From positions 964,030 through 1,028,029 of the forward strand of contig JBHYGA010000004.1 of the NCBI GenBank assembly GCA_051859245.1: a stretch of 64,000 nt of DNA, read 5' to 3'. Of the stretch, positions 1 through 64,000 are shown one piece after another. Position numbers and translations under genes: made by a program. A model generated the notes under the pieces. The model worked only from the letters and a program-made list of their open reading frames with translations, was not told where the DNA came from and did no database searches. Every line of letters begins with the position of its first letter. The first letter of the stretch is position 1. The DNA comes from Gemmatimonadaceae bacterium. GTDB lineage: Bacteria; Gemmatimonadota; Gemmatimonadetes; Gemmatimonadales; Gemmatimonadaceae.

Positions 1-14
1 CTTCGCGACAGACG

Positions 15-617
15 GTGTCAAACCCTGCGAACCAGATGACCATCCCGGCAACTCCCCTTGACTCACCGGACCGGGCAGACGAGCGCGATCTCATCGCGCG
101 GGTGCTGCTTGGAGACCGATCGGCGGCACGTGCGCTCTATGACGCGCACGTGAGTCGTGTGCACCGCGTGGTGTTCCGGTTGTGTGGAGACGCTGAGCTG
201 GCGGGTGAGTTCACGCAGGACACGTTCGTTCGCGCGTTTCAGCAGCTGGCCAAGTTTCGTGGGGAGTCGTCGTTCGCCACCTGGTTACATCGAGTGGCCG
301 TGACCACCGCAATGAACGGGCTGCGCAAGGTCAAGCGGATTCGTGATCGCGAAGTCGCGCTGGAGCACGCGGGTGAGATGGGCGCGTGGGAGCAGGGAGC
401 GGATCATGCGCTCAAGAAACGGTTGTTCGACGCGCTCGAAGCACTGCCCGAGTCACAACGCTGCACGCTGATTCTGCACGATCTTGAAGGTTATACACAT
501 CAGGAAATCGCAACCACGCTCGGTGTCGCCGAAGGCACCAGCAAATCTCGGCTCTTCATGGCGCGTTCGGCGCTTCGGCGCACGCTGGCAGACCTCGCGC
601 CGGATTTTCAACACTAG
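15..617 (+). CDS. ECF-type RNA polymerase sigma-70 factor
   Basis: 200 aa. Region 2 (AGEFTQDTFVRAF...FRGESSFATWLHRVA) and region 4 HTH (LHDLEGYTHQEIATTLGVAEGTSKSRL). Start is GTG 15 or ATG 36. Confidence 0.92.
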   Translation: MSNPANQMTIPATPLDSPDRADERDLIARVLLGDRSAARALYDAHVSRVHRVVFRLCGDAELAGEFTQDTFVRAFQQLAKFRGESSFATWLHRVAVTTAMNGLRKVKRIRDREVALEHAGEMGAWEQGADHALKKRLFDALEALPESQRCTLILHDLEGYTHQEIATTLGVAEGTSKSRLFMARSALRRTLADLAPDFQH

Positions 618-694
618 TGCCAGCACAACATCCGCCGCAGCACGTCTTGCGGTATTCGCTCCAACACTCGTTTGTACGCATGGCGTGGTAACGT

Positions 695-1333
695 ATGACA
701 ACACCTGAACTGAACGACGAACAACTGGATCAACTGCTGGCCACCGCGCGTGAATCGTGGCGGGTGCCGCACGCGACGGATCACGACGCACTCTGGTCGC
801 GCATTGAACACGAAGCGTTTGACGTGCCCGCCGCTGCGCCGAAGTCTGCGCCAGGCTGGCGTACGCTCACGTGGGTTGCGGCGGCGGCGCTGGTTGTTGG
901 AGCCGGCATTGGACGTTACTCAGCGCCCTCTGCGCCAGCGATCATGGTTGCGGAATCGACCGTTCCGGAGAACGTCGCTGACCGGCGCGACAATCCGTTG
1001 TTACTCACCACGTCGGAATACCTCGGCGAAACGTCAGCGCTGCTTGCGTCGCTGGAACGCGACGCGGATGACGGCGCGGTGAGTGCACGTTTTGCGTCTG
1101 ACGCGTCGTCACTGCTTTCCACTACGCGTTTGTTGATTGATGCACCTGCTGCGACCGATCCGGAACTGCGCGCACTGCTCAGCGATCTGGAGCTGGTGCT
1201 TGCTCAGATCGCGCGACTGCCAGCGCGTCGTGACAACGAAGAACTCGAGTTCATTAACGAAGCGATTCTGGCGCGCGATGTTGTGCCGCGCCTGCGCCTC
1301 GCTGCGATTGATTACGCACCACAAGGCAACTGA
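695..1333 (+). CDS. Putative single-pass membrane anti-sigma factor
   Basis: Directly follows the ECF sigma. Short N-terminal domain (LWSRIE), one TM helix (WVAAAALVVGAGIG), helical C-terminal domain. Function inferred from position and topology. Confidence 0.6.
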   Translation: MTTPELNDEQLDQLLATARESWRVPHATDHDALWSRIEHEAFDVPAAAPKSAPGWRTLTWVAAAALVVGAGIGRYSAPSAPAIMVAESTVPENVADRRDNPLLLTTSEYLGETSALLASLERDADDGAVSARFASDASSLLSTTRLLIDAPAATDPELRALLSDLELVLAQIARLPARRDNEELEFINEAILARDVVPRLRLAAIDYAPQGN

Positions 1334-1343
1334 GGAGTTGACC

Positions 1344-3074
1344 ATGACGACTGGCTCATTTCGTATCGATCGCACAATCTGTCGCGGAGCGCTGGTGCTG
1401 CTGGTCTCGGCTCCAGTGGCGCTGTCTGCGCAGCAAAGCGGTGGCGCATCACCACCTCGGCCGCCGGAGCGTCCGGTGCCGGCGGCAACTACGGCTCCAG
1501 CGCCTCGTCCGGCCAGATCACCACTCGGCAGGGCCGGTGTGCTCGCGCCGGACGACGAGCTCGCCTGGCAGCTTGAGCGCGAGCTCGCACGAGACCTGCG
1601 CCTCGACATGTTGATGTCAGACCAGATGCACGCCAGCGTGGCCATTGCCGGACGAGCGCACGCGGAAGCACTCGGTTCGGTGTATGCCGCAGAAGCCGCT
1701 GCTCATGCGGTGAGCGTGGCGGGGTTTGGCCAGCAGATCGCCGACCAAGCGCTCGCGGGCTCCCTGCAATACGCACCGTTCGCAGCGACGCAGGCTGGCA
1801 TGGCGCAACCTGCCATGGCACCTCCCGCGCCGTGGGCACAGGATGATCCGGCCGACTCACTGTATCGCGTGGCGCGCGAAGCGCTGAATCGTGGTGAGTA
1901 TCGACGTGCGTCGGAAGCGTTCCGTGATATTCCCGCGCGTTTCGCATCCTCACGGTATGCCTCCGATGCACTGTACTGGCAGGCGTTTGCACTCTATCGC
2001 ATTGGTGGTACCGAAGAGTTGCGGGCGGCGCGCGCCGTACTGCAATCGCAGACCTCCAAATACCCGAATGCACGCACCCAAGCGGACGCCGAAGCGTTGA
2101 GTACGCGCATTCTTGGTGCGCTGGCAACTCGCGGTGACACAGAAGCGCAGCAGGCGTTGCGCGCACGGCCTGCTGCGACCGGCAGCTCATGTGATGCGGA
2201 AGATCAGTCGGTGCGCGGTGAAGCGCTCAGTGCCGTCGTGCGCTCCAATCCAGAGCAATCACTGCCCACATTGCAGGCGGTGCTACAGCGTCGCGACGAT
2301 TGTTCGGCGTCGCTGCGACTGCGCGCGGTGACGTTGTTGCCGTCAACCAAAGACAAGTCGATGGAGAGCGTCCTCGTTGACGTCATCCGCAATGATCCTC
2401 GCAATGAAGTTCGCACGGCCGCAATGAGCACGCTGGCGCGTGAGCTCCCCGAGCAAGCGATTCCGATGCTCGAAGAGATGGTTCGCACGTCAACGGATGA
2501 AAAGGCGCAAGTATCTGCCGTCATGGCCCTTGGCTCGAGTGATCTGCCGCGTAGCCGACAGGCGCTGCGCTCAGTGATCGAGCGCAGCGGATCGCCGTAC
2601 ACAGTCCGCCGCGCGGCGATCAGCGCGTTCACGACGCGTTCACGAGTAACGCCAGAAGAAAGCGCGTGGCTGCGACTCATGCACGGTAGCATTAGCGACT
2701 CGCGTCTCAAGAGCTCAATCGTCAGTGCACTGGTTCGCATTGGCGGCGACGAGAACCAGCAGTGGCTGGCCGCCATGGTGCGCAACCCGTCAGAGTCGAT
2801 TGATATGCGCAATGCAGCGCTCGGCGCGATCAATACGTCGAAGACACCGATCGCAACGCTCGCGTCGCTTTACGACTCGTTGTCGGAACGCTCGCTGCGC
2901 GAACAGTTGGTGAGCTCGATGGGTCGTCGCACAGAACCGGAAGCCACCGATAAACTGCTCGACATCGCGCGCTCCGGCACCGATCCGAACTTGCGTCGTA
3001 TGGCCATCTCCGCGCTCTCAAAAAAGAATGACCCACGCACCACACGGTTGCTTCTGGAGATCATCAACAAATGA
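1344..3074 (+). CDS. Exported TPR-like + HEAT-repeat protein
   Basis: GAGGAG RBS before ATG 1344 (track start 1137 overlaps the upstream gene). Signal-like N-terminus, Pro-rich linker, TPR/BamD-like segment (LYRVAREALNRGEYRRASEAF...DALYWQAFALY), repeated HEAT units (e.g. LLDIARSGTDPNLRRMAISALS). Confidence 0.8.
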   Translation: MTTGSFRIDRTICRGALVLLVSAPVALSAQQSGGASPPRPPERPVPAATTAPAPRPARSPLGRAGVLAPDDELAWQLERELARDLRLDMLMSDQMHASVAIAGRAHAEALGSVYAAEAAAHAVSVAGFGQQIADQALAGSLQYAPFAATQAGMAQPAMAPPAPWAQDDPADSLYRVAREALNRGEYRRASEAFRDIPARFASSRYASDALYWQAFALYRIGGTEELRAARAVLQSQTSKYPNARTQADAEALSTRILGALATRGDTEAQQALRARPAATGSSCDAEDQSVRGEALSAVVRSNPEQSLPTLQAVLQRRDDCSASLRLRAVTLLPSTKDKSMESVLVDVIRNDPRNEVRTAAMSTLARELPEQAIPMLEEMVRTSTDEKAQVSAVMALGSSDLPRSRQALRSVIERSGSPYTVRRAAISAFTTRSRVTPEESAWLRLMHGSISDSRLKSSIVSALVRIGGDENQQWLAAMVRNPSESIDMRNAALGAINTSKTPIATLASLYDSLSERSLREQLVSSMGRRTEPEATDKLLDIARSGTDPNLRRMAISALSKKNDPRTTRLLLEIINK

Positions 3075-4384
3075 CTCGCCATGCGCGGTACCTCATGAAG
3101 GCGACGCTGTTGTTCGGCGTGCTGCTGCCCGCGCATCGTCCACTTGAAGCGCAGACACTCAGCGACCGAATTGCCGCAGCACCTGCGGGTTCGCTGCAAT
3201 TCAACTACGCCGCGCGTGCTGGTGTGTGCGGTGATGGTCGCAGCTGGTTCAGCACGGGGAACGGAAGCTGGTACGGCAGCGGCAGCACCCAGTTCATCAG
3301 CGTGAATACAAGTGTGAACACAACGGACGTCGCCTCACGCAGCGACTGTCAGACCGGGCCCGTGCGCGTTACGCTCGTTCGCATCGATCGCGAAGTGGTC
3401 GATGTTACCGTGCAGGTAGGACCACTCTCGCCTGATCCGCGAGTGCAGGATCTCGGCCAAGTGAGTGGCGCTGACGCCTCGGCGTATCTGCTGCAGCTCG
3501 TGGCGCGTAGCGATGGTAAACCGTCGCGCGCGTCGCTGATGCCAGCCATGTTGGCAGACGGCGCGCAGCCTGCCGCCGCGCTGCTCGCGATCGTTCGGGA
3601 TCGCGATCGACCGCGGGAAACACGCCGTTCCGCAATCTCCTGGTTGGCACGCGAGCCGGGCAACGCGAGTATCACGGACGCACTGCTCACTATTGCGCGT
3701 GACGCCGACGAGCAGCAGATCGTACGCGACGCCGCAATCAGTGCGGTGGCGCGCGTTGATGCGGCCCGTGCGATTACACCACTCGTGCAGATCGCACAGA
3801 ACGAATCCGATCCATGGGCTGCACAGCAGGCGATCGAAGCGCTGGGTCGGACCAGTGAGGCGGCCGCGCGCAGTGCGCTTCGTGAACTGCTCACGCGTGC
3901 CGAACTCTCGGATGCTGTGCGCGCGGCAGCTGTTACCGCGAGCATGCAGAACTTCGCGACCGCCGCCGACGCTGAGTTGTTGCGTTCACGTTTTGCGAGC
4001 ATGACAGGGGAGAAGTCGCGCGCCGCGACGGTGAGCGCATTGGCGTCAATGGGCGGTCGCACCAACGCGCAGTGGTTGCTCGGTGTGGCCGGTAACGCCG
4101 CGTTGTCTACAACGCAACGTCGTCAGGCGATTGCCATGAGTGACCGCGCCGGCGTGCCCGTGCGAGAGCTGGTGCAACTCTACGACAAGTTGGAAGCGCG
4201 CGATCTGCGTGAAGCGATGCTGACCGTGTTGGCGGCCGGTGGCACAGAAACGGGCACCACCAAGCTGTTGGAGATCGCGTCGCGCGACACCGATGTGCAG
4301 GTGCGCCGTCGTGCGATCAGTCTGCTTGCGCGCCGAGAGGAGCCGCGTGTGCAGAAAGCGTTGCAGGCGATGGTGACGAAGTAA
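3071..4384 (+). CDS. Exported HEAT-repeat protein
   Basis: ATGA overlap with the previous stop. Signal peptide (LEA-Q), N-terminal domain with two Cys, HEAT units (TRRSAISWLA, VRDAAISAVA, VRRRAISLLA). Confidence 0.8.
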   Translation: MTRHARYLMKATLLFGVLLPAHRPLEAQTLSDRIAAAPAGSLQFNYAARAGVCGDGRSWFSTGNGSWYGSGSTQFISVNTSVNTTDVASRSDCQTGPVRVTLVRIDREVVDVTVQVGPLSPDPRVQDLGQVSGADASAYLLQLVARSDGKPSRASLMPAMLADGAQPAAALLAIVRDRDRPRETRRSAISWLAREPGNASITDALLTIARDADEQQIVRDAAISAVARVDAARAITPLVQIAQNESDPWAAQQAIEALGRTSEAAARSALRELLTRAELSDAVRAAAVTASMQNFATAADAELLRSRFASMTGEKSRAATVSALASMGGRTNAQWLLGVAGNAALSTTQRRQAIAMSDRAGVPVRELVQLYDKLEARDLREAMLTVLAAGGTETGTTKLLEIASRDTDVQVRRRAISLLARREEPRVQKALQAMVTK

Positions 4385-4964
4385 GTGATGGTGTTTGCAT
4401 CACCGCACGCCAGCGCGCTTCCAGCACCACGATAGCCACGAGATAGAGCGCCACGATCACCGCGGGGATAACCACAAAGCGGTGATCCGGAAACAGGTAC
4501 CACGCGGCCAGAACCGACACCGTGCGCGCTGCACCGTGCGCGACGCCAATCCAGTGTTGCAGCACCCAGGAAATCGGTAGCCACATGAGTCCGCTCAGAA
4601 TCCCCACTGTGAGCGGCAACGACGTGTAGTCGGCCATGAAAAACGGAATCGCGATCGCGTACACCAGCAGCGACATGCCCACGGTGTACATGAAGAGCGC
4701 ATCAAACGCGTTCTTCGGACGCGAGCGATCGAGAAAGTTCTCGCCGGTGAACCTCGAGAGGAACATGCCGAGGTACGCGATCATTCCCGTGCCGATCCAC
4801 GTGGCCCACACCGCGCCTTGCGGGGAAAGTGTCGCGCCGGCAACGCCAACACCTGTCCAGGCGATCGTGCCAGCGAGCGGCATGGCGAGCAGTCGGCGGC
4901 GCTGATATTCGGCGCGCTGTTCGTCGAGGGAGCGTGGCGGGGAGATGCGTGGGATCGCGGACAT
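4317..4964 (-). CDS. Uncharacterised multi-pass membrane protein (DUF7010-like)
   Basis: 215 aa with about six hydrophobic helices (LAMPLAGTIAW..., GLMWLPISW...). Family assignment from recall only. Confidence 0.7.
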   Translation of the reverse strand: MSAIPRISPPRSLDEQRAEYQRRRLLAMPLAGTIAWTGVGVAGATLSPQGAVWATWIGTGMIAYLGMFLSRFTGENFLDRSRPKNAFDALFMYTVGMSLLVYAIAIPFFMADYTSLPLTVGILSGLMWLPISWVLQHWIGVAHGAARTVSVLAAWYLFPDHRFVVIPAVIVALYLVAIVVLEARWRAVMQTPSLTSSPSPATLSAHAAPLGAQAD

Positions 4965-5043
4965 GGCAGTCGTGGACTGAGGCGGGATGCGCAGATGGGC
5001 GCCGATTTTCTGACTACGAAGCCTAAGGTCTCAGGTTTCCGGG

Positions 5044-5072
5044 TTGACATTGAACGCGCGTTCAATGAGAGT
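5044..5072 (+). promoter_or_regulatory. Sigma70-like promoter with overlapping 20-bp palindromic operator candidate
   Basis: TTGACA (5044-5049), 17-nt spacer, GAGAGT (5067-5072). Perfect palindrome CATTGAACGCGCGTTCAATG at 5048-5067. Confidence 0.7.
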
Positions 5073-5122
5073 TCGGGGACAGGCCAGATGCTCGCATCGG
5101 TCGCGTTCCTTTGCCCGATCCG

Positions 5123-5737
5123 ATGCCCGGTCACAAAGCCCCCGAAGCCATTCGTAGAGATGAGATCCTGCGCGCCGCGTATCGCGTGGCCGCGAGGGAT
5201 CGGTTGGGCGGGCTGACCATCCGGAGCGTGGCCGCCGAGGCCGGCGTGAGCGCCGGTTTGCTGCTCTTTCATTTCGAATCGAAAGACGGCCTGCTCGTCG
5301 ATCTGCTGGACTGGATGCTCGCCCACACGATTGTGGCCGGCGAGCTCCATCGTCGTCCACCGTCCGATGCACAGCCCGTGCAGTGGCTGCTCGCCGTGGT
5401 CGAGCGCGATCTCGCACATTTGCTGAAACAACGCGAGCGCGTGGAGCTCTTCTACGACTACTGGGTACTGGGCACCAGGCACCCGGTGATTCGTCGACTG
5501 ATTCGTCGCGCACTGCATCGTTATCGCGATGCGTTTCGCCCCGCTGCTGACGCCATCATCGCGGCATACCCCGAACGATATCGCGGCGTTTCTGCAGATG
5601 ATCTGGCAGGCGTCTGTGCCGCATTTATCGAGGGGTGTGCAACGCAAACAATTCTGGATCCCGCACGTTTCGATGCGGTGCGCGCTATGGCGACACTGCA
5701 GGCGCTCGTATTACCACCCGCCACGGTGGTGTCATGA
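5123..5737 (+). CDS. TetR/AcrR family regulator (BetI-like)
   Basis: N-terminal HTH (RRDEILRAAYRV...LTIRSVAAEAGVSAGLLLFHFESKDGLL). ATG at 5123 preferred over TTG 5111. Confidence 0.9.
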   Translation: MPGHKAPEAIRRDEILRAAYRVAARDRLGGLTIRSVAAEAGVSAGLLLFHFESKDGLLVDLLDWMLAHTIVAGELHRRPPSDAQPVQWLLAVVERDLAHLLKQRERVELFYDYWVLGTRHPVIRRLIRRALHRYRDAFRPAADAIIAAYPERYRGVSADDLAGVCAAFIEGCATQTILDPARFDAVRAMATLQALVLPPATVVS

Positions 5738-5852
5738 ACGCTTCAACCGATCGTCTCTTCTGCGCGTATCGCTTTGCTGCGGTGTGTCGCGACACACGTG
5801 CATTACGCACGCACAAACGCTGTAATTCACCTGTTCCCAAGGGCTGACCAGA

Positions 5853-7055
5853 GTGCCGTTGTCCAGTTCCACACACAACTCCAACTCGGCGAATGCTGTC
5901 GCCGCTACATCGCCGACCAACGCCGAACCCGCGCCGCATGCGCACGGCCACGACGATACCGTGTACCCCGGCAAAGCGCTGTTCATTGCCATGCACGTGG
6001 CGTGTTTTGCGGCGATCTGGACTGGTGTCACGGCGTCCGCCGTTGCGCTTGCGATTACGCTGTACGTGGTGCGCATGTTCGGCGTCACCGCAGGATATCA
6101 TCGGTACTTCTCGCATCGCACGTTCAAGACCAGTCGCGTGATGCAGTTCCTGCTGGCGTTTCTCGCGCAAACCACGGCGCAAAAAGGCACGCTCTGGTGG
6201 GCCGCGCACCACCGGCATCATCATCGCCACAGCGACACCGAAAACGATGTACATTCGCCGCTGCACGGTGGCTTCTGGCATTCGCACCTCGGCTGGATTT
6301 TCGAACCGCGGTGGGACAAGACAAACTTTGACGCCGTACCCGATCTCACGGCGTATCCGGAACTCGTGTGGCTGAACAAGTACGAGCATGTGCCAACGGT
6401 GGCGTTGATGGCGCTCTGCTTCTGGATCGAAAGCTGGACAGGACTCGTGGTTGGATTTGTGTGGAGCACGGTGGCCACCTGGCACGGCACGTTCATGATC
6501 AACTCACTCGCGCACGTGAGCGGCAAGCAGCGCTACGTGACGGGTGACGACTCACGCAACAACTGGTGGCTCGCGATCATCACGCTCGGCGAGGGCTGGC
6601 ACAACAATCACCATGCGTATCAGCGCTCTACGCGTCAGGGATTTCGCTGGTACGAGTTTGATCCCACGTTCTATGTGTTGCGTGCGATGTCATGGGCTGG
6701 ACTCGTGTGGGATCTTGGTGCTCCGCCTGAAGAAGTGGTGCGCAACGAGCGCCCGGTTGGCAAAGCCGTGCTCGAGAAAGTCGCGCGTCAGTTAGCCGCG
6801 TCATTCAACGTGGAGCAGATGGTGGCCGATGCGCGTGCGCACGCGGGCGACGCGATCGCGCACATGCGTGGGCAGATGCACGACGCCATGTCGCACGTGC
6901 ACTGGCCCACGTTCCCAACACGAGATGAACTGAAGGCGCGTGCGCAGGCCATGCTGCCCACCACGCCTTCTCTCGACGCCATCGCTGAGCGGGCTCACGA
7001 ATTATTGGCGGAGCGTGTCGCCGAGCGCTTGGGCCGCACCAGCGCGACGGCCTGA
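5853..7055 (+). CDS. Delta-9-type acyl-CoA/fatty acid desaturase
   Basis: Three His boxes (HRYFSH, HRHHH, HNNHH), the GEGWHNNHH motif, TM segments and a helical C-terminal extension. Confidence 0.93.
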   Translation: MPLSSSTHNSNSANAVAATSPTNAEPAPHAHGHDDTVYPGKALFIAMHVACFAAIWTGVTASAVALAITLYVVRMFGVTAGYHRYFSHRTFKTSRVMQFLLAFLAQTTAQKGTLWWAAHHRHHHRHSDTENDVHSPLHGGFWHSHLGWIFEPRWDKTNFDAVPDLTAYPELVWLNKYEHVPTVALMALCFWIESWTGLVVGFVWSTVATWHGTFMINSLAHVSGKQRYVTGDDSRNNWWLAIITLGEGWHNNHHAYQRSTRQGFRWYEFDPTFYVLRAMSWAGLVWDLGAPPEEVVRNERPVGKAVLEKVARQLAASFNVEQMVADARAHAGDAIAHMRGQMHDAMSHVHWPTFPTRDELKARAQAMLPTTPSLDAIAERAHELLAERVAERLGRTSATA

Positions 7056-7057
7056 GT

Positions 7058-7176
7058 TCTTCTTAGTGCTGGGGCACCGGCGGGCGGGAAGGACACGAAT
7101 CAGCATCAGTTGCTGTTTTTGTGTCCTTCGTGCCTTCGTGTCCTTCCCGCCGCAGTTCCCTCAGCATTAGGCGCAC
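7058..7176. repeat. Degenerate, internally deleted copy of palindromic element family A
   Basis: Right arm TTCGTGTCCTTCCCGCCGCAGTTCCCTCAGCATTAGGCGCAC matches the copies at 39581 and 52106. Left arm is decayed (GCGGGAAGGACACGAA retained). Confidence 0.8.
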
Positions 7177-7244
7177 ATGCGCCGCAACGACCGGACTACC
7201 GTGCCCGGAAAACAGCTGGGACAAAACGGATTTTCAGGGACCAA

Positions 7245-7278
7245 ACGTTCAGTCTTGACTGAACGTACTGAACGTACT
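7245..7278 (+). promoter_or_regulatory. Operator candidate for GbsR/MarR-type regulator
   Basis: Perfect inverted repeat ACGTTCAGTC-TT-GACTGAACGT (7245-7266) plus a tandem extra half-site ACTGAACGT. Overlaps a TTGACT -35-like hexamer just upstream of ATG 7290. Confidence 0.7.
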
Positions 7279-7289
7279 AATCATTCAAA

Positions 7290-7784
7290 ATGAACAAATC
7301 TGACGAACAGCTCGAAAAACGCGCCCGCATTGTCGAAACGATGGGGCTGTTGACCGAATCCGAGGGCATGTCACGCATTATGGGTCGGATCTTCGGGCTC
7401 ATGCTGATTAGCGAGGATTCGCTCTCGCTCGATGATATGGCCGCGAAACTCGGGGTATCCAAAGCGTCGATCAGCACCGACGCCAGACGACTAGAGCACA
7501 TGGGATTTCTGGTGCGCGTCAGCCGGCCGGGCGATCGGAGGGACTACTACGAGCTCGCCTCGGACTTCATGCTGCGCTCAATGCGACGTCAGGTCGAACG
7601 CATCCGCAAGCTGCGCGATGCCATGCATGACGCGCAGTCGGGACTGATCGCGCCCGCGCGCATTCAGAAACGGCTGCGCGACTTCGAGGCGGTTTTTGAG
7701 ACAGGAATCGGATCGCTGGAGCGGGATCTCGAAGCGCTGGAAGCCGGTGAACAACCGAACAAGAAAAAACGACACTCTCCCTGA
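7290..7784 (+). CDS. GbsR/MarR family transcriptional regulator
   Basis: GMSRIMGRIFGLMLI...LSLDDMAAKLGVSKASISTDARRLE...PGDRRDYY is a typical GbsR-like winged HTH. Confidence 0.88.
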   Translation: MNKSDEQLEKRARIVETMGLLTESEGMSRIMGRIFGLMLISEDSLSLDDMAAKLGVSKASISTDARRLEHMGFLVRVSRPGDRRDYYELASDFMLRSMRRQVERIRKLRDAMHDAQSGLIAPARIQKRLRDFEAVFETGIGSLERDLEALEAGEQPNKKKRHSP

Positions 7785-7795
7785 GTTCTATAGCT

Positions 7796-9262
7796 ATGTC
7801 TTCTCGCATCACGATCGCACTGCTCTGCAGTGTGATCGCGCCGGCCGCCTTGTTTGCCCAAAGCACACCGCGCGCACAATCAACTGACACGGTTCGTCTG
7901 TCGATCGAACTCGCGCTGGAACGCGTGACGGGCGAATCGGAAGAAGTGCGTCTCGCACGCAGCGGCGTGCAGATGGCCGACGCGCAGGTCAAAGCCGCCG
8001 TTGCGTCCGCGTTGCCACAACTTGATGGCAACGCCACGTACACGCGCACGTTCGCCACACCATTTGCCGTGCGCTCCGCACCAACACCCGACTCGCTGCA
8101 GTTCAATCCGGATCCGTCGCTACCGTTGGCCGATCGTGTGGCCTATCTGGAGCAGAACGCCGATCTGGCCGGTCTCGGCGGACTCGGGGCGCTGTTTGGT
8201 AACCTGCCCTTTGGTCAGGCAAACACGTACATCGCATCACTGTCCCTTTCGCAGCCGCTGTACACCGCCGGCCGTGTTGGTGCCGCACTCAAGATCGCGC
8301 GCGAATATAAGGCCGCGTCGGAGTACGAGCTGACAGAGCAGATGGCAGAAGCCGAGCGCAACGTGCGTCGCGCGTATTTCACCGCGCTGCTTGCCCAGGA
8401 ACTCGAACGAATTGCAGATACATCACTTTCGCAGGCCACGCAGTTCCGCGATGTCGTTCGCTTGCAGCTCGAGGCCGGACAAGCGTCGGAGCTCGACCTG
8501 CTACGCGCGGAGGTCTCCCTCGAGAACCTGCAGCCACAGCTCGTCGCCGCGCGTAACTCAGCGTCTCTGGCGCTGCTCGAACTCAAGCGACTGGTGAACC
8601 TGAGTGTGGACACGCCGCTGCAGCTCACGACAACACTCGCCGTGTCCAATGCACAATTGGCCGAAGCCGCACGCGGAGGAGATCCGGGTCTCCTCATGGA
8701 TCGCGCGGCCATGCGCGTGGCCGAACGCACCGTCAAGATCCGCGAGTCGCAGCTCGATATCGCCAGTAAAGCGTGGCTGCCGTCGCTCGACTTTCGCATG
8801 GCGTACGGCCGACAGATTTTTCCGTCCACGGTGTTTGGGTTCAACAGCACCCCATGGCGAACCGACTGGACGGCGTCACTGGCGCTGACCGTGCCAATCT
8901 TTGACGGTTTCCGCCGCAACTCGGAGAAGGCGCAGGCGCAGATCACGCTCGATCAGGAGCGCCTGCGACTCTCGCAACTCGGTGAATCGCTACGCCTGCA
9001 GTATGAGCAGGCGATTGGCGAACGCCAGCGCGCCGCGTCGGCCATTGCTGCACGCGCTCGCACGGTGGAGCAAGCAGATCGCGTGTATTCCCTCACCGTC
9101 CTGCGGTTTGAGCGCGGATTGTCCACGCAACTTGAAGTGTCCGACGCGCGTCTCGCGCTTTTGCAGGCTCGAACCAACTACGCCCAGTCTGTGGCTGACC
9201 TGCTGCTCGCCGACGCCGATGTCGCGCGTGCGCTCGCCGGTACCGCTGGACGCAACCGATAG
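7796..9262 (+). CDS. TolC family outer membrane efflux protein
   Basis: Signal peptide, two OEP repeats (LEAGQASELDLLRAEV; FERGLSTQLEVSDAR), upstream of MFP and RND genes. Confidence 0.9.
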   Translation: MSSRITIALLCSVIAPAALFAQSTPRAQSTDTVRLSIELALERVTGESEEVRLARSGVQMADAQVKAAVASALPQLDGNATYTRTFATPFAVRSAPTPDSLQFNPDPSLPLADRVAYLEQNADLAGLGGLGALFGNLPFGQANTYIASLSLSQPLYTAGRVGAALKIAREYKAASEYELTEQMAEAERNVRRAYFTALLAQELERIADTSLSQATQFRDVVRLQLEAGQASELDLLRAEVSLENLQPQLVAARNSASLALLELKRLVNLSVDTPLQLTTTLAVSNAQLAEAARGGDPGLLMDRAAMRVAERTVKIRESQLDIASKAWLPSLDFRMAYGRQIFPSTVFGFNSTPWRTDWTASLALTVPIFDGFRRNSEKAQAQITLDQERLRLSQLGESLRLQYEQAIGERQRAASAIAARARTVEQADRVYSLTVLRFERGLSTQLEVSDARLALLQARTNYAQSVADLLLADADVARALAGTAGRNR

Positions 9263-9268
9263 ATCTTT

Positions 9269-10480
9269 ATGACTGCGCTCCCCGCTTCTGCACCCATGTT
9301 TGCAACACCTGCAGCGCAACGCATGCAAAGTCGTGCTCGTTCGTTGCTGCTGCTTGCCCTCGCCGCCAGCGCGGTCGCCTGCGGTGGTGATAGCGAATCG
9401 GCTGAGGCCACCGATACCGCAACACCATCAGTGGTCGCGCTCACGCCCGCCGACATCGGCGAGGCGCGTCTCGACACCATTGCTGGCGGCGTGCTGTTGA
9501 GCGGGGCGCTCGAACCCGCACGCCGCGTCATGCTGAAAGCACAAATCGACGGCACGATTGGCTCGTTGCTCGTTGACCGTGGTTCTGCTGTTCGGAAGGG
9601 ACAACTGCTGCTCACGATCAATGCCGAAGGCATTCGCGATCAGGCGGCGAGCTCCGCGTCGGCAATTGCCGCGGCAAAAGCGGGCGTTGCCGTCGCCGAA
9701 CAACGTCGTGACGGGTCGCGCGCACTCTTCGCAAAAGGCGCGATTGCGGAGCTGGATCTGCGCGCCGCGGAAGCGCAATACGAAGCGGCCGTCGCAGATC
9801 TGGTGGCGGTGCAGGCCGGCGCCACCAGTGCGCAGGAGTCGGCCTCACGCACGCGCATTACGTCTCCCATTGATGGTGTGATCAGCGAGCGAGAGGTGCA
9901 GGTGGGTGAGCCGGTGAGCAACGGTGGCGCACTGCTGACCGTTGTCGACGTACGCACACTCGAACTCGCCGGTCAGGTTGGCGTGGATGTCGCGTCGCAA
10001 CTCAAGACCGGCATGAATGTGGAGTTTACCGTCGAATCGCGACCGGATCAGTCGTATCGCGGCCGTGTGGCGCGCATTGATCCGGAAGCGAACGCGGGAA
10101 CGCGACAGGTTGGTGTGTACATCGAACTGCCCAACACGAACCGCGAACTGACGGCCGGACAATACGCCACGGGACGTGTGCTGCTGGATACGCCGAGTGC
10201 GTTGGTGGTGGTGCCGAACGTGGCGGTGCGCATGCGTGACGGAAAGACCATGGTCGCGATTGTCGCGGATGGACAGATTCGTCTGCAGGAAGTCACGGTT
10301 GCCACTCGCGATGAAGCGCGAGGACTCGTTGGTCTCTCAAGCGGGCTCGACGCGGGCGCACGCATCCTCGTGATGCCAGGCAGTGGACTTGATCACGGCA
10401 CGCAGGTGCGCGTGGTGAACACCAGCTCGCCGAACGACAGTGGTCGTCCACCGGTGGCGCCGGTAGGAGAAAAGAACTGA
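9269..10480 (+). CDS. RND efflux periplasmic adaptor (MFP)
   Basis: Lipobox (AVAC), lipoyl-like halves (GTIGSLLVDRGSAVRKGQLL; ITSPIDGVI), alpha-hairpin. Confidence 0.92.
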   Translation: MTALPASAPMFATPAAQRMQSRARSLLLLALAASAVACGGDSESAEATDTATPSVVALTPADIGEARLDTIAGGVLLSGALEPARRVMLKAQIDGTIGSLLVDRGSAVRKGQLLLTINAEGIRDQAASSASAIAAAKAGVAVAEQRRDGSRALFAKGAIAELDLRAAEAQYEAAVADLVAVQAGATSAQESASRTRITSPIDGVISEREVQVGEPVSNGGALLTVVDVRTLELAGQVGVDVASQLKTGMNVEFTVESRPDQSYRGRVARIDPEANAGTRQVGVYIELPNTNRELTAGQYATGRVLLDTPSALVVVPNVAVRMRDGKTMVAIVADGQIRLQEVTVATRDEARGLVGLSSGLDAGARILVMPGSGLDHGTQVRVVNTSSPNDSGRPPVAPVGEKN

Positions 10481-13400
10481 TGTCTGAACAGCATGAAGAC
10501 CGCGCTGCCGCTGGCGGCAGCGTTAAAGGTGCGGCGGAGCAGGGCGGTGGACTCAGTGGCGTCGCCATTCGACGCCCGGTGTTCACCACCATGATCATGC
10601 TCGGACTGGTGGTGCTTGGATTGTTCGCGTACCGCGGACTGCCTATCGACCAGTTCCCGGATGTCAGCATTCCCGTGGTATCGGTGCAAACCACGTATCC
10701 GGGTGCCAGCGCCGAAACAGTTGAGCGCGAGGTCACGCGCCGACTGGAAGAAGCGTTCAATCCGGTGCAGGGCGTGAAGAAACTCACGTCCATCTCGCTG
10801 GAAGGTGTGTCGCAGGTGACGGTGGAGTTTGACCTCGGACGTGATGCCGATGCCGCATCGCAGGACCTGCGTTCCAAGATTGAACTCATTCGCCGTGATC
10901 TGCCAACGGATATTGATCCGCCGATTGTGCAGAAGTTCAACTCGTCAGATCTGCCGATCATTTCGCTCGCGCTTCGCTCCAAAACCGTTCCGCTCAGTGA
11001 ACTCACCACGATTGCCGACGAACCACTGCGCCGCCGCATGGAAGCGGTTGCTGGAGTTGGTGAAGTGCGCGTGTCGGGCGGTGTGCGTCGGCAGGTGAAT
11101 GTGTATCTGCAGCCGGAGCGCATGCGCGCACTCGGCATTACCGTGCCCGAAGTCATGGGCGCGTTGCAGCGGCAGAACCTCGAAGTGCCCGCGGGACGTC
11201 TTGAGCGCGGGTTGGCCGAACAACTCGTGCGCGTGACCGGACGTATTGACGACCCGGCGGGCTTTGAGCAGGTGATCATTGCCACCCGTGGTGCGAATCC
11301 CGTTCGCTTGCGCGATGTGGCGCGCGTGGAAGACGGTGTGGAAGAAAAGCGCTCGGTTGCACTCGTGAATGGTGAAGTGGCCGTTGCGCTGGACCTGCTC
11401 AAGGTCTCCGGCGCGAACACAGTGGAAGTGGCCGACGGTGTGACCGAAGCACTCGACGAAGCGCGGGCGCTGCTCCCACAAGGCGCAACGTTGCAGGTCG
11501 TGCGCGACAACTCCACCATGATCCGTCAATCGGTTGATGACGTCATCCATGAGCTGGTGCTTGGCGCGATTCTCACCGTGCTGATCGTGATGTTGTTCCT
11601 GAACGACATCAAGGCCACCGCCATTACGGCACTCGCGCTTCCGGTGTCGGTGATTTCGGCCTTCGTGCTGATGGGCATTCTGGGCTTCACGCTCAACGTT
11701 CTTACGCTGCTGGCCCTGTCGATCTCGATTGGTATCCTAATTGACGACGCGATTGTGGTGGTGGAAAACATTGTGCGTCGTCGGCAGATGGGCGACGACG
11801 TCTTCACTGCCGCACGCGAAGGCACACGCGAAATTGTGCTGGCGGTGTTGGCCACTACACTCTCCATCGTAGCCGTGTTTGTGCCGGTCGCGTTCATGAA
11901 AGGCATCATTGGCCGGTTCTTCTTTGAGTTCGGTCTGACTGTTGCGTGGGCGGTGCTCGTGTCGCTGTTCGTGTCGTTCACACTCACGCCAATGCTCAGC
12001 GCGTGGTGGGGTGTGTCGCCGCATACGGGTGAAGGCGGCAATGTGATCACGCGTAGCATCAGCCGTTTTAATCGCTGGTTCGACCAGCAGGCGCTGCGCT
12101 ATCGCGGACTGCTGCGGTGGGCGCTCGGACACCGTCGCAGCACCGTGTTGATGGCCGTGGTGGCGTTTGTCGGCGCCATGGCACTCTTCCCACTGGTTGG
12201 TGGATCGTTTTCGCCTGACAGCGATGACGGCGAGTTCATTGTAAAGTTTGAAACGCCGCAAGGTGCCAGCTTGCCGTACACGCAGGCCAAGGCCGAGCAG
12301 ATTGATGCGATGCTCACGGCCATGCCGGAAGTGTCGTACGTGTATACCACGGTGGGTGCGGGTGCGATTGGTACGGTTACCACCGGCGAAGCGTATGTGA
12401 AACTCGTGCCGTCCAACGAACGCACGCGTTCGCAGCTTGAGATGATCGCCGTCGCGCGAACCGCCATGCAAGACGTGGCAGGTGTGCAGTCGCAGGTTCT
12501 TTTGAGCGGCGGTCTCGGTGGCCCAGTGGCGCCGCTGCAGGTTGAACTGCGCGGACGTGATCTCGATACCCTCACCATGATTTCGGCGCAGGCGCTGGCC
12601 GCTGTTCGCGCACTCCCTGAAGTTGTGGATTCGCGCACCACACTTGGTGCACCGCGTCCCGAAGTACGCGTTGATCTGGATCGCGATGTCGCCAATCGTG
12701 TCGGACTCGATGTGGGTTCGCTCGCCGCGACAATTCGACCGCTCTTTGCGGGCGAAGTCGCTACACGTTGGGAAGATCCTACGGGTGAAGAGCGTGACGT
12801 GCGCGTGCAGCTCTCGCCCGAGTCGCGCGTATCGCGTACGGATCTGGCGCAGATTCCCGTGCCCACGGCAAGCGGCAATGCAAACGGAATCGCCAGCGTT
12901 CCGCTCGGTGATATTGCGCGACTGGAAGACGGATTTGCGCCGGCCGAAATCCGTCGTCAGGATTTGCAGCGCACGGTGATTGTGGAGGGCAGCCCGGCGC
13001 CAGGCGTGTCCATCTCGGTGGCGTCGGCCAAGCTGAACGAAGCGCTCAACACGCTCACACTTCCCGAGGGCTATCGCTTTCAGCTTGGCGGCGAAACAAA
13101 GGAGCTGGCCGAAACGGGTGGGTACGTGATCGAAGCGATCTTGCTGGCTGTGGTGCTCATCTTCCTGATTCTTGCATCACAGTTTGAGTCGTTCACGCAG
13201 CCAGTGGCGATTATGCTGTCACTGCCATTGTCGTTGATTGGCGTGCTTATCGCGCTGCTGCTGACGGGCGATACGATCAACATCATGTCCATGATTGGCG
13301 TGATCATGCTCTTTGGTCTAGTCACCAAGAACGCGATTCTGCTGGTGGACAACGCCAATGAACGACGACGCGAGGGCATGCCACGATTCGAGGCGCTTAT

Positions 13401-13686
13401 TGAAGCCGGTGCGGTGCGTTTACGTCCGATCATGATGACCACATTGGCCATGATTTTTGGCATGTTGCCGATTGCGCTCGCACTTGGACAGGGCGGCGGT
13501 TTCCGCGCACCAATGGCGCGCGCGGTAATCGGCGGCCTGATCACCAGTACGGCGCTCACACTGCTCGTTGTGCCGGTCGCGTACACGTATCTCGACGACC
13601 TCGGCGCGTGGGTGCTGTCGAAAGTGCGGAGAACCGGACGTCGTGCGAACACCGCTGAAATGCCAGTTCCGGTGGCGGGTGACTAG
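10480..13686 (+). CDS. RND efflux permease (AcrB/HAE1-like)
   Basis: 1068 aa. AIRRPV N-terminus, GILIDDAIVVVENI, KNAILLVD, RLRPIMMT motifs. Confidence 0.96.
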   Translation: MSEQHEDRAAAGGSVKGAAEQGGGLSGVAIRRPVFTTMIMLGLVVLGLFAYRGLPIDQFPDVSIPVVSVQTTYPGASAETVEREVTRRLEEAFNPVQGVKKLTSISLEGVSQVTVEFDLGRDADAASQDLRSKIELIRRDLPTDIDPPIVQKFNSSDLPIISLALRSKTVPLSELTTIADEPLRRRMEAVAGVGEVRVSGGVRRQVNVYLQPERMRALGITVPEVMGALQRQNLEVPAGRLERGLAEQLVRVTGRIDDPAGFEQVIIATRGANPVRLRDVARVEDGVEEKRSVALVNGEVAVALDLLKVSGANTVEVADGVTEALDEARALLPQGATLQVVRDNSTMIRQSVDDVIHELVLGAILTVLIVMLFLNDIKATAITALALPVSVISAFVLMGILGFTLNVLTLLALSISIGILIDDAIVVVENIVRRRQMGDDVFTAAREGTREIVLAVLATTLSIVAVFVPVAFMKGIIGRFFFEFGLTVAWAVLVSLFVSFTLTPMLSAWWGVSPHTGEGGNVITRSISRFNRWFDQQALRYRGLLRWALGHRRSTVLMAVVAFVGAMALFPLVGGSFSPDSDDGEFIVKFETPQGASLPYTQAKAEQIDAMLTAMPEVSYVYTTVGAGAIGTVTTGEAYVKLVPSNERTRSQLEMIAVARTAMQDVAGVQSQVLLSGGLGGPVAPLQVELRGRDLDTLTMISAQALAAVRALPEVVDSRTTLGAPRPEVRVDLDRDVANRVGLDVGSLAATIRPLFAGEVATRWEDPTGEERDVRVQLSPESRVSRTDLAQIPVPTASGNANGIASVPLGDIARLEDGFAPAEIRRQDLQRTVIVEGSPAPGVSISVASAKLNEALNTLTLPEGYRFQLGGETKELAETGGYVIEAILLAVVLIFLILASQFESFTQPVAIMLSLPLSLIGVLIALLLTGDTINIMSMIGVIMLFGLVTKNAILLVDNANERRREGMPRFEALIEAGAVRLRPIMMTTLAMIFGMLPIALALGQGGGFRAPMARAVIGGLITSTALTLLVVPVAYTYLDDLGAWVLSKVRRTGRRANTAEMPVPVAGD

Positions 13687-13708
13687 TCCGATTCGCTCGG
13701 CGCGGAGT

Positions 13709-13745
13709 TGCTCCTGATGCCGCAGTTCCCTCAGCATCAGGAGCG
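13709..13745. repeat. Collapsed mini-copy of palindromic family A, possible bidirectional terminator
   Basis: TGCTCCTGATGC-CGCAGTTCCCTCA-GCATCAGGAGCG between convergent genes. The ends match the termini of family A. Confidence 0.7.
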
Positions 13746-13777
13746 TGTCCGCGATATGCCCCGCCCCCATCGCTGCT

Positions 13778-14386
13778 CTACAGATGCCGTGAAGCCCAGA
13801 TGAGGCGCTGCAGGATGCCGACGATCACACCGCCGGTCATGATCCACGCGAGCGTGACGTAGTGGTAGGGGAAGAGCAGGAAGAGTGAAAAGAAGATGAC
13901 CGTTTCGGTGCCGGCCACGAGACCGCGTGGCATCGTGACCGTGGTGAGTTCACCACGCGAAGTTGCGCCGGCGCCGCGCCGTTCAAGAATCGCCGAGAGG
14001 TACATCCACGACGCGGCGTTCACGAACCATGAGGCGAGCAGTACACTGCTGGCGAGCCAGCTGCTTCGCGTATCGAACGCGAGCGCAATACCGAGTGGCA
14101 TCGCGGCGTAGACCACGAAGTCAAGCAAAATGTCGAGATAGCCGCCCATGTCGGTCTGGCGATCATGCAGGCGCGCCACGGTGCCGTCAATACCATCGAG
14201 CAGTCGGTTGGCGATCCACAGTATGAGCGCGAATCGCCACGTCGCCTGGCTGGCCGCGACCGCTGCGCCGATACCGACCACGAGCGCGAGCAGGGTGATG
14301 GCCAAGGGTGAGCACCACGTACCCAGCCACTGCGCGAGTGGTGCGAGCCAGCGTTCTTTTCGAATGCGAAACCATTCGTCAAACAT
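13778..14386 (-). CDS. CDP-alcohol phosphatidyltransferase family protein (YnjF-like)
   Basis: Signature DGIDGTVAR-x8-GGYLDILLD. GLVAGTET segment resembles YnjF-type members. Confidence 0.9.
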   Translation of the reverse strand: MFDEWFRIRKERWLAPLAQWLGTWCSPLAITLLALVVGIGAAVAASQATWRFALILWIANRLLDGIDGTVARLHDRQTDMGGYLDILLDFVVYAAMPLGIALAFDTRSSWLASSVLLASWFVNAASWMYLSAILERRGAGATSRGELTTVTMPRGLVAGTETVIFFSLFLLFPYHYVTLAWIMTGGVIVGILQRLIWASRHL

Positions 14387-14395
14387 TGTGGCGTC

Positions 14396-15508
14396 TCACG
14401 CAGGAAATAGGATCATGCCACGTACGTCGATGCACACAGTAACCTGTGAGCCGGTGGCCGGCACAGACATGGGGTCGATGAGCGCGTGGACCACGGCGTG
14501 AGGCAATTGGACCGCTGCCGTCGCGCTTCCTGCCCGGTGATTAATGCTGAGTACGCGGCCATCAGCGAGCGTGTGAATGTGCGGAGTGTCGCTGGCGCGG
14601 GTGTGATTCGCGGTTGACTCGCAACGTATGGCGTCGCTCCGAATGCCAAGCACAACGCGCTGCTGGTTTGCGTAGCCGGCGCTGCTCCGCGTGGGCAGCG
14701 CGCCCAGCACCGTGTCAATGCTGCTGTCGGATTCGCGAACCACTCCCTCAAACTCCTGATGCAATCCCAGAAAGCGCATCACGCCAACTGACGCTGGCGA
14801 TGCGAACAGCTCCAGCGCGGTTCCCACCTGCGCGATGGTGCGATCGAGCATGATCGCCATGCGATCGCCAAGCGACGTCGCATCATCGAGATCGTGGGTC
14901 ACGAGCAGCAGGCCGGCATCGCTCTCGGCGTGCGCCTCACGGATTGCGTCGCGCACATCACGTCGCAATACCGGATCGAGCGCCGAGAGTGGTTCGTCAA
15001 GCAGCAATACATGTGGCCTGGCGGCAAGTGCACGAGCCAGTGCCACGCGATGTTTCTGTCCACCGCTCAGTGTCTGTGGCGAGCGTTTGGCTAGCTCACC
15101 AAGGTGTAAACGTTCGAGCAGCGCCCGCACCACGCGCTCACGCTCCGCAGACGCCATGCCACGAATGGTGAGCGGAAACGCAACGTTGTCCTCTACGCTG
15201 AGGTGCGGAAAGAGCACCGGCGTTTGATGCAGATACACCGTACCGCGCGAGTGCGCGGCGACATCGGAGACGTCAATATTGCCAACGCGAATGTGTCCTG
15301 CGCTGATGGGCGTCAGGCCCGCAATCGCTCGCAGCAACGATGTCTTTCCCTCACCGGATGGCCCGAGTAACACCACGCGTTCACCACATGCCAAGCGCAA
15401 ACTGATGTCGTGCAGTCCGTGCGTGCGTGCCGCGTCACCGCGAGTATCGGGAGACGCAAACGGCACAGCCACTGCTTCAACGGAAAGCGCGTTGCCAGTG
15501 GGCGTCAT
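14396..15508 (-). CDS. ABC transporter ATP-binding protein
   Basis: Walker A GPSGEGKT, signature LSGGQ, Walker B LLLDEP, H-loop VTHD, TOBE-like C-terminus. Confidence 0.95.
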   Translation of the reverse strand: MTPTGNALSVEAVAVPFASPDTRGDAARTHGLHDISLRLACGERVVLLGPSGEGKTSLLRAIAGLTPISAGHIRVGNIDVSDVAAHSRGTVYLHQTPVLFPHLSVEDNVAFPLTIRGMASAERERVVRALLERLHLGELAKRSPQTLSGGQKHRVALARALAARPHVLLLDEPLSALDPVLRRDVRDAIREAHAESDAGLLLVTHDLDDATSLGDRMAIMLDRTIAQVGTALELFASPASVGVMRFLGLHQEFEGVVRESDSSIDTVLGALPTRSSAGYANQQRVVLGIRSDAIRCESTANHTRASDTPHIHTLADGRVLSINHRAGSATAAVQLPHAVVHALIDPMSVPATGSQVTVCIDVRGMILFPA

Positions 15509-16323
15509 GTTGCAAGTGCGTCAGTGCGTCGCGCGCCAAGGCGCAAGGCGGCCAGTGCGGCAATCGCCGGTACAATGAGCAACAGGGCGCCTACAGCCGC
15601 CGGTCGATCCTGCCCGGCACGAACAAGCGTCAGTACTTCAATTGGCAACGTGCGCAGCGCTCCTCCGCCAACCACAAGCGTCAGTGCGACCTGCGTCCAC
15701 GAGATGAGAAAGGCAATCGCAAGTGCTTCGGCAATTGGTGCACGCAGCGACGGGACAATTACGCGTGTCCATGTGTTCCACGCCGACGCGCCGAGCGTAC
15801 GCGCTGCTTCTTCTGGTTCCGAGCCGCGGGTAGTAAACACGCCAAGAAAGAGCAGAGACACGTAGCCCACAGCGGGAACGGTGTGCGAAAGCCACACGCC
15901 AACCGACGTGCCCGCTATTCCCAGCCACAGTGTCAGAATCTGCAGACCCGCACCAAGTGCAATCGGCGGCGCTGCGACCGGAAGAAACACGAGCGCCGCG
16001 GCAACATGTCGCCAGCCACCGCGCAAACGGGCGAGTGATCGCCCAACAGGCAACGCGACCGCAACCGCAGCAACGGCGGTCGCCAGGCCCAACGCGACGC
16101 TCGTTACCGCGGCGCCTCCGAGCGAGCCGCTAACCACCGCACGCCATGACGATCCCGTAAAGCCAGACGGCAGGAGCGCGGGCCACCGCCAGCTCTCGCT
16201 GAATGATTGCACGAGCAGAATCGCAAACGGCAGGAACGTTGAAATGGCCAGTGCGGCAATCGCGACAACGCGCCATGGCGATGTGTCAGCTTTTGCATGC
16301 GCAATCTGCACAGGCGCCGTCAT
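15505..16323 (-). CDS. ABC transporter permease (YnjC C-half-like)
   Basis: About six TM helices, EAA loop EEAARTLGAS, WRWPALLP motif. Confidence 0.9.
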   Translation of the reverse strand: MTAPVQIAHAKADTSPWRVVAIAALAISTFLPFAILLVQSFSESWRWPALLPSGFTGSSWRAVVSGSLGGAAVTSVALGLATAVAAVAVALPVGRSLARLRGGWRHVAAALVFLPVAAPPIALGAGLQILTLWLGIAGTSVGVWLSHTVPAVGYVSLLFLGVFTTRGSEPEEAARTLGASAWNTWTRVIVPSLRAPIAEALAIAFLISWTQVALTLVVGGGALRTLPIEVLTLVRAGQDRPAAVGALLLIVPAIAALAALRLGARRTDALAT

Positions 16324-17174
16324 TTAACGAGTGAACCCCAACGCGCGCGTGCGACTTCGTGCGCGGCCACGGCAATCGCGGCCACGCCGAGTGCAACCAA
16401 CGCGAGTCCGTACGCTTCTCCGCGGCGCGAAAGCTGCGGGTCGGCGAAACGCTCCATGGTGAGTACCGGAAGCGGGGCCGGATCAATCGGGGCCAACAGC
16501 ACCGCCGACTCAAAGCTTCCGAATGCAAACACAAACGTTGCGATCACTGCCGGAAACAAGCCGCGCCACAACAACGGCCAGGTGATGGTGCGCGCCACAA
16601 CGCTCGGCGTTGCTCCAAGCGTGCGGGCTGCGTCTTCCAGATCGCGAGCAATGCCCGCGCGAAGGGCGATGGCTACAACGGCGAGAAAGGGTAGTTCCTT
16701 CCACGCAAGCGAAAGAATCAGCGCGACACCGCCTGAATCGTACACAAGCGCGGGCATGTTCGCGGGTGCGTCAATCACGCCGGCGCCGTGCAGTGCCCGG
16801 GCCAGCAACCCACTTTGACTGAGCACAAAAAGTGCGGTGGCCGCCGCGACAAGGTGGGGCACAGGAAGCGGCAGTGTGGCCAGCGATCGAGCCACACGAT
16901 CGCTTCGTGAGTGTGACGGAAAGAGCAGGGCAATGGCGACTGCAGCAGCGGCCGCAATCACGGTGCTGGTACACGCCACATAAAGCGACCAGGAAGTTGC
17001 GCGCCACGTGGTGCGATCGCCGAGCACGAAGAACAGGCGATCGGCATCGGCCACGGACGAGGCTCCGGCACCGGTGAGTCCGAGTACCGCGAGCGCGGAG
17101 TAGGCCACGCCGAAAAGCACCGGCGCGGCCACAAGCATCGCGATCAATAACGGAAAAGGCACACGCCGAGGCAT
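16320..17174 (-). CDS. ABC transporter permease (YnjC N-half-like)
   Basis: TM helices, EAA loop EDAARTLGAT, WKELPF motif. Confidence 0.9.
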   Translation of the reverse strand: MPRRVPFPLLIAMLVAAPVLFGVAYSALAVLGLTGAGASSVADADRLFFVLGDRTTWRATSWSLYVACTSTVIAAAAAVAIALLFPSHSRSDRVARSLATLPLPVPHLVAAATALFVLSQSGLLARALHGAGVIDAPANMPALVYDSGGVALILSLAWKELPFLAVVAIALRAGIARDLEDAARTLGATPSVVARTITWPLLWRGLFPAVIATFVFAFGSFESAVLLAPIDPAPLPVLTMERFADPQLSRRGEAYGLALVALGVAAIAVAAHEVARARWGSLVK

Positions 17175-17199
17175 GTCCGAAGTTACGCCATGGGCGACA

Positions 17200-18447
17200 C
17201 TACGGCTCGCGAGGCGATGCTCCGGCGCGCGCCCAGTCTCGCCAATCCGCGTTCAGTCGCTCGTGATAACGCGGCGACACCTCAGGAACGGCGTATCGGC
17301 GCAGTGTGTCCCGAGGGATCGCGCGCGGATCCGCCTCGGCGTTCGCAAAACGTGAGCGCCACGGCTCAGGGACCGTGCGAACATTCAGCACCGTGCCATC
17401 TGCCCACACCTCGGGCTTTTGTTTCTCAAATTGCGCTTCGGCAGACAGGAGCAGGTTTGCGACCACCATCGCGCCGGCCGGATTGGGCGCATTCAAGGGA
17501 ATGCCCACGAAATGTGAGTTCGCAATGGTGCCGTCGCGCAATACCAGTGCACGAGCTGTACTCGGCAGTACCCCCTGGCGAATCTTGTTGACCACGTCGT
17601 GTTGATTGTTCGACATGGAAAAATCGATCTCTGAGTTCGCGAACAGGCGATGCATGGCCGCGACATCCGGCGGATACGTGCTGCCGTTTCGCCAGAAGCT
17701 GCTGCGCAACGAGTCGAGCCACGCAAACACCACCTGTCGACCAAGGTCGTAGCGCTCATCGGTGAACCCATTGGCGAACGCGCTTGCGCCTCCACCGCGG
17801 GCGTACATCAGCATCTTGAGAAACGTGATGCCGGAGAATCCTTGATCGTGTGTGAACCGGCCTGGATTCGATCGAATCCAGGCTGAGAGTTCGTCGAATG
17901 ACCGCGGCGGATTGGGTGTGCGTACGGTGTCGTAAATCAGCGCAAACTGCACCGAGCCCCACGGACTCTCAAAGCCGGCTGGGTCCTGCTCAAAGTCGCG
18001 TGCAATGATGGGCGACGCAGAGTCGATGAACGCGGCGTTCGGCAACACGCCCGCCCACGGCCCTGCCAGCAGCGACTCCGCGCGCAGATTGGAGAATGTC
18101 TCACCGTTGATCCACACGAGGCTCGCGGTGCCGCGTCCACGTCCCGCTTCGCGCTCGAGCACCAGCTGATTCACGATCTCCGGTCCTTGTCCCTCAACCG
18201 CTTCAAGGGTGATGCCGTACATCGTGCGCAAACGCGGGGCGAGCCAACCGTCAACGTAGGCGTTGATGGCCGGATCGCCTCGCCACTTGCGCCATGTCAC
18301 GGTCGTGCCGCGCGCGCGTGCTTCCACGCTGTCCCACGGCAGTGCGGTGAGTTGCGCAACTTCGGTCTGTGCCGATTGCTCTGCAGCGTCACCCGCGCAC
18401 GCCACGAGACACGTGGCGAGAAGAACGGATCGCAACACAGGGAACAT
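17200..18447 (-). CDS. ABC substrate-binding lipoprotein (YnjB-like)
   Basis: ATG 18447 gives a lipoprotein signal (LLATCLVAC). ARGTTVTW..WRG, LVWINGETF and FSGITFLK motifs resemble YnjB. Confidence 0.85.
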   Translation of the reverse strand: MFPVLRSVLLATCLVACAGDAAEQSAQTEVAQLTALPWDSVEARARGTTVTWRKWRGDPAINAYVDGWLAPRLRTMYGITLEAVEGQGPEIVNQLVLEREAGRGRGTASLVWINGETFSNLRAESLLAGPWAGVLPNAAFIDSASPIIARDFEQDPAGFESPWGSVQFALIYDTVRTPNPPRSFDELSAWIRSNPGRFTHDQGFSGITFLKMLMYARGGGASAFANGFTDERYDLGRQVVFAWLDSLRSSFWRNGSTYPPDVAAMHRLFANSEIDFSMSNNQHDVVNKIRQGVLPSTARALVLRDGTIANSHFVGIPLNAPNPAGAMVVANLLLSAEAQFEKQKPEVWADGTVLNVRTVPEPWRSRFANAEADPRAIPRDTLRRYAVPEVSPRYHERLNADWRDWARAGASPREP

Positions 18448-18488
18448 CGGAACGCATGATCGCTTACTCAACAACGTGCGCACGCGCC

Positions 18489-21311
18489 TCAGAACAACCA
18501 ACGTGCTGAGAACTGCAGCTGACGCGGCGGTGCGACGGCTGAAGTGACAATCGGATCACCGGGGCGTCCCACCTGCGTGCGCGTACCGCCGCCAGGCAAT
18601 CCATTGGCGTATCCACCAGCGTTGGTGCTGTTGAACAAGTTGAACGCGTCGGCACGCAGCTCAATGCCCTGATTTCTCACGCGCAGTTCGTACGATACAC
18701 TCGCGCTGGTAAACAGCGCACTCGGCAGCCGCTCACCGTTGCGCGACACGCCAAAGAAACGATCCTGGTTGCCGAGAAATCCGTTGCCGAACGTATCACC
18801 AGAACCATCAAGATCGCGGAAGAATGCGATGCGATTAATCGGCTGACCCGTCTGCCAATCCGCTACACCAGAGAGTGACAGCCGCCGGAATCCGGTGTAC
18901 GTGGCGCGCATGGCAATGCGATGACGGCGATCGTTGATCGCGTCGGCCCACTCGGCATCAAAGTTGTTGCCCTGTGTGGCGTTAAAGTTGATGTCTTCGG
19001 TGTTTGTGCGCGCGCGTGACCAGATCCAGTTTGCATCAATGAGCCACGCGTCGTCAGCGGCCCAGCGAGCGGTCGTGTACAAACCGGCGTATGTGGAGCG
19101 CCCACCACTCTCGGTGGTGGTGCGACGGCGGAAACCACCGTTTACCGGCGCCACTGGTCGGAATGCGTCGCCGGTGGCGACGGACAGGCTGATCGTGTCT
19201 GCGGGTCCGATGCCGCGCGTGCTGGCATTCAGATCCCACGAACGCGGCAGGTTGCGCGTATCGACGTACACAGCGTCCATGCCAATCGCGACTCGTGTGC
19301 CGATCTGCTGTTGCCAACCGCCGGTAAACTGGCGGCTCATCGGCTGCTCAAGTCCGAGCGCAAACAGCTCGCGCACTTCGCCCGGTGGCAACTGACTGCG
19401 ATCAAGTGTCGCCGTGCGCGGGCCCTGCAGATACGCCGGCGCGTTCGCACCGTCAAACGTGACCGTTTGATTGCCATCGGGTCCGAACTGAATGGCGTCG
19501 GAGTACACGGCGTACGGAAACTTGCCGGCGTACAAACCAGCGCCCGCGCGAAGGACGGACGACGGACCAACGAGCCAGTTGACGGAGGCGCGGGGTTGCC
19601 AGTTGTTCAGATCAGGCGAACTCTGTCCACGCGATGTGAGGTCGTCGTAGTCCCAACGCACGCCAAGTGTGAGCGTGAGGGCGGGCGACAGACGCCACGC
19701 GTCTTCAATGAACGCTCCAACAAGTGTTTGCGACAAGTCGACCTGTTTCTGTGCGGCGTCTACGGTGTAGCTGAGCACGCGTACGTTCTGCGGCACGTCG
19801 GCAAATGCGAACCGATTGCCGCGCTGCGGAATATTGCCTTCGTCAAGTACCACATAGGAGCCGGACGGATTCGTTTGCGAGCCGGCGAGTCTGAAGTTCG
19901 AGCGCCAGCCATCGCCGCCAATTCGCAACTGATGTTTGTCGCCGATGAACGTTTCAAACACGTTGCGCAACTGCAGCTGCGTTTCGGATTCGTCAAACAC
20001 GAAGTTACTTGAACCCACCACGCCGACCGACACGGTATCAATGCCTTGTACGCGACGAATCGTGACCTGGGGAATCGAAAAACTGCTCTGCGCCGGCGGA
20101 AAATTCCATCGGAACGAACCAAGTTGCGCCGCGAACACGTTGCTGGCGCGCCCGTTGCGCAAGGCTGATCGATGCAACAACGCAGTGACCGTGCCAATGC
20201 GCTGCGTGACGATGTCCGCCTCAGGCGCAACAATGCCGCTGCCTCGACCTTCGCGATCAATCCGACTGGCCGCAATACGCAACGTGGTGGTCTGATTGGG
20301 CGACCAGCCATGATCCACACGCCCGAACGCCTTCACCGTGCCACGCACCTCTCGGCCAGTAAACGTAGTGTTCGCGGTTGATGCAATGCGATCTTCGTTC
20401 TCGTTGGTGTATTCGATGGCTCCAAACACAAATGTTTGATCGGCGCGAAGCGGACCGCCGCCGGCCGCACCAATCTGTGAGCGACGGAATCCTTCCTGCG
20501 CGCGACGGAAGTCTTCCGGATTCTGGCCTGCCGGTACAATCGCGGAGCGCGCATCGACCGGTAATCCCGGGCGATTGTACACAAACGCCTCACCCTGCCA
20601 CGTCGAACCACCCGAGCGTGTTTCCATATTCACCACGCCGTTCGAACTCCGCCCGAACTCCGCGCCGTACGTGTTGGCCAGCACGCCAAAGCGCTGCAGT
20701 GCGGACAGTGGCACTTCCACGCGTGCGCCGCCGAGAAAGCCTTCGTTGTTCTCAAGTCCGTCGAGCGAGTACTGCGTGTACAACGCGTTCGCACCATTGA
20801 TGGACAGGCGCGGTGCGTCGCCGAAGAATCCGGTCGCGGTGGAAACGCCAGGAATGGTGTACGCGAGCGCGATGGGATCACGCGAGTCGGTCGGCAGTCG
20901 CTCCAGCTCAGTGCGCTCCACTGTGCCGCCAGTAGTTGCGTTTTCGGTGTTCAGCAGCGGGCGTGGCAACGGGGCCACCACAGACACAACACCCAGCGAA
21001 GCAAGGGGGCGAAGTGTGAGTGCGATGACCCGTGCATTGGCCTTGTTGGATGCGTCAATGCGAACCGAGTCTGGCAGAAAGCCGAGCGCGCGCACCACAA
21101 CGAAGCCTGCGGATGTATTCGCAACGGCGAGTGCAAAACGACCGGCTGAGTCAGACGTTGCTGCTTCAGTCAGCATCGTAATCTGCGCGCCGCGTATAGG
21201 CAGTCCTGCTGCCGAACGCACGACGCCTGTGACAGCGCCGGTGGTTTGCGCAGAGAGAATGAACGGCGCGCACAGCGCGGCCACGAACAGTGCACACTTT
21301 GGCAACATCAT
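18489..21311 (-). CDS. TonB-dependent receptor with N-terminal carboxypeptidase-regulatory-like domain
   Basis: Signal peptide, GAVTGVVRSAAG domain, plug motif YGAEFGRSSNGVVNMETRSGG, beta-barrel ending PRQLQFSARWLF. Confidence 0.9.
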   Translation of the reverse strand: MMLPKCALFVAALCAPFILSAQTTGAVTGVVRSAAGLPIRGAQITMLTEAATSDSAGRFALAVANTSAGFVVVRALGFLPDSVRIDASNKANARVIALTLRPLASLGVVSVVAPLPRPLLNTENATTGGTVERTELERLPTDSRDPIALAYTIPGVSTATGFFGDAPRLSINGANALYTQYSLDGLENNEGFLGGARVEVPLSALQRFGVLANTYGAEFGRSSNGVVNMETRSGGSTWQGEAFVYNRPGLPVDARSAIVPAGQNPEDFRRAQEGFRRSQIGAAGGGPLRADQTFVFGAIEYTNENEDRIASTANTTFTGREVRGTVKAFGRVDHGWSPNQTTTLRIAASRIDREGRGSGIVAPEADIVTQRIGTVTALLHRSALRNGRASNVFAAQLGSFRWNFPPAQSSFSIPQVTIRRVQGIDTVSVGVVGSSNFVFDESETQLQLRNVFETFIGDKHQLRIGGDGWRSNFRLAGSQTNPSGSYVVLDEGNIPQRGNRFAFADVPQNVRVLSYTVDAAQKQVDLSQTLVGAFIEDAWRLSPALTLTLGVRWDYDDLTSRGQSSPDLNNWQPRASVNWLVGPSSVLRAGAGLYAGKFPYAVYSDAIQFGPDGNQTVTFDGANAPAYLQGPRTATLDRSQLPPGEVRELFALGLEQPMSRQFTGGWQQQIGTRVAIGMDAVYVDTRNLPRSWDLNASTRGIGPADTISLSVATGDAFRPVAPVNGGFRRRTTTESGGRSTYAGLYTTARWAADDAWLIDANWIWSRARTNTEDINFNATQGNNFDAEWADAINDRRHRIAMRATYTGFRRLSLSGVADWQTGQPINRIAFFRDLDGSGDTFGNGFLGNQDRFFGVSRNGERLPSALFTSASVSYELRVRNQGIELRADAFNLFNSTNAGGYANGLPGGGTRTQVGRPGDPIVTSAVAPPRQLQFSARWLF

Positions 21312-21414
21312 GATGGAGGCGTTCGGAATGGTTCCGCGGCACAGCGTACCGCTGGATCAAAGACAACGGCGTGGTGGATGTACGATCCAAAGGCTGAGCC
21401 CGGATCTCCCGCGG

Positions 21415-21696
21415 TCAGCTACCCTCGTAGCCTTCCGCGCGCAGCCTGGCCAGTACGCCATCGCGTGCGGCGGCCGCGCTGTCGGGTGTATCGCGCACCT
21501 GAGCCAGTGCGTCAATCACAATCTGTCCAAAGTTTGCGTGCGGAAAGCAATGAGAGCAGCGAGCCACATGCGCGCGCACTGCCGCTTCATTTGCGGTATC
21601 GAGGTGGCCGTCCAGATAGTCCCACAGCATGCGGACGGCGGTTCCGCAATCGAGTGACGGCGTGTCGAGCGCGGCGTGATCAGTATTCGAAATCAT
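21415..21696 (-). CDS. Zinc-finger (zf-HC2/ZAS) anti-sigma factor
   Basis: 93 aa, soluble. LDC...LWDYLDGHL...HVARCSHC (HxxxCxxC). ATGA overlap with the sigma stop. Confidence 0.9.
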   Translation of the reverse strand: MISNTDHAALDTPSLDCGTAVRMLWDYLDGHLDTANEAAVRAHVARCSHCFPHANFGQIVIDALAQVRDTPDSAAAARDGVLARLRAEGYEGS

Positions 21697-22271
21697 GTGG
21701 ACTCCTCCTCAGCGTGTACCGGCACAATGCCGGCTTCTCGCGCGTGTTCAAGCAACGCCGTTTGCAGCAGACGGCGCGCACGGAACAGTCTTGAGCGCAC
21801 CGTACCAACGGGAATGTCGAGCACTGTAGCCGCCTCGGCGTACGGCAGCTCCTGCAGCTCTACCAGTTCGACAACTTCGCGGAACGCTTCGGGCAAGGCC
21901 GCGATGGCGAGATTGATGGCCGGACGAAGGTCGGCATCACTGAGGCGCTGCAGCACATCGTCCGGTGCACCGAGCGAGTAGTTGTCGTCGGCCAGCGCCT
22001 GCAAAGTATCATCTTCTACCGGCACAAGACGCGCGTCTCGCGGCGCCCGTTTCCGCCACGCATTGCGCGCAATCGTGAACAACCACGCCCGCGCCTCACT
22101 GCCCTGTCTGAACGACTCCCAGTGTCGCCAGGCGCGCAAATACGTCTCCTGCACAAGATCTTCCGCGTCGGACTCATCGCGCGTGAGTGAGCGCGCGAAT
22201 CGTGTTACGTCGGGAAGCCAACGCAGTGCGATGTCGTGAAAGGCGATGTGTTTGTCAACCGGTATTTCCAC
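21693..22271 (-). CDS. ECF sigma factor (SigH/SigR-like)
   Basis: DAEDLVQETYLRAW...AWLFTIARN and region 4 YAEAATVLDIPVGTVRSRLFRAR. Confidence 0.93.
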   Translation of the reverse strand: MEIPVDKHIAFHDIALRWLPDVTRFARSLTRDESDAEDLVQETYLRAWRHWESFRQGSEARAWLFTIARNAWRKRAPRDARLVPVEDDTLQALADDNYSLGAPDDVLQRLSDADLRPAINLAIAALPEAFREVVELVELQELPYAEAATVLDIPVGTVRSRLFRARRLLQTALLEHAREAGIVPVHAEEEST

Positions 22272-23004
22272 GCCGTACCCTTTGCACCAATGATGGTAAG
22301 AACGACAACGCGAGCAGCAGTACAGACGCGATAATCAAGTTGGTGCGCGCCGTAGCCGACGCGCCACTCACGCCGCCCACGAGACTGCCCGCGAAATACG
22401 TATAAATGATCGTGCCCGGCAAAATTCCCAATCCGGTCGCCGCGATGTACGGACGGATCGGGATACCCGACAGCGCGGCGGTAAAGCTCAACGCATTGAA
22501 CGGAATCACGGGCAACAGGCGCAGCCGAAACAGCGTGCTGAATCCACGTTTACCAGCCAGCAGGTCGAGTCTGGCAGCCTGGCCACCGAGCAGTTTCCGC
22601 AACGCGTCCCCACCCAACGTTCGTGCGAGCAGGTAGGTGCCAGTGGCCCCGATCGTGGCGCCCAGCCAGTTCAGTCCCGAGCCGAGCGCCGTGCCAAACA
22701 GAATGCCACCGGCAAGGGTGAACGGGGTCGCCGGTAAGCCAAACGTCGCCACCACGATGTACACCAGCACAAAGACCACGTGGATGTACGGGATCTCGCG
22801 CGCTCGCTCGATCGCCGCGAGCAACGCCGCCGGATCTCGTAGATCGAGCAGACCGGCGCGTGAGGCTGCGTAGCCGGCCGCCGCGAGTACCAGCGCGAGT
22901 ATGCCGAGGCGCACGAACGCGGATGAGCGCGAGGATTTCGCGGGTGCTGCCTGCGCTGCACCCGCAGCGTCATCACGTTGCATCTCGCTCACCGTGTCAC
23001 TCAT
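22255..23004 (-). CDS. TVP38/TMEM64 (SNARE-associated, DedA superfamily; YdjX/YdjZ-like) membrane protein
   Basis: LPATPFTLAGGILFG, RLLPVIPFNALSF, ATGLGILPGT motifs. Confidence 0.9.
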   Translation of the reverse strand: MSDTVSEMQRDDAAGAAQAAPAKSSRSSAFVRLGILALVLAAAGYAASRAGLLDLRDPAALLAAIERAREIPYIHVVFVLVYIVVATFGLPATPFTLAGGILFGTALGSGLNWLGATIGATGTYLLARTLGGDALRKLLGGQAARLDLLAGKRGFSTLFRLRLLPVIPFNALSFTAALSGIPIRPYIAATGLGILPGTIIYTYFAGSLVGGVSGASATARTNLIIASVLLLALSFLPSLVQRVRRGNTG

Positions 23005-24533
23005 GTGGTCGCCCGAAAGAACGCCGCGAACACACGTTTGGCGGTCGGTGTGAGTCGGCCTCGATTGTACTGATCAGCAGCGCGACCAAAGATCGCGGCG
23101 CGCGTTGGATACGGGCGGATGGTTCCGCCGAACGAACGCAACCCATCACCGCGCTTCATGGCGCTCACCACCTCGCCGATCATGTCACCGGCACCTTCGC
23201 ACACGAGCGTGGCGCCCAGAATCTGATCGGTTCCACGCGCGAGATGCACGCGAAAAAATCCTTCGGTATCGCCTTCGAGGATGGCACGATCATTGTCGTG
23301 CATGGGCATCGTGATGGTGTCAAACGCCGTGCCCGCACGTTCAAGCGCGTCGCTGGTTTTTCCAACGTGCGCCACTTCAGGTGAGGTGTACGTCGTCCAT
23401 GGAATGATCAACGAGGATGCCTTGCCGCCACCCAACCCAAAGAAGAGCGCGTTCGGCACCGCGAGTCGCGCTTGCGCATCGGCGGCGTGCGTAAACTGGA
23501 ACGAAGAGGACACATCACCAATCGCAAACACACTCGCGTTGGTGGTGCGAAATTTTTCGTCAACGGTTACGCCAGTTTTGGAGAACTGCACACCAGCGGC
23601 GTCAAGACCGAGACCATCGGTGTTTGGCGTGCGACCTGCAGCGACCAGCAACGCGTCCACCGTAATTGCAATGCGCTGTCCGTCGCGTGTGGCTTGCACC
23701 GTTGTGACGTCGCCCTGGCGCTCCACCTGAGAGATCGTGACGCCATGGTGAAATACCACACCATCGCGCGCGAGCGACGCCTCCACCACACGGGCGGCAT
23801 CCGCGTCATCGCGCGGCATCGCGCGCGCATCGGCGTTGAGCACGGTGACGGTGCTACCGAACCGTGCAAACGACTGCGCGAGCTCGAGACCAATTGGCCC
23901 GGCACCAATGATGGCCAGTCGCTCCGGCCGTTCGGTGAGCGAAAAGACGGTCTCGTTGGTGAGCGGTCTGGCTTCAGCAAGACCAGAAATAGGTGGCAGC
24001 GCTGCGCGGGCGCCCGTCGCAATGATGGCGCGTCGAAAACGCAGCGTTTGCCCAGCAACTTCGATAGCATTACGTCCGGTAAACGTTGCGTCACCGAGGA
24101 ACACATCCACACCGAGCGAAGCAAACCGCGGCGCACCGTCCACTGGTGCAATGCCGGCGCGCAGCCTGCGCAATCGCTCCATCACAGCGCCAAAATCGCC
24201 GTCGCCGACTGCTGCCGGTCCGCCAAACTCGGCCTGCGCCGAACGCGCCTGATGCCACGCACGCGATGCGCGCAGCACGGCCTTCGATGGAACACACCCC
24301 ACATTGAGGCAATCGCCACCGAGCAGATGACGCTCGATCAGCGCCACACGTGCGCCGAGTCCGGCGGCAATCGCGGCGCTGACCAGCCCCGCCGTTCCGC
24401 CACCGATCACCACCAGTTGATACCGGTCGGCGGCGGTGGGATTCTGCCACGACGGCGGATGGACGTGCGAAATGAGTGCACGATTGTGCACGTCATCGGG
24501 AAGCATGAGGGGGGTGTCGGCCATGTGTGTCAT
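23001..24533 (-). CDS. Mercuric-reductase-like FAD/NAD(P) disulfide oxidoreductase
   Basis: GGGTAG FAD motif, GGDCLNVGCVPSK redox disulfide, GAGPIGLE NAD motif. No NmerA domain or C-terminal Cys-Cys. Confidence 0.9.
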   Translation of the reverse strand: MTHMADTPLMLPDDVHNRALISHVHPPSWQNPTAADRYQLVVIGGGTAGLVSAAIAAGLGARVALIERHLLGGDCLNVGCVPSKAVLRASRAWHQARSAQAEFGGPAAVGDGDFGAVMERLRRLRAGIAPVDGAPRFASLGVDVFLGDATFTGRNAIEVAGQTLRFRRAIIATGARAALPPISGLAEARPLTNETVFSLTERPERLAIIGAGPIGLELAQSFARFGSTVTVLNADARAMPRDDADAARVVEASLARDGVVFHHGVTISQVERQGDVTTVQATRDGQRIAITVDALLVAAGRTPNTDGLGLDAAGVQFSKTGVTVDEKFRTTNASVFAIGDVSSSFQFTHAADAQARLAVPNALFFGLGGGKASSLIIPWTTYTSPEVAHVGKTSDALERAGTAFDTITMPMHDNDRAILEGDTEGFFRVHLARGTDQILGATLVCEGAGDMIGEVVSAMKRGDGLRSFGGTIRPYPTRAAIFGRAADQYNRGRLTPTAKRVFAAFFRATT

Positions 24534-24587
24534 ACGCTCAGACGTAGTGTGACGGATGCCTGAGAGTTCCCTGCGGCGTCCGATGCG

Positions 24588-25199
24588 TCAATCCACGCGT
24601 GGTTCGGACTGTCGCCAGCGATACACATCTTCCGGCGTATCCAGATCCATCGCCCCGCCCGGAAGTGGCACGGCGGTCTCGTTACCGCGCAGCAGCGAAC
24701 GCGCACCGCGATCTCCCTTGAGTGACGCGAGCAACGGCCATTCGCTCCGCGGCCAGATGGCCGGAATGCCACAGACATCATCGTACTTGGACACCACGCG
24801 TCCACCATGGTTCGCATGCGCATCCAGCAGCGCGCGCACATGTGCAACATCAACGGACGGTTGGTCGCAGGTGAGCAGCATCATGGCGGTGGCAGCGCTC
24901 GGTTCGACCACCTGCAGACCCACGCGAATGGATCCCGACATGCCCTCGGCCCATTCGGCGTTCTCTGCGTAGGTAACAGATGCGCTATCGTGCAGCGCAT
25001 CACGAAGCACCTCGCGCACACTCTCCGCATACGCGCCGAGTACGACGACCACTGGCGCGCATCCACCAGCGATTGCATCACGCACCAGTCGGACCAGCAA
25101 CGCCTCACCACTGGCATCCCGCAACAGTTGCTTGGCCGATCCCATCCGACGAGACGCACCAGCCGCCAGCAGCACCGCCGCCACGGAGCGAGTGCTCAC
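24588..25199 (-). CDS. MocA/YgfJ-like nucleotidyltransferase (molybdenum cofactor cytidylyltransferase family)
   Basis: LLAAGASRRMGSAKQLL, GMSGSI, GDRGAR, DLDTPED. GTG 25199 directly follows the XdhC stop; track start 25604 overlaps XdhC. Confidence 0.88.
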   Translation of the reverse strand: MSTRSVAAVLLAAGASRRMGSAKQLLRDASGEALLVRLVRDAIAGGCAPVVVVLGAYAESVREVLRDALHDSASVTYAENAEWAEGMSGSIRVGLQVVEPSAATAMMLLTCDQPSVDVAHVRALLDAHANHGGRVVSKYDDVCGIPAIWPRSEWPLLASLKGDRGARSLLRGNETAVPLPGGAMDLDTPEDVYRWRQSEPRVD

Positions 25200-25200
25200 G

Positions 25201-26403
25201 CTATCGACGCTCGCGCGGAGCAACCGTTGGCGTGGCGCAGGTCGCGTTGGTCTGTTCGCTGGCCAACTTTGGTGTGTCGGTGCGTGTGTGCAGCGGCGCC
25301 TGACGCTCGCGTAGCGAACCACCCGGTCGCGACTGCAACACTGCTTGCATCTCTGCAATCGCGGCCAGCGCCACCTCGTCTGGTGACTCACCGCCGATGT
25401 CGAGTCCGATCGGTGCAAAGAGACGCGCCCGATCACGCGCGCGCATCGCCGGCTTTGCGTCGAGCAATGAGCGCACCAAACGACCCGCGCGCTGACGTGA
25501 GCCCAACACACCCACGTATGGTGAGTCGGTGGCCAATGCAGCCTGCAGCCACGCCAGATCGGCCTCGAAGCGGTGGGTACAGAGCGCGAACATCGTGCGC
25601 GCATCGACCGGACACAAGTGCGCCTTCATCGCATCCGACGCGTTCTCTGGCGTAATGTGCACGAGCTGAACAGCGCCTGGCAGCGCGAGTTCATTAAGGA
25701 GTGCGGTGCGATCGTCAATTACGGTCACACGCCAGCCGGTGGCGACCGCGATCCGGGCAAACGATTCCGCACCGCGTGACGCACCAACCACGATGACATG
25801 CACCGGTGGTCGTACCGGTGCGCCAAACGTTCGCTCGAGTCCGCTCGACGTGGTTTGTTGTCCGAGATACGGTTGATCCGTATGTCGCACCGTATCCTGC
25901 ACACGTGCATTCGTTTCTGATCGTAGTGCCAATGCTGGCGCTGCGTCGCGAACAAACACGGTTCGGCCAATGCATGAAGCGTCCGCAGACTCGATCGTGG
26001 TGAGCAACACACCACTTTGTCGCAACTCGGCGCTGCTGCACGCCGCTTCGAGTTCGCGCAGGTCTGGGAGCGGCGCAAGCATGATATGCGCGACGCCTTC
26101 ACAGCCGGAGCCAAAACCCCAGATGGTTTCGAGATCTTCGCGCAGATCGTACGCCATGAGTGAGGCTTCACCACGCGCGCACACCGCAGTGGCGCGCAGG
26201 GCCACATCGCCTTCAAGGCAGCCACCGCTGATCGCGCCGGCGAGCACGCGCCCCTCTGCGTCGCACAGCATGCGCGCACCGGGCTGGCGATATGACGATC
26301 CGTCAACCGCCACCAGCGTGGCGAGCGCCAGTGGTACGCCCGGACGCGAAACAACCGCTGAGCGCGCCGCTGTAATCAGCGCGACGAGTTCGGTGTGCGT
26401 CAC
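25201..26403 (-). CDS. XdhC/CoxI family molybdoenzyme maturation factor
   Basis: GSSYRQPGARM, ISGGCLE, GSGCEG, YVGVLGS, APIGLDIGGESPDEVAL. Confidence 0.92.
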   Translation of the reverse strand: MTHTELVALITAARSAVVSRPGVPLALATLVAVDGSSYRQPGARMLCDAEGRVLAGAISGGCLEGDVALRATAVCARGEASLMAYDLREDLETIWGFGSGCEGVAHIMLAPLPDLRELEAACSSAELRQSGVLLTTIESADASCIGRTVFVRDAAPALALRSETNARVQDTVRHTDQPYLGQQTTSSGLERTFGAPVRPPVHVIVVGASRGAESFARIAVATGWRVTVIDDRTALLNELALPGAVQLVHITPENASDAMKAHLCPVDARTMFALCTHRFEADLAWLQAALATDSPYVGVLGSRQRAGRLVRSLLDAKPAMRARDRARLFAPIGLDIGGESPDEVALAAIAEMQAVLQSRPGGSLRERQAPLHTRTDTPKLASEQTNATCATPTVAPRERR

Positions 26404-26406
26404 GAG

Positions 26407-28899
26407 TTACTGATTCATGTTGGTGATGGACTTCTTTGGCTTCACGTGTTTGTCCATCCACGCGACCATTTCATACAGCGTGTGGCCAATGCTCTCGCGG
26501 GCTGAGTAGCCGTGAGACTCAGCAGGAAGCTGTACGTATCGCACGGTCGCGCCGTTCCCCTTGAGGGCCGCGTACATGCGCTCGCTCTGCACAGGAAACG
26601 TGCCTGTGTTGTTGTCGGCCATGCCGTGCACCAACAGAATCGGATCCTTGATCTGATTGGCGTAGGTGAACGGCGACATGGTGGTGTAGATCTCCTGCGC
26701 CTGCCAGTAGGTACGCTCTTCCGCCTGAAAACCAAACGGCGTCAGCGTGCGGTTGTATGCACCACTGCGCGCAATACCGGCGCGGAATAGTCGCGAATGC
26801 GCCAGCAGGTTGGCGGTCATGAACGCACCGTACGAATGGCCACCCACACCAATCCGGTCACGGTCGGCGACGCCGCGTGAGACAATCGCGTCAACGGCAG
26901 CTTCGGCGCTCGCAACCAGCTGCTCACGATACGTGTCGTTCGGTTCCGCCGTGCCTTCACCGATGATCGGCATCGCCGGACCGTCCAGTACTCCGTAACC
27001 TTGCGACAGCAAGAAGAGATGGCTTGAACCAGAGGGTCGCACAAAACGATTGGGTGAGCCCTGCACCTGCGCGGCTGCGGCAGCGGAGCGGAATTCCTGC
27101 GGATAAGCCCAGAGGAAGAACGGCAGCGCCCCGTCACGTTCCTTGTTGTAACCCGCTGGCAAATACAGCGTGGCGGAGAGTTGCACGCCGTCTTTGCGCT
27201 TGTAGGTAATCAACTCCGATGTCACGCCCGCGAACGCCGGTGCGGGATCGGCGAAGAAGGTCAGCTGCCGAGGCGCCATGCGCGCCCGCGTTTCGCGCAG
27301 CCAATAGTTCGGGACTTCGGTTTTGCTTTCGCGACGCGTGAGCAGCCGGTCACCATTGTCGTTCAGCAGCGCAACGGCACTTTCGTACACCGTATTCGAG
27401 GACTGAAACAGTCGCAGCGTTTTGCCTGTCGCGATGTCGTAGCGGTCCACAAACGGGCGATCACCTTCATCTGAGGCGCCATTGCCTTGCAAGAAGGCGT
27501 AGCGGCCATCGGGTGTGGTCTTCAGAACGGATTGTCCGCTGGCATTGGTGGTCGTCACGAAAGCACCTGGATCCTGATAACGATCTTCGGTACTGCGTTC
27601 CCAGAGCAGCCGCGGTGCGGCGGCGGGATTTGACGGATTCACCGCCCAATAGCGTTCCGTACGCGTGCGCTGCCAGCCTTCGCGAACAAACGCGAGGTCA
27701 GGGCGCGCCCAAATCACCGTGGTCGCGCGCCACCCGACCGACGCCAACGCTGTGGCCGAACCGGTGAACGGCGCCGGCAACATCATGACACGATCACGAA
27801 TGCCGTTCACCGCGATCGTATCTGTGCGCAACGCTTCGGACCACACCAGCGTCGCGTCGCTATCGGACCGCCAGCGAATGGCGCGTGGCCCTTCGGCCAC
27901 GACGTCACCGCCCCAGGGTACGCTCTCGCGCAGCGGGAGTGCATGCACGCGTTTCACTTCGCGGCCATTCATATCCCACACGGCCGTGACGGTGGGGAAA
28001 AAGTTGAGCGGCACCACGTAGGAGAACGGACGCGACATGGTGGTCACCAACAGGAACCGCGCGTCGGGACTTGGGCTGACACCGGCGTGAATTCCCGCCG
28101 CGCCGATTTCCGTGATCGTGCCATCAAGCGCGACGCGCGCCAACTGACTGGTGGCGTAGTGCTGAAACACCGCTTCGTCATACGGTGATTTGAGCAAATC
28201 CTGATAGGTGGCCACGCGATCCTCAGAGCCGCCACCCGTTTCCTGCACGATCGGACCGTCAGGCGTGGTTGGTGCCTGCGGCGCGTTACCTCGTCCCGCC
28301 GGAACAAAGCGACACACGAGCGCCGGCTCCGCACTGAGCCAGGTACACGGTGCGCCGAGTACGGCGTTGAGCGGACGCGTGCTCAGCTGGCGCGCGGTGG
28401 TGGCGGGATGCGCCACCACAAACGGATAGATGCCCGTCTCCGTGGTCACGGTAAAAAACGTGTGTTCGCCAGACGGTGACCAGCTCACATTGCTGATCGG
28501 CCCACCGGTCGTATCGGTGCCTGCGGGCCACGGTACACTGATGCGACGCGCTTCTCCGCCTGTGATTGGCATGATGGAGAGTGCGCGCATGCCCGAGCCG
28601 CGCGACGGTCCGTTGGATCGCGGATCAAAGCGCAAACCCGCGAGTTTGAACTCGGGCGCCGCAACTTCGGCAATCGACGGATAGCCCGCCCGCTCGGAGA
28701 GCAGCAATCGGGTGCGCGAAGGGCTCGGGCTTACCAGCGGCGTGAGCGGAGCGTCGAGCACGCTCGCGATGGCCGGTGGCGGCTGTTGGTACCCGCTCTG
28801 CGCGGCGGCCACAGTGCTCAGAGCAGCCACGGCGAGTGTTGCGCGCGTGGTGGACGAGAAAAGCGCTCGATGGGCGAGCGAGGGCAGCGACCGTAGCAT
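26407..28899 (-). CDS. Exported S9 (prolyl oligopeptidase family) serine peptidase
   Basis: GGHSYG nucleophile, HGMADNN, ESHGY, N-terminal propeller region and signal peptide. ATG 28899 preferred. Confidence 0.9.
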   Translation of the reverse strand: MLRSLPSLAHRALFSSTTRATLAVAALSTVAAAQSGYQQPPPAIASVLDAPLTPLVSPSPSRTRLLLSERAGYPSIAEVAAPEFKLAGLRFDPRSNGPSRGSGMRALSIMPITGGEARRISVPWPAGTDTTGGPISNVSWSPSGEHTFFTVTTETGIYPFVVAHPATTARQLSTRPLNAVLGAPCTWLSAEPALVCRFVPAGRGNAPQAPTTPDGPIVQETGGGSEDRVATYQDLLKSPYDEAVFQHYATSQLARVALDGTITEIGAAGIHAGVSPSPDARFLLVTTMSRPFSYVVPLNFFPTVTAVWDMNGREVKRVHALPLRESVPWGGDVVAEGPRAIRWRSDSDATLVWSEALRTDTIAVNGIRDRVMMLPAPFTGSATALASVGWRATTVIWARPDLAFVREGWQRTRTERYWAVNPSNPAAAPRLLWERSTEDRYQDPGAFVTTTNASGQSVLKTTPDGRYAFLQGNGASDEGDRPFVDRYDIATGKTLRLFQSSNTVYESAVALLNDNGDRLLTRRESKTEVPNYWLRETRARMAPRQLTFFADPAPAFAGVTSELITYKRKDGVQLSATLYLPAGYNKERDGALPFFLWAYPQEFRSAAAAAQVQGSPNRFVRPSGSSHLFLLSQGYGVLDGPAMPIIGEGTAEPNDTYREQLVASAEAAVDAIVSRGVADRDRIGVGGHSYGAFMTANLLAHSRLFRAGIARSGAYNRTLTPFGFQAEERTYWQAQEIYTTMSPFTYANQIKDPILLVHGMADNNTGTFPVQSERMYAALKGNGATVRYVQLPAESHGYSARESIGHTLYEMVAWMDKHVKPKKSITNMNQ

Positions 28900-28996
28900 G
28901 TGAGGGGCTCCAGAGGTGGGGGCAGCAGGTCTACCCATGAAGCCTACAGCATCTCGACGCCGACGTCACGCCCGTGAGAGTGATTATCTTCAAGGG

Positions 28997-30628
28997 ATGT
29001 CCCAAAGTCAGCCCGAAGCCACGATCTCCGAACACAGCCCGTACGCGGCGCTCCATCCCGAAATTGCGCGACGACGCACGTTCGCGATCATCTCGCACCC
29101 CGACGCCGGCAAGACCACACTTACCGAGAAGCTGCTGCTCTACGGTGGTGCGCTGCACATGGCCGGCACGGTCAAGGCACGTCGCGCGGAGCGGCACGCC
29201 ACGTCCGATTGGCTGGCCATGGAAAAGGAGCGTGGCATCTCGGTGACGACCTCCGTGATGCAGTTCGACTACCACGGTTTTCGCGTGAACCTGCTCGACA
29301 CCCCGGGTCACGAAGATTTCTCGGAAGACACGTACCGCACGCTGGTCGCCGCAGACTGCGCGATCATGCTGGTGGACAATCGCAAGGGCGTGGAAGAGCG
29401 CACCCGTCAGCTCTACGCGGTGTGTCGTCGTCGCCGCTTGCCGATCTTTGCGTTCGTGAACAAGTGTGACCGCGTAGGCCGCGATCCGCTCGAACTGCTC
29501 GGCCTGCTCGAAGAAGAGCTTGGGTTACCCGTGGCGGCCGCGATGTGGCCGGTCATGGAAAACGATACGCTGCAAGGCGTGGTGGACCGGCGACGGAAGA
29601 TCGTGCACTGGTTCCAACGCGGCGGTGACCATGGTGCGTCACGTGTGGCGGTGGAAACGAGTCCGCTGTCGCGTGAAGACATTGCCAAACACACCAGCCA
29701 GAGTGTGTCGGATCGCACATTCGACGAGCTCACGTTGCTCGAAGAAGCGGGCAATCAGCTGGACGACGCAAAGATCACCTCGGGCGAACTGATTCCGCTC
29801 TATTTCGGCAGCGCACTCACGAACTTTGGTATTGAGCCGTTTCTCGACGATTTCCTGCGACTCGCGCCCGTCCCCGCGCCGCGTTCTGTGAACAATGGCA
29901 TGGTGTATCCGGGCGACGATGCGTTCACCGGTTTCGTGTTCAAGATTCAGGCGAACATGGATCCGAAGCACCGCGATCGCATTGCGTTTGTGCGTGTGTG
30001 TTCAGGACACTTTGAAGCGGGTTTGCAGGTCACGCTTGGGCGCACGAATAAAATGCTGCGACTCAATCTACCGCAGTCATTTCTGGCGCAGGAACGCATT
30101 CACGTGGAAGACGCGTGGGCCGGTGATGTGATTGGTGTGCACGACCGCGGCAACTTGCGCATTGGTGATGCGCTGTTCACGGGCAAACCGGTCGTCTTTG
30201 ACGACATTCCGCGTTTTCCGCCCGAACATTTTTCGCGCATCAGCGTGAAGGATCCGCTGCGTCGCCCGCATCTCGACACGGGGCTGCGTCAGCTCGCCGA
30301 AGAAGGCGCGGTGCAGCTCTTTCGTGGTGATCCGCAGGCGAGCGTGCCCGACATTGTCGGCGCCGTTGGACAGCTGCAGTTCGATGTATTGCTGCATCGG
30401 CTGGAGCATGAATACGGAGTGCCCGCGAAGCTTGTGAGCCTTGGCATGTCGCACGCGCGGTGGATCAGTGGTACGCCCGCGGCGATTCAGAAGGCGACGT
30501 CGATGCGTGATCGCATGGTGCTGTACGATGCGAAGGGGCAGATCGTGCTGCTGTTTGCGAATCAGTTTGCGATGCGGTGGGCGGAGCGGGAGAGTGATGG
30601 GCTGGTGATGCGGGAGTTCCCGGACTGA
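28997..30628 (+). CDS. prfC: Peptide chain release factor 3
   Basis: RRRTFAIISHPDAGKTTLTEKLLL, EKERGISV, DTPGH, FKIQANMDPKHRDR, GAVGQLQF. ATG 28997 preferred. Confidence 0.96.
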   Translation: MSQSQPEATISEHSPYAALHPEIARRRTFAIISHPDAGKTTLTEKLLLYGGALHMAGTVKARRAERHATSDWLAMEKERGISVTTSVMQFDYHGFRVNLLDTPGHEDFSEDTYRTLVAADCAIMLVDNRKGVEERTRQLYAVCRRRRLPIFAFVNKCDRVGRDPLELLGLLEEELGLPVAAAMWPVMENDTLQGVVDRRRKIVHWFQRGGDHGASRVAVETSPLSREDIAKHTSQSVSDRTFDELTLLEEAGNQLDDAKITSGELIPLYFGSALTNFGIEPFLDDFLRLAPVPAPRSVNNGMVYPGDDAFTGFVFKIQANMDPKHRDRIAFVRVCSGHFEAGLQVTLGRTNKMLRLNLPQSFLAQERIHVEDAWAGDVIGVHDRGNLRIGDALFTGKPVVFDDIPRFPPEHFSRISVKDPLRRPHLDTGLRQLAEEGAVQLFRGDPQASVPDIVGAVGQLQFDVLLHRLEHEYGVPAKLVSLGMSHARWISGTPAAIQKATSMRDRMVLYDAKGQIVLLFANQFAMRWAERESDGLVMREFPD

Positions 30629-30659
30629 GGTGCGAGCGTCATCTGATGCCGAGATTGGG

Positions 30660-30807
30660 AACTGCCTTGAACGCAGAGACGCAGAGGCGCGGAGACTGCA
30701 CGCTGCGACGGACGGCGTTGCTCGATGCGGACATCATCAAATTTTTGAAAGAGTATGACGTCGCGTGATGCAGCGAGCAATCTCTGCGTCTCTGCGTTAA
30801 TGCAGTT
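30660..30807. repeat. Long-loop inverted-repeat element (family B)
   Basis: AACTGC-CTTG-AACGCAGAGACGCAGAG (30660-30686) pairs with CTCTGCGTCTCTGCGTT-AAT-GCAGTT (30782-30807). Lies between convergent genes. Confidence 0.7.
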
Positions 30808-30861
30808 TACGACGCGAGCCCCGCGCCGCCGAGCGCCTCAACGAACGAGCGTCGCGCGTCT

Positions 30862-31884
30862 TCACTGCGCGACACGAATCGCCACTTTCCCGACGACATC
30901 GTTCCCGCCGAGCATCGCGTGCGCCTCTGCGATCTCGACTAAGGTATACGAGCGCTCGATCACCGGCTTCACCCGCCCGTCGGCGAGCAACGGCACAATC
31001 TCCTTCGAGAACGCCTGCGTAAATGCCACACGCTCCGTGATCTCGCGTGCGCGGAGCACGGTGCCGCGTATCGAGAGCCGGCGCGCGAGCACGCGACTGA
31101 GATCAACCGATGTTTCGCGTCCCGCGAGCAGTCCGATCAGAATGAGACGCCCACGCGGTGCGAGGGCGCGCACGCCTTCACCCACGTACGCGCCGCCCAC
31201 GAGATCAAGGATCACGTCAACACCACGACCCTTCGTGTGCTCCATGATCTGCGCGGCGAACTGCGGCAGTTTTGCGTCGCTGATGGCGGGAACCACTCCA
31301 GCCTCGAGCCCCCACGCGCGCGCAGCGTCAAGTTTGCGTTCGGAGCGCGCGGTGCCATACGGAATGCCGCCAAGTGCGCGCACGATTTGTACGGCGGCCA
31401 GACCAACGCCACTGCCAACGGCGTGAATCAGGACTGATTCCCCTTCGACGAAGCCTGCCTGCCGCAGCGCGTCGTGGGCTGTGATGCAGGCCTCAGGCAG
31501 CGCGCCGGCGTCGTCGTCCGAGAGTGAATCCGGAACGCGGGCGATGGTGTGCGCATGTGTGACGAGATACTCCGCGTGCGCGCCACCGGGCACGAGTCCG
31601 AACACCCGCTCGCCAACACGCCAGTTGGTCACGCCCGCACCGAGCGCGACGACTTCGCCCGCGAACTCGAGCCCCGGAATGTCGGGCGGCGCACCGGGCG
31701 GCGCCGGGTAGTGACCGGCGCGCTGCACCAGATCCGCCCGGTTCAGCGCTGAGCTGATCACGCGGACGAGTACGTGGTTGTCGGTGAGTGCGGGGAGTGG
31801 CCGCATCTCGACGGAGAGCACGTCTGGACCACCGGGTTTGGTGATCACCGCCGCGCGCATTGAGGAGGGCAGGGATAAGGACAT
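30862..31884 (-). CDS. NAD(P)H-quinone oxidoreductase (zeta-crystallin/PIG3-like MDR family)
   Basis: LNRADLVQRAGHYP, PGLEFAG, IHAVGSGVG, GKVAI. Start near ATG 31884 or 31860 rather than 32055. Confidence 0.92.
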   Translation of the reverse strand: MSLSLPSSMRAAVITKPGGPDVLSVEMRPLPALTDNHVLVRVISSALNRADLVQRAGHYPAPPGAPPDIPGLEFAGEVVALGAGVTNWRVGERVFGLVPGGAHAEYLVTHAHTIARVPDSLSDDDAGALPEACITAHDALRQAGFVEGESVLIHAVGSGVGLAAVQIVRALGGIPYGTARSERKLDAARAWGLEAGVVPAISDAKLPQFAAQIMEHTKGRGVDVILDLVGGAYVGEGVRALAPRGRLILIGLLAGRETSVDLSRVLARRLSIRGTVLRAREITERVAFTQAFSKEIVPLLADGRVKPVIERSYTLVEIAEAHAMLGGNDVVGKVAIRVAQ

Positions 31885-31933
31885 GATGGAAGATCGCACG
31901 GACGCGGGAGTTTGGGGTGCGGCGACATGCAGT

Positions 31934-31979
31934 CTGATTCGGTCATTCGGCCCGCTACTGGGCCGAATGACCGAATCAG
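31934..31979. repeat. Perfect 20-bp-arm hairpin
   Basis: CTGATTCGGTCATTCGGCCC-GCTACT-GGGCCGAATGACCGAATCAG in the divergent intergenic region. Confidence 0.85.
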
Positions 31980-32031
31980 GAACTGCAACACCGGGCGTAC
32001 GGTCGCAATCACAGGCGGCGACCTCAGCTGT

Positions 32032-32075
32032 ATGCAAGTTGTTACTTGCATGCAAGCATGTGCTTGCATTAGACT
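32032..32075 (+). promoter_or_regulatory. Tandem TetR operator candidates overlapping a promoter
   Basis: ATGCAAGT-TGTT-ACTTGCAT (32032-32051) and ATGCAAGC-ATGT-GCTTGCAT (32050-32069). TTGCAT-N18-TAGACT ends 6 nt before ATG 32082. Confidence 0.75.
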
Positions 32076-32081
32076 CCCACC

Positions 32082-32762
32082 ATGCAAGGAAACCGAGACC
32101 GAATCATTGAGGCGGCGGCCCGCATCTATGCCCAGCATGGATACCGGGGCGCCACCACGCGACGGATTGCCGATGAAGCGGGGGTCAACGAGATCACCGT
32201 CTTTCGGCACTTCGGCAGCAAAAGTGCCCTGCTCGATTCCGTGGTCCAGGAGTGCGGTATTGCCGATAAGGTGCCGCCGCTTCCCAGCAAGCCCGTGGAT
32301 CCGCAAGCGGAACTCACCGCCTGGATTCAGGCCCGAATGGATCACACGCGGGCAATTCGACTGTTGATCCTGCAAACCATGAGTGAGTTGCAGGAGCGGC
32401 CGGATATGGGGCCCTGCGTCGGGCACGGACCGGTCGATGCAGCCAACCAGCTGCGCGACTATGTGGTGCGGCTCCGTCGGCACGGGCTGCTTGATACCCG
32501 TCCAGGCATGGGGCTCAAGCCGCTCGAGGTCAATGCCGCGGTTGCCATGCTCATGAACGCCTACTTCGGAGACGCCATGAGCCGTCAGATGATGCCCGAC
32601 ATGTTTCCGTCACCACCAGAAAAGGCAGCGGCTGCCTACGTCCGAGTCTTTTTGCGCGCCATCGGATTTCGTACCCATGAAAATGGGACATCCGACCCGT
32701 CTCCCGATGAAGCATCCACGCGTACCGTACGACACGGCGCATCAGCTTCATCATCTCTCTGA
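32082..32762 (+). CDS. TetR/AcrR family regulator
   Basis: RDRIIEAAARIYAQHGYRGATTRRIADEAGVNEITVFRHFGSKSALL HTH. Confidence 0.93.
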   Translation: MQGNRDRIIEAAARIYAQHGYRGATTRRIADEAGVNEITVFRHFGSKSALLDSVVQECGIADKVPPLPSKPVDPQAELTAWIQARMDHTRAIRLLILQTMSELQERPDMGPCVGHGPVDAANQLRDYVVRLRRHGLLDTRPGMGLKPLEVNAAVAMLMNAYFGDAMSRQMMPDMFPSPPEKAAAAYVRVFLRAIGFRTHENGTSDPSPDEASTRTVRHGASASSSL

Positions 32763-32771
32763 GTTCCCTTT

Positions 32772-34373
32772 ATGTCTTTTCGTATGCGTATCTCGCCCGC
32801 CTGGCTCGGCGCGATCATACTGATGGTTTCGCAGAATGCAGACGCACAGTCTGCGGCCCCACGATCGCTGTCGATCGAAGAAGCGCTCGCGCTCGCCAGT
32901 GGCAGCAGTGAAACACTCGGGCTCGCGCGCGCCGGCATCACCCGCTCGCGCGGCCAGCAGTTTCAGGCGCGTTCGCAGATTCTGCCGCAGGTCACCACAT
33001 CACTGAACTATCAGAAGCAGCTGCAGAACCAGTTCGAAGCCATCACGCGACGCTTCTCCAGCGGCGACAATGGCGGCGGCAGTGATTCAAGCGGCGGCGG
33101 TGACCTGGCCGACAATCCGATCACCAGAATTTTTGCCTCGCCATACACCACGACGTTCACGCTACAGGCGTCGCAGCCATTGTTCACAGGCGGACGGGCG
33201 CGCGCGAATATCGAGGCGGCACGGCTCGGACGGTCATCCTCGGAGCTCGGCCTCACCAGCGCGGAAGCGCAAGTGAAGCTCGACATCACGCAGTCGTATT
33301 ACGACGCAGTGCTCGCCGAACGCCTCGTGGCGATCGCGGAATCGTCGCTCGTGCAGTCGGAGCGCACACTGCGACAGGTGCAACTCACGTTCAACGTGGG
33401 TAACACCTCTGAGTTTGAACTGATTCGCGCGCGTGTCACACGCGACAATCAGCGGCCGCAGTATCTGCAAACGCGTACGCAGCGTGATCTCGCACACCTG
33501 CGACTCAAGCAGTTGCTCGACTTGCCGCTCGATCAGCCACTCACGCTCACTAGTCCCATTCAGGAAGCACCAGAGCGTGCCGTTACGGCAGCGGCGGAGC
33601 CCACGTCACTCAATGTGTCGCGCGATGACGTGATCGGTACCGATCCGCGCATTCGCGAAGCGGTGAACACGGTGCTGCAGAGCGTGGACACCAGCGTCAG
33701 TGTGCGACTGCCCGTGAAACAGGCCGAGCTCGGTGTGAACGTGGCGCAGCAACAGCTCAAGTCAACAAAGGCGCAGCGCTGGCCGCAGCTTTCGCTGAGC
33801 ACGAACTACCAGCGCTTCGCGTATCCGGACGACGGAGTTCCGCGTTCACTCGCGGACTTCTTTCCGAACTGGTCAGTGAGTCTTGGTGCTTCTGTTCCGC
33901 TCTTCACGGGCGGTCGTGTGAAGGGCGAGATCATGGCGGCGGAGGCTGGCGTGGAAGAAGCCCGCATTCGTTTGCAGCAAACGCGTGAAGCGGCGCTCTT
34001 CGATGCGCAGCAGAGTGTCATGCAGTTGGAGCAGGCGCAGGCGGCCTGGCAGGCAAGTGTTGGTACTGCTGACCAGGCACAACGCGGTTACGACATTGCC
34101 GAGGTGCGCTATCGCGAAGGCATCTCAACGCAGGTGGAACTGTCTGAAACACGCGTGCAGTTACAGCAGGCACTCGCGAATCGCGCGCAGGCCGCACGCG
34201 ATCTGCAAGTAGCTCGTGTTCGTCTCTCGTTGTTGCGCGATTTGCCCTTGTCACAAGCGGGTGCCACCAGCATGCCGCAGCAGTCCACTACTCCATCACG
34301 TCAGTCCCAGCCCGCCGGCGCCGCCGGTGGTTCCACCCAGCCCGGCACGCCGAGCGGAGGCTTTTTCCAATGA
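32772..34373 (+). CDS. TolC family outer membrane efflux protein
   Basis: Signal peptide, OEP repeats (FNVGNTSEFELIRARV; YREGISTQVELSETR). Confidence 0.9.
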   Translation: MSFRMRISPAWLGAIILMVSQNADAQSAAPRSLSIEEALALASGSSETLGLARAGITRSRGQQFQARSQILPQVTTSLNYQKQLQNQFEAITRRFSSGDNGGGSDSSGGGDLADNPITRIFASPYTTTFTLQASQPLFTGGRARANIEAARLGRSSSELGLTSAEAQVKLDITQSYYDAVLAERLVAIAESSLVQSERTLRQVQLTFNVGNTSEFELIRARVTRDNQRPQYLQTRTQRDLAHLRLKQLLDLPLDQPLTLTSPIQEAPERAVTAAAEPTSLNVSRDDVIGTDPRIREAVNTVLQSVDTSVSVRLPVKQAELGVNVAQQQLKSTKAQRWPQLSLSTNYQRFAYPDDGVPRSLADFFPNWSVSLGASVPLFTGGRVKGEIMAAEAGVEEARIRLQQTREAALFDAQQSVMQLEQAQAAWQASVGTADQAQRGYDIAEVRYREGISTQVELSETRVQLQQALANRAQAARDLQVARVRLSLLRDLPLSQAGATSMPQQSTTPSRQSQPAGAAGGSTQPGTPSGGFFQ

Positions 34374-35560
34374 GTACGCGTACTCGGCGCGTTGTGGCGC
34401 CGCTTCAGAGTGCAGTGGGTGTGTTGTTGTTGGGTGCGTTGGCTGCGTGCGGCGGTTCAGATGCGGCACCGGTTGATACGGCGCCCATCACGCAGCAGAT
34501 CGGCAGCGAGAACGTGATTGTCGCAGCCTCGGACAATATCGTGGGCGGTCCGCTGCTCACCGGTGCGCTGGTGCCGTCGCGCGAAGCACGCATTCGTGCG
34601 GAACTTGCTGGTCGTGTGTTGAGCACCGCGGTTGAAGCGGGCCAGCGCGTTTCCGCCGGCACCATACTCGCGCGCATTGACGACGCGTCACTCAGTGACG
34701 ACGCCATGTCGGCGCGTTCAGGACTCACGACAGCCGAACTCACGTACACGCAGGCTGAACGTGAACTGGAACGCGCCCGCACACTTGCCAAAGCGGGTGC
34801 GATTGCGGTGCGCGATGTCGAAAGCGCTGAGCGCGCAGCACTGCAGGCCAAGGCGGGACTCGATGACGCCAAGGCGCGTGTTGCCGCTCGTGCGAAAGCA
34901 CTCGGCAACACCGTATTGCGCGCGCCGTTCGCCGGTGTCGTCAGCGAACGGTCGGTAAACGCGGGTGATATTGTCACGCCTGGTGCAGCGATGTTCACGA
35001 TTGTGGATCCGTCGAGTCTGCGTCTTGAAGGTTCGGTGCCGGCCGAAGCAGCGGGTCGTGTTGCCGTTGGAGCGAAGGTCGATTTTGCGCTGAATGGCTA
35101 TCCTGATCGTGTGTTTGCTGGTCGTGTGTCGCAGGTGAATCCGGTGGCCGATCCGGTGACGCGTCAGGTACGCATTATCGCCACGCTCCCGAATCTGACT
35201 GGCACACTCGTTGGCGGATTGTTCGCCGAAGGTCGTGTTGCCACCGAAACGCACGACGGCGTCGTGGTTCCTGAATCCGCGATCGACCAGCGCGGTGTGA
35301 ATCCGTTTGCGGTACGCCTTCGCAACGGTCAGGTTGAGCGCGTTGACGTCACACTCGGCGTCCGCGATGCGGCCAACGAGCGTCTGGAGATTCTTACCGG
35401 CGTGAGCGTTGGCGACACACTCCTGCTTGGCGCTGCGCGTGCGATTTCTGTTGGTACGCCAGTGAAAGTGAGCGAGCCGAGCGATGCCACGCGCGCGCCG
35501 GCAACGCCAGCGGCACCCACGGCCACGACGCCGGCACCAGCCGACTCGTCCACTCGTTGA
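34370..35560 (+). CDS. RND efflux periplasmic adaptor (MFP)
   Basis: Lipobox LAAC, LRAPFAGVV lipoyl motif, coiled hairpin. Confidence 0.92.
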   Translation: MSTRTRRVVAPLQSAVGVLLLGALAACGGSDAAPVDTAPITQQIGSENVIVAASDNIVGGPLLTGALVPSREARIRAELAGRVLSTAVEAGQRVSAGTILARIDDASLSDDAMSARSGLTTAELTYTQAERELERARTLAKAGAIAVRDVESAERAALQAKAGLDDAKARVAARAKALGNTVLRAPFAGVVSERSVNAGDIVTPGAAMFTIVDPSSLRLEGSVPAEAAGRVAVGAKVDFALNGYPDRVFAGRVSQVNPVADPVTRQVRIIATLPNLTGTLVGGLFAEGRVATETHDGVVVPESAIDQRGVNPFAVRLRNGQVERVDVTLGVRDAANERLEILTGVSVGDTLLLGAARAISVGTPVKVSEPSDATRAPATPAAPTATTPAPADSSTR

Positions 35561-35608
35561 TTATCGGCTTCGCGCCGCACCGTACAATCGCCTCGAGGCA
35601 CCGGATCG

Positions 35609-38600
35609 ATGTTTATTTCTGATTACGCTATCAAGCGACCACTGCTCACCGTCGTCGCCATGCTCGCGCTGGTTGCGGCGGGTGGTGTGTCGTTGCTGTT
35701 GCTGCAAACGGACGAGTTCCCCGATGTGCAGCCGCCGGTCGTGCTCACCACCATCATCTATCCGGGCGCGTCGCCGGATCAGGTGGAGCGCGAAATTCTT
35801 GAGCCGATGGAAGAAGCCATTCAGGGCATCTCTGGTGTGGACCAGATCACCAGCGAAGCGCGTGATGGATTTGCGCAGGTTGTCACGAAGTTTGTCTTCG
35901 AGAAAGACCTGCAGGTTGCCACGCAAGACATTCGCGACGCGATCAGCGCGCGACGTCAGGACTTTCCGGCCGAAATGGAAGAGCCGTTGTTTCGGCGCTT
36001 CGATCCGGCCGACCGTCCCATCATTACGCTGGCGCTGACCTCCGACGTGCTTACACCAGCACAGCTCACGCTCCTGGCCGATCCTGGCATTACGCGTGAA
36101 CTACGCGCGGTGGCTGGTGTTGCTAACGTGGAAGTGTCGGGCGGCGTGGAACGCGAAATGACGGTGGAGCTGGATCCCATGCGTCTGCAGTCGGCCGGTG
36201 TGACGGTGCCGCAAGTTGTGGCGGCGCTGCAGTCGCAGAATCTGGCCGTACCGGTGGGACGCATTGGTGGCTCGCTCGACGAACGCACGATTCGTCTCAA
36301 GGGCCGTCTTGATGGTCCGGAAGACTTTGCACAAATGGTGGTGAGTCAGCGCGGTGGACAGCTCGTGCGACTCGCTGATGTAGCGATTGTGAAAGATGGC
36401 ACGGAAGAAGCGCGTACACTCGCGCTCTTCAACGGCCGTGACGCTGTCGGTATCGACATCACCAAAACCAAAGGCTACTCCACCACGGCCGTCTCCGAGC
36501 AGCTCATTGCCAAGGTCGACGAACTGATTCCCACGCTGCCCAAGGGTGTGGAGATCAAAGTGGTGAAGAACTCCGGTGTACGCGTAACGAATTCCGTCAC
36601 CAACGTGCAGCAGACGTTGGTGGAAGGTGCGATTCTCACCGTCCTCGTGGTCTTCGTGTTCCTGAACTCGTGGCGTTCCACCGTGATCACCGGCCTGGCG
36701 TTGCCGGTATCTGTACTGGCTAGCTTTGTGGCGGTGTGGGCGTTTGGCTTTACGCTCAACACCATGTCGTTGCTCGGTCTCTCGCTGGCGATCGGTATTC
36801 TGATTGACGACGCGATCGTGGTGCGAGAGAACATTGTGCGACATGTGGAGATGGGTAAAGACCACTACACTGCCGCGCGTGAAGGTACCGCGGAAATTGG
36901 ACTGGCGGTGACCGCGACCACATTCGCGATTGTGGCGGTGTTCATTCCGATTGCGTTCCTCTATGGTGAGGCCGGACAGTGGTTCAAACCACTGGCGCTT
37001 ACGATTGCGTGCTCCGTGCTCGTGTCGTTGTTCGTGTCGTTCTCGCTTGACCCCATGTTGTCGGCCTACTGGCCCGACCCGCATGTGCCGGAAGAAAAGA
37101 AGGCCTGGATCACGAAAAAGCTCGACAAGTTCAACATCTGGTTTAACGGCCTGGCCACGCGCTATCGCGGGGTGATTGCGTGGGCGCTTGATCATCCCAA
37201 ATCAATGGTTGGTCTGGCCGTGGTGACGTTTGTGGCAGCGCTTGCGATGCCGGCCACGGGCTTGGTAGGCGGCGGCTTCTTTCCAATCGATGATCGCAGT
37301 GAGCTGAACATGGCCGTGGAAACACCGCCAGGTGCGAACCTTGATTACATGCGTCTCAAGGTGAATGAAGCGCTGGCGATTGCGAAGTCGCAGCCCGAAG
37401 TGGAATACACATTCGCGTCCGTTGGCGGTGGTTCGGGTTCGGTAGACAAGGCGAATCTGTACTTCCGACTCACGCCCAAGAACACCCGTGATCGCAGTGC
37501 CGAAGATGTGGGCGCCGCGATGCGTGAAGAAGTGAAGCGTATTGCCGGCGCCGATGTGTCGGTGTACACCAACGATTTTGCGGGTTCTGAAAAGCAGATC
37601 CAGTTGCAGTTGCGCGGACAGGATATCGCGCAGTTGCAGCCGGTGGCCGAACAGTACCTCGCGGCAATCCGCACGGTGCCGGGCGCAGTAGACATCGGCC
37701 TGTCCACACGCGGACAGAAGCCCGAGCTGGATGTAAGCGTGGACCGCGGGCTCGCGGGATCACTCGGGCTCACGGTTGGTGCCGTGGCGCAGTCGTTGCG
37801 CCCGGCATTCGCGGGCATCGAAGTGGGAACGTGGGTTGACCCGTCGGGTGAAACGCGTGATGTGCGTGTGCGCTTTAGTGAAGCGGCGCGTGCGCGTGCG
37901 GCTGACCTCGAGCAGATCCCGATCTCGGTTGGTGCCGCGGGTGCGGCGCAGCAGATCGTGCCGCTCGGCCAGGTCGCACGCATTTCGCCCGCGCTCGGTC
38001 CGGCCGTGATCAATCATCTGGACCGCGACGCGGTCATCACGGTACAGGCCAACACGGCTGGTCGTTCACTTTCCGAAGTTTTGGCCGATATCAATAAGGC
38101 AACCGCCGGAATCCCGTTACCGCCCGGTGTGCGGTACAGCGAAGGCGGTCAGGTCGAGCAGCAAACGGAAGTGTTTACCAAGATCTTTGTTGCGCTCGGC
38201 GTGGCCGTTGGTCTGATGTATCTGATTCTCGTGGTGCAGTTCGGATCGTTCCTGGATCCGTTGGCGATTCTGGTGTCGTTGCCGCTGTCGCTCATTGGTG
38301 TGATGGGAGCACTCGCGATCACGGGTGCCACGATCAACATCATGAGCATGATCGGTGTGATCTTGCTGGCTGGCATTGTGGCCAAAAACGCCATTCTGCT
38401 GATCGACTTTGCGAAAACGGCGCGTGAGCAGCAGGGCATGCCGTTGCGCGAGGCGCTTATTGAAGCGGGCGCGATTCGGTTGCGCCCCATTCTCATGACC
38501 ACCTTTGCACTCGTGGCCGGCATGGTGCCGATCGCGCTGGGAACGGGCGAAGGTGCGCAGTTCCGGTCGCCGCTTGGTATCGCGGTCATCGGTGGTGTCA

Positions 38601-38764
38601 TCACGTCGACCGTGTTGACGCTCGTTGTGGTGCCTACGGTGTACGAGTTGCTCGACAGCATGCGTTCGCGTGTGCTGCGCACGGTGGGGCTCAAGCCACC
38701 GCAAACCGGGCAGTTCCGCACGTATGGTAGCGGTGGTGCACCGTTGCCGAGCATTGGTGACTGA
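35609..38764 (+). CDS. RND efflux permease (AcrB/HAE1-like)
   Basis: 1051 aa. AIKRP, GILIDDAIVVRENI, KNAILLID, RLRPILMT. Confidence 0.96.
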   Translation: MFISDYAIKRPLLTVVAMLALVAAGGVSLLLLQTDEFPDVQPPVVLTTIIYPGASPDQVEREILEPMEEAIQGISGVDQITSEARDGFAQVVTKFVFEKDLQVATQDIRDAISARRQDFPAEMEEPLFRRFDPADRPIITLALTSDVLTPAQLTLLADPGITRELRAVAGVANVEVSGGVEREMTVELDPMRLQSAGVTVPQVVAALQSQNLAVPVGRIGGSLDERTIRLKGRLDGPEDFAQMVVSQRGGQLVRLADVAIVKDGTEEARTLALFNGRDAVGIDITKTKGYSTTAVSEQLIAKVDELIPTLPKGVEIKVVKNSGVRVTNSVTNVQQTLVEGAILTVLVVFVFLNSWRSTVITGLALPVSVLASFVAVWAFGFTLNTMSLLGLSLAIGILIDDAIVVRENIVRHVEMGKDHYTAAREGTAEIGLAVTATTFAIVAVFIPIAFLYGEAGQWFKPLALTIACSVLVSLFVSFSLDPMLSAYWPDPHVPEEKKAWITKKLDKFNIWFNGLATRYRGVIAWALDHPKSMVGLAVVTFVAALAMPATGLVGGGFFPIDDRSELNMAVETPPGANLDYMRLKVNEALAIAKSQPEVEYTFASVGGGSGSVDKANLYFRLTPKNTRDRSAEDVGAAMREEVKRIAGADVSVYTNDFAGSEKQIQLQLRGQDIAQLQPVAEQYLAAIRTVPGAVDIGLSTRGQKPELDVSVDRGLAGSLGLTVGAVAQSLRPAFAGIEVGTWVDPSGETRDVRVRFSEAARARAADLEQIPISVGAAGAAQQIVPLGQVARISPALGPAVINHLDRDAVITVQANTAGRSLSEVLADINKATAGIPLPPGVRYSEGGQVEQQTEVFTKIFVALGVAVGLMYLILVVQFGSFLDPLAILVSLPLSLIGVMGALAITGATINIMSMIGVILLAGIVAKNAILLIDFAKTAREQQGMPLREALIEAGAIRLRPILMTTFALVAGMVPIALGTGEGAQFRSPLGIAVIGGVITSTVLTLVVVPTVYELLDSMRSRVLRTVGLKPPQTGQFRTYGSGGAPLPSIGD

Positions 38765-38850
38765 CCGCGAGGCATGCAGTCGCGGTCTGGACCAACAGGT
38801 TAGCATTCGGGGGCGTGTATCCGGACTCGGTGTCACGCCCCCGATCGTAT
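38763..38850 (+). terminator. Tandem hairpins after the RND operon (putative terminator)
   Basis: GACCGCGA/TCGCGGTC (38763-38787) and TCGGGGGCGTG/CACGCCCCCGA (38807-38844). U-tract is weak. Confidence 0.5.
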
Positions 38851-38878
38851 CTCACATGTCACTGACAATTCGCTGGTT

Positions 38879-39565
38879 TTGATGTTTTCGCGCCTGTTGC
38901 TGGTGTCTGCTGCGAGTGTTGCCATGGCAACGATTGTCCCGACTGCCGATGGCATGCTCGAGGCGATCGCCGCTGTGGAAGACCGTTTCAGCACGTACGC
39001 CGCACTCGGCGCATCGGCGATCGCGGTCTCCGAGCTCGCCCCGATTTTTGGCGGCATCGCGGCGCAGGAAGGACAGCTGCGCGTGAGCAACGTGATCGTC
39101 GCGATCACGCTTGGTGGCTGGATTGCCACTACGCTGCTCTATCTGCTCGGCCGGCTCAAGTGGGAGTGGCTCCGACGCAAGTGGCCCACAGCGCGCAGCG
39201 CCGGCACCGTTGCGCTACGCGTTGTGCGCCGCAACCCGGCGCGCGCGTCATTCATTGTGCGCTTCCTCTTCGGTGGCCGCATTCTGCTCCCCATCGCGTG
39301 CGGCGCGGCGCGTGTGCCGCTGCCTGTCTATCTGCCGATGTCGTTGCTCGGGTCACTCGCGTGGACGCTGGTGTTTGTGCTCGTGGGCATCGCTGCGGGC
39401 GAAGCCGCTGAACAGGTGCTCGGTCGGCTCAAGAACGCCGAGACCGTCGTAATGGCCGTCGGCGCATCACTCATTGTCTTCGCCGGCGTCTGGTGGTGGC
39501 GTCGACGTGAGCGGCGGATCGCGCGACGCGCCGCAGCGTCGCTCGCAAAGCGCGCGCAGCCGTAG
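38879..39565 (+). CDS. DedA family membrane protein
   Basis: LLYLLGR, FIVRFLFGGRILLPIACGAARV and SLAWT are typical of DedA. Start uncertain. Confidence 0.82.
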   Translation: MMFSRLLLVSAASVAMATIVPTADGMLEAIAAVEDRFSTYAALGASAIAVSELAPIFGGIAAQEGQLRVSNVIVAITLGGWIATTLLYLLGRLKWEWLRRKWPTARSAGTVALRVVRRNPARASFIVRFLFGGRILLPIACGAARVPLPVYLPMSLLGSLAWTLVFVLVGIAAGEAAEQVLGRLKNAETVVMAVGASLIVFAGVWWWRRRERRIARRAAASLAKRAQP

Positions 39566-39580
39566 GGGCTCTGTGCGTAC

Positions 39581-39771
39581 GTGCTCCTAATGCTGGGGGA
39601 ACTGCGGCGGGAAGGACACGAAAGCACGAAAGACACGAAAACAGCAAAAGTTTGAGGAGATTCAGCCGCAGCGATTTTGCTGTTTCCCCAAAATCCATTG
39701 CAGTTGCTCTTCTTCGTGTCCTTCGTGCTTTCGTGTCCTTCCCGCCGCAGTTCCCCCAGCATTAGGAGCAC
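39581..39771. repeat. Full-length palindromic element family A (59-bp arms)
   Basis: Arms 39581-39639 and 39713-39771 are reverse complements with one mismatch. The spacer is homologous, in reverse orientation, to that of the 52106 copy. Confidence 0.92.
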
Positions 39772-39787
39772 CTGCGCGACACGCTCC

Positions 39788-41242
39788 TTACCCCGCCATC
39801 ACCACCCGCGCCGCTTCACGCAGCGCCAGCCACGTGGCCTCGATGTGCTCCCGCTGCGTACGCACGCTGCCGATCGCGAGACGGATCACATAGCGGTCCT
39901 CGAGTTTGGTATGCGAGAGAAGCGCCACGCCACTCGCGTTCACATGTTCGAGGATGGCCGCGTTGATCGTGTTGCGCTCGACCTCAGTGGTGTTGGGCGG
40001 CACGTAGCGAAAGCAGACGAGCGAGAGTGGCACGGGTGCGCACAATTCCCAGTTGCCTTCGTAGTGCACCATGCCCGCAAACTCTCGAGCCAGTTCGCAG
40101 TGATGACGCAAGCGTTCTTCAATGCCGTCCGCACCAAAGGCACGCATCACCATCCAGAGTTTGAGCGAGCGAAAGCGCCGGCCCAGTTGCACGCCGTAGT
40201 CCATCAGGTTCACAACAGCGCCGTCACCCGGTGACCGCAGGTATTCGGCAACGAGCGAGAACGCACTGCGCAGCGCATCCGGGCGGCGTGTGTACATTAC
40301 CGAGCAGTCCACTGGTGTGAACAACCATTTGTGAGGGTTCACCACCAGTGAGTCGGCCGCGTCGACGCCTTCGAGCAACCAACGCATTTCGGGAACGATT
40401 GCCGCCGGGCCACCGTACGCGCCGTCTACGTGTACCCAGCAGTTGAACTCGCGCGCGATCGGCACGATTTCGCGCACACTGTCAATGCTTGATGTGCTCG
40501 TGGTGCCAACGGTTGCCACCACGGCCATCGGAGTAAATCCGGCGGTCGCGTCGGCTTCGAGTGCATCACGCAGTGCGTCAGTGCGCATACGGTACGCGCT
40601 GTCCACCGGAATCTTGATCACGTTCTCGTGACCAAGGCCCAGTGTGATGACGGCCTTTTCAACACTCGAGTGCGCATGTTCTGATGTGTACACACGCAGC
40701 GCGCGGAGATCGCGTCGTCCGGCCAGGCCGAGCGTGCGAATATCAAGCCCCAGCGCTTCACGTGCCGCAGCCAGCGCATAGAGTGTTGAGATCGACGCCG
40801 TGTCGGTGATCTGTCCAAACCAGCCGTCTCCGAGTCCCATGAGCTGGCGCAACCAGTCCACCGTGCGCAGCTCAAGTTCGGTGGCCGCGGGACTCGTGAG
40901 CCACAACATGTTGTTCACGTTGAGCCCTGCCGCGAACAACTCGCCAAGAATTCCCGGATACGATCCAGAAATCGAGAAGTAGCCAAAGAATGTTGGCGAG
41001 TTCCAGTGCGTGATGCCCGGCATGATCACGTTGTGAAAATCACGAACAATCGCATCGAGCGATTCCGCGTGCGCCGGTGCTGACTCGGGCAACTGCGCAG
41101 CGACGTCGCCCGGTGCGACTTGCGCGCGCACCGGATGACGTTCGGGATGTTCGAGATAATCAGCGATCCAGTCTACGGCTTCGTGCGCGGCCTTTCGGAA
41201 CTCTTCGGGCGACAGATCACCCAGTCGTGCTGCAGTGGTCAT
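39788..41242 (-). CDS. PLP-dependent group II decarboxylase (aromatic L-amino acid decarboxylase-like)
   Basis: PGITHWNSPTFFGYF, SPAATELE, HVDGAYGG, NPHKW (PLP Lys), LGRRFRSLKLW. Confidence 0.92.
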   Translation of the reverse strand: MTTAARLGDLSPEEFRKAAHEAVDWIADYLEHPERHPVRAQVAPGDVAAQLPESAPAHAESLDAIVRDFHNVIMPGITHWNSPTFFGYFSISGSYPGILGELFAAGLNVNNMLWLTSPAATELELRTVDWLRQLMGLGDGWFGQITDTASISTLYALAAAREALGLDIRTLGLAGRRDLRALRVYTSEHAHSSVEKAVITLGLGHENVIKIPVDSAYRMRTDALRDALEADATAGFTPMAVVATVGTTSTSSIDSVREIVPIAREFNCWVHVDGAYGGPAAIVPEMRWLLEGVDAADSLVVNPHKWLFTPVDCSVMYTRRPDALRSAFSLVAEYLRSPGDGAVVNLMDYGVQLGRRFRSLKLWMVMRAFGADGIEERLRHHCELAREFAGMVHYEGNWELCAPVPLSLVCFRYVPPNTTEVERNTINAAILEHVNASGVALLSHTKLEDRYVIRLAIGSVRTQREHIEATWLALREAARVVMAG

Positions 41243-42945
41243 CGCGAACCGGTGCCGCCGCTTTCATTGTTTCCGCTGCCCGTGGTGGCACGCACAGTGG
41301 GATACGTAATGCCGAGCTGTTCGAGATACGTGCCAAAGCGCGTGGGGTCGTAGTACAACTTGCGCAGCTCCGGACGGAAACGGTTCATCACTTCGGCGTT
41401 CAGCGTGTTCGCCGGCATGTCACCAGCGCGAATGAACGGCTGATACTTCACGTCTTTCGTCTGCACGTCTTTGAAGTACGTCCACGCATCGGCGACCAGT
41501 GATGGCGCGAGCAACAGATCGAGCATGGTCAGCGCCTGCACCTTCGCACCGGCAACGGCGCCCTTGTGTGCAATCGGTGTGGCCATGGCAATCGAGTTGG
41601 CCCAGTTGTGTCCCGGCAGGCCCGGAATGTTCGACGGATACCGCAGTGTGATCGTGGGGATATTCCACGACACGTCACCGATATCGTCGCTGCCACCACC
41701 GGTAAAGTTCTGCACCGTTTCCGACCCGCGCAGCGTACCCGCCTGCGACGAAAGGCCAAACTCCGGCTGACCCAGCTCCTTCTGAATTCCTTTCGCGAGC
41801 GCCTGATCTTTGTCATCCCACGTGGGCATGCCAACGCGCTTGATGTTCTCAAACGTGGCTTCCGCAATTGGCTTGCTGAAGTGCGCCGACCAGCCCGACC
41901 CGAGCACGCGCACCGTATCCAGTTCGGTGTCCGTCATCATCGCTGCGCCCTTGGCAATGCGCTGTCCGATCTCAAACAGCTCCATGGTGCGCGGATAATC
42001 CTGCTCGCGGAAGTAGAACCAGATGCTGGCTGTGCTTGGCACCACATTCGGCTGATCGCCACCGTCACGCACCACGTAATGCGAGCGCGTGGCCAGTCGC
42101 AGATGTTCACGACGATATTCCCAGCCGCTCGCCATCAACATCACCGCGTCAAGCGCACTCTTGCCGCGCCACGGGGCGCCCGCGGCGTGCGCGCTGGTGC
42201 CACGAAACTTGAACTCCGCCGAAATCAGCGCCGCCTGTCCACTCGCGCCCCACGCTACGCCGAGATCATTCGAAACGTGTGTGAAGAGTGCGACGTCGGC
42301 GTCTTTGAACACCCCTTCACGCACAAGGAACGCCTTGCCGGCCATCAGTTCTTCGGCCACACCAGGCCACAGCACCAACGTGCCCTGCAGCTTCTCGCGC
42401 TCCATCAGTTTCTTCACCGCAATCGCTGCGGCCACATTCACAGCTTGACCGGAGTTGTGGCCTTCGCCGTGCCCCGGTCCGCCTTCAATGAGCGGATCAC
42501 GATAGGCCACGCCGGGTTTCTGCGATGCCTGCGGAATTCCGTCAACGTCCGATCCGAGTGTGATGACGGGTTTGCCGCTGCCCCATCGTGCCACCCACGC
42601 GGTCGGCATGCCGGCCACACCGCGCTCGATCTTGAAGCCTTCCTTTTCGAGCATGCCCGTGAGGTAACGCGCCGTTTCGACTTCTTCGAAGCCGAGTTCG
42701 CTAAAGGAGAAGAGCATGTCGACGATTTCCTGCACGCGCTTGGCGTCTTTGTCGACCATGGTGACCGCCTCGGCCTTGAGCTTCTCCAGACGGGGATCGG
42801 CGGGGCGGGGCGGAACATTCACCGCCGGTGCAGCCTGTGCGGGGGCACCGCGCTGGGCGATGGTTACCGCAGGAGACAGCGAGGCGCACAGCGCGCCGGC
42901 CAGCAGCCAGCGGGGTGTGCGAATGAACGCGGGAGATGCAGTCAT
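41239..42945 (-). CDS. Exported M20 family amidohydrolase (AbgB-like)
   Basis: GHGEGHN, AEE, SAHAAGAPWRGKSALDA, GGSDDIGDVSW. Signal peptide if started at ATG 42945. Confidence 0.88.
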   Translation of the reverse strand: MTASPAFIRTPRWLLAGALCASLSPAVTIAQRGAPAQAAPAVNVPPRPADPRLEKLKAEAVTMVDKDAKRVQEIVDMLFSFSELGFEEVETARYLTGMLEKEGFKIERGVAGMPTAWVARWGSGKPVITLGSDVDGIPQASQKPGVAYRDPLIEGGPGHGEGHNSGQAVNVAAAIAVKKLMEREKLQGTLVLWPGVAEELMAGKAFLVREGVFKDADVALFTHVSNDLGVAWGASGQAALISAEFKFRGTSAHAAGAPWRGKSALDAVMLMASGWEYRREHLRLATRSHYVVRDGGDQPNVVPSTASIWFYFREQDYPRTMELFEIGQRIAKGAAMMTDTELDTVRVLGSGWSAHFSKPIAEATFENIKRVGMPTWDDKDQALAKGIQKELGQPEFGLSSQAGTLRGSETVQNFTGGGSDDIGDVSWNIPTITLRYPSNIPGLPGHNWANSIAMATPIAHKGAVAGAKVQALTMLDLLLAPSLVADAWTYFKDVQTKDVKYQPFIRAGDMPANTLNAEVMNRFRPELRKLYYDPTRFGTYLEQLGITYPTVRATTGSGNNESGGTGSR

Positions 42946-43152
42946 GGTCAGAAAGGCGGGCGTGGAGGGGGAGCCAAGGCGCGGCGTCGCGAAGCCAGGA
43001 GCCACTCCCGAAGCTACGAAATGCACCGCGACAATGCTGGCGGATTGCCGGCAAGACTACGTTCCGGAGTCAAGAAACCCTCCGGATCACCATGCGTACG
43101 GCTGGGTATGTGGTTTTGATCACCGTTCTTTCCCCGACGCACCCGCCGTTCG

Positions 43153-45720
43153 ATGCGACAGCTCGCTGCTCCGTTTGGCCTCTGCTTGAGCCTCTGTGTG
43201 ATCGCCGCTCCACTGAGCGCGCAGACGCGTCCCCGTCCTCCCCGCGACACGTTGTCAGACAGCGCGCGCGCCGTGCTGCGCGATATCAACCGCGAGGCGG
43301 GCCGTCTGGGTCGCGCGGCGTACGATAGCGCACGGAAGCCAGTGAACATGTCCGACGAGGTGCGCGCCAGCGCCTTCGCCGACCCGGAGGCCAAGGTCAT
43401 TCTCGAGCGTGCGCGTGTCGCCCGTCTGAGCCAGGACTCGGCGCTGCGCTCGTACCGCGCCGTGACTACGCAGCGCATGTCGCTCGGTCTTGGCGTGCGA
43501 CGCGTCGGGCTTGAGAAGACGCTCTTTCGCGGGGACAACGTAGCGCGCGTTGACTGGTCCAGAGACGGTGGTGTGTGGGTCACGCCGCTCGGCTCGCGCG
43601 CCACGGTACCCATGGCGGGCGCGAACGGGACCGGTGAAATGGTTGACGCGGTGTCGATTCCGTATTTCCCGGGACGTGAATCGCTGTGGATGCCGAGCAG
43701 CAACTTTGGTGTCGTGCGCGCGGACGTTGATGATCGCGAGATCATTCATCCGATCGCGAATGGCGCCGAGGCGTACTACCGCTACGAAACCGGTGATTCG
43801 ATTACGATCACGCTCGACCGCGATCGCAGTATTCGGTTGCGCGAGTTGCGCATTACGGCCAGGCGGCCCGAGTGGCGTGTGTTTGTGGGCACGTTCTGGT
43901 TCGATCAGGAAAGCGGGCAGCTTGTCCGCGCGGCGTATCGATTGGCTGTGCCGATTGAGTTCTGGGATCTCGCCACCGAAGAAGTTGGCTATGAAGAAGA
44001 GCGCAACGCGGTGGTGGCGCGCACGCGAGACTCCATGGCGCGCGAACGGTTGTCACGGGCCGAATATGTGATTGACTCCACGCGTCGGGCCACGCGATCG
44101 AACAATAACGACGATGAGCCGCCCGGTTGGGTGAAGGCCGCATTTCGTCCGGCGCGCGGAACGCTCGATTACATCACGATTGAATACGGATTGTACGGTG
44201 GACGCTTCTGGATGCCACGCGCGAATAGTGCGGAGTTTCACGCGCAGATCGGACCAATGCGTACGCCGTTCAAGCTTGACGAAAAGTTTACGTACGACGA
44301 AGTGAACGGTGATTTCAAAACGCCGCCGATTCCGAAAGCGCTCACGTCGGTTGAACGTCTTGCAATGAACGACAGCATTCGCGAAGCGGGCGGGGACACG
44401 TCGGGTATCGTCACCGAACGTGACGGCGATATCTCCGTTACAGTTAGTGTAGGAAGTGGCAGCGATAGTGTGCGCCAGGCGCGCCGAGACTCAGCATATC
44501 GCGCCAGGAACTGCAAAGAGGGCGATAGCACCTACGTCCGCACCGAGTCGCGTTACAACAACGCGCTGCGCATTGCCTACAACATGCCGTGCGATCGGCA
44601 GAAGCTGCGTAACAGCGCGTTGTTGCCACCAGCCAATATCTCCGACGACGATCTGTTTGATCTCACCACGCGCGATCAGTTGCTCGACGCCCTCGGTCTG
44701 GGTCTGCAACCGGCGTGGGGACCGATGCGCCCCACGTTGCGCAGCGGACTTGATCAGCTGCGCTACAATCGTGTGGAGGGACTCAGTGTTGGTGTGATTG
44801 GTGAGCAAGTGCTCGGTGCCGGATACACCGCGCGCGCCACCGCACGACTCGGGCACGCCGATCTCGAAGTCAACGGTGAACTCGGCATTGAGCGCAGCAA
44901 CGGACGCCGCACGGCGTTTGCCAATGTGTATCGACGCCTGCGCGCCACGGCGCCCGAGTGGGGCAATCCACTCTCGTTTGGTCCATCACTGCCAGCGATT
45001 CTCTTTGCGCGCGACGAAGGTTTTTACTTCCGCACCGTTGGCGCAGAAGTGGGCGATCGTCGCACGGTGAAGAAAGGCGCGTTCGAATGGCGCTTGTTTA
45101 CCGAACAGCAGCGAACTGCGGGCGACAGTTCCGTGGTCGACACCTGGTCGATCGGACGACAGCTCGGGATTGGTCAGTTCCGTACCAACTTTGACGCGTC
45201 CAAACTCTCGGTCACCGGTCTTGAGGCGTCGTGGGGTCGGGTGTTTGGCAACGATCCGCTCGGTTTACGTGTGGTGTCCTCGCTGCGTGCCGAGGGCGGC
45301 ACTGGTACGGTCACGTACGGCCGCTCGTCGTTCGAACTGGTTGCCTCGCGTCCGGTGCGCAACGTGGCCGTGGCTCTGACCACCAGCGCCGGCACCAGTG
45401 TTGGTGATTTGCCGCCGCAACGTGGCTGGTTCCTTGGCGGGCTTCGCACGGTGCGCGGCAGTGCACCGGGCTCATTATTTGGCAACTCGTACTGGTTCGC
45501 GCGTGGTGAAGTCGGCACAAAGTTTGGCGCCGTACGGCCCGTGTTGTTCTATGACGGCGGCTGGGCGGGTTCACGCGACGCGTTCGGCAAAGGCACCATG
45601 CTGCGCGGCGCTGGTGGCGGACTTTCGTTCCTCGACGGCATATTCCGCCTTGATGTAGCGCGAAATCTCGCGCGGAGAGGTGGCTGGCGCACCGATCTGT
45701 ACTTTGAGGCCCCGATTTAG
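43153..45720 (+). CDS. Uncharacterised outer-membrane protein with C-terminal beta-barrel-like region
   Basis: Signal peptide, RYNRVEGLSVG motif, alternating beta-strand pattern, LGGLRTVRG, ends DLYFEAPI. Confidence 0.65.
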   Translation: MRQLAAPFGLCLSLCVIAAPLSAQTRPRPPRDTLSDSARAVLRDINREAGRLGRAAYDSARKPVNMSDEVRASAFADPEAKVILERARVARLSQDSALRSYRAVTTQRMSLGLGVRRVGLEKTLFRGDNVARVDWSRDGGVWVTPLGSRATVPMAGANGTGEMVDAVSIPYFPGRESLWMPSSNFGVVRADVDDREIIHPIANGAEAYYRYETGDSITITLDRDRSIRLRELRITARRPEWRVFVGTFWFDQESGQLVRAAYRLAVPIEFWDLATEEVGYEEERNAVVARTRDSMARERLSRAEYVIDSTRRATRSNNNDDEPPGWVKAAFRPARGTLDYITIEYGLYGGRFWMPRANSAEFHAQIGPMRTPFKLDEKFTYDEVNGDFKTPPIPKALTSVERLAMNDSIREAGGDTSGIVTERDGDISVTVSVGSGSDSVRQARRDSAYRARNCKEGDSTYVRTESRYNNALRIAYNMPCDRQKLRNSALLPPANISDDDLFDLTTRDQLLDALGLGLQPAWGPMRPTLRSGLDQLRYNRVEGLSVGVIGEQVLGAGYTARATARLGHADLEVNGELGIERSNGRRTAFANVYRRLRATAPEWGNPLSFGPSLPAILFARDEGFYFRTVGAEVGDRRTVKKGAFEWRLFTEQQRTAGDSSVVDTWSIGRQLGIGQFRTNFDASKLSVTGLEASWGRVFGNDPLGLRVVSSLRAEGGTGTVTYGRSSFELVASRPVRNVAVALTTSAGTSVGDLPPQRGWFLGGLRTVRGSAPGSLFGNSYWFARGEVGTKFGAVRPVLFYDGGWAGSRDAFGKGTMLRGAGGGLSFLDGIFRLDVARNLARRGGWRTDLYFEAPI

Positions 45721-45731
45721 CAGGACTCTAT

Positions 45732-48011
45732 TTGAGCACTCGCGCACTCACGGGCGATTCTGCGCCACGTATCACAGCGCCGCTATTCGTAGCGGCGCTG
45801 TTTGCAAGTGCCTCCCTGATCTTCGCGCTGCAGCCGTTGTTCGCGCGCATGGTCACGCCATTGCTTGGCGGATCGCCGGCCGTGTGGAACACCTCCATGG
45901 TGTTTTTTCAGGGCGCGTTGCTGATCGGGTATTTCTACGCGCACACGCTGCAGAAATTGAAGTCGCTATCGGCGCAGGTCATTGTGCATGCCTGCGCACT
46001 GCTGCTGGCGTGTGTGGTGCTGCCACTGGCACCCAGTACGCTGCTCGGCACGCCAAATGTGCAGCAGCCCACGCTGTGGTTGCTTGGCGTGCTGCTGCTC
46101 AGTGTTGGTGCGCCGTACATGGTGGCGTCGGCCACCGCACCGCTGTTGCAGGCGTGGTACGCACGCACCGGGCGCTACGACGCAGCTGATCCGTACTACC
46201 TGTACGGCGCCAGTAATCTGGGTTCACTGCTCGGGTTGCTCGCGTACCCGCTGCTGGTCGAACCGAATATCGGCGTGCGCGGCCAGAGTGTGGGCTGGTC
46301 GTGGGCGTACGTGGCCGTAATTGCACTGGTGCTCGCGAGTGGACTCACGGCCGTGGTGGCCAACAAACGAGCGCGACGCGATTCCAATGCCGGCACCGCG
46401 GACATGCCGAACGGCGTTCAGGGCAACACGCTCACGAACGCGCACGATCATGCGCTGGCCACGGCACCAACCACGGTGTGGCGGCAACGCCTGTTCTGGC
46501 TGGCGGCGGCTGCCGTGCCGTCAAGTTTGTTGATCGGTGTGACACAACACATTCTCACCGACATTGCATCGGCGCCGTTTCTGTGGGTGCCGCCGCTGGT
46601 GTTGTATCTGCTCACGTTTGTGGTGGCGTTTCGGAAAGGTTCGCAACCGGTGAGTGGTGCGCTGCTCAGCCTGCACGCGGGTTTTGTCACACTCGTTGTC
46701 GTGCTGCCAAAATCCCCGTCTATCTGGCTCGATGTCGCGCTGCGTTTGGTCACGCTGTTTGTAGCCGCACTCGTGTGTCACGCCGCGCTCGCTGCGTCAC
46801 GCCCTCCCACGGCGCGCCTCACCGAGTACTACAACTTCATGTCGCTTGGTGGGGTGATTGGCGGTGCGGCCACTGCGCTGCTTGCTCCTATGTTGTTCAA
46901 CGGCATCGTGGAGTTTCCGCTCGCGCTTGCTGCCACCATGCTGTTTCGCACACGACACAGTGTGGAATGGGAGTGGCTGGCCAACACGATTCTCGTATTT
47001 GCGGCCGCGGGAATCATCTCGGTCACGTTCGGTTGGCTGGACATCTCGCCGCAGTTCCTCGCAGTGGCTGGCTTTGCGGTGTACCTCAACCGCGGTCGCC
47101 CGATCATCACGATTCCGGTGATTGTGGCCACCATGGTGCTGGTTGACGCACGGCTGGTTGGCGGCACGCAATTGCTGCGCACGCGTACCTTCTTTGGCGC
47201 GTATCGCGTGGTGGAGATTGACCAGAACGACGAGCGGGTTCGCATGCTCATGCACGGCAGCACGCAGCACGGGTTGCAGTTCAGCGATACGGCCAAGGCG
47301 CGCATCCCACTCAGCTATTACGCCGAAGGCGGCGCGCTCTACGAAGCAGTGCGTGAGGCATTACCGGTTGACCGCGAAGCGCAGGGTGCGTTCATCGGGC
47401 TCGGCTCCGGCGCCATGGCGTGCGTGATGCGCGAGGGTGACAGCACCACGTTCATAGAGATTGATCCTGCGGTTGCACGCCTGGCGCAGGATCCGCGCTA
47501 CTTCTCATATCTGGCCAAGTGTCCGAGTACGTCGCGCGTGGTACTGGGCGACGGTCGTCTGGAGATGGAACGCATGGCGCCGGCGTCGCTCGATGTGGTG
47601 CTGGCCGACGCGTTTTCGTCTGACGCGATTCCCACCCATCTGCTCACACGCGAGGCGGTGCGCATTTACATGCGAGCCCTCAGGCCGGGCGGGGTGTTGG
47701 TGCTGCACGTCTCCAATCGACACCTGGCCGTGGTGAACGAGGCGGTGCGCGTGGCGCGTGAGGAGGGGCTGAGTGCGCGCCTCTGGCGGTCGGGAGCACG
47801 CAGCACAGGTACACGGTCGCGGGTGGCCGCTTCGGCATCGGCGGTGCTGATCACGCACACCGAGCGTGCCATGGAGGCGCTGCAGCTTGGCGCGCACTGG
47901 AAACCGGCACCCGTGCTCGAAGGTCGCGCCTGGTCCGACGATTTCATCGACCTGCTGCGCACCATGCGCGAGAAGCCGCTCGACACGCTGCCGACCCCCG
48001 CCATCCCCTGA
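45732..48011 (+). CDS. Multi-pass membrane protein fused to spermidine-synthase-like SAM-binding domain
   Basis: Many TM helices, then IGLGSGAM, IEIDPAV, GDGR, DAFSSDAIPTHLLT. Confidence 0.85.
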   Translation: MSTRALTGDSAPRITAPLFVAALFASASLIFALQPLFARMVTPLLGGSPAVWNTSMVFFQGALLIGYFYAHTLQKLKSLSAQVIVHACALLLACVVLPLAPSTLLGTPNVQQPTLWLLGVLLLSVGAPYMVASATAPLLQAWYARTGRYDAADPYYLYGASNLGSLLGLLAYPLLVEPNIGVRGQSVGWSWAYVAVIALVLASGLTAVVANKRARRDSNAGTADMPNGVQGNTLTNAHDHALATAPTTVWRQRLFWLAAAAVPSSLLIGVTQHILTDIASAPFLWVPPLVLYLLTFVVAFRKGSQPVSGALLSLHAGFVTLVVVLPKSPSIWLDVALRLVTLFVAALVCHAALAASRPPTARLTEYYNFMSLGGVIGGAATALLAPMLFNGIVEFPLALAATMLFRTRHSVEWEWLANTILVFAAAGIISVTFGWLDISPQFLAVAGFAVYLNRGRPIITIPVIVATMVLVDARLVGGTQLLRTRTFFGAYRVVEIDQNDERVRMLMHGSTQHGLQFSDTAKARIPLSYYAEGGALYEAVREALPVDREAQGAFIGLGSGAMACVMREGDSTTFIEIDPAVARLAQDPRYFSYLAKCPSTSRVVLGDGRLEMERMAPASLDVVLADAFSSDAIPTHLLTREAVRIYMRALRPGGVLVLHVSNRHLAVVNEAVRVAREEGLSARLWRSGARSTGTRSRVAASASAVLITHTERAMEALQLGAHWKPAPVLEGRAWSDDFIDLLRTMREKPLDTLPTPAIP

Positions 48012-48030
48012 TTTCCCCCGAACATTTCGT

Positions 48031-48060
48031 TCGACAGGGGTGAGTCGTCTGGTGTATACT
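48031..48060 (+). promoter_or_regulatory. Sigma70-like promoter candidate for the GGDEF gene
   Basis: TCGACA-N18-TATACT in the gap upstream of ATG 48126. Confidence 0.45.
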
Positions 48061-48125
48061 TGGCGCTACGGCGCACTCCCAGCCGGCTCGCCGGTGCTTC
48101 CGTCCCATTCCCATCGCGTGTTGTT

Positions 48126-49496
48126 ATGGCGTTGGATCCCGCCATCCCTGATCTCTCGCGCTACGAACAAAGCAACGCGGACGTGCTGCTGTGGCAGACA
48201 CGGTACCGTGTGTTGCTGGCGTTCCTCGCGGCCGGAAGCGCCGTGTTGTTGCGCACCGTGGGATGGCTCACGGTCTCGCCCGTGGCCGAACAACAGCTTG
48301 GCGCGTCGGCCGCCGATTGGCTGATCAGCCTCTCGGCGCTGGCGTACGTGTGTGTGGTGCTGTTGCTGCATCGACGTGTGCAGAGCATGCGTCGCGCGAG
48401 CCGGGCATTGGCCACGTTCATGATGGTGTGCGATCTGCTGCTGGTCTTTGTGCTGGTCTTCGTGCTGGCGCCCGCGCGCGACTACGACCGTGCACTGCTG
48501 GTCGCACTCTTCGCACTGCAACTCACACACGTGTATTTCGGACGCGGACCGGCGCTGCTCATGCTCGGCGCGACCGCCACCGGCTATCTGTTCATTGTCG
48601 ATGTGGCCATTCGCAGTGGTGCCGAGCTGGCGTGGCCCGAGTCGTTTATTACGCTGACAATTTTTGCCGTGGGTGCGGGATTGGTGACGTTGGTGCAAAG
48701 CCATATGCACGAGCGCTTGTCACGCCTGCTCGACATGTTCGCGCGCGCGGAAGACGGCGACTTTTCGGCGTCGTACGATGTGCAATCAGACGTGCGCCCC
48801 GATGCTATCACCCACGTGGGACGCGCGTACAATCGCATGCGTGCGCACCTCGCCGATATCGTGGAGACCGATCCGCTCAGCGGCTGTCTCAATCGTCGCG
48901 GCTTTGAGCAGCAGCTGCGTCGGGAGCTTGCGCGCGCGGCGCGTGCGCAAACGGAGCTCGCGATCATTGATATTGATCTCGATCACTTCAAGCAGATCAA
49001 CGACACATTCGGTCACCTTGCCGGCGATCGGGTGATTACCGAGGCCGGCGAGCTGCTGCGCGCCAACGCGCGTGTGGGGGACATCGTCGCGCGTACAGGT
49101 GGTGAAGAGTTCTCCATTCTGGCGCCGGGTAGTGGCGTAGCCGGCGCGCAGCATCTTGCGCTGCGCATTGTGGAGGCGTTCCGTCGCCGTGAGTTTGGCG
49201 ACGCGCTGCGCATTCCTGTCACGGCGTCGGTTGGTGTGGTTGCCGATACCGTCACCGACGAAGCGATTGCCGAAGATCTGCTCGCGCGCGCTGACGAAGC
49301 GCTCTACGCGGCCAAGCGCAGTGGTCGCAATCGCGTGGTCGTGTGGTCGCAGGGGCTGGCGGCACTGCGTGCGGGCCAGCCCCCGGAGCGTGATGCGCGA
49401 TTAACCTTTCCGCCCGACGACACGCTCGGCTCAAACTCCATGCAGGAGCTTGAGCCGCCGCGTCGCGTTATGGGAGGCGGAACGTTCCGTCGGTAA
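48126..49496 (+). CDS. Membrane-bound diguanylate cyclase
   Basis: About six TM helices, HAMP-like linker, DLDHFKQINDTFGH, RVGD I-site five residues before GGEEF, RADEALY. Confidence 0.92.
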   Translation: MALDPAIPDLSRYEQSNADVLLWQTRYRVLLAFLAAGSAVLLRTVGWLTVSPVAEQQLGASAADWLISLSALAYVCVVLLLHRRVQSMRRASRALATFMMVCDLLLVFVLVFVLAPARDYDRALLVALFALQLTHVYFGRGPALLMLGATATGYLFIVDVAIRSGAELAWPESFITLTIFAVGAGLVTLVQSHMHERLSRLLDMFARAEDGDFSASYDVQSDVRPDAITHVGRAYNRMRAHLADIVETDPLSGCLNRRGFEQQLRRELARAARAQTELAIIDIDLDHFKQINDTFGHLAGDRVITEAGELLRANARVGDIVARTGGEEFSILAPGSGVAGAQHLALRIVEAFRRREFGDALRIPVTASVGVVADTVTDEAIAEDLLARADEALYAAKRSGRNRVVVWSQGLAALRAGQPPERDARLTFPPDDTLGSNSMQELEPPRRVMGGGTFRR

Positions 49497-50412
49497 CGAT
49501 CACGCTGCGTCCTGCAACACGCACCGCCGTGATCGAGCCGTTGGTTTTGTCCGCTTCAATATCCAGGCGCGAAGGACGCTGCATTTCCACACCCTGCGCG
49601 ACGCGCCAGCCAAGTGTGCCATCCCGCGGGGTGCGGGCTGCGAGATAACCGGCCAGGCACGCGTTTGCTGAACCGGTCGCCGGATCTTCTGGCACGGAGA
49701 GTCCCGGCACAAACACACGCGCGCGAATGTCGGCATCGTGCAGTGCCGCGGGTGCGTCTGCACGATCGGCGTCATCACGCACTACGGCGAACACCATCGG
49801 CTCACTCGCCCAACTGCCTTCCACGTGCTTCTCCCACTGCTGCGTGTGCACGCGCGCACGACGCACCGCATCCACAGATGCGAGCGGGACGATCAGGAAC
49901 GGCAAACCACACGACACACCGGCCGGCATGTGCGTGCCGCCAACAAAATCTGCTTCCGCGATCCCAAGCACCTGCGCCAGCTGCGGAATTGTTGGCACGC
50001 CTTCGGTGCGTTCTTCCGGGAGCTGCGCGGTGGTGAGCTGTGCCCACACCGGTGCGCCGTTTTCACAGCGCACCGTAACCGGTACCAGCCCAACATTCTC
50101 CCCGAGCACAACCTGCACCACGTCTCCAGTAATCGGCACCTCACCGCTGGCAACCAACACGTGCGCGGTTCCGAGTGTGGGATGTCCCGCGAACGGCACT
50201 TCACCACCCGGCGTGAAAATGCGCACGCGACGCGTGGTGTCTTCGCGTTCTGCGGCAAAGACAAAGGTGGTTTCGGAATAGTTGAACTCACGCGTAATCG
50301 CGAGCAGCGTTTCCGTTGGCAGACCTTCGGCACCGAACACCACGGCGAGCTGATTGCCCGCCAGTGGCGTGTCGGTGAACACATCGCAAGTGTAAAAGCG
50401 CAATGTGCGCAT
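49468..50412 (-). CDS. PhzF family isomerase/epimerase-like protein
   Basis: DVFTDTPLAGNQLAV, NYSETTF, EVPFAGHPT, EDPATGSA. Confidence 0.93.
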   Translation of the reverse strand: MRTLRFYTCDVFTDTPLAGNQLAVVFGAEGLPTETLLAITREFNYSETTFVFAAEREDTTRRVRIFTPGGEVPFAGHPTLGTAHVLVASGEVPITGDVVQVVLGENVGLVPVTVRCENGAPVWAQLTTAQLPEERTEGVPTIPQLAQVLGIAEADFVGGTHMPAGVSCGLPFLIVPLASVDAVRRARVHTQQWEKHVEGSWASEPMVFAVVRDDADRADAPAALHDADIRARVFVPGLSVPEDPATGSANACLAGYLAARTPRDGTLGWRVAQGVEMQRPSRLDIEADKTNGSITAVRVAGRSVIVTDGTFRLP

Positions 50413-50421
50413 AAACGTGTG

Positions 50422-52059
50422 TTACTCCTCGCCGAGGAACGGGTAACGCCAATCCGTTGGCGGGCTGAACGTTTCCTTGATGTTTCGTGCGCTTACCCAG
50501 CGCACCAGGTTGAGCTTGGAGCCGGCCTTGTCGTTCGTGCCAGACGCGCGCGCACCACCAAATGGCTGCTGACCAACCACGGCGCCCGTGCACTTATCGT
50601 TCAGATACAGGTTGCCAGCGGCCTGACGCAACACGGTGGACGCGTGATGCAGCGCCGAACGATCCTGTGCGAGAATCGCACCGGTGAGCGCGTACGGTGA
50701 CGTGGTATCCACGAGCGTGAGTGTTTCTTCCCACTTGGCGTCGTCGTACACATGGCAGGTGAGAATCGGGCCAAAAATCTCTTCGCACATGAGTGTGTGC
50801 GACGGATCAGTGGCTTCGACCAACGTGTTTTCGACAAACCATCCCGTGCTGCGATCCGTGCCGCCGCCGGCGATCACCGTGGCGGAGTCTTTCGCCATGG
50901 CCAGATATTTCGCATTACGATTGAACGCTTTTTCGTCGATCACGGCGCCGGTGAAGTTCCGGAAATCACGCACGTCACCCATGCGCATGTCGGCCATCAT
51001 GGCTACACAACGGTCGCGCACTTCGGGCCAGAGGGAACGCGGAATGTACGCGCGGCTCGCGGCTGAACACTTCTGTCCCTGGTACTCGAATGCACCGCGC
51101 ACCATGGCCACGGCGAGCACCTGCGGATCGGCAGACGCGTGCGCAAGAATGAAGTCCTTGCCACCGGTTTCACCAACAATGCGCGGATATCCACGATAGC
51201 GACCCATGTTGCGGCCGATCGTATCCCACATGCCGTTGAACACACCGGTGGATCCCGTAAAGTGCACGCCTGCAAGCGCTGGATCGGTGAGCGCACGCTC
51301 GGAGATCATGACCGGATCGCCCGGCAAAAAGTTGATCACACCCGGCGGCAACCCGGCGGCTTCCAGCAGCTGCATGGTGTACCACGCCGACAACATCGCC
51401 GAGGCAGCGGGTTTCCACAGCACCGTATTGCCCATCAGCGCCGGCGCCGTGGGCAGGTTGCCACCAATGGCCGTGAAGTTGAACGGCGTGACGGCGTACA
51501 CAAATCCTTCGAGCGGACGATAGTCGAGCTGATTCCACATCGTGTTGTTCGAAATCGGCTGCTCGGCGTACAGATCCTGCGCGAACTGCACATTGAAGCG
51601 CCAGAAGTCGATCATCTCACACGCCGCGTCGATCTCGCTCTGAAACACGGTCTTGGACTGGCCGAGCATGGTAGCCGCGTTGAGCGTGTCGCGATGCGTG
51701 GTGGCGAGCAACTCGGCGGCGCGCAGGAACACGGCCGCGCGATCTTCCCAGCGGGTATTGGCCCAATCACGCTGCGCCTTTTCTGCGGCGGCAATCGCGG
51801 CGCTCACATCTTCAACGCGCGCCTTGTGGTACCTGGCCAGCACGTGTGAATGCACACACGGCATGGTGGCTTCACCCATGTCGCCGGTGTGAATGTGTTT
51901 GCCACCTACGACGACCGGAATTTCCGGCTGCTCCGAAGCCATGCTCGCCAGGCGCGCCTTGAGGGACTTCTTCTCGGGCGAACCGGGTGCGTAGGCGCGA
52001 ATCGGCTCATTGATCGCAGGCGGTATGCGGCGCGTACCGTCGAAAGCAGCGAAAGACAT
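50422..52059 (-). CDS. pruA: L-glutamate gamma-semialdehyde (P5C) dehydrogenase
   Basis: TPFNFTAIGGNL, FTGST, GETGGKDF, FEYQGQKCSA, QQPFGGARASGTNDKAGS. Confidence 0.95.
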   Translation of the reverse strand: MSFAAFDGTRRIPPAINEPIRAYAPGSPEKKSLKARLASMASEQPEIPVVVGGKHIHTGDMGEATMPCVHSHVLARYHKARVEDVSAAIAAAEKAQRDWANTRWEDRAAVFLRAAELLATTHRDTLNAATMLGQSKTVFQSEIDAACEMIDFWRFNVQFAQDLYAEQPISNNTMWNQLDYRPLEGFVYAVTPFNFTAIGGNLPTAPALMGNTVLWKPAASAMLSAWYTMQLLEAAGLPPGVINFLPGDPVMISERALTDPALAGVHFTGSTGVFNGMWDTIGRNMGRYRGYPRIVGETGGKDFILAHASADPQVLAVAMVRGAFEYQGQKCSAASRAYIPRSLWPEVRDRCVAMMADMRMGDVRDFRNFTGAVIDEKAFNRNAKYLAMAKDSATVIAGGGTDRSTGWFVENTLVEATDPSHTLMCEEIFGPILTCHVYDDAKWEETLTLVDTTSPYALTGAILAQDRSALHHASTVLRQAAGNLYLNDKCTGAVVGQQPFGGARASGTNDKAGSKLNLVRWVSARNIKETFSPPTDWRYPFLGEE

Positions 52060-52105
52060 CAGATGCTCCGGGGAGTCAGGAGTGAAGTGGTGTTCGAGGC
52101 AGAGT

Positions 52106-52297
52106 TGCTCCTAATGCTGGGGGAACTGCGGCGGGAAGGACACGAAAGCACGAAGGACACGAAGAAGAGCAACGGCAACAGATTTTGGAGGAACAGCAAA
52201 AGCGGTGCGGTTGAAATCCCTCAAAGTTTTTTTGCTGTTTTCGTGTCCTTCGTGCTTTCGTGTCCTTCCCGCCGCAGTTCCCCCGGCATTAGGAGCA
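52106..52297. repeat. Full-length palindromic element family A (opposite orientation to the 39581 copy)
   Basis: TGCTCCTAATGCTGGGGGAACTGCGGCGGGAAGGACACGAAAGCACGAAGGACACGAA ... TTCGTGTCCTTCGTGCTTTCGTGTCCTTCCCGCCGCAGTTCCCCCGGCATTAGGAGCA. Confidence 0.92.
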
Positions 52298-52303
52298 CGA
52301 TTG

Positions 52304-53218
52304 CTACTGAAAACTACCAACGGGACCGTTGTCGATCAGCCGCACCCCGCCAACCGTCGCCGCGACGAGCACGCGCGCGGGGCTCGTGATGCGTTTCACG
52401 GGACGCAGCGTTTCCGCGTCCACAATCACGGCGTACTCAACCGCAAGCGCCGGCTCACGGCGCAGCGAGGCGTGCAAGCGGCCCTCGAGATCGTCGGTCT
52501 GCGTAAAGCCGCCGGCGAACGACTCCTGCACATGCTTGATCGCGGCGGAGATGGCCAGCGCGCCCGCACGCGCGGCGGGGTCGAGACGCGCGTTGCGGCT
52601 CGACATTGCCAGACCGTCCGCCTCGCGCACCGTGGGCACTCCAATAATGTCCACGTCGAGCAACAAATCGCGCGTGAGTTGACGCACCACCAGCAACTGC
52701 TGCCAATCTTTCTCGCCGAAGTACGCACGATCGCATCGGACCGCGCGCAGCAGTCGCGCCACAACCGTAGCCACACCGCGGAAATGACCGGGGCGAAACT
52801 CGCCTTCGAGCACATCGGTTACACCGTCTACGGTGACCCACGTGTTGAAGCCCGGCGGGTACATCACGTCGGGCGTGGGCGCGAACACAATCTGCACGCC
52901 CTCTTCGTTGAGCATGGCCACATCACGCGCTTCGTCGCGCGGGTACTTGGCCAGATCATCCGGATTGTTGAACTGCGTGGGGTTTACGAAAATGCTCACG
53001 ACTGTAACGGCATTCTCGGCGCACGAGCGTTGCACCAATGTGCGGTGCCCATCGTGCAATGCCCCCATGGTTGGGACAAAACCAACACTCAATGACCGCG
53101 GTTGTGCTGTCGCAGTGGTTGGAGAATTCGAAGCGTGCAGCGCCGCTGATTTTGCACGCGCCTGATCCAACGCACTCGCAATCGCCGAGCGCAATGCCGG
53201 CACATCGCGAACGATCAC
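52304..53218 (-). CDS. panC: Pantoate--beta-alanine ligase
   Basis: GFVPTMGALHDGH, SIFVNPTQF, RPGHFRGV, FGEKDWQQ, GLAMSSRN, RLIDN. Confidence 0.96.
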   Translation of the reverse strand: MIVRDVPALRSAIASALDQARAKSAALHASNSPTTATAQPRSLSVGFVPTMGALHDGHRTLVQRSCAENAVTVVSIFVNPTQFNNPDDLAKYPRDEARDVAMLNEEGVQIVFAPTPDVMYPPGFNTWVTVDGVTDVLEGEFRPGHFRGVATVVARLLRAVRCDRAYFGEKDWQQLLVVRQLTRDLLLDVDIIGVPTVREADGLAMSSRNARLDPAARAGALAISAAIKHVQESFAGGFTQTDDLEGRLHASLRREPALAVEYAVIVDAETLRPVKRITSPARVLVAATVGGVRLIDNGPVGSFQ

Positions 53219-54063
53219 GTCGTGTCTCCGCGCGGTTTCGGAAAGCCCGCCAGACCTTCACCACCGCGCACTGACTGTTTGTCGGTGGGAAAACTCTTCG
53301 CCTTCACTTCACTCGCGTACTGCGCAAACGCCTGCCGAATGGGCTCCGCGAGATCGGCGTACTGATGCGCGTGCCGCGGACGAAAGTTTGCATCAAGTCC
53401 GAGCACATCATGCATCACCTGCACCTGGCCGCTGCAGTGCGGACCTGAGCCAATACCAATCGTGGGAATGTTCACCTGCTCCGTGATCGCGGCCGCCACT
53501 TCGGAGGGCATTTTCTCCAGCAACAACGCCCAAGCGCCGGCCGCTTCCAGTGCCAACGCGTCATCAAGAATGCGCTGCGCCGCTTCGGCGGTGCGTCCCT
53601 GCGCGGGATACCCGCCGAGCAGGGAACTTTGCTGCGGACGCAAGCCAATGTGTCCCATGACTGGAATGCCCGCGTCGGTGCAGCGCGTCACAAACGACGC
53701 CCAGCGCGCGCCACCTTCAAACTTGATGGACTGCGCGCCCGCTTCCTGCATGGCGCGACCGGCGTTGCGCAGCGCGTCGTCTTCTCCACAGTGGTACGAC
53801 ATGAACGGCATGTCGCACACCACGTGCGCCGATTGCGTGGCGCGCACGACGGCACTGGTATGGTGCAGCATCTGCTCCATGGTCACCGGTACGGTGGACG
53901 CATGGCCAAGCTGTGTCATGCCCACGCTGTCACCCACAAGCAGAAAATCAATGCCCGCGGCTTCGGCCAATCGCGCAAACGTCGAATCGTACGCCGTCAG
54001 CATGACCAGCGGTTCATGGCGCGATGCGCGGGCCTGCAACTCGGGAATGGTAGGGCGGGGCAT
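53215..54063 (-). CDS. panB: 3-methyl-2-oxobutanoate hydroxymethyltransferase
   Basis: MLTAYD, LVGDS, DMPFMSY, KFEGG, GHIGLRPQ, PTIGIGSG. Confidence 0.96.
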   Translation of the reverse strand: MPRPTIPELQARASRHEPLVMLTAYDSTFARLAEAAGIDFLLVGDSVGMTQLGHASTVPVTMEQMLHHTSAVVRATQSAHVVCDMPFMSYHCGEDDALRNAGRAMQEAGAQSIKFEGGARWASFVTRCTDAGIPVMGHIGLRPQQSSLLGGYPAQGRTAEAAQRILDDALALEAAGAWALLLEKMPSEVAAAITEQVNIPTIGIGSGPHCSGQVQVMHDVLGLDANFRPRHAHQYADLAEPIRQAFAQYASEVKAKSFPTDKQSVRGGEGLAGFPKPRGDTT

Positions 54064-55046
54064 CAGGAGCGGCTCTCAGGGAGGTGCAAGGCAAGGGTTA
54101 CCAACTGCGACGCATAACGATAGGCCACGAGCGCGTCTGGCGTGGAGTCCGGCGCGACATTTTCCATATCGCGTTCCATATCGTGTTCCATAATCCGCAC
54201 CCGCGCCAACTCGGCCAGGTGACGAGCGACCGTGTCCGTATCACCACGCGCGATCGGGCCCGAAATCACCGCGCGCAGCGGCGAATCCACGGGCAGCGCC
54301 GCCACATTCTGCGCCACGCTGCCGAGCAGTCCGGCAATCGCCAAGCGTCGTTCGTGTGCGTCCAGCGGCAGTGACGAAAGCATCTCGTCACCGAGCGACG
54401 CGAGCGACGCCGATGCATTGGCCATGAACGCCGCGGCCGCGTGCCACCGCACGCGCCACTCGGCACCAACGTGTACAGCGCGCATGTCCAACGCGGCGGC
54501 GAGTGAGCGCAGCTGCGCGAGTACCCGTTCGTCCCCGTCAATCGCGGCCACACAATCGGCGAATCGCTCTGCCTGGGCCGCCTGCGCCGCGAGGGCCGAG
54601 GGAAACGAAACGAGCGGATGAAAACTTCCGGTCGCCGCGCCTCGGGCCGTTGCCGCGTGCAACGGTGCGAGATCGAGCGACCCGCTCGTGTGCACCACGG
54701 TAATGCCCGCGCTCCACGCGTTGTGACCAGCAAATGTGGCCACATCCCGATCGGCCACGGCCAGAATGGCAAGATCAACGTGCGCGGCGAGTGCGCTGAC
54801 CGGGACATGCGTCACACCGGACAGCTCGGCGGCCAGCGCGCGTCCCTCGTGTTCGCGCCGACTGCTCACCGCCACCAGGCGCACTCGTTCAGCGGAACGG
54901 CCGTGCGTGTGACCGTGCATATGACCATGGGCATGAGCATGCGCGTGACCATGCGTGTCCGCACGCGAACGATCGCTCACGCCGGCCAACGCACGCGCCA
55001 GTGCCTGTCCCACAGCGCCCAATCCCACGATGCCAACGTTCATCAC
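54063..55046 (-). CDS. Rossmann-like + DUF2520 protein (PanG-like putative ketopantoate reductase)
   Basis: GLGAVG, LAVAD, VHTSGS, SFHPLVSF, SGPIARGD. Translationally coupled to panB. Confidence 0.82.
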   Translation of the reverse strand: MMNVGIVGLGAVGQALARALAGVSDRSRADTHGHAHAHAHGHMHGHTHGRSAERVRLVAVSSRREHEGRALAAELSGVTHVPVSALAAHVDLAILAVADRDVATFAGHNAWSAGITVVHTSGSLDLAPLHAATARGAATGSFHPLVSFPSALAAQAAQAERFADCVAAIDGDERVLAQLRSLAAALDMRAVHVGAEWRVRWHAAAAFMANASASLASLGDEMLSSLPLDAHERRLAIAGLLGSVAQNVAALPVDSPLRAVISGPIARGDTDTVARHLAELARVRIMEHDMERDMENVAPDSTPDALVAYRYASQLVTLALHLPESRS

Positions 55047-55128
55047 GAAGCTTCACCAGCGGGGAGCCACCCGCGCAATACTTGTATTTACGGGTGCCGC
55101 TGCCCTGTGCACCCGTCAGATTACACGC

Positions 55129-56085
55129 GTGCACACTCGAATCTCTCGCGCTTCCGGGCGCCTGGCTCCGCTCATCGTCCTCCTCGCCGCAACCGGCTGC
55201 CTCGACTCGGGCCGTTCACTGCAATGGCAAGACGACGACGCGGCCCCACTCACCGCGACGACGTTCACACGCGACACAGTCGGCGAGCAGCAACTCCGCG
55301 ATCTGCTGCGCGACGTGCTGCGTGCCATGCCCGAAGCGAACGACACACTCGCCACTGGCGCCCCGTTGCCGGTCATCGAGATGCCACCGGCGCCCAACCT
55401 CGCGCTCGGCGATCTCAGCGCGCCGCTCGATTCGCTGCGCTGCGACGGATCGCTGCGTCTTGAGCGCACGCCGCGTGGTGACGTGGCGGTCTGGTGGTCT
55501 ACGCGCGAGAAAGACCGCGTGCATTTGCTCGCCGCGTGGCGCGATGCCAATCAAGCTGAAGGCGCACAAATGTGGCGTGGTCCGATTTATGTGGACACGC
55601 TGGATCAGGGCTCGAGCGATGCGCGCGACGTGTCGAGCGGTGGCGCGGTGGGGTGCAACCGGCCGGCACCCGGTCTGTCGGTGGATGCCGTGAACGGCTA
55701 CGTGCACGTGAGTTACGCACTGGTTGGTCCCGAAGGCCCCGGCATTTTTTACGCGCATCAGATGGACCCGCGCGCGTCCTTCGAACCACCCATGCCTATT
55801 GTGTATGGTGAACGACTCGGCACAGCCCGTGTGGGCTCCGATGGCGAGCTCGTCGCTGTGGCGTACGAAGACCCGAATAGTGGTTCACGTCCGCGGATCG
55901 CCCTCGCGGTGTCACGCACGGCCGGACACATTTTTGAAGGGCGCGTGACCGTGAATGCTGGTCTGAATCCGGCGTCGAATCCGTTTGTGGTCACGCAGGG
56001 TCGCGCGCTGGTGGTAGGCTGGATGGAATCGCCCCCCACAGGTGGTGATACCACGTTTCTTCGTCGACGCGCGGTGACCCGGTAA
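55129..56085 (+). CDS. Hypothetical lipoprotein
   Basis: GTG 55129 gives the lipobox LLAATGC, followed by beta-rich repeats. Track start 54955 overlaps the divergent gene. Confidence 0.65.
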   Translation: MHTRISRASGRLAPLIVLLAATGCLDSGRSLQWQDDDAAPLTATTFTRDTVGEQQLRDLLRDVLRAMPEANDTLATGAPLPVIEMPPAPNLALGDLSAPLDSLRCDGSLRLERTPRGDVAVWWSTREKDRVHLLAAWRDANQAEGAQMWRGPIYVDTLDQGSSDARDVSSGGAVGCNRPAPGLSVDAVNGYVHVSYALVGPEGPGIFYAHQMDPRASFEPPMPIVYGERLGTARVGSDGELVAVAYEDPNSGSRPRIALAVSRTAGHIFEGRVTVNAGLNPASNPFVVTQGRALVVGWMESPPTGGDTTFLRRRAVTR

Positions 56086-56121
56086 CGCGGTAATGCACGC
56101 GCCCACTTCTTCCGCTCTCCC

Positions 56122-57027
56122 ATGAACACGAAGCCACTCCTGCTTGGCGCGCATTGCGCAGACACCGGCGGTATCCCGATGGCGGCAAAACGCGCCGGAC
56201 GCGGTGGCATGCAGGCGCTGCAGATCGTCAGCGCGATTCCAAAGTTTTACAACGACAAAGTGAGTGTGAAGCCGGATCGCATTGCGCGGTTTCAGGCGGC
56301 GCTCGCCGAGTCCGGGATTGATCCGGCCAACGTGATTGTGCATGCCGGCTACGTGCTCAACTGCGCCACGCCCGACGAAGTAAAGTGGGAGCGCGCGAGT
56401 GTCGCGCTGGCCAAGGAGCTGGAGCGCAGTACGGCGCTTGGTGTGGGTGGTGTGTGTTTTCATCCCGGTGCGGCCACGGACGGTGATCGTGATGCGGCGA
56501 TGGCCCGCGTGAGCGACGCCATGAAGCGAGCCCTGCTCGCGGTCCCAGAGGGCACCACGCGTCTGCTGATTGAGAATACGGCGGGCGCTGGCACCACCGT
56601 GGGACGGACGCCGGAAGAAGTGGGTGGCATGCTGTCGGCGCTGCCAAAGGCGCTGCGTGCACGCGCCGGATACGGACTCGATACCTGTCACCTGTATGCG
56701 TCGGGGTACGACCTCGCGCGCTCACGTGACGATGTCACGGCGGTACTCGACGCCTTCGAGGCGGCCACCGGTGAAGCGCCGTCGTTTCTGCATTTGAACG
56801 ACAGTGAGGGTGCGCTGGCGTCGAACAAGGATCGTCACGCGCGCATTGGTCGCGGCGCGATTGGAGAGGACGCGTTTGGCTGGTTGCTGCAGGACAAGCG
56901 CTCGCGCGGCATTCCGTGCGTGATGGAAACGCCGCAGGAGAACGGGGAGCCCGCCGAAGACGATGACACGCCCGACGCGTGGGACGTCGAGGATCTCGCG
57001 CTGTTGCGCACCCTCGCGGAACGCTGA
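56122..57027 (+). CDS. nfo: Endonuclease IV (AP endonuclease family 2)
   Basis: Zn-ligand motifs HAGY, FHPG, ENTAG, DTCH, HLND, DRH, MET. Confidence 0.93.
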   Translation: MNTKPLLLGAHCADTGGIPMAAKRAGRGGMQALQIVSAIPKFYNDKVSVKPDRIARFQAALAESGIDPANVIVHAGYVLNCATPDEVKWERASVALAKELERSTALGVGGVCFHPGAATDGDRDAAMARVSDAMKRALLAVPEGTTRLLIENTAGAGTTVGRTPEEVGGMLSALPKALRARAGYGLDTCHLYASGYDLARSRDDVTAVLDAFEAATGEAPSFLHLNDSEGALASNKDRHARIGRGAIGEDAFGWLLQDKRSRGIPCVMETPQENGEPAEDDDTPDAWDVEDLALLRTLAER

Positions 57028-57225
57028 TTTCGCGAGGGGAAAACACGCGTTGCGCGCAGGTTTTTCGCGTAACTCTGCGCGAAACGTGCGCTCAGAGGGA
57101 AAAATCGCACGTTTCAGAGGGGAAATCGTGAAATGCCCTATTGCGCGGCGTTCGTCTCTCTATAAGCTTGTGGCGCGTCACTGTGTATGTGCGTGACACG
57201 GACCGGTACCCAACCAGGAGAATTC

Positions 57226-57657
57226 ATGGCCCCTGCAAAGAAGTCTGCGAAGAAGGCAGCGAAGAAAGCTGCCCCGAAGAAAGCCGCTGCGAAGAAGGCA
57301 GCCCCGAAGAAGGCCGCTGCGAAGAAGGCAGCGCCAGCGAAGAAGGCCGCTGCCAAGAAGGCGGCTCCGGCTAAGAAGGCCGTTGCAAAGAAGGCCACCA
57401 AGAAGCGCACGCCGAACGCGGCGTTCATGAAGGCGCTCACGCCGTCAGCCGATCTGGCCGCCGTCGTTGGTTCCAAGCCGCTGGCTCGTACCGAAGTGGT
57501 CAAGCAGCTGTGGGCGTACATCAAGAAGAACAACCTGCAGGACGCGAAGAACCGTCGTCAGATCAACGCCGACGACAAGCTCAAGCCGGTGTTCGGTGGC
57601 AAGAAGTCCGTTTCGATGTTCGAAATGACGAAGCTGGTCAGCAAGCACCTCTCCTGA
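57226..57657 (+). CDS. Histone H1-like (Lys/Ala/Pro repeat) + SWIB/MDM2 domain protein
   Basis: AGGAG RBS before ATG 57226. KKAAPKKAAA repeats, then SWIB (RTEVVKQLWAYIKKNNLQD...VSMFEMTKLVSKHL). Confidence 0.92.
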   Translation: MAPAKKSAKKAAKKAAPKKAAAKKAAPKKAAAKKAAPAKKAAAKKAAPAKKAVAKKATKKRTPNAAFMKALTPSADLAAVVGSKPLARTEVVKQLWAYIKKNNLQDAKNRRQINADDKLKPVFGGKKSVSMFEMTKLVSKHLS

Positions 57658-57681
57658 CCATCTTTCAGTACGCGTGATAAG

Positions 57682-57718
57682 GGGGCGTGTCCCACACGGG
57701 CGCGCCCCTTTGTCGTTC
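57682..57718 (+). terminator. Intrinsic terminator candidate
   Basis: GGGGCGTGTCC-CACAC-GGGCGCGCCCC stem with two G-U pairs, followed by TTTGTCGTT. Confidence 0.65.
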
Positions 57719-57751
57719 CCTTGTCGCTCTCTGACTTTTTCCGTTCCCGCC

Positions 57752-58573
57752 GTGGCCTCTGCACCCAAGTCCAAATCCGACGCCCCCACGAACTCCGTGG
57801 CCGCGCTGCGCGGTGGCAAGTCTGCGTCGACTACTTCAAGCAACGCTCCCAAGGGCGCGTCCAAAGGCTCGGCCTGGGAGAACATCAAGGCCGTGTTGTG
57901 GACGCTCGCGATCTTTCTGTTCATTCGCACGTTTCTCTTCGAAGCGTACCGCATTCCGTCGGGCAGCATGATTCCCACGTTGCTGGTGGGTGACTGGCTG
58001 TTCGTGAACAAGCTCGCGTACGGTCCGCATGTGCCGGGCACTGAGATCAACCTGCCCGGCTACACCGAGCCCAAGCGTGGCGACGTGGTGGTGTTCAAGT
58101 CGCCGTATCAGTACGACCAGCCCGAAGATCCGCACCCCACCTTGGTCAAGCGCCTGGTCGCTGTGGCCGGTGACACGGTGTACATGCGCGGCGCGCTCTT
58201 TCACCTGAACGGCACACCGCAGCCGCAGCCCGACGCGATGCGCGAAAATCCGCGGGCTGATGGTTCGTTCAGTGTGCCGCTCTTTGCGTGGCAAAAGCAG
58301 CACGAGATTTCCGGGTCGCGCTTTGGCAATCCGCCGGCCGTCCCAACGCTCGATGACTGGGGTCCGCTCGTGATTCCCGCCGGCTATCTGTTCATGCTCG
58401 GCGACAATCGGTACGACTCCAAGGACGGACGCTACTGGGGCCTCGTGCCGCGCGAGAATGTGCGCGGACGTCCGAGTTTTGTGTATTACTCATACAACGC
58501 GCAGGACAGTGATCGGGCGCTGCCGTTCCTCACGGACATTCGCTGGGGTCGCATCGGTACGGCGATTCGCTAA
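57752..58573 (+). CDS. lepB: Signal peptidase I
   Basis: IPSGSMIPTLLVGD (Ser), RGDVVVF, LVKRLVA (Lys), GDNRYDSKDGRYWG. GTG 57752 lies downstream of the terminator. Confidence 0.95.
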   Translation: MASAPKSKSDAPTNSVAALRGGKSASTTSSNAPKGASKGSAWENIKAVLWTLAIFLFIRTFLFEAYRIPSGSMIPTLLVGDWLFVNKLAYGPHVPGTEINLPGYTEPKRGDVVVFKSPYQYDQPEDPHPTLVKRLVAVAGDTVYMRGALFHLNGTPQPQPDAMRENPRADGSFSVPLFAWQKQHEISGSRFGNPPAVPTLDDWGPLVIPAGYLFMLGDNRYDSKDGRYWGLVPRENVRGRPSFVYYSYNAQDSDRALPFLTDIRWGRIGTAIR

Positions 58574-59694
58574 TGACGTACGTCACGCGCGGCCACGGCT
58601 ACACGCAAACCATTCGCCGCGCGGCGCGCTGTCTGTACGCGCTCCTGCTTGTGGCGGGTGTGACGTGGGTTCCGCGGGTGTCCAACGCGCAGGTGACAAC
58701 GGACACGGCGGCCGGCTTGTTGCCGAGCGGCGAACTCGCGCGTGGTGCGTTGCGGGTGGACACGATGTGGTCGCAGGCGCTCGGCACGCGCAAGCGACTG
58801 GTGGTGTATTTGCCGCCGTCTTACAGCGAGGATACCACGCGACGTTATCCCGTGCTGTACTACCTGCACGGCAAAGGTGGCAACGAGGACAACTGGTTAC
58901 AGCTCACGCGCCTTGATCGCACCATGGATTCGCTGATCGAGCGCGGGCATGGTGAAGCCATTGTGGTGATGCCCGACGGTGACGATTCGTGGTACACCAC
59001 GTGGGCGTCGTTGCCGAACGAAGCCGGCTGCCGCGCTGACACCGCGCGCACCGAACCTGCGGCGCAGTTCTGTGTGCCCTGGCCGCACTACGACGATTAC
59101 ATCGCGCGCGATCTGGTAGCGTTCGTGGATCGCGCCTATCGCACCCGTGCGCAGGCGCGGCACCGAGGCATTGCGGGACTCAGCATGGGTGGGTACGGCG
59201 CGGTCACGCTGGCGCTGCGGTATCCCGATGTGTTTGCGGCCGCGGCCAGCCACAGTGGCGTGCTGGCGCCGGCGTTTGTTGGTCCGCGTCCGTACGCCGA
59301 GCCGGCGCGGTGGGCGCGCACACCGGCTGAGCTGCGGGAAGCGGCGGGTGTGCGGTACTCGTGGTACGAGTCGCGCTTTGGCCGCGATACGATTGGCTGG
59401 TACGCGCGCGATCCTGGGCGGCTCGCAGAGCGCCTGGTGCGGGCGGGGAAGGCCGTGCCCTTGCTGTACATCGATTGTGGCCTGAGCGACCCGTTTATCG
59501 ATCAAAACCGTGCCTTTGCCGCAACGTTGCGCGTCCTTGGGGTGTCCCATGCGTATCGCGAACCATCTGGGGGGCACGATTGGAACTACTGGCGCGCTCA
59601 GGCACCGGGCAGTCTGGTGTGGTTGTTGTCGCACGTGACCCGGGTCGACGCGGTCGCGCCGCCTGGTGCTGGCGCGCGGCGCGATCCCGCGTAG
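58573..59694 (+). CDS. Exported alpha/beta-hydrolase esterase
   Basis: VYLPPSY, YPVLYYLHG, GLSMGG, DCGLSD, GGHDWNYW. Confidence 0.9.
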   Translation: MTYVTRGHGYTQTIRRAARCLYALLLVAGVTWVPRVSNAQVTTDTAAGLLPSGELARGALRVDTMWSQALGTRKRLVVYLPPSYSEDTTRRYPVLYYLHGKGGNEDNWLQLTRLDRTMDSLIERGHGEAIVVMPDGDDSWYTTWASLPNEAGCRADTARTEPAAQFCVPWPHYDDYIARDLVAFVDRAYRTRAQARHRGIAGLSMGGYGAVTLALRYPDVFAAAASHSGVLAPAFVGPRPYAEPARWARTPAELREAAGVRYSWYESRFGRDTIGWYARDPGRLAERLVRAGKAVPLLYIDCGLSDPFIDQNRAFAATLRVLGVSHAYREPSGGHDWNYWRAQAPGSLVWLLSHVTRVDAVAPPGAGARRDPA

Positions 59695-59704
59695 GTTCGC
59701 ACAG

Positions 59705-60178
59705 GTGATCCCTACGCTGCCCTCCGGCACTTATGTGCTGCCACGCTCGCGCCTCACATCGCTGCGCGTGTTCTCGCGCTCCACGCTGGAGCTGGCGGGC
59801 ATTACCGGCGTGCTGGTGCGTCTCTATCGCGCCGTCGTGCTCAGCGGCGACGCCTTCGCGAACTGGCCCATGTTCATTGCCGCGCTTGTGGCGGGCGTGG
59901 TGTTTGTGTGTGCGGTGCTGACGTGGCACCTGAGCAACTTCACGCTGCGTCGCTGGCCCGCGCGGGTGGCGGCGTTTATCGGCATCGAGGTGGCCGCGGA
60001 GTTCGGGATGAGCTCGGTGCTGATTGCGCTGGGCAGGGAGCCGATTGGGAGTGCGATGGCGACCTGGGCGGACTGGTGGCCGCTGGCGGGGCAGACGTTG
60101 TTGGAGCGGGGGTTGGTGATGGGTGGGTACGCGGCGTTGCTGGCGGGGGCGATGTGGGTGGTGACGCGGAGGCGTTAG
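59705..60178 (+). CDS. Hypothetical membrane protein
   Basis: About four TM helices. GTG 59705 follows the esterase stop (track start 59666). Confidence 0.65.
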   Translation: MIPTLPSGTYVLPRSRLTSLRVFSRSTLELAGITGVLVRLYRAVVLSGDAFANWPMFIAALVAGVVFVCAVLTWHLSNFTLRRWPARVAAFIGIEVAAEFGMSSVLIALGREPIGSAMATWADWWPLAGQTLLERGLVMGGYAALLAGAMWVVTRRR

Positions 60179-61413
60179 TCGTTCCGCTCCGCACTTGGCG
60201 AGAGTAGTGCAGGAATGACACGGCGGCCGCAGATCGCGACGGCCATCAACGCCGGAAGAAACGCGAGCGAGAGTGACGGGATCGACGCGGACCCTGGTGG
60301 AAGGAAGCAGCAAACGGCGAGTGCGAACATGCTTATGCGCTCGAACCTTAACCAGCCGCCCTTAGCTGCCTCTTTAGCGAGCAGCGCGATCGGAAAGACC
60401 AGAATCGGCAGCTCGTAGTAAAAAGCATACGGGGTCACAAGCAGTGTTGATGAGCTGAGGGCTGCCAGGCGCAATGCTGGATTCTTCAATCGCGACCAGC
60501 ATGCTACGACGTACACGGCGAGCAGAATCGAGACTACGAGCTGCAATCCCTGAGAAATCGGGAGTGACGCGCCGAGAAGCCGCGCCTGACCAAACGGTGT
60601 GGTCAGCTTTTCGAACGTGAACTGAGCTCTTGTCAAGCGCTCGCTGTGCGCACTCAATGATTCGACAAACGCAAACCACGGCGCTGAACCCCAGAGAGCG
60701 ACAGAGATCGCTGCGATTGCGACAGCGGTGATCGTGGCAACACCGAACGCCTTCCAGCATCGTGCTGCCGCGAATGCGAGAGGGATGAGGAGCCCAAACT
60801 GCGGTTTGATCGTGAGCAGGCCCGCGGCGACGCCGGCAAGCACGGGCTTACTGCTCGCAAAGTAGCCGCTGAGTGCCAGAAGGCTCGCCGTGAGCATGCC
60901 GGTCTGTCCGGTTATCACGGACTGAAAAATTGCCGGAGAGGACACTGACAGAAACAGCGCCAGCTTGTTGTTCCACATCGATCTCAGAGATGTCGCGAAG
61001 AGCAACAGCTGTGATGAGACCCAGGCCGCGAAGGCCCACATGAAAGGAACGAGCGCCAACGGCGCGACCACCAGAAACATCGTTGGTGGATACATCCAGG
61101 CGAGCAGCATCTTTCTCGCTCCCGGATGACGGGTGCCGATGAGCTCTGCGAAGTGATCGAGCGTGTAGACGCGGGTCATGTTGTCCGTCCCGACCACTTG
61201 TGCTGCGGTGCGGAACGCGACAAAATCGCCACCGACAAGATTGCCGAAGCGCGTGACGAAGTCCTCCGCCTGCTGAACAAGTCGTGCGTATTCGCCGTAG
61301 GCGCTGAACACGAAAAGCAACGCGAGCGCCGTGAAAGTCAGCCATATTCGCTCGCCTAGCAGCGACTCAAGAGTAGGGAATCGTCTCTGCTCGTCTTTTG
61401 ACTCAGTTTTCAC
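60175..61413 (-). CDS. GT-C fold glycosyltransferase family 87 (DUF2029-like)
   Basis: GGDFVAF, WMYPP, TGQTG, IKPQFG, TPYAFYYE, many TM helices. GTG 61413 overlaps the upstream stop (GTGA). Confidence 0.85.
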   Translation of the reverse strand: MKTESKDEQRRFPTLESLLGERIWLTFTALALLFVFSAYGEYARLVQQAEDFVTRFGNLVGGDFVAFRTAAQVVGTDNMTRVYTLDHFAELIGTRHPGARKMLLAWMYPPTMFLVVAPLALVPFMWAFAAWVSSQLLLFATSLRSMWNNKLALFLSVSSPAIFQSVITGQTGMLTASLLALSGYFASSKPVLAGVAAGLLTIKPQFGLLIPLAFAAARCWKAFGVATITAVAIAAISVALWGSAPWFAFVESLSAHSERLTRAQFTFEKLTTPFGQARLLGASLPISQGLQLVVSILLAVYVVACWSRLKNPALRLAALSSSTLLVTPYAFYYELPILVFPIALLAKEAAKGGWLRFERISMFALAVCCFLPPGSASIPSLSLAFLPALMAVAICGRRVIPALLSPSAERND

Positions 61414-63191
61414 GACGCATGTTGCCGAGATATCTCCCACCGAGAACGCCACAAGAAAAGCAGAACAAGCGAAGCTGCGCCCAATGCGCTGGCAACTAAA
61501 CCCCAGAACTCAAGAGCAGTACGCACCAAGCGAAACTCGACGCTAGACGTACCCGGAGGTACGCGAACGCTCACCAGTTTGCTTTCGGGATCGTGAAGTG
61601 TTGCGCGATCACCGTCAACTGTGACCGACCATCCGGTGTAGGGGAACTGTCGAAGAACTACTGTGGCGCCTTCCGAGGGAGCGCTAACGAGCGCGCGCGC
61701 GCGTCCGCGACGAAATTCTGCGTTGTACACCTTGGCGCCGTCAAGTGAGAAGACGATCGATGAATCTGAATACGCCTCGACGGGGCCGGATAACCGGTGT
61801 TCAATAACGTCGTTTCGCGCCAGTTCGTAGTGACCATCTTGCTGCGGCATGGGGAAAATGTAGACAGCAAACGCGAAGTTAATGGCCGTAAGGGCCGCAG
61901 CGCTCACGGTCATGCGCGACAATACGCGTAATCGGAAGTTGTGCATCGGTGCGGGTGCCGCGACAAGCATGGCTAAGCTTAGCGGCACTAAAACAGTCAA
62001 AGTGGAAGTAAGGCGCCACGCGAACTGGATCCGATTAATAAGGGGAAACGAGTCCCAAAGTGGCTGGCTGTAAGGATGACAGAGATACAAGACCAGTACT
62101 ACCAAGACGAGAAGCACTTTCGGTTTGACGTCGCCAGTATGGTTCCTTCTTATTGCCCATGCTACGATGGCTAGCACGGGCAATGCTGTTATCAAGAACG
62201 CAGGCAGTATGAGCTGATTTGAGATCGAAAGCACATTAAGCATGTGGTCACCGAAATCGCGCTTCGTATCGGAGAGCACGCTCAGCCTGAGGAAGAGCGA
62301 GTGGCGAACTGTCTCTGCCCGAAACATGGTTTCGTGCGGGGCGTACTCCTGATGAGTGAGCGCAGTACTTAAGTACCAAGAGGCGATCAGCGCTCCGACG
62401 GATGACGCGATAGCCAGCCAACGCAGCTCGCTTCCATCTCGTAGTGCGAGAGCCAAGAAAATCGAGGTGGGAATGGCGATTAACGCAGTAGGAGGATGCA
62501 GCATCAGCATGGTCGCTACGAACACAGCAAGCCACGGCGCTCCCTTGATCCCGCGCGACCGAGTAAGCATTGCGGACCACAGCAGCAGCGGGTACACACC
62601 ACACGCAATAAACTCAACAAACGCGCCCCTAACGACTAGGTTTGCGTAAAAGAGGTAGGGCAACTGCGTGTACACGACTGCGATTAATGCGGCGTCGGCT
62701 CTTCTCGCCCCCAGCTCTCGGGATACGAGAAACGCGCCCGTCGCTCCAAGCAATGCGGCGGATAGAATCGCCAGACCCATGCTGACGTCGACCGAGATCA
62801 GACCGAATCCGAGCGCCCGAAAAAGTGCGCTCAGGAAAAACGCGACTGGGGGGTAGAAATAGAAAGTCGGCGAGCCAAGACCCCTATTCAGGTCTGGCAT
62901 CCAGCGCGGATATGGTACCCCGCCGAATAGTTGCCCGTGGAACGACTCGGTCCACACTCGATAGATCATGCCGTCGAAAGAAAACGGCGGAAGTCCCTGC
63001 AAAGAAACAAGGTATGGGAGGCTGGCGAAGAATATCGGGCCGAGTAGTTGCTTCCACGAATAGTCGTTTGCATCGTGAAGGGAACGTTCGTGACTGGCGT
63101 TAGTCATCTCTGTTCGTGCCGGTGTGAACGACGCAGCGAACTGGCTGCCAAAGGAAACCATGCGATTGCTTGAGCGGAATAAATGCTCCAT
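61410..63191 (-). CDS. YfhO-like / 'PTPS-related domain' multi-pass membrane protein (probable GT-C glycosyltransferase)
   Basis: YPRWMPDLNRGLGSPTFYFYPP, RGAFVE, IQFAWR, FPYTGWSVTVDG C-terminal domain. Alternative start ATG 63107. Confidence 0.78.
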   Translation of the reverse strand: MEHLFRSSNRMVSFGSQFAASFTPARTEMTNASHERSLHDANDYSWKQLLGPIFFASLPYLVSLQGLPPFSFDGMIYRVWTESFHGQLFGGVPYPRWMPDLNRGLGSPTFYFYPPVAFFLSALFRALGFGLISVDVSMGLAILSAALLGATGAFLVSRELGARRADAALIAVVYTQLPYLFYANLVVRGAFVEFIACGVYPLLLWSAMLTRSRGIKGAPWLAVFVATMLMLHPPTALIAIPTSIFLALALRDGSELRWLAIASSVGALIASWYLSTALTHQEYAPHETMFRAETVRHSLFLRLSVLSDTKRDFGDHMLNVLSISNQLILPAFLITALPVLAIVAWAIRRNHTGDVKPKVLLVLVVLVLYLCHPYSQPLWDSFPLINRIQFAWRLTSTLTVLVPLSLAMLVAAPAPMHNFRLRVLSRMTVSAAALTAINFAFAVYIFPMPQQDGHYELARNDVIEHRLSGPVEAYSDSSIVFSLDGAKVYNAEFRRGRARALVSAPSEGATVVLRQFPYTGWSVTVDGDRATLHDPESKLVSVRVPPGTSSVEFRLVRTALEFWGLVASALGAASLVLLFLWRSRWEISRQHAS

Positions 63192-63627
63192 CCATTATTC
63201 GTTTGCAGAACAGCGCAAACGATCATGTAGCATGCTATCCCCGCCTCAGTGGGGAGGATTCTTCTTTCGCAAAACGCCCGGCTATCGGCAGCGGCGGGTG
63301 CAACCCGGCAACAACAGCAGCAAGCGGATTGAAGTACGCGGGAGAGACTTTTTCGGTGTTCAGAATGTGATATGCCTACACGCAAACCTGCAGCGGACAG
63401 TGCCCGGAGAGCAATCGGGTCAACAGTCAAACCGCATCGGCGCCCAATGGTCTCAGCCGACCCAACCGCCGACACCGTACTGTGAGCTAGACAATCGTGA
63501 GACAACGGCGACTATCAAGTTAATTCGGCCACTCGGCAAGGTCCCAAGTGAAGTTGCCGTGGCATCCTTGGGTCGTCTTCTGCATGTTTACGCACCGGCG
63601 TTCGATGTAAACAAGAGACCGAGGTCC

Positions 63628-64000
63628 ATGATTACCGCGTCTGACGGCAAGGCGACTAAGTTCGCAAGTTTCGGAGTGTCGCTGCCACTCATCGCGGTGA
63701 TCGTGACTTTTGTAAGTGCGATTGGGTCTGGCACTGTCCTTAACGACGCTGATACCTACTGGCATCTGGCTGCGGGCCGTTGGATTCTGGAACACAGCGC
63801 GGTCCCGACCTCCGATCCGTTCTCCTTTACCATGTTCGGCGCGCCGTGGACCGCGCACGAATGGGGCAGCGAACTGGTGATGACGCTGCTGTACAGTCTG
63901 GCGGGCTGGCGGGGCCTGCACCTTTTCTTCAGCATGGTGTTCGCTGGGACCGCAGCGTTCGTGACGCGGCAGATGCTTCATCACTTGGAGCCGGTCCACG
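63628..64000 (+). CDS. Probable GT-C-type membrane protein, truncated by the window end
   Basis: Not in the ORF track. GAGG-N3-ATG, then MITASDGKATKFASFGVSLPLIAVIVTFVSAIGSGTVLNDADTYWHLAAGRWILEHSAVPTSDPFSFTMFGAPWTAHEWGSE..., open to the end. Confidence 0.8.
   Translation, partial: MITASDGKATKFASFGVSLPLIAVIVTFVSAIGSGTVLNDADTYWHLAAGRWILEHSAVPTSDPFSFTMFGAPWTAHEWGSELVMTLLYSLAGWRGLHLFFSMVFAGTAAFVTRQMLHHLEPVH

Follow-up and report, generated by a model that had tools for sequence, protein, structure and literature searches.

A conserved TonB-dependent receptor, YnjBCD-type importer and YnjF-type phosphotransferase in Gemmatimonadota: a candidate system for import and lipidation of a 5-substituted riboside

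The window analyzed here, a 64,000-nucleotide stretch of a Gemmatimonadaceae genome (contig JBHYGA010000004.1), encodes a TonB-dependent outer-membrane receptor, an ABC importer, and a YnjF-type CDP-alcohol phosphotransferase that form one conserved unit, and this linkage is strongly supported. Judging from gene content and sequence, we tentatively propose, as a reading somewhat short of an even chance, that the cargo taken up by the unit is a scarce riboside with a 5-substituent, a dimethylarsinoyl riboside of glycerol being the best candidate, and that YnjF would join it to CDP-diacylglycerol, yielding an arsenosugar phospholipid.

Organization of the locus

The locus is a single co-oriented run of ten open reading frames (13778..24533), all on the minus strand. 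From the YnjF end to the reductase end, the junctions measure 9, -4, -4, 25, -13, 103, -4, -17, and -4 nt. Eight of the nine are thus shorter than 45 nt, in agreement with the sequence-only reading, which described most of them as overlapping or below that length; the sole exception is the 103-nt gap between the anti-sigma and receptor genes.

The YnjF-type phosphotransferase (13778..14386; CDP-OH_P_transf, PF01066) is adjoined by an ABC ATPase (14396..15508; PF00005), which is YnjD-like, of PotA/CysA-type length, and without an NCBIfam equivalog above the cut-off among the matches listed. Two permeases with the BPD_transp_1 domain (PF00528) correspond to the C-terminal (15505..16323) and N-terminal (16320..17174) halves of YnjC; the latter (E value of 1e-5) scores slightly below the Pfam cut-off (25.9 versus 26.4). 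The substrate-binding protein (17200..18501) belongs to the YnjB family (NF008633/PRK11622; 382 bits, with a cut-off of 203). Its likely start is Met19 (18447), which would give a lipoprotein-type signal with a lipobox-like LVAC and change its junction with the receptor gene from -13 to 41 nt. The receptor (18489..21311; PF25183, PF00593, and Plug) represents a distinct family and is single-copy in this genome. Next come a zinc-binding anti-sigma factor (ZAS; 21415..21696), an extracytoplasmic function (ECF) sigma factor (21693..22271; PF04542, PF08281, and TIGR02937), a TVP38/VTT membrane protein of the DedA superfamily (22255..23004; PF09335), and a PRK06370-type flavoprotein disulfide reductase (23001..24533; NF004991, 671 with a cut-off of 620).

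Genes for an S9 peptidase, XdhC, and MocA lie upstream (24588-28938) in the same orientation. They are not members of the unit, as they accompany it solely in close relatives (9/33 loci). Scans for sigma-70 promoters and terminators gave no signal above chance.

Conserved core and interchangeable carriers

Of 301 Gemmatimonadota genomes surveyed, 20 have the receptor and 19 the YnjF subfamily (defined by a score above 190 bits, with a gap down to 91 bits), all 19 of them receptor-positive. The two sets of genomes are identical apart from one, in which the receptor stops at a contig end. Among the closest relatives, all 52 loci with sequence downstream of the receptor have the binding protein after it, and 31 of the 33 with at least 5.2 kb also have YnjF there. 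The sequence-only reading was prepared to give way if the receptor/ECF half proved unlinked from the ABC/phosphatidyltransferase half in related genomes; there, the receptor is linked to both importer and YnjF. The full ten-gene set is present in only 10 of 58 related loci, so that the ECF/ZAS pair, the reductase, and TVP38 count as accessories to the core. In many loci these accessory genes are absent or placed differently, which, together with the 103-nt gap before the receptor, would fit two or more unrelated units brought together by chance. Such an origin is extremely improbable: it is contradicted for the core by the joint presence of receptor and YnjF in 19 of 20 receptor genomes and of YnjF nowhere else, and the same gene set recurs in six phyla.

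The inner-membrane carrier varies. A YnjBCD-type ABC transporter lies beside the receptor in 10 of the 20 receptor genomes and an SSF sodium:solute symporter in 9, the symporter-type loci carrying a distinct YnjF; a CNT nucleoside transporter takes this place in Sphingopyxis FD7 and in metagenome loci L170 and L242. The replacement of one unrelated carrier by another, three in all, around a constant receptor and YnjF supports the import-then-lipidate part of the earlier proposal, with the ligand and the lipid product still predicted. We infer that a single cargo is handled by both the receptor and the binding protein. The AF2 model of the latter (pLDDT of 95) matches generic cluster-D-type binding proteins (AfuA, PotD, and FbpA, 12 to 18% identity), a comparison that gives no clue to the ligand, and a sequence search of the PDB returned 0 matches.

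Relation to the Escherichia coli ynj genes

The locus resembles the E. coli ydjXYZ-ynjABCD/ynjE/ynjF region in its NF008633 binding protein (35% identical to YnjB), adjacent permeases, ATPase, YnjF-type enzyme (36% over 131 aa), and TVP38/DedA protein (37 to 38% to YdjX/YdjZ). As stated previously, neither a TonB receptor nor an ECF gene is present in the E. coli region; the locus adds these, with the ZAS and the PRK06370 reductase, and further differs in its split permease and co-oriented ynjF. None of the ten frames carries the domains of ydjY, ynjA, or ynjE, and some relatives of the locus, like E. coli, have AhpD-like and rhodanese genes. In the excerpted text of PMC3688515, the ynj operon is one transcription unit, listed as FNR-activated. 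Retention of ynjBCD and ynjF under FNR fits a more common substrate and control under anaerobic conditions, which counts against an arsenosugar. Searches of the open-access literature yielded no functional study of ynjB or ynjF and, in the papers found, no assigned function for the K-12 copies of the ynj genes.

The YnjF-type phosphotransferase

The CDP-alcohol phosphotransferase motif, D64xxD67G68xxA71R72...G81xxxD85xxxD89, is complete, as had been read from the sequence. Its D64, D67, G68, R72, G81, D85, and D89 are kept in 39 of 39 aligned YnjF proteins and A71 in 38. The closest solved relatives are the phosphatidylinositol-phosphate (PIP) and DIPP synthases, with which YnjF shares the class I signature and its best profile matches (AfDIPPS, E value of 2.5e-15; PIP synthases, 1e-14). 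YnjF differs from them in its constant association with importers, in a distinct GxxE[GT]ET motif, and in the acceptor site. According to excerpts of PMC4634129, R155 of the Mycobacterium tuberculosis PIP synthase binds the acceptor phosphate. The column of this residue (R155/R153 in MtPIPS/RsPIPS) holds Thr in 37 of 39 YnjF proteins and Arg in none. The second phosphate-binding arginine, R195, is kept (Arg in 38/39), which counts against the proposal, so that YnjF has one of the two arginines found in PIP synthases. The loss of the other suggests that the acceptor is likely unphosphorylated.

Neither DUF2064 nor the CDP-glycerol cytidylyltransferase (TIGR01518) is found above the cut-off in any of five importer genomes, this one included, which points to CDP-diacylglycerol as the donor. 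This bears on the alternative that YnjF, like DIPP synthase, joins the riboside to a soluble CDP-alcohol and makes a water-soluble phosphodiester, such as a phosphate arsenosugar, instead of a lipid. The top rank of AfDIPPS would fit this, as would locus L242, in which YnjF immediately precedes a TIGR04282-like gene of the nucleotidyltransferase fold. We nevertheless regard it as quite improbable, because PIP synthases score as well, both enzyme families are missing as above, and lipid-related neighbors (TVP38, sterol desaturase, and acyltransferase) recur.

In choline scavenging, an imported alcohol is converted to lipid in one CDP-diacylglycerol-dependent step by phosphatidylcholine synthase. 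The proposed system would share this logic and differ from it in high-affinity uptake across two membranes, a riboside-type cargo, and a dedicated reductase. A lone YnjF is found in Sinorhizobium, an occurrence counted against the arsenosugar reading.

Riboside and arsenic clues

Neighbors of 80 distant receptor loci include MTAP/PNP-like proteins (9 loci), MtnK-like kinases (14), nucleoside hydrolases (7), and CNT transporters (2), 19 loci in all, as well as DUF2064 (53), ArsM-like (4), and TIGR04282-like (4) proteins; the MTRK, MTAP, ArsM, TIGR04282, and NupC matches all score under their NCBIfam cut-offs. The ArsM-like proteins appear to lack one of the usual cysteines. An orphan radical SAM gene is present in 25 of the 80 loci and is nearly exclusive with the riboside genes (overlap of one locus); atlas searches with this protein and with a 215-aa neighbor protein returned only unnamed clusters. 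The riboside-enzyme loci are mostly without YnjF (2/80 have it), so that the riboside assignment is carried over from receptors only 28 to 36% identical (31% for Chondrinema and 36% for Sphingopyxis).

The locus also shares TVP38 and the PRK06370 reductase with the arsenosugar biosynthesis set (ArsM, ArsS/TIGR04167, TIGR04169, TIGR04282, and TIGR04283), and DUF547, DUF3047, sterol desaturase, rhodanese, and MTAP are further neighbors common to importer loci and arsenosugar clusters. ArsS makes 5'-deoxy-5'-dimethylarsinoyladenosine, according to an excerpt of PMC13598754. The locus differs from this set in having no arsS and no glycosyltransferases; as an uptake system, it would consume an arsenosugar, not make it. 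This genome has no arsS (TIGR04167) match, and TIGR04282, TIGR04283, and TIGR04169 are absent from it (no tblastn match for the first two; no PF09837). Neither arsS nor TIGR04283 occurs in the 80 distant loci, YnjF is found in 0 of 27 arsS genomes, and receptor and arsS coexist in 1 of 301 genomes, with about 2 expected by chance. These absences weigh against the arsenosugar reading. Synthesis of its own arsenosugar by this organism is therefore rejected.

The sulfur-, selenium-, or arsenic-containing head groups suggested earlier are thus narrowed to a 5-substituted riboside, with arsenic as the best candidate for the heteroatom; both the riboside and the arsenic are deduced from neighboring genes. 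An alternative keeps the same route but assumes a cargo in which sulfur or selenium takes the place of arsenic, or some other riboside modified at the 5 position (methylthioribose/MTA or derivatives of 5-deoxyribose); the reductase would then repair the oxidized head group as Msr repairs methionine sulfoxide. It would explain the resemblance of neighbors to MTA salvage enzymes (MTAP and MTR kinase), the recurrent rhodanese genes, msrAB in the predicted regulon, and the TIGR03169 (N-term-of-SelD) oxidoreductase adjoining a Salmonella plasmid copy, and such a cargo would be a better match for E. coli. The DUF2064/TIGR04282-like and ArsM-like genes and the accessory set shared with arsS point instead to arsenosugar genes, and no phospholipid bearing a head group of this kind is known to us, so we consider this cargo unlikely.

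In the arsenosugar reading, the receptor and ABC importer would capture and import the dimethylarsinoyl riboside of glycerol, and YnjF would join its free hydroxyl to CDP-diacylglycerol. Arsenosugar phospholipids dominate the arsenolipids of surface seawater, and their acyl-ether forms suggest a bacterial source, according to excerpts of bioRxiv 10.1101/2021.03.22.436501. No paper naming an arsenosugar transporter or an enzyme for arsenosugar lipidation was found in searches of the open-access literature. If the proposal holds, YnjF would be the first enzyme known to synthesize arsenosugar phospholipids, and ynjBCD of E. coli would encode an importer of organoarsenic ribosides. A single testable hypothesis, which specifies the cargo (a riboside), the enzyme, and the product, would cover both arsenosugar uptake and lipidation and the function of the K-12 ynj genes. 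Should the heteroatom not be arsenic, this receptor family would still mark a riboside-uptake system new to the literature, with three carriers that replace one another and three possible fates downstream.

Reductase, TVP38, and DUF547

The reductase has an intact CxxxxC and an amphipathic-looking C-terminal tail. Like the mercuric reductase MerA, it is a class I flavoprotein disulfide reductase with CxxxxC, but it is not MerA: it scores 350 bits against TIGR02053 (cut-off of 454), lacks the C-terminal Cys pair, and, in a quick tree, falls in a clade separate from a true MerA. Genomes in which the reductase scores above its cut-off make up 15 of the 20 with the receptor, 17 of the 27 with arsS, and 21 of 255 others; in 6 of 13 examined among these 21, radical SAM-ArsM genes adjoin it. 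In the same tree, where four rows labeled importer-linked are other reductases of those loci and fall outside the clade, reductases of arsenic clusters nest twice among importer-linked ones.

All three accessory families recur in arsenosugar (arsS/arsM) clusters. TVP38-reductase is found inside arsS/arsM operons of Pseudanabaena and Acinetobacter. Against the arsenosugar reading, few of 20 arsS loci of Gemmatimonadota have adjacent TVP38 (3), reductase (2), DUF547 (2), or YnjF (0), and the reductase and TVP38 are often found on their own. Symporter-type loci encode a TVP38-DUF547 fusion, and proteobacteria one of TVP38 with the reductase. More speculatively, the reductase might cycle the As=O head group to As(III) and TVP38 might move the lipid across the membrane.

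The ECF/ZAS pair and its predicted promoter

The ECF protein, with sigma2 and sigma4 regions, adjoins a zf-HC2 (PF13490) protein with the HxxxCxxC motif, the arrangement of an ECF/ZAS pair; the latter shows a weak match to the RsrA family, below the cut-off. A predicted ECF promoter (24545..24570, minus strand), a variant of GGAAC-N16-G[AT]CT[TA], lies 12 nt before the first ATG of the reductase gene. This match alone is not above chance (0.66 expected), with a PWM score of 11.5 versus a training minimum of 14, and relatives have the canonical form at the same position. The GGAAC-N16-G[AT]CT motif is enriched before module genes in a spacer-specific manner and precedes the ECF gene in 5 of 30 loci. 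Strong copies in this genome precede msrAB and a DUF547 gene located away from the ten-gene locus; the motif is also found before genes for AhpC, TlpA, DsbD, and FMN reductase. The thiol/redox control suggested earlier thus gains support from a conserved ECF-type promoter, whose recognition by this sigma factor is predicted.

Under thiol or oxidant stress, the ECF/ZAS pair might, again more speculatively, turn the unit on together with msrAB; with reductase cycling, the lipid would then act as a recyclable membrane antioxidant. That heterotrophs unable to make arsenosugars scavenge them by way of a dedicated TonB receptor, lipidate them with YnjF, and use the partner reductase to keep the lipid reduced for this purpose under an oxidant-stress sigma factor is a rather doubtful extension of the proposal.

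The same regulon could also be read as a set of general thiol-stress genes (reductase, TVP38, and DUF547) grouped by their promoter and not by a substrate, with YnjF making a minor phospholipid from an ordinary polyol, amino-alcohol, or sugar. The motif before the AhpC, TlpA, DsbD, FMN reductase, and msrAB genes is consistent with this, as are the frequent stand-alone occurrence of reductase and TVP38, the AfuA- and PotD-like fold of the binding protein, and the absence of arsS from importer loci. We judge an ordinary solute improbable, since it leaves unexplained the CNT carrier and the nucleoside hydrolase, phosphorylase, kinase, and DUF2064 neighbors of the receptor family, as well as the adjacency of TVP38-reductase to ynj genes in Bacillota, Fusobacteriota, and Proteobacteria, where the regulators are different.

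Operon composition and flanking genes

The operon (13778 to 24533, minus strand) consists of ten co-oriented open reading frames, as the sequence-only reading had stated. Eight of the nine junctions are shorter than 45 nt, and the remaining one is 103 nt. Pfam and NCBIfam assign these genes to a YnjF-type CDP-alcohol phosphotransferase, an ABC ATPase, two permeases, a YnjB-family binding protein (382 bits against an NCBIfam cutoff of 203), a TonB-dependent receptor, a zf-HC2 anti-sigma factor, an ECF sigma factor, a VTT/TVP38 protein, and a PRK06370 reductase (671 bits against an NCBIfam cutoff of 620). Titled relatives belong to Gemmatimonadota.

Genes for an S9 peptidase, XdhC, and a MocA-like protein (24588 to 28938, minus strand) lie upstream in the same orientation, with a 54-nt gap by the longest open reading frame. 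They were rejected as members of the unit: they accompany the operon in its closest relatives only, XdhC in 9 of 33 loci. On the plus strand, efflux genes for TolC-like, membrane-fusion, and AcrB-family proteins (7796 to 13686) converge on the operon end and are so placed only in near relatives.

Conservation in Gemmatimonadota

The window encodes a real, conserved, and modular uptake system, whose core is the receptor, a carrier, and YnjF. The close-relative set comprises 58 receptor loci from the best 80 of 132 stretches, which were picked by similarity and are not independent. Wherever 300 nt or more of downstream sequence is available (52 loci), the binding protein follows the receptor; of the 33 loci extending 5.2 kb or more, 31 contain YnjF. 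The proposed linkage of the receptor to the ABC importer and to the phosphatidyltransferase is strongly supported. Upstream sequence of 4 kb or more is available for 33 loci, of which 25 have a reductase, 23 TVP38, 18 an ECF (some unrelated), and 16 the zinc-binding anti-sigma factor (ZAS). The complete ten-gene set is found in 10 of the 58. Repeated extra neighbors include DUF547, fatty-acid hydroxylase, DUF3047, rhodanese, AhpD-like protein, FMN reductase, AhpC, DsbD, and Msr.

In the 301-genome Gemmatimonadota sample, YnjB scores above the cutoff in 11 genomes, the receptor is found in 20, and YnjF in 19 (all above 190 bits, the following ten at 91 or less). The YnjF genomes are exactly the receptor genomes minus G169, in which the receptor stops at a contig end. 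The ABC genes adjoin the receptor in 10 of the 20 receptor genomes. In 9, a sodium:solute symporter replaces them, together with a divergent YnjF (32 to 38%); these loci often contain a TVP38-DUF547 fusion, the reductase, and ECF/ZAS. In genome G288, YnjF lies apart from the receptor, beside the reductase, TVP38, DUF547, and ECF/ZAS.

YnjF and probable lipidation

The CDP-alcohol phosphotransferase signature of YnjF (13778 to 14386) is invariant across 39 aligned members, and its best matches among enzymes of solved structure are DIPP synthase and PIP synthases. In PIP synthases, according to an excerpt of PMC4634129, the acceptor phosphate is held by a pair of arginines. Of the 39 YnjF members, 38 have Arg at the R195 position and 37 have Thr at the R155 position, suggesting that the YnjF acceptor is unphosphorylated. 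Neither DUF2064 nor CDP-glycerol cytidylyltransferase scores above the cutoff in five importer genomes, making CDP-DAG the likely donor. The import-and-lipidate mechanism of the sequence-only reading is likely. The confident model of the binding protein (pLDDT 95) matches only generic AfuA/PotD/FbpA folds.

Predicted riboside cargo

The metagenome receptor scan covered the best 80 of 526 confirmed stretches, with 28 to 36% identity to the window receptor (70 clusters at 90%). These 80 loci contain DUF2064 (53 loci), YnjB-like proteins (38), an orphan radical SAM protein (25), an MtnK-like kinase (14), an MTAP/PNP-like protein (9), nucleoside hydrolase (7), the nucleoside transporter CNT (2), and YnjF (2). 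DUF2064, IU_nuc_hydro, PNP_UDP_1, and CNT score above Pfam cutoffs; the MTRK, MTAP, ArsM, TIGR04282, and NupC matches fall below those of NCBIfam. These neighbors suggest that the receptor family imports a nucleoside-like, 5-substituted riboside, and a riboside is the likely cargo. Once imported, it would be lipidated, cleaved and phosphorylated, or processed by a radical SAM enzyme. Riboside-handling genes (19 of the best 80 loci) overlap with radical SAM in a single locus.

The orphan radical SAM family (~315 residues) lies 3' of receptor-YnjBCD in Bacteroidota-like loci (L131:15520-16467, L233:17193-18140, and 24 further metagenome loci) and is almost mutually exclusive with riboside-cleaving genes. 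A pair of ~210-residue proteins without a Pfam match follows the YnjB-type ABC genes in 8 of the same best 80 of 526 loci and in genome G265 (L184:13116-13745, L192:9065-9712, and L017:15641-16973). They belong to unnamed clusters in Atlas; the closest named proteins are ThuA-like.

Arsenosugar as a candidate cargo

The ArsS product is 5'-deoxy-5'-dimethylarsinoyladenosine, according to excerpts of PMC13598754, bioRxiv 2024.02.01.577332, and PMC12159101. By their NCBIfam names, TIGR04167, TIGR04169, TIGR04282, and TIGR04283 are arsenosugar biosynthesis families. The arsS/arsM operons of Pseudanabaena and Acinetobacter contain TVP38 and a PRK06370-type reductase, with DUF547, MTAP, and sterol desaturase also present in Acinetobacter; two further arsS loci have DUF547 or sterol desaturase in the flank. 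Genomes in which the reductase scores above the cutoff number 15 among the 20 with the receptor, 17 among the 27 with arsS, and 21 among the other 255; of the 13 of these 21 that were examined, 6 have adjoining radical SAM-ArsM genes. In a quick tree, importer-linked, arsenic-linked, and stand-alone reductases form one clade (SH 99), with arsenic-linked copies nested twice within importer-linked ones. Arsenosugar phospholipids, as described in part of bioRxiv 2021.03.22.436501, are phosphatidyl esters of glycerol arsenoriboside and the dominant ocean arsenolipids, and their acyl-ether forms suggest a bacterial origin. Oxo-arsenosugar-glycerol and CDP-DAG would yield such a lipid in a single step.

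The best 80 of 526 receptor loci include 4 with ArsM-like and 4 with TIGR04282-like genes (BLAST labels), and none with arsS or TIGR04283. Several observations count against arsenic. The window's genome lacks arsS, TIGR04282, TIGR04283, and TIGR04169; an ArsM-like gene, two DUF547 genes, and one DUF3047 gene lie elsewhere in it. Among the 301 genomes, the receptor and arsS occur together in one, and YnjF is found in no arsS genome. Of 20 arsS loci in this phylum, 3 have TVP38 as a direct neighbor, 2 the reductase, and 2 DUF547, and many reductase-TVP38 pairs stand alone. The Escherichia coli ydjXYZ-ynjABCD genes are listed as FNR activated (one table entry in PMC3688515) and are weakly induced by BaeR (excerpt of PMC2731931), which also counts against arsenic. 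Arsenosugar is the best single cargo candidate, albeit a tentative one.

A radical SAM-SPASM-like/ArsM-like methyltransferase fusion (L153:6660-9251, L154:5705-8185, L280, L282, and L283) occurs in genomes that give no TIGR04167 match, in clusters that also contain TIGR04282/04283, TVP38, the reductase, and DUF547; these clusters might represent an ArsS-independent organoarsenic pathway. DUF547 followed by an unassigned ~460- to 480-residue radical SAM protein with weak Tes/TrsS matches (L279 [G000:C1:143649-145945, in the window's own genome], L062, L068, L139, and L151) is repeatedly found beside the reductase or receptor in relatives. In another genome, a reductase match (G114:C5:176510-178012) has one in-frame TGA, possibly a selenocysteine codon or a sign of a broken gene; the CxxxxC motif was not found in its open reading frame as called.

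Promoter motif

The motif GGAAC-N16-G[AT]CT[TA], spotted by eye in upstream regions, precedes 54 of 345 module genes (a list made after the loci had been seen); it stands before none of 258 internal genes and before 3 of the 467 remaining ones. It is spacer specific: in 79 loci there are 65 matches at 16 nt, compared with 5 to 10 at 13 to 15 and 17 to 19 nt. Its density is 54 per Mb in these loci versus 3 per Mb in the genome. The window copy (24570 to 24545) is a weak variant. The window's genome contains 14 matches, 5 of them upstream of genes, and the three strongest precede a 178-residue protein, msrA-msrB, and DUF547-DUF2911. The ECF sigma factor of the operon presumably reads this promoter. 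The 178-residue protein, behind the strongest copy, looks secreted and has no Pfam match (L276:741-1277; G000:C4:572740-573276).

Related systems in other phyla

Plasmid records were examined for YnjB (8 of 75), YnjF (4 of 56), and arsS (4 of 53). In ten YnjB regions, YnjF is adjacent in 7, and TVP38 and the reductase are present in 6. Regions with either or both combinations come from Metabacillus, Ilyobacter, Pseudoalteromonas, Catenovulum, Pseudooceanicola, other Rhodobacterales, and a Salmonella plasmid. Counterexamples to this linkage are the stand-alone YnjF of Sinorhizobium and the Deinococcus YnjBCD, which is accompanied by an acyltransferase and not by YnjF. Similarity of the Pseudoalteromonas and Catenovulum receptors to the window receptor is not detectable. 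Only two plasmid-borne homologs of that receptor were found, with the gene orders DUF2064-receptor-YnjBCD-radical SAM in Chondrinema and receptor-CNT-YnjF-AhpD in Sphingopyxis FD7, the latter with ECF and a TVP38/reductase fusion upstream.

Excerpts of PMC12608789, PMC7345539, and bioRxiv 2023.11.02.563126 contain nothing about a receptor-carrier-YnjF system. The window adds the receptor-YnjF match (19 of 20), the residue at the acceptor site, the promoter, and three swappable carriers, one of which is a nucleoside transporter.

On the Salmonella IncC plasmid NZ_MH760469.1 (locus L138), the ynj-type cluster is broken by IS26, with an integron alongside. DUF6789-DUF2282-DUF692-DoxX genes lie upstream, and conjugative enterobacterial plasmids are among the carriers of such clusters.
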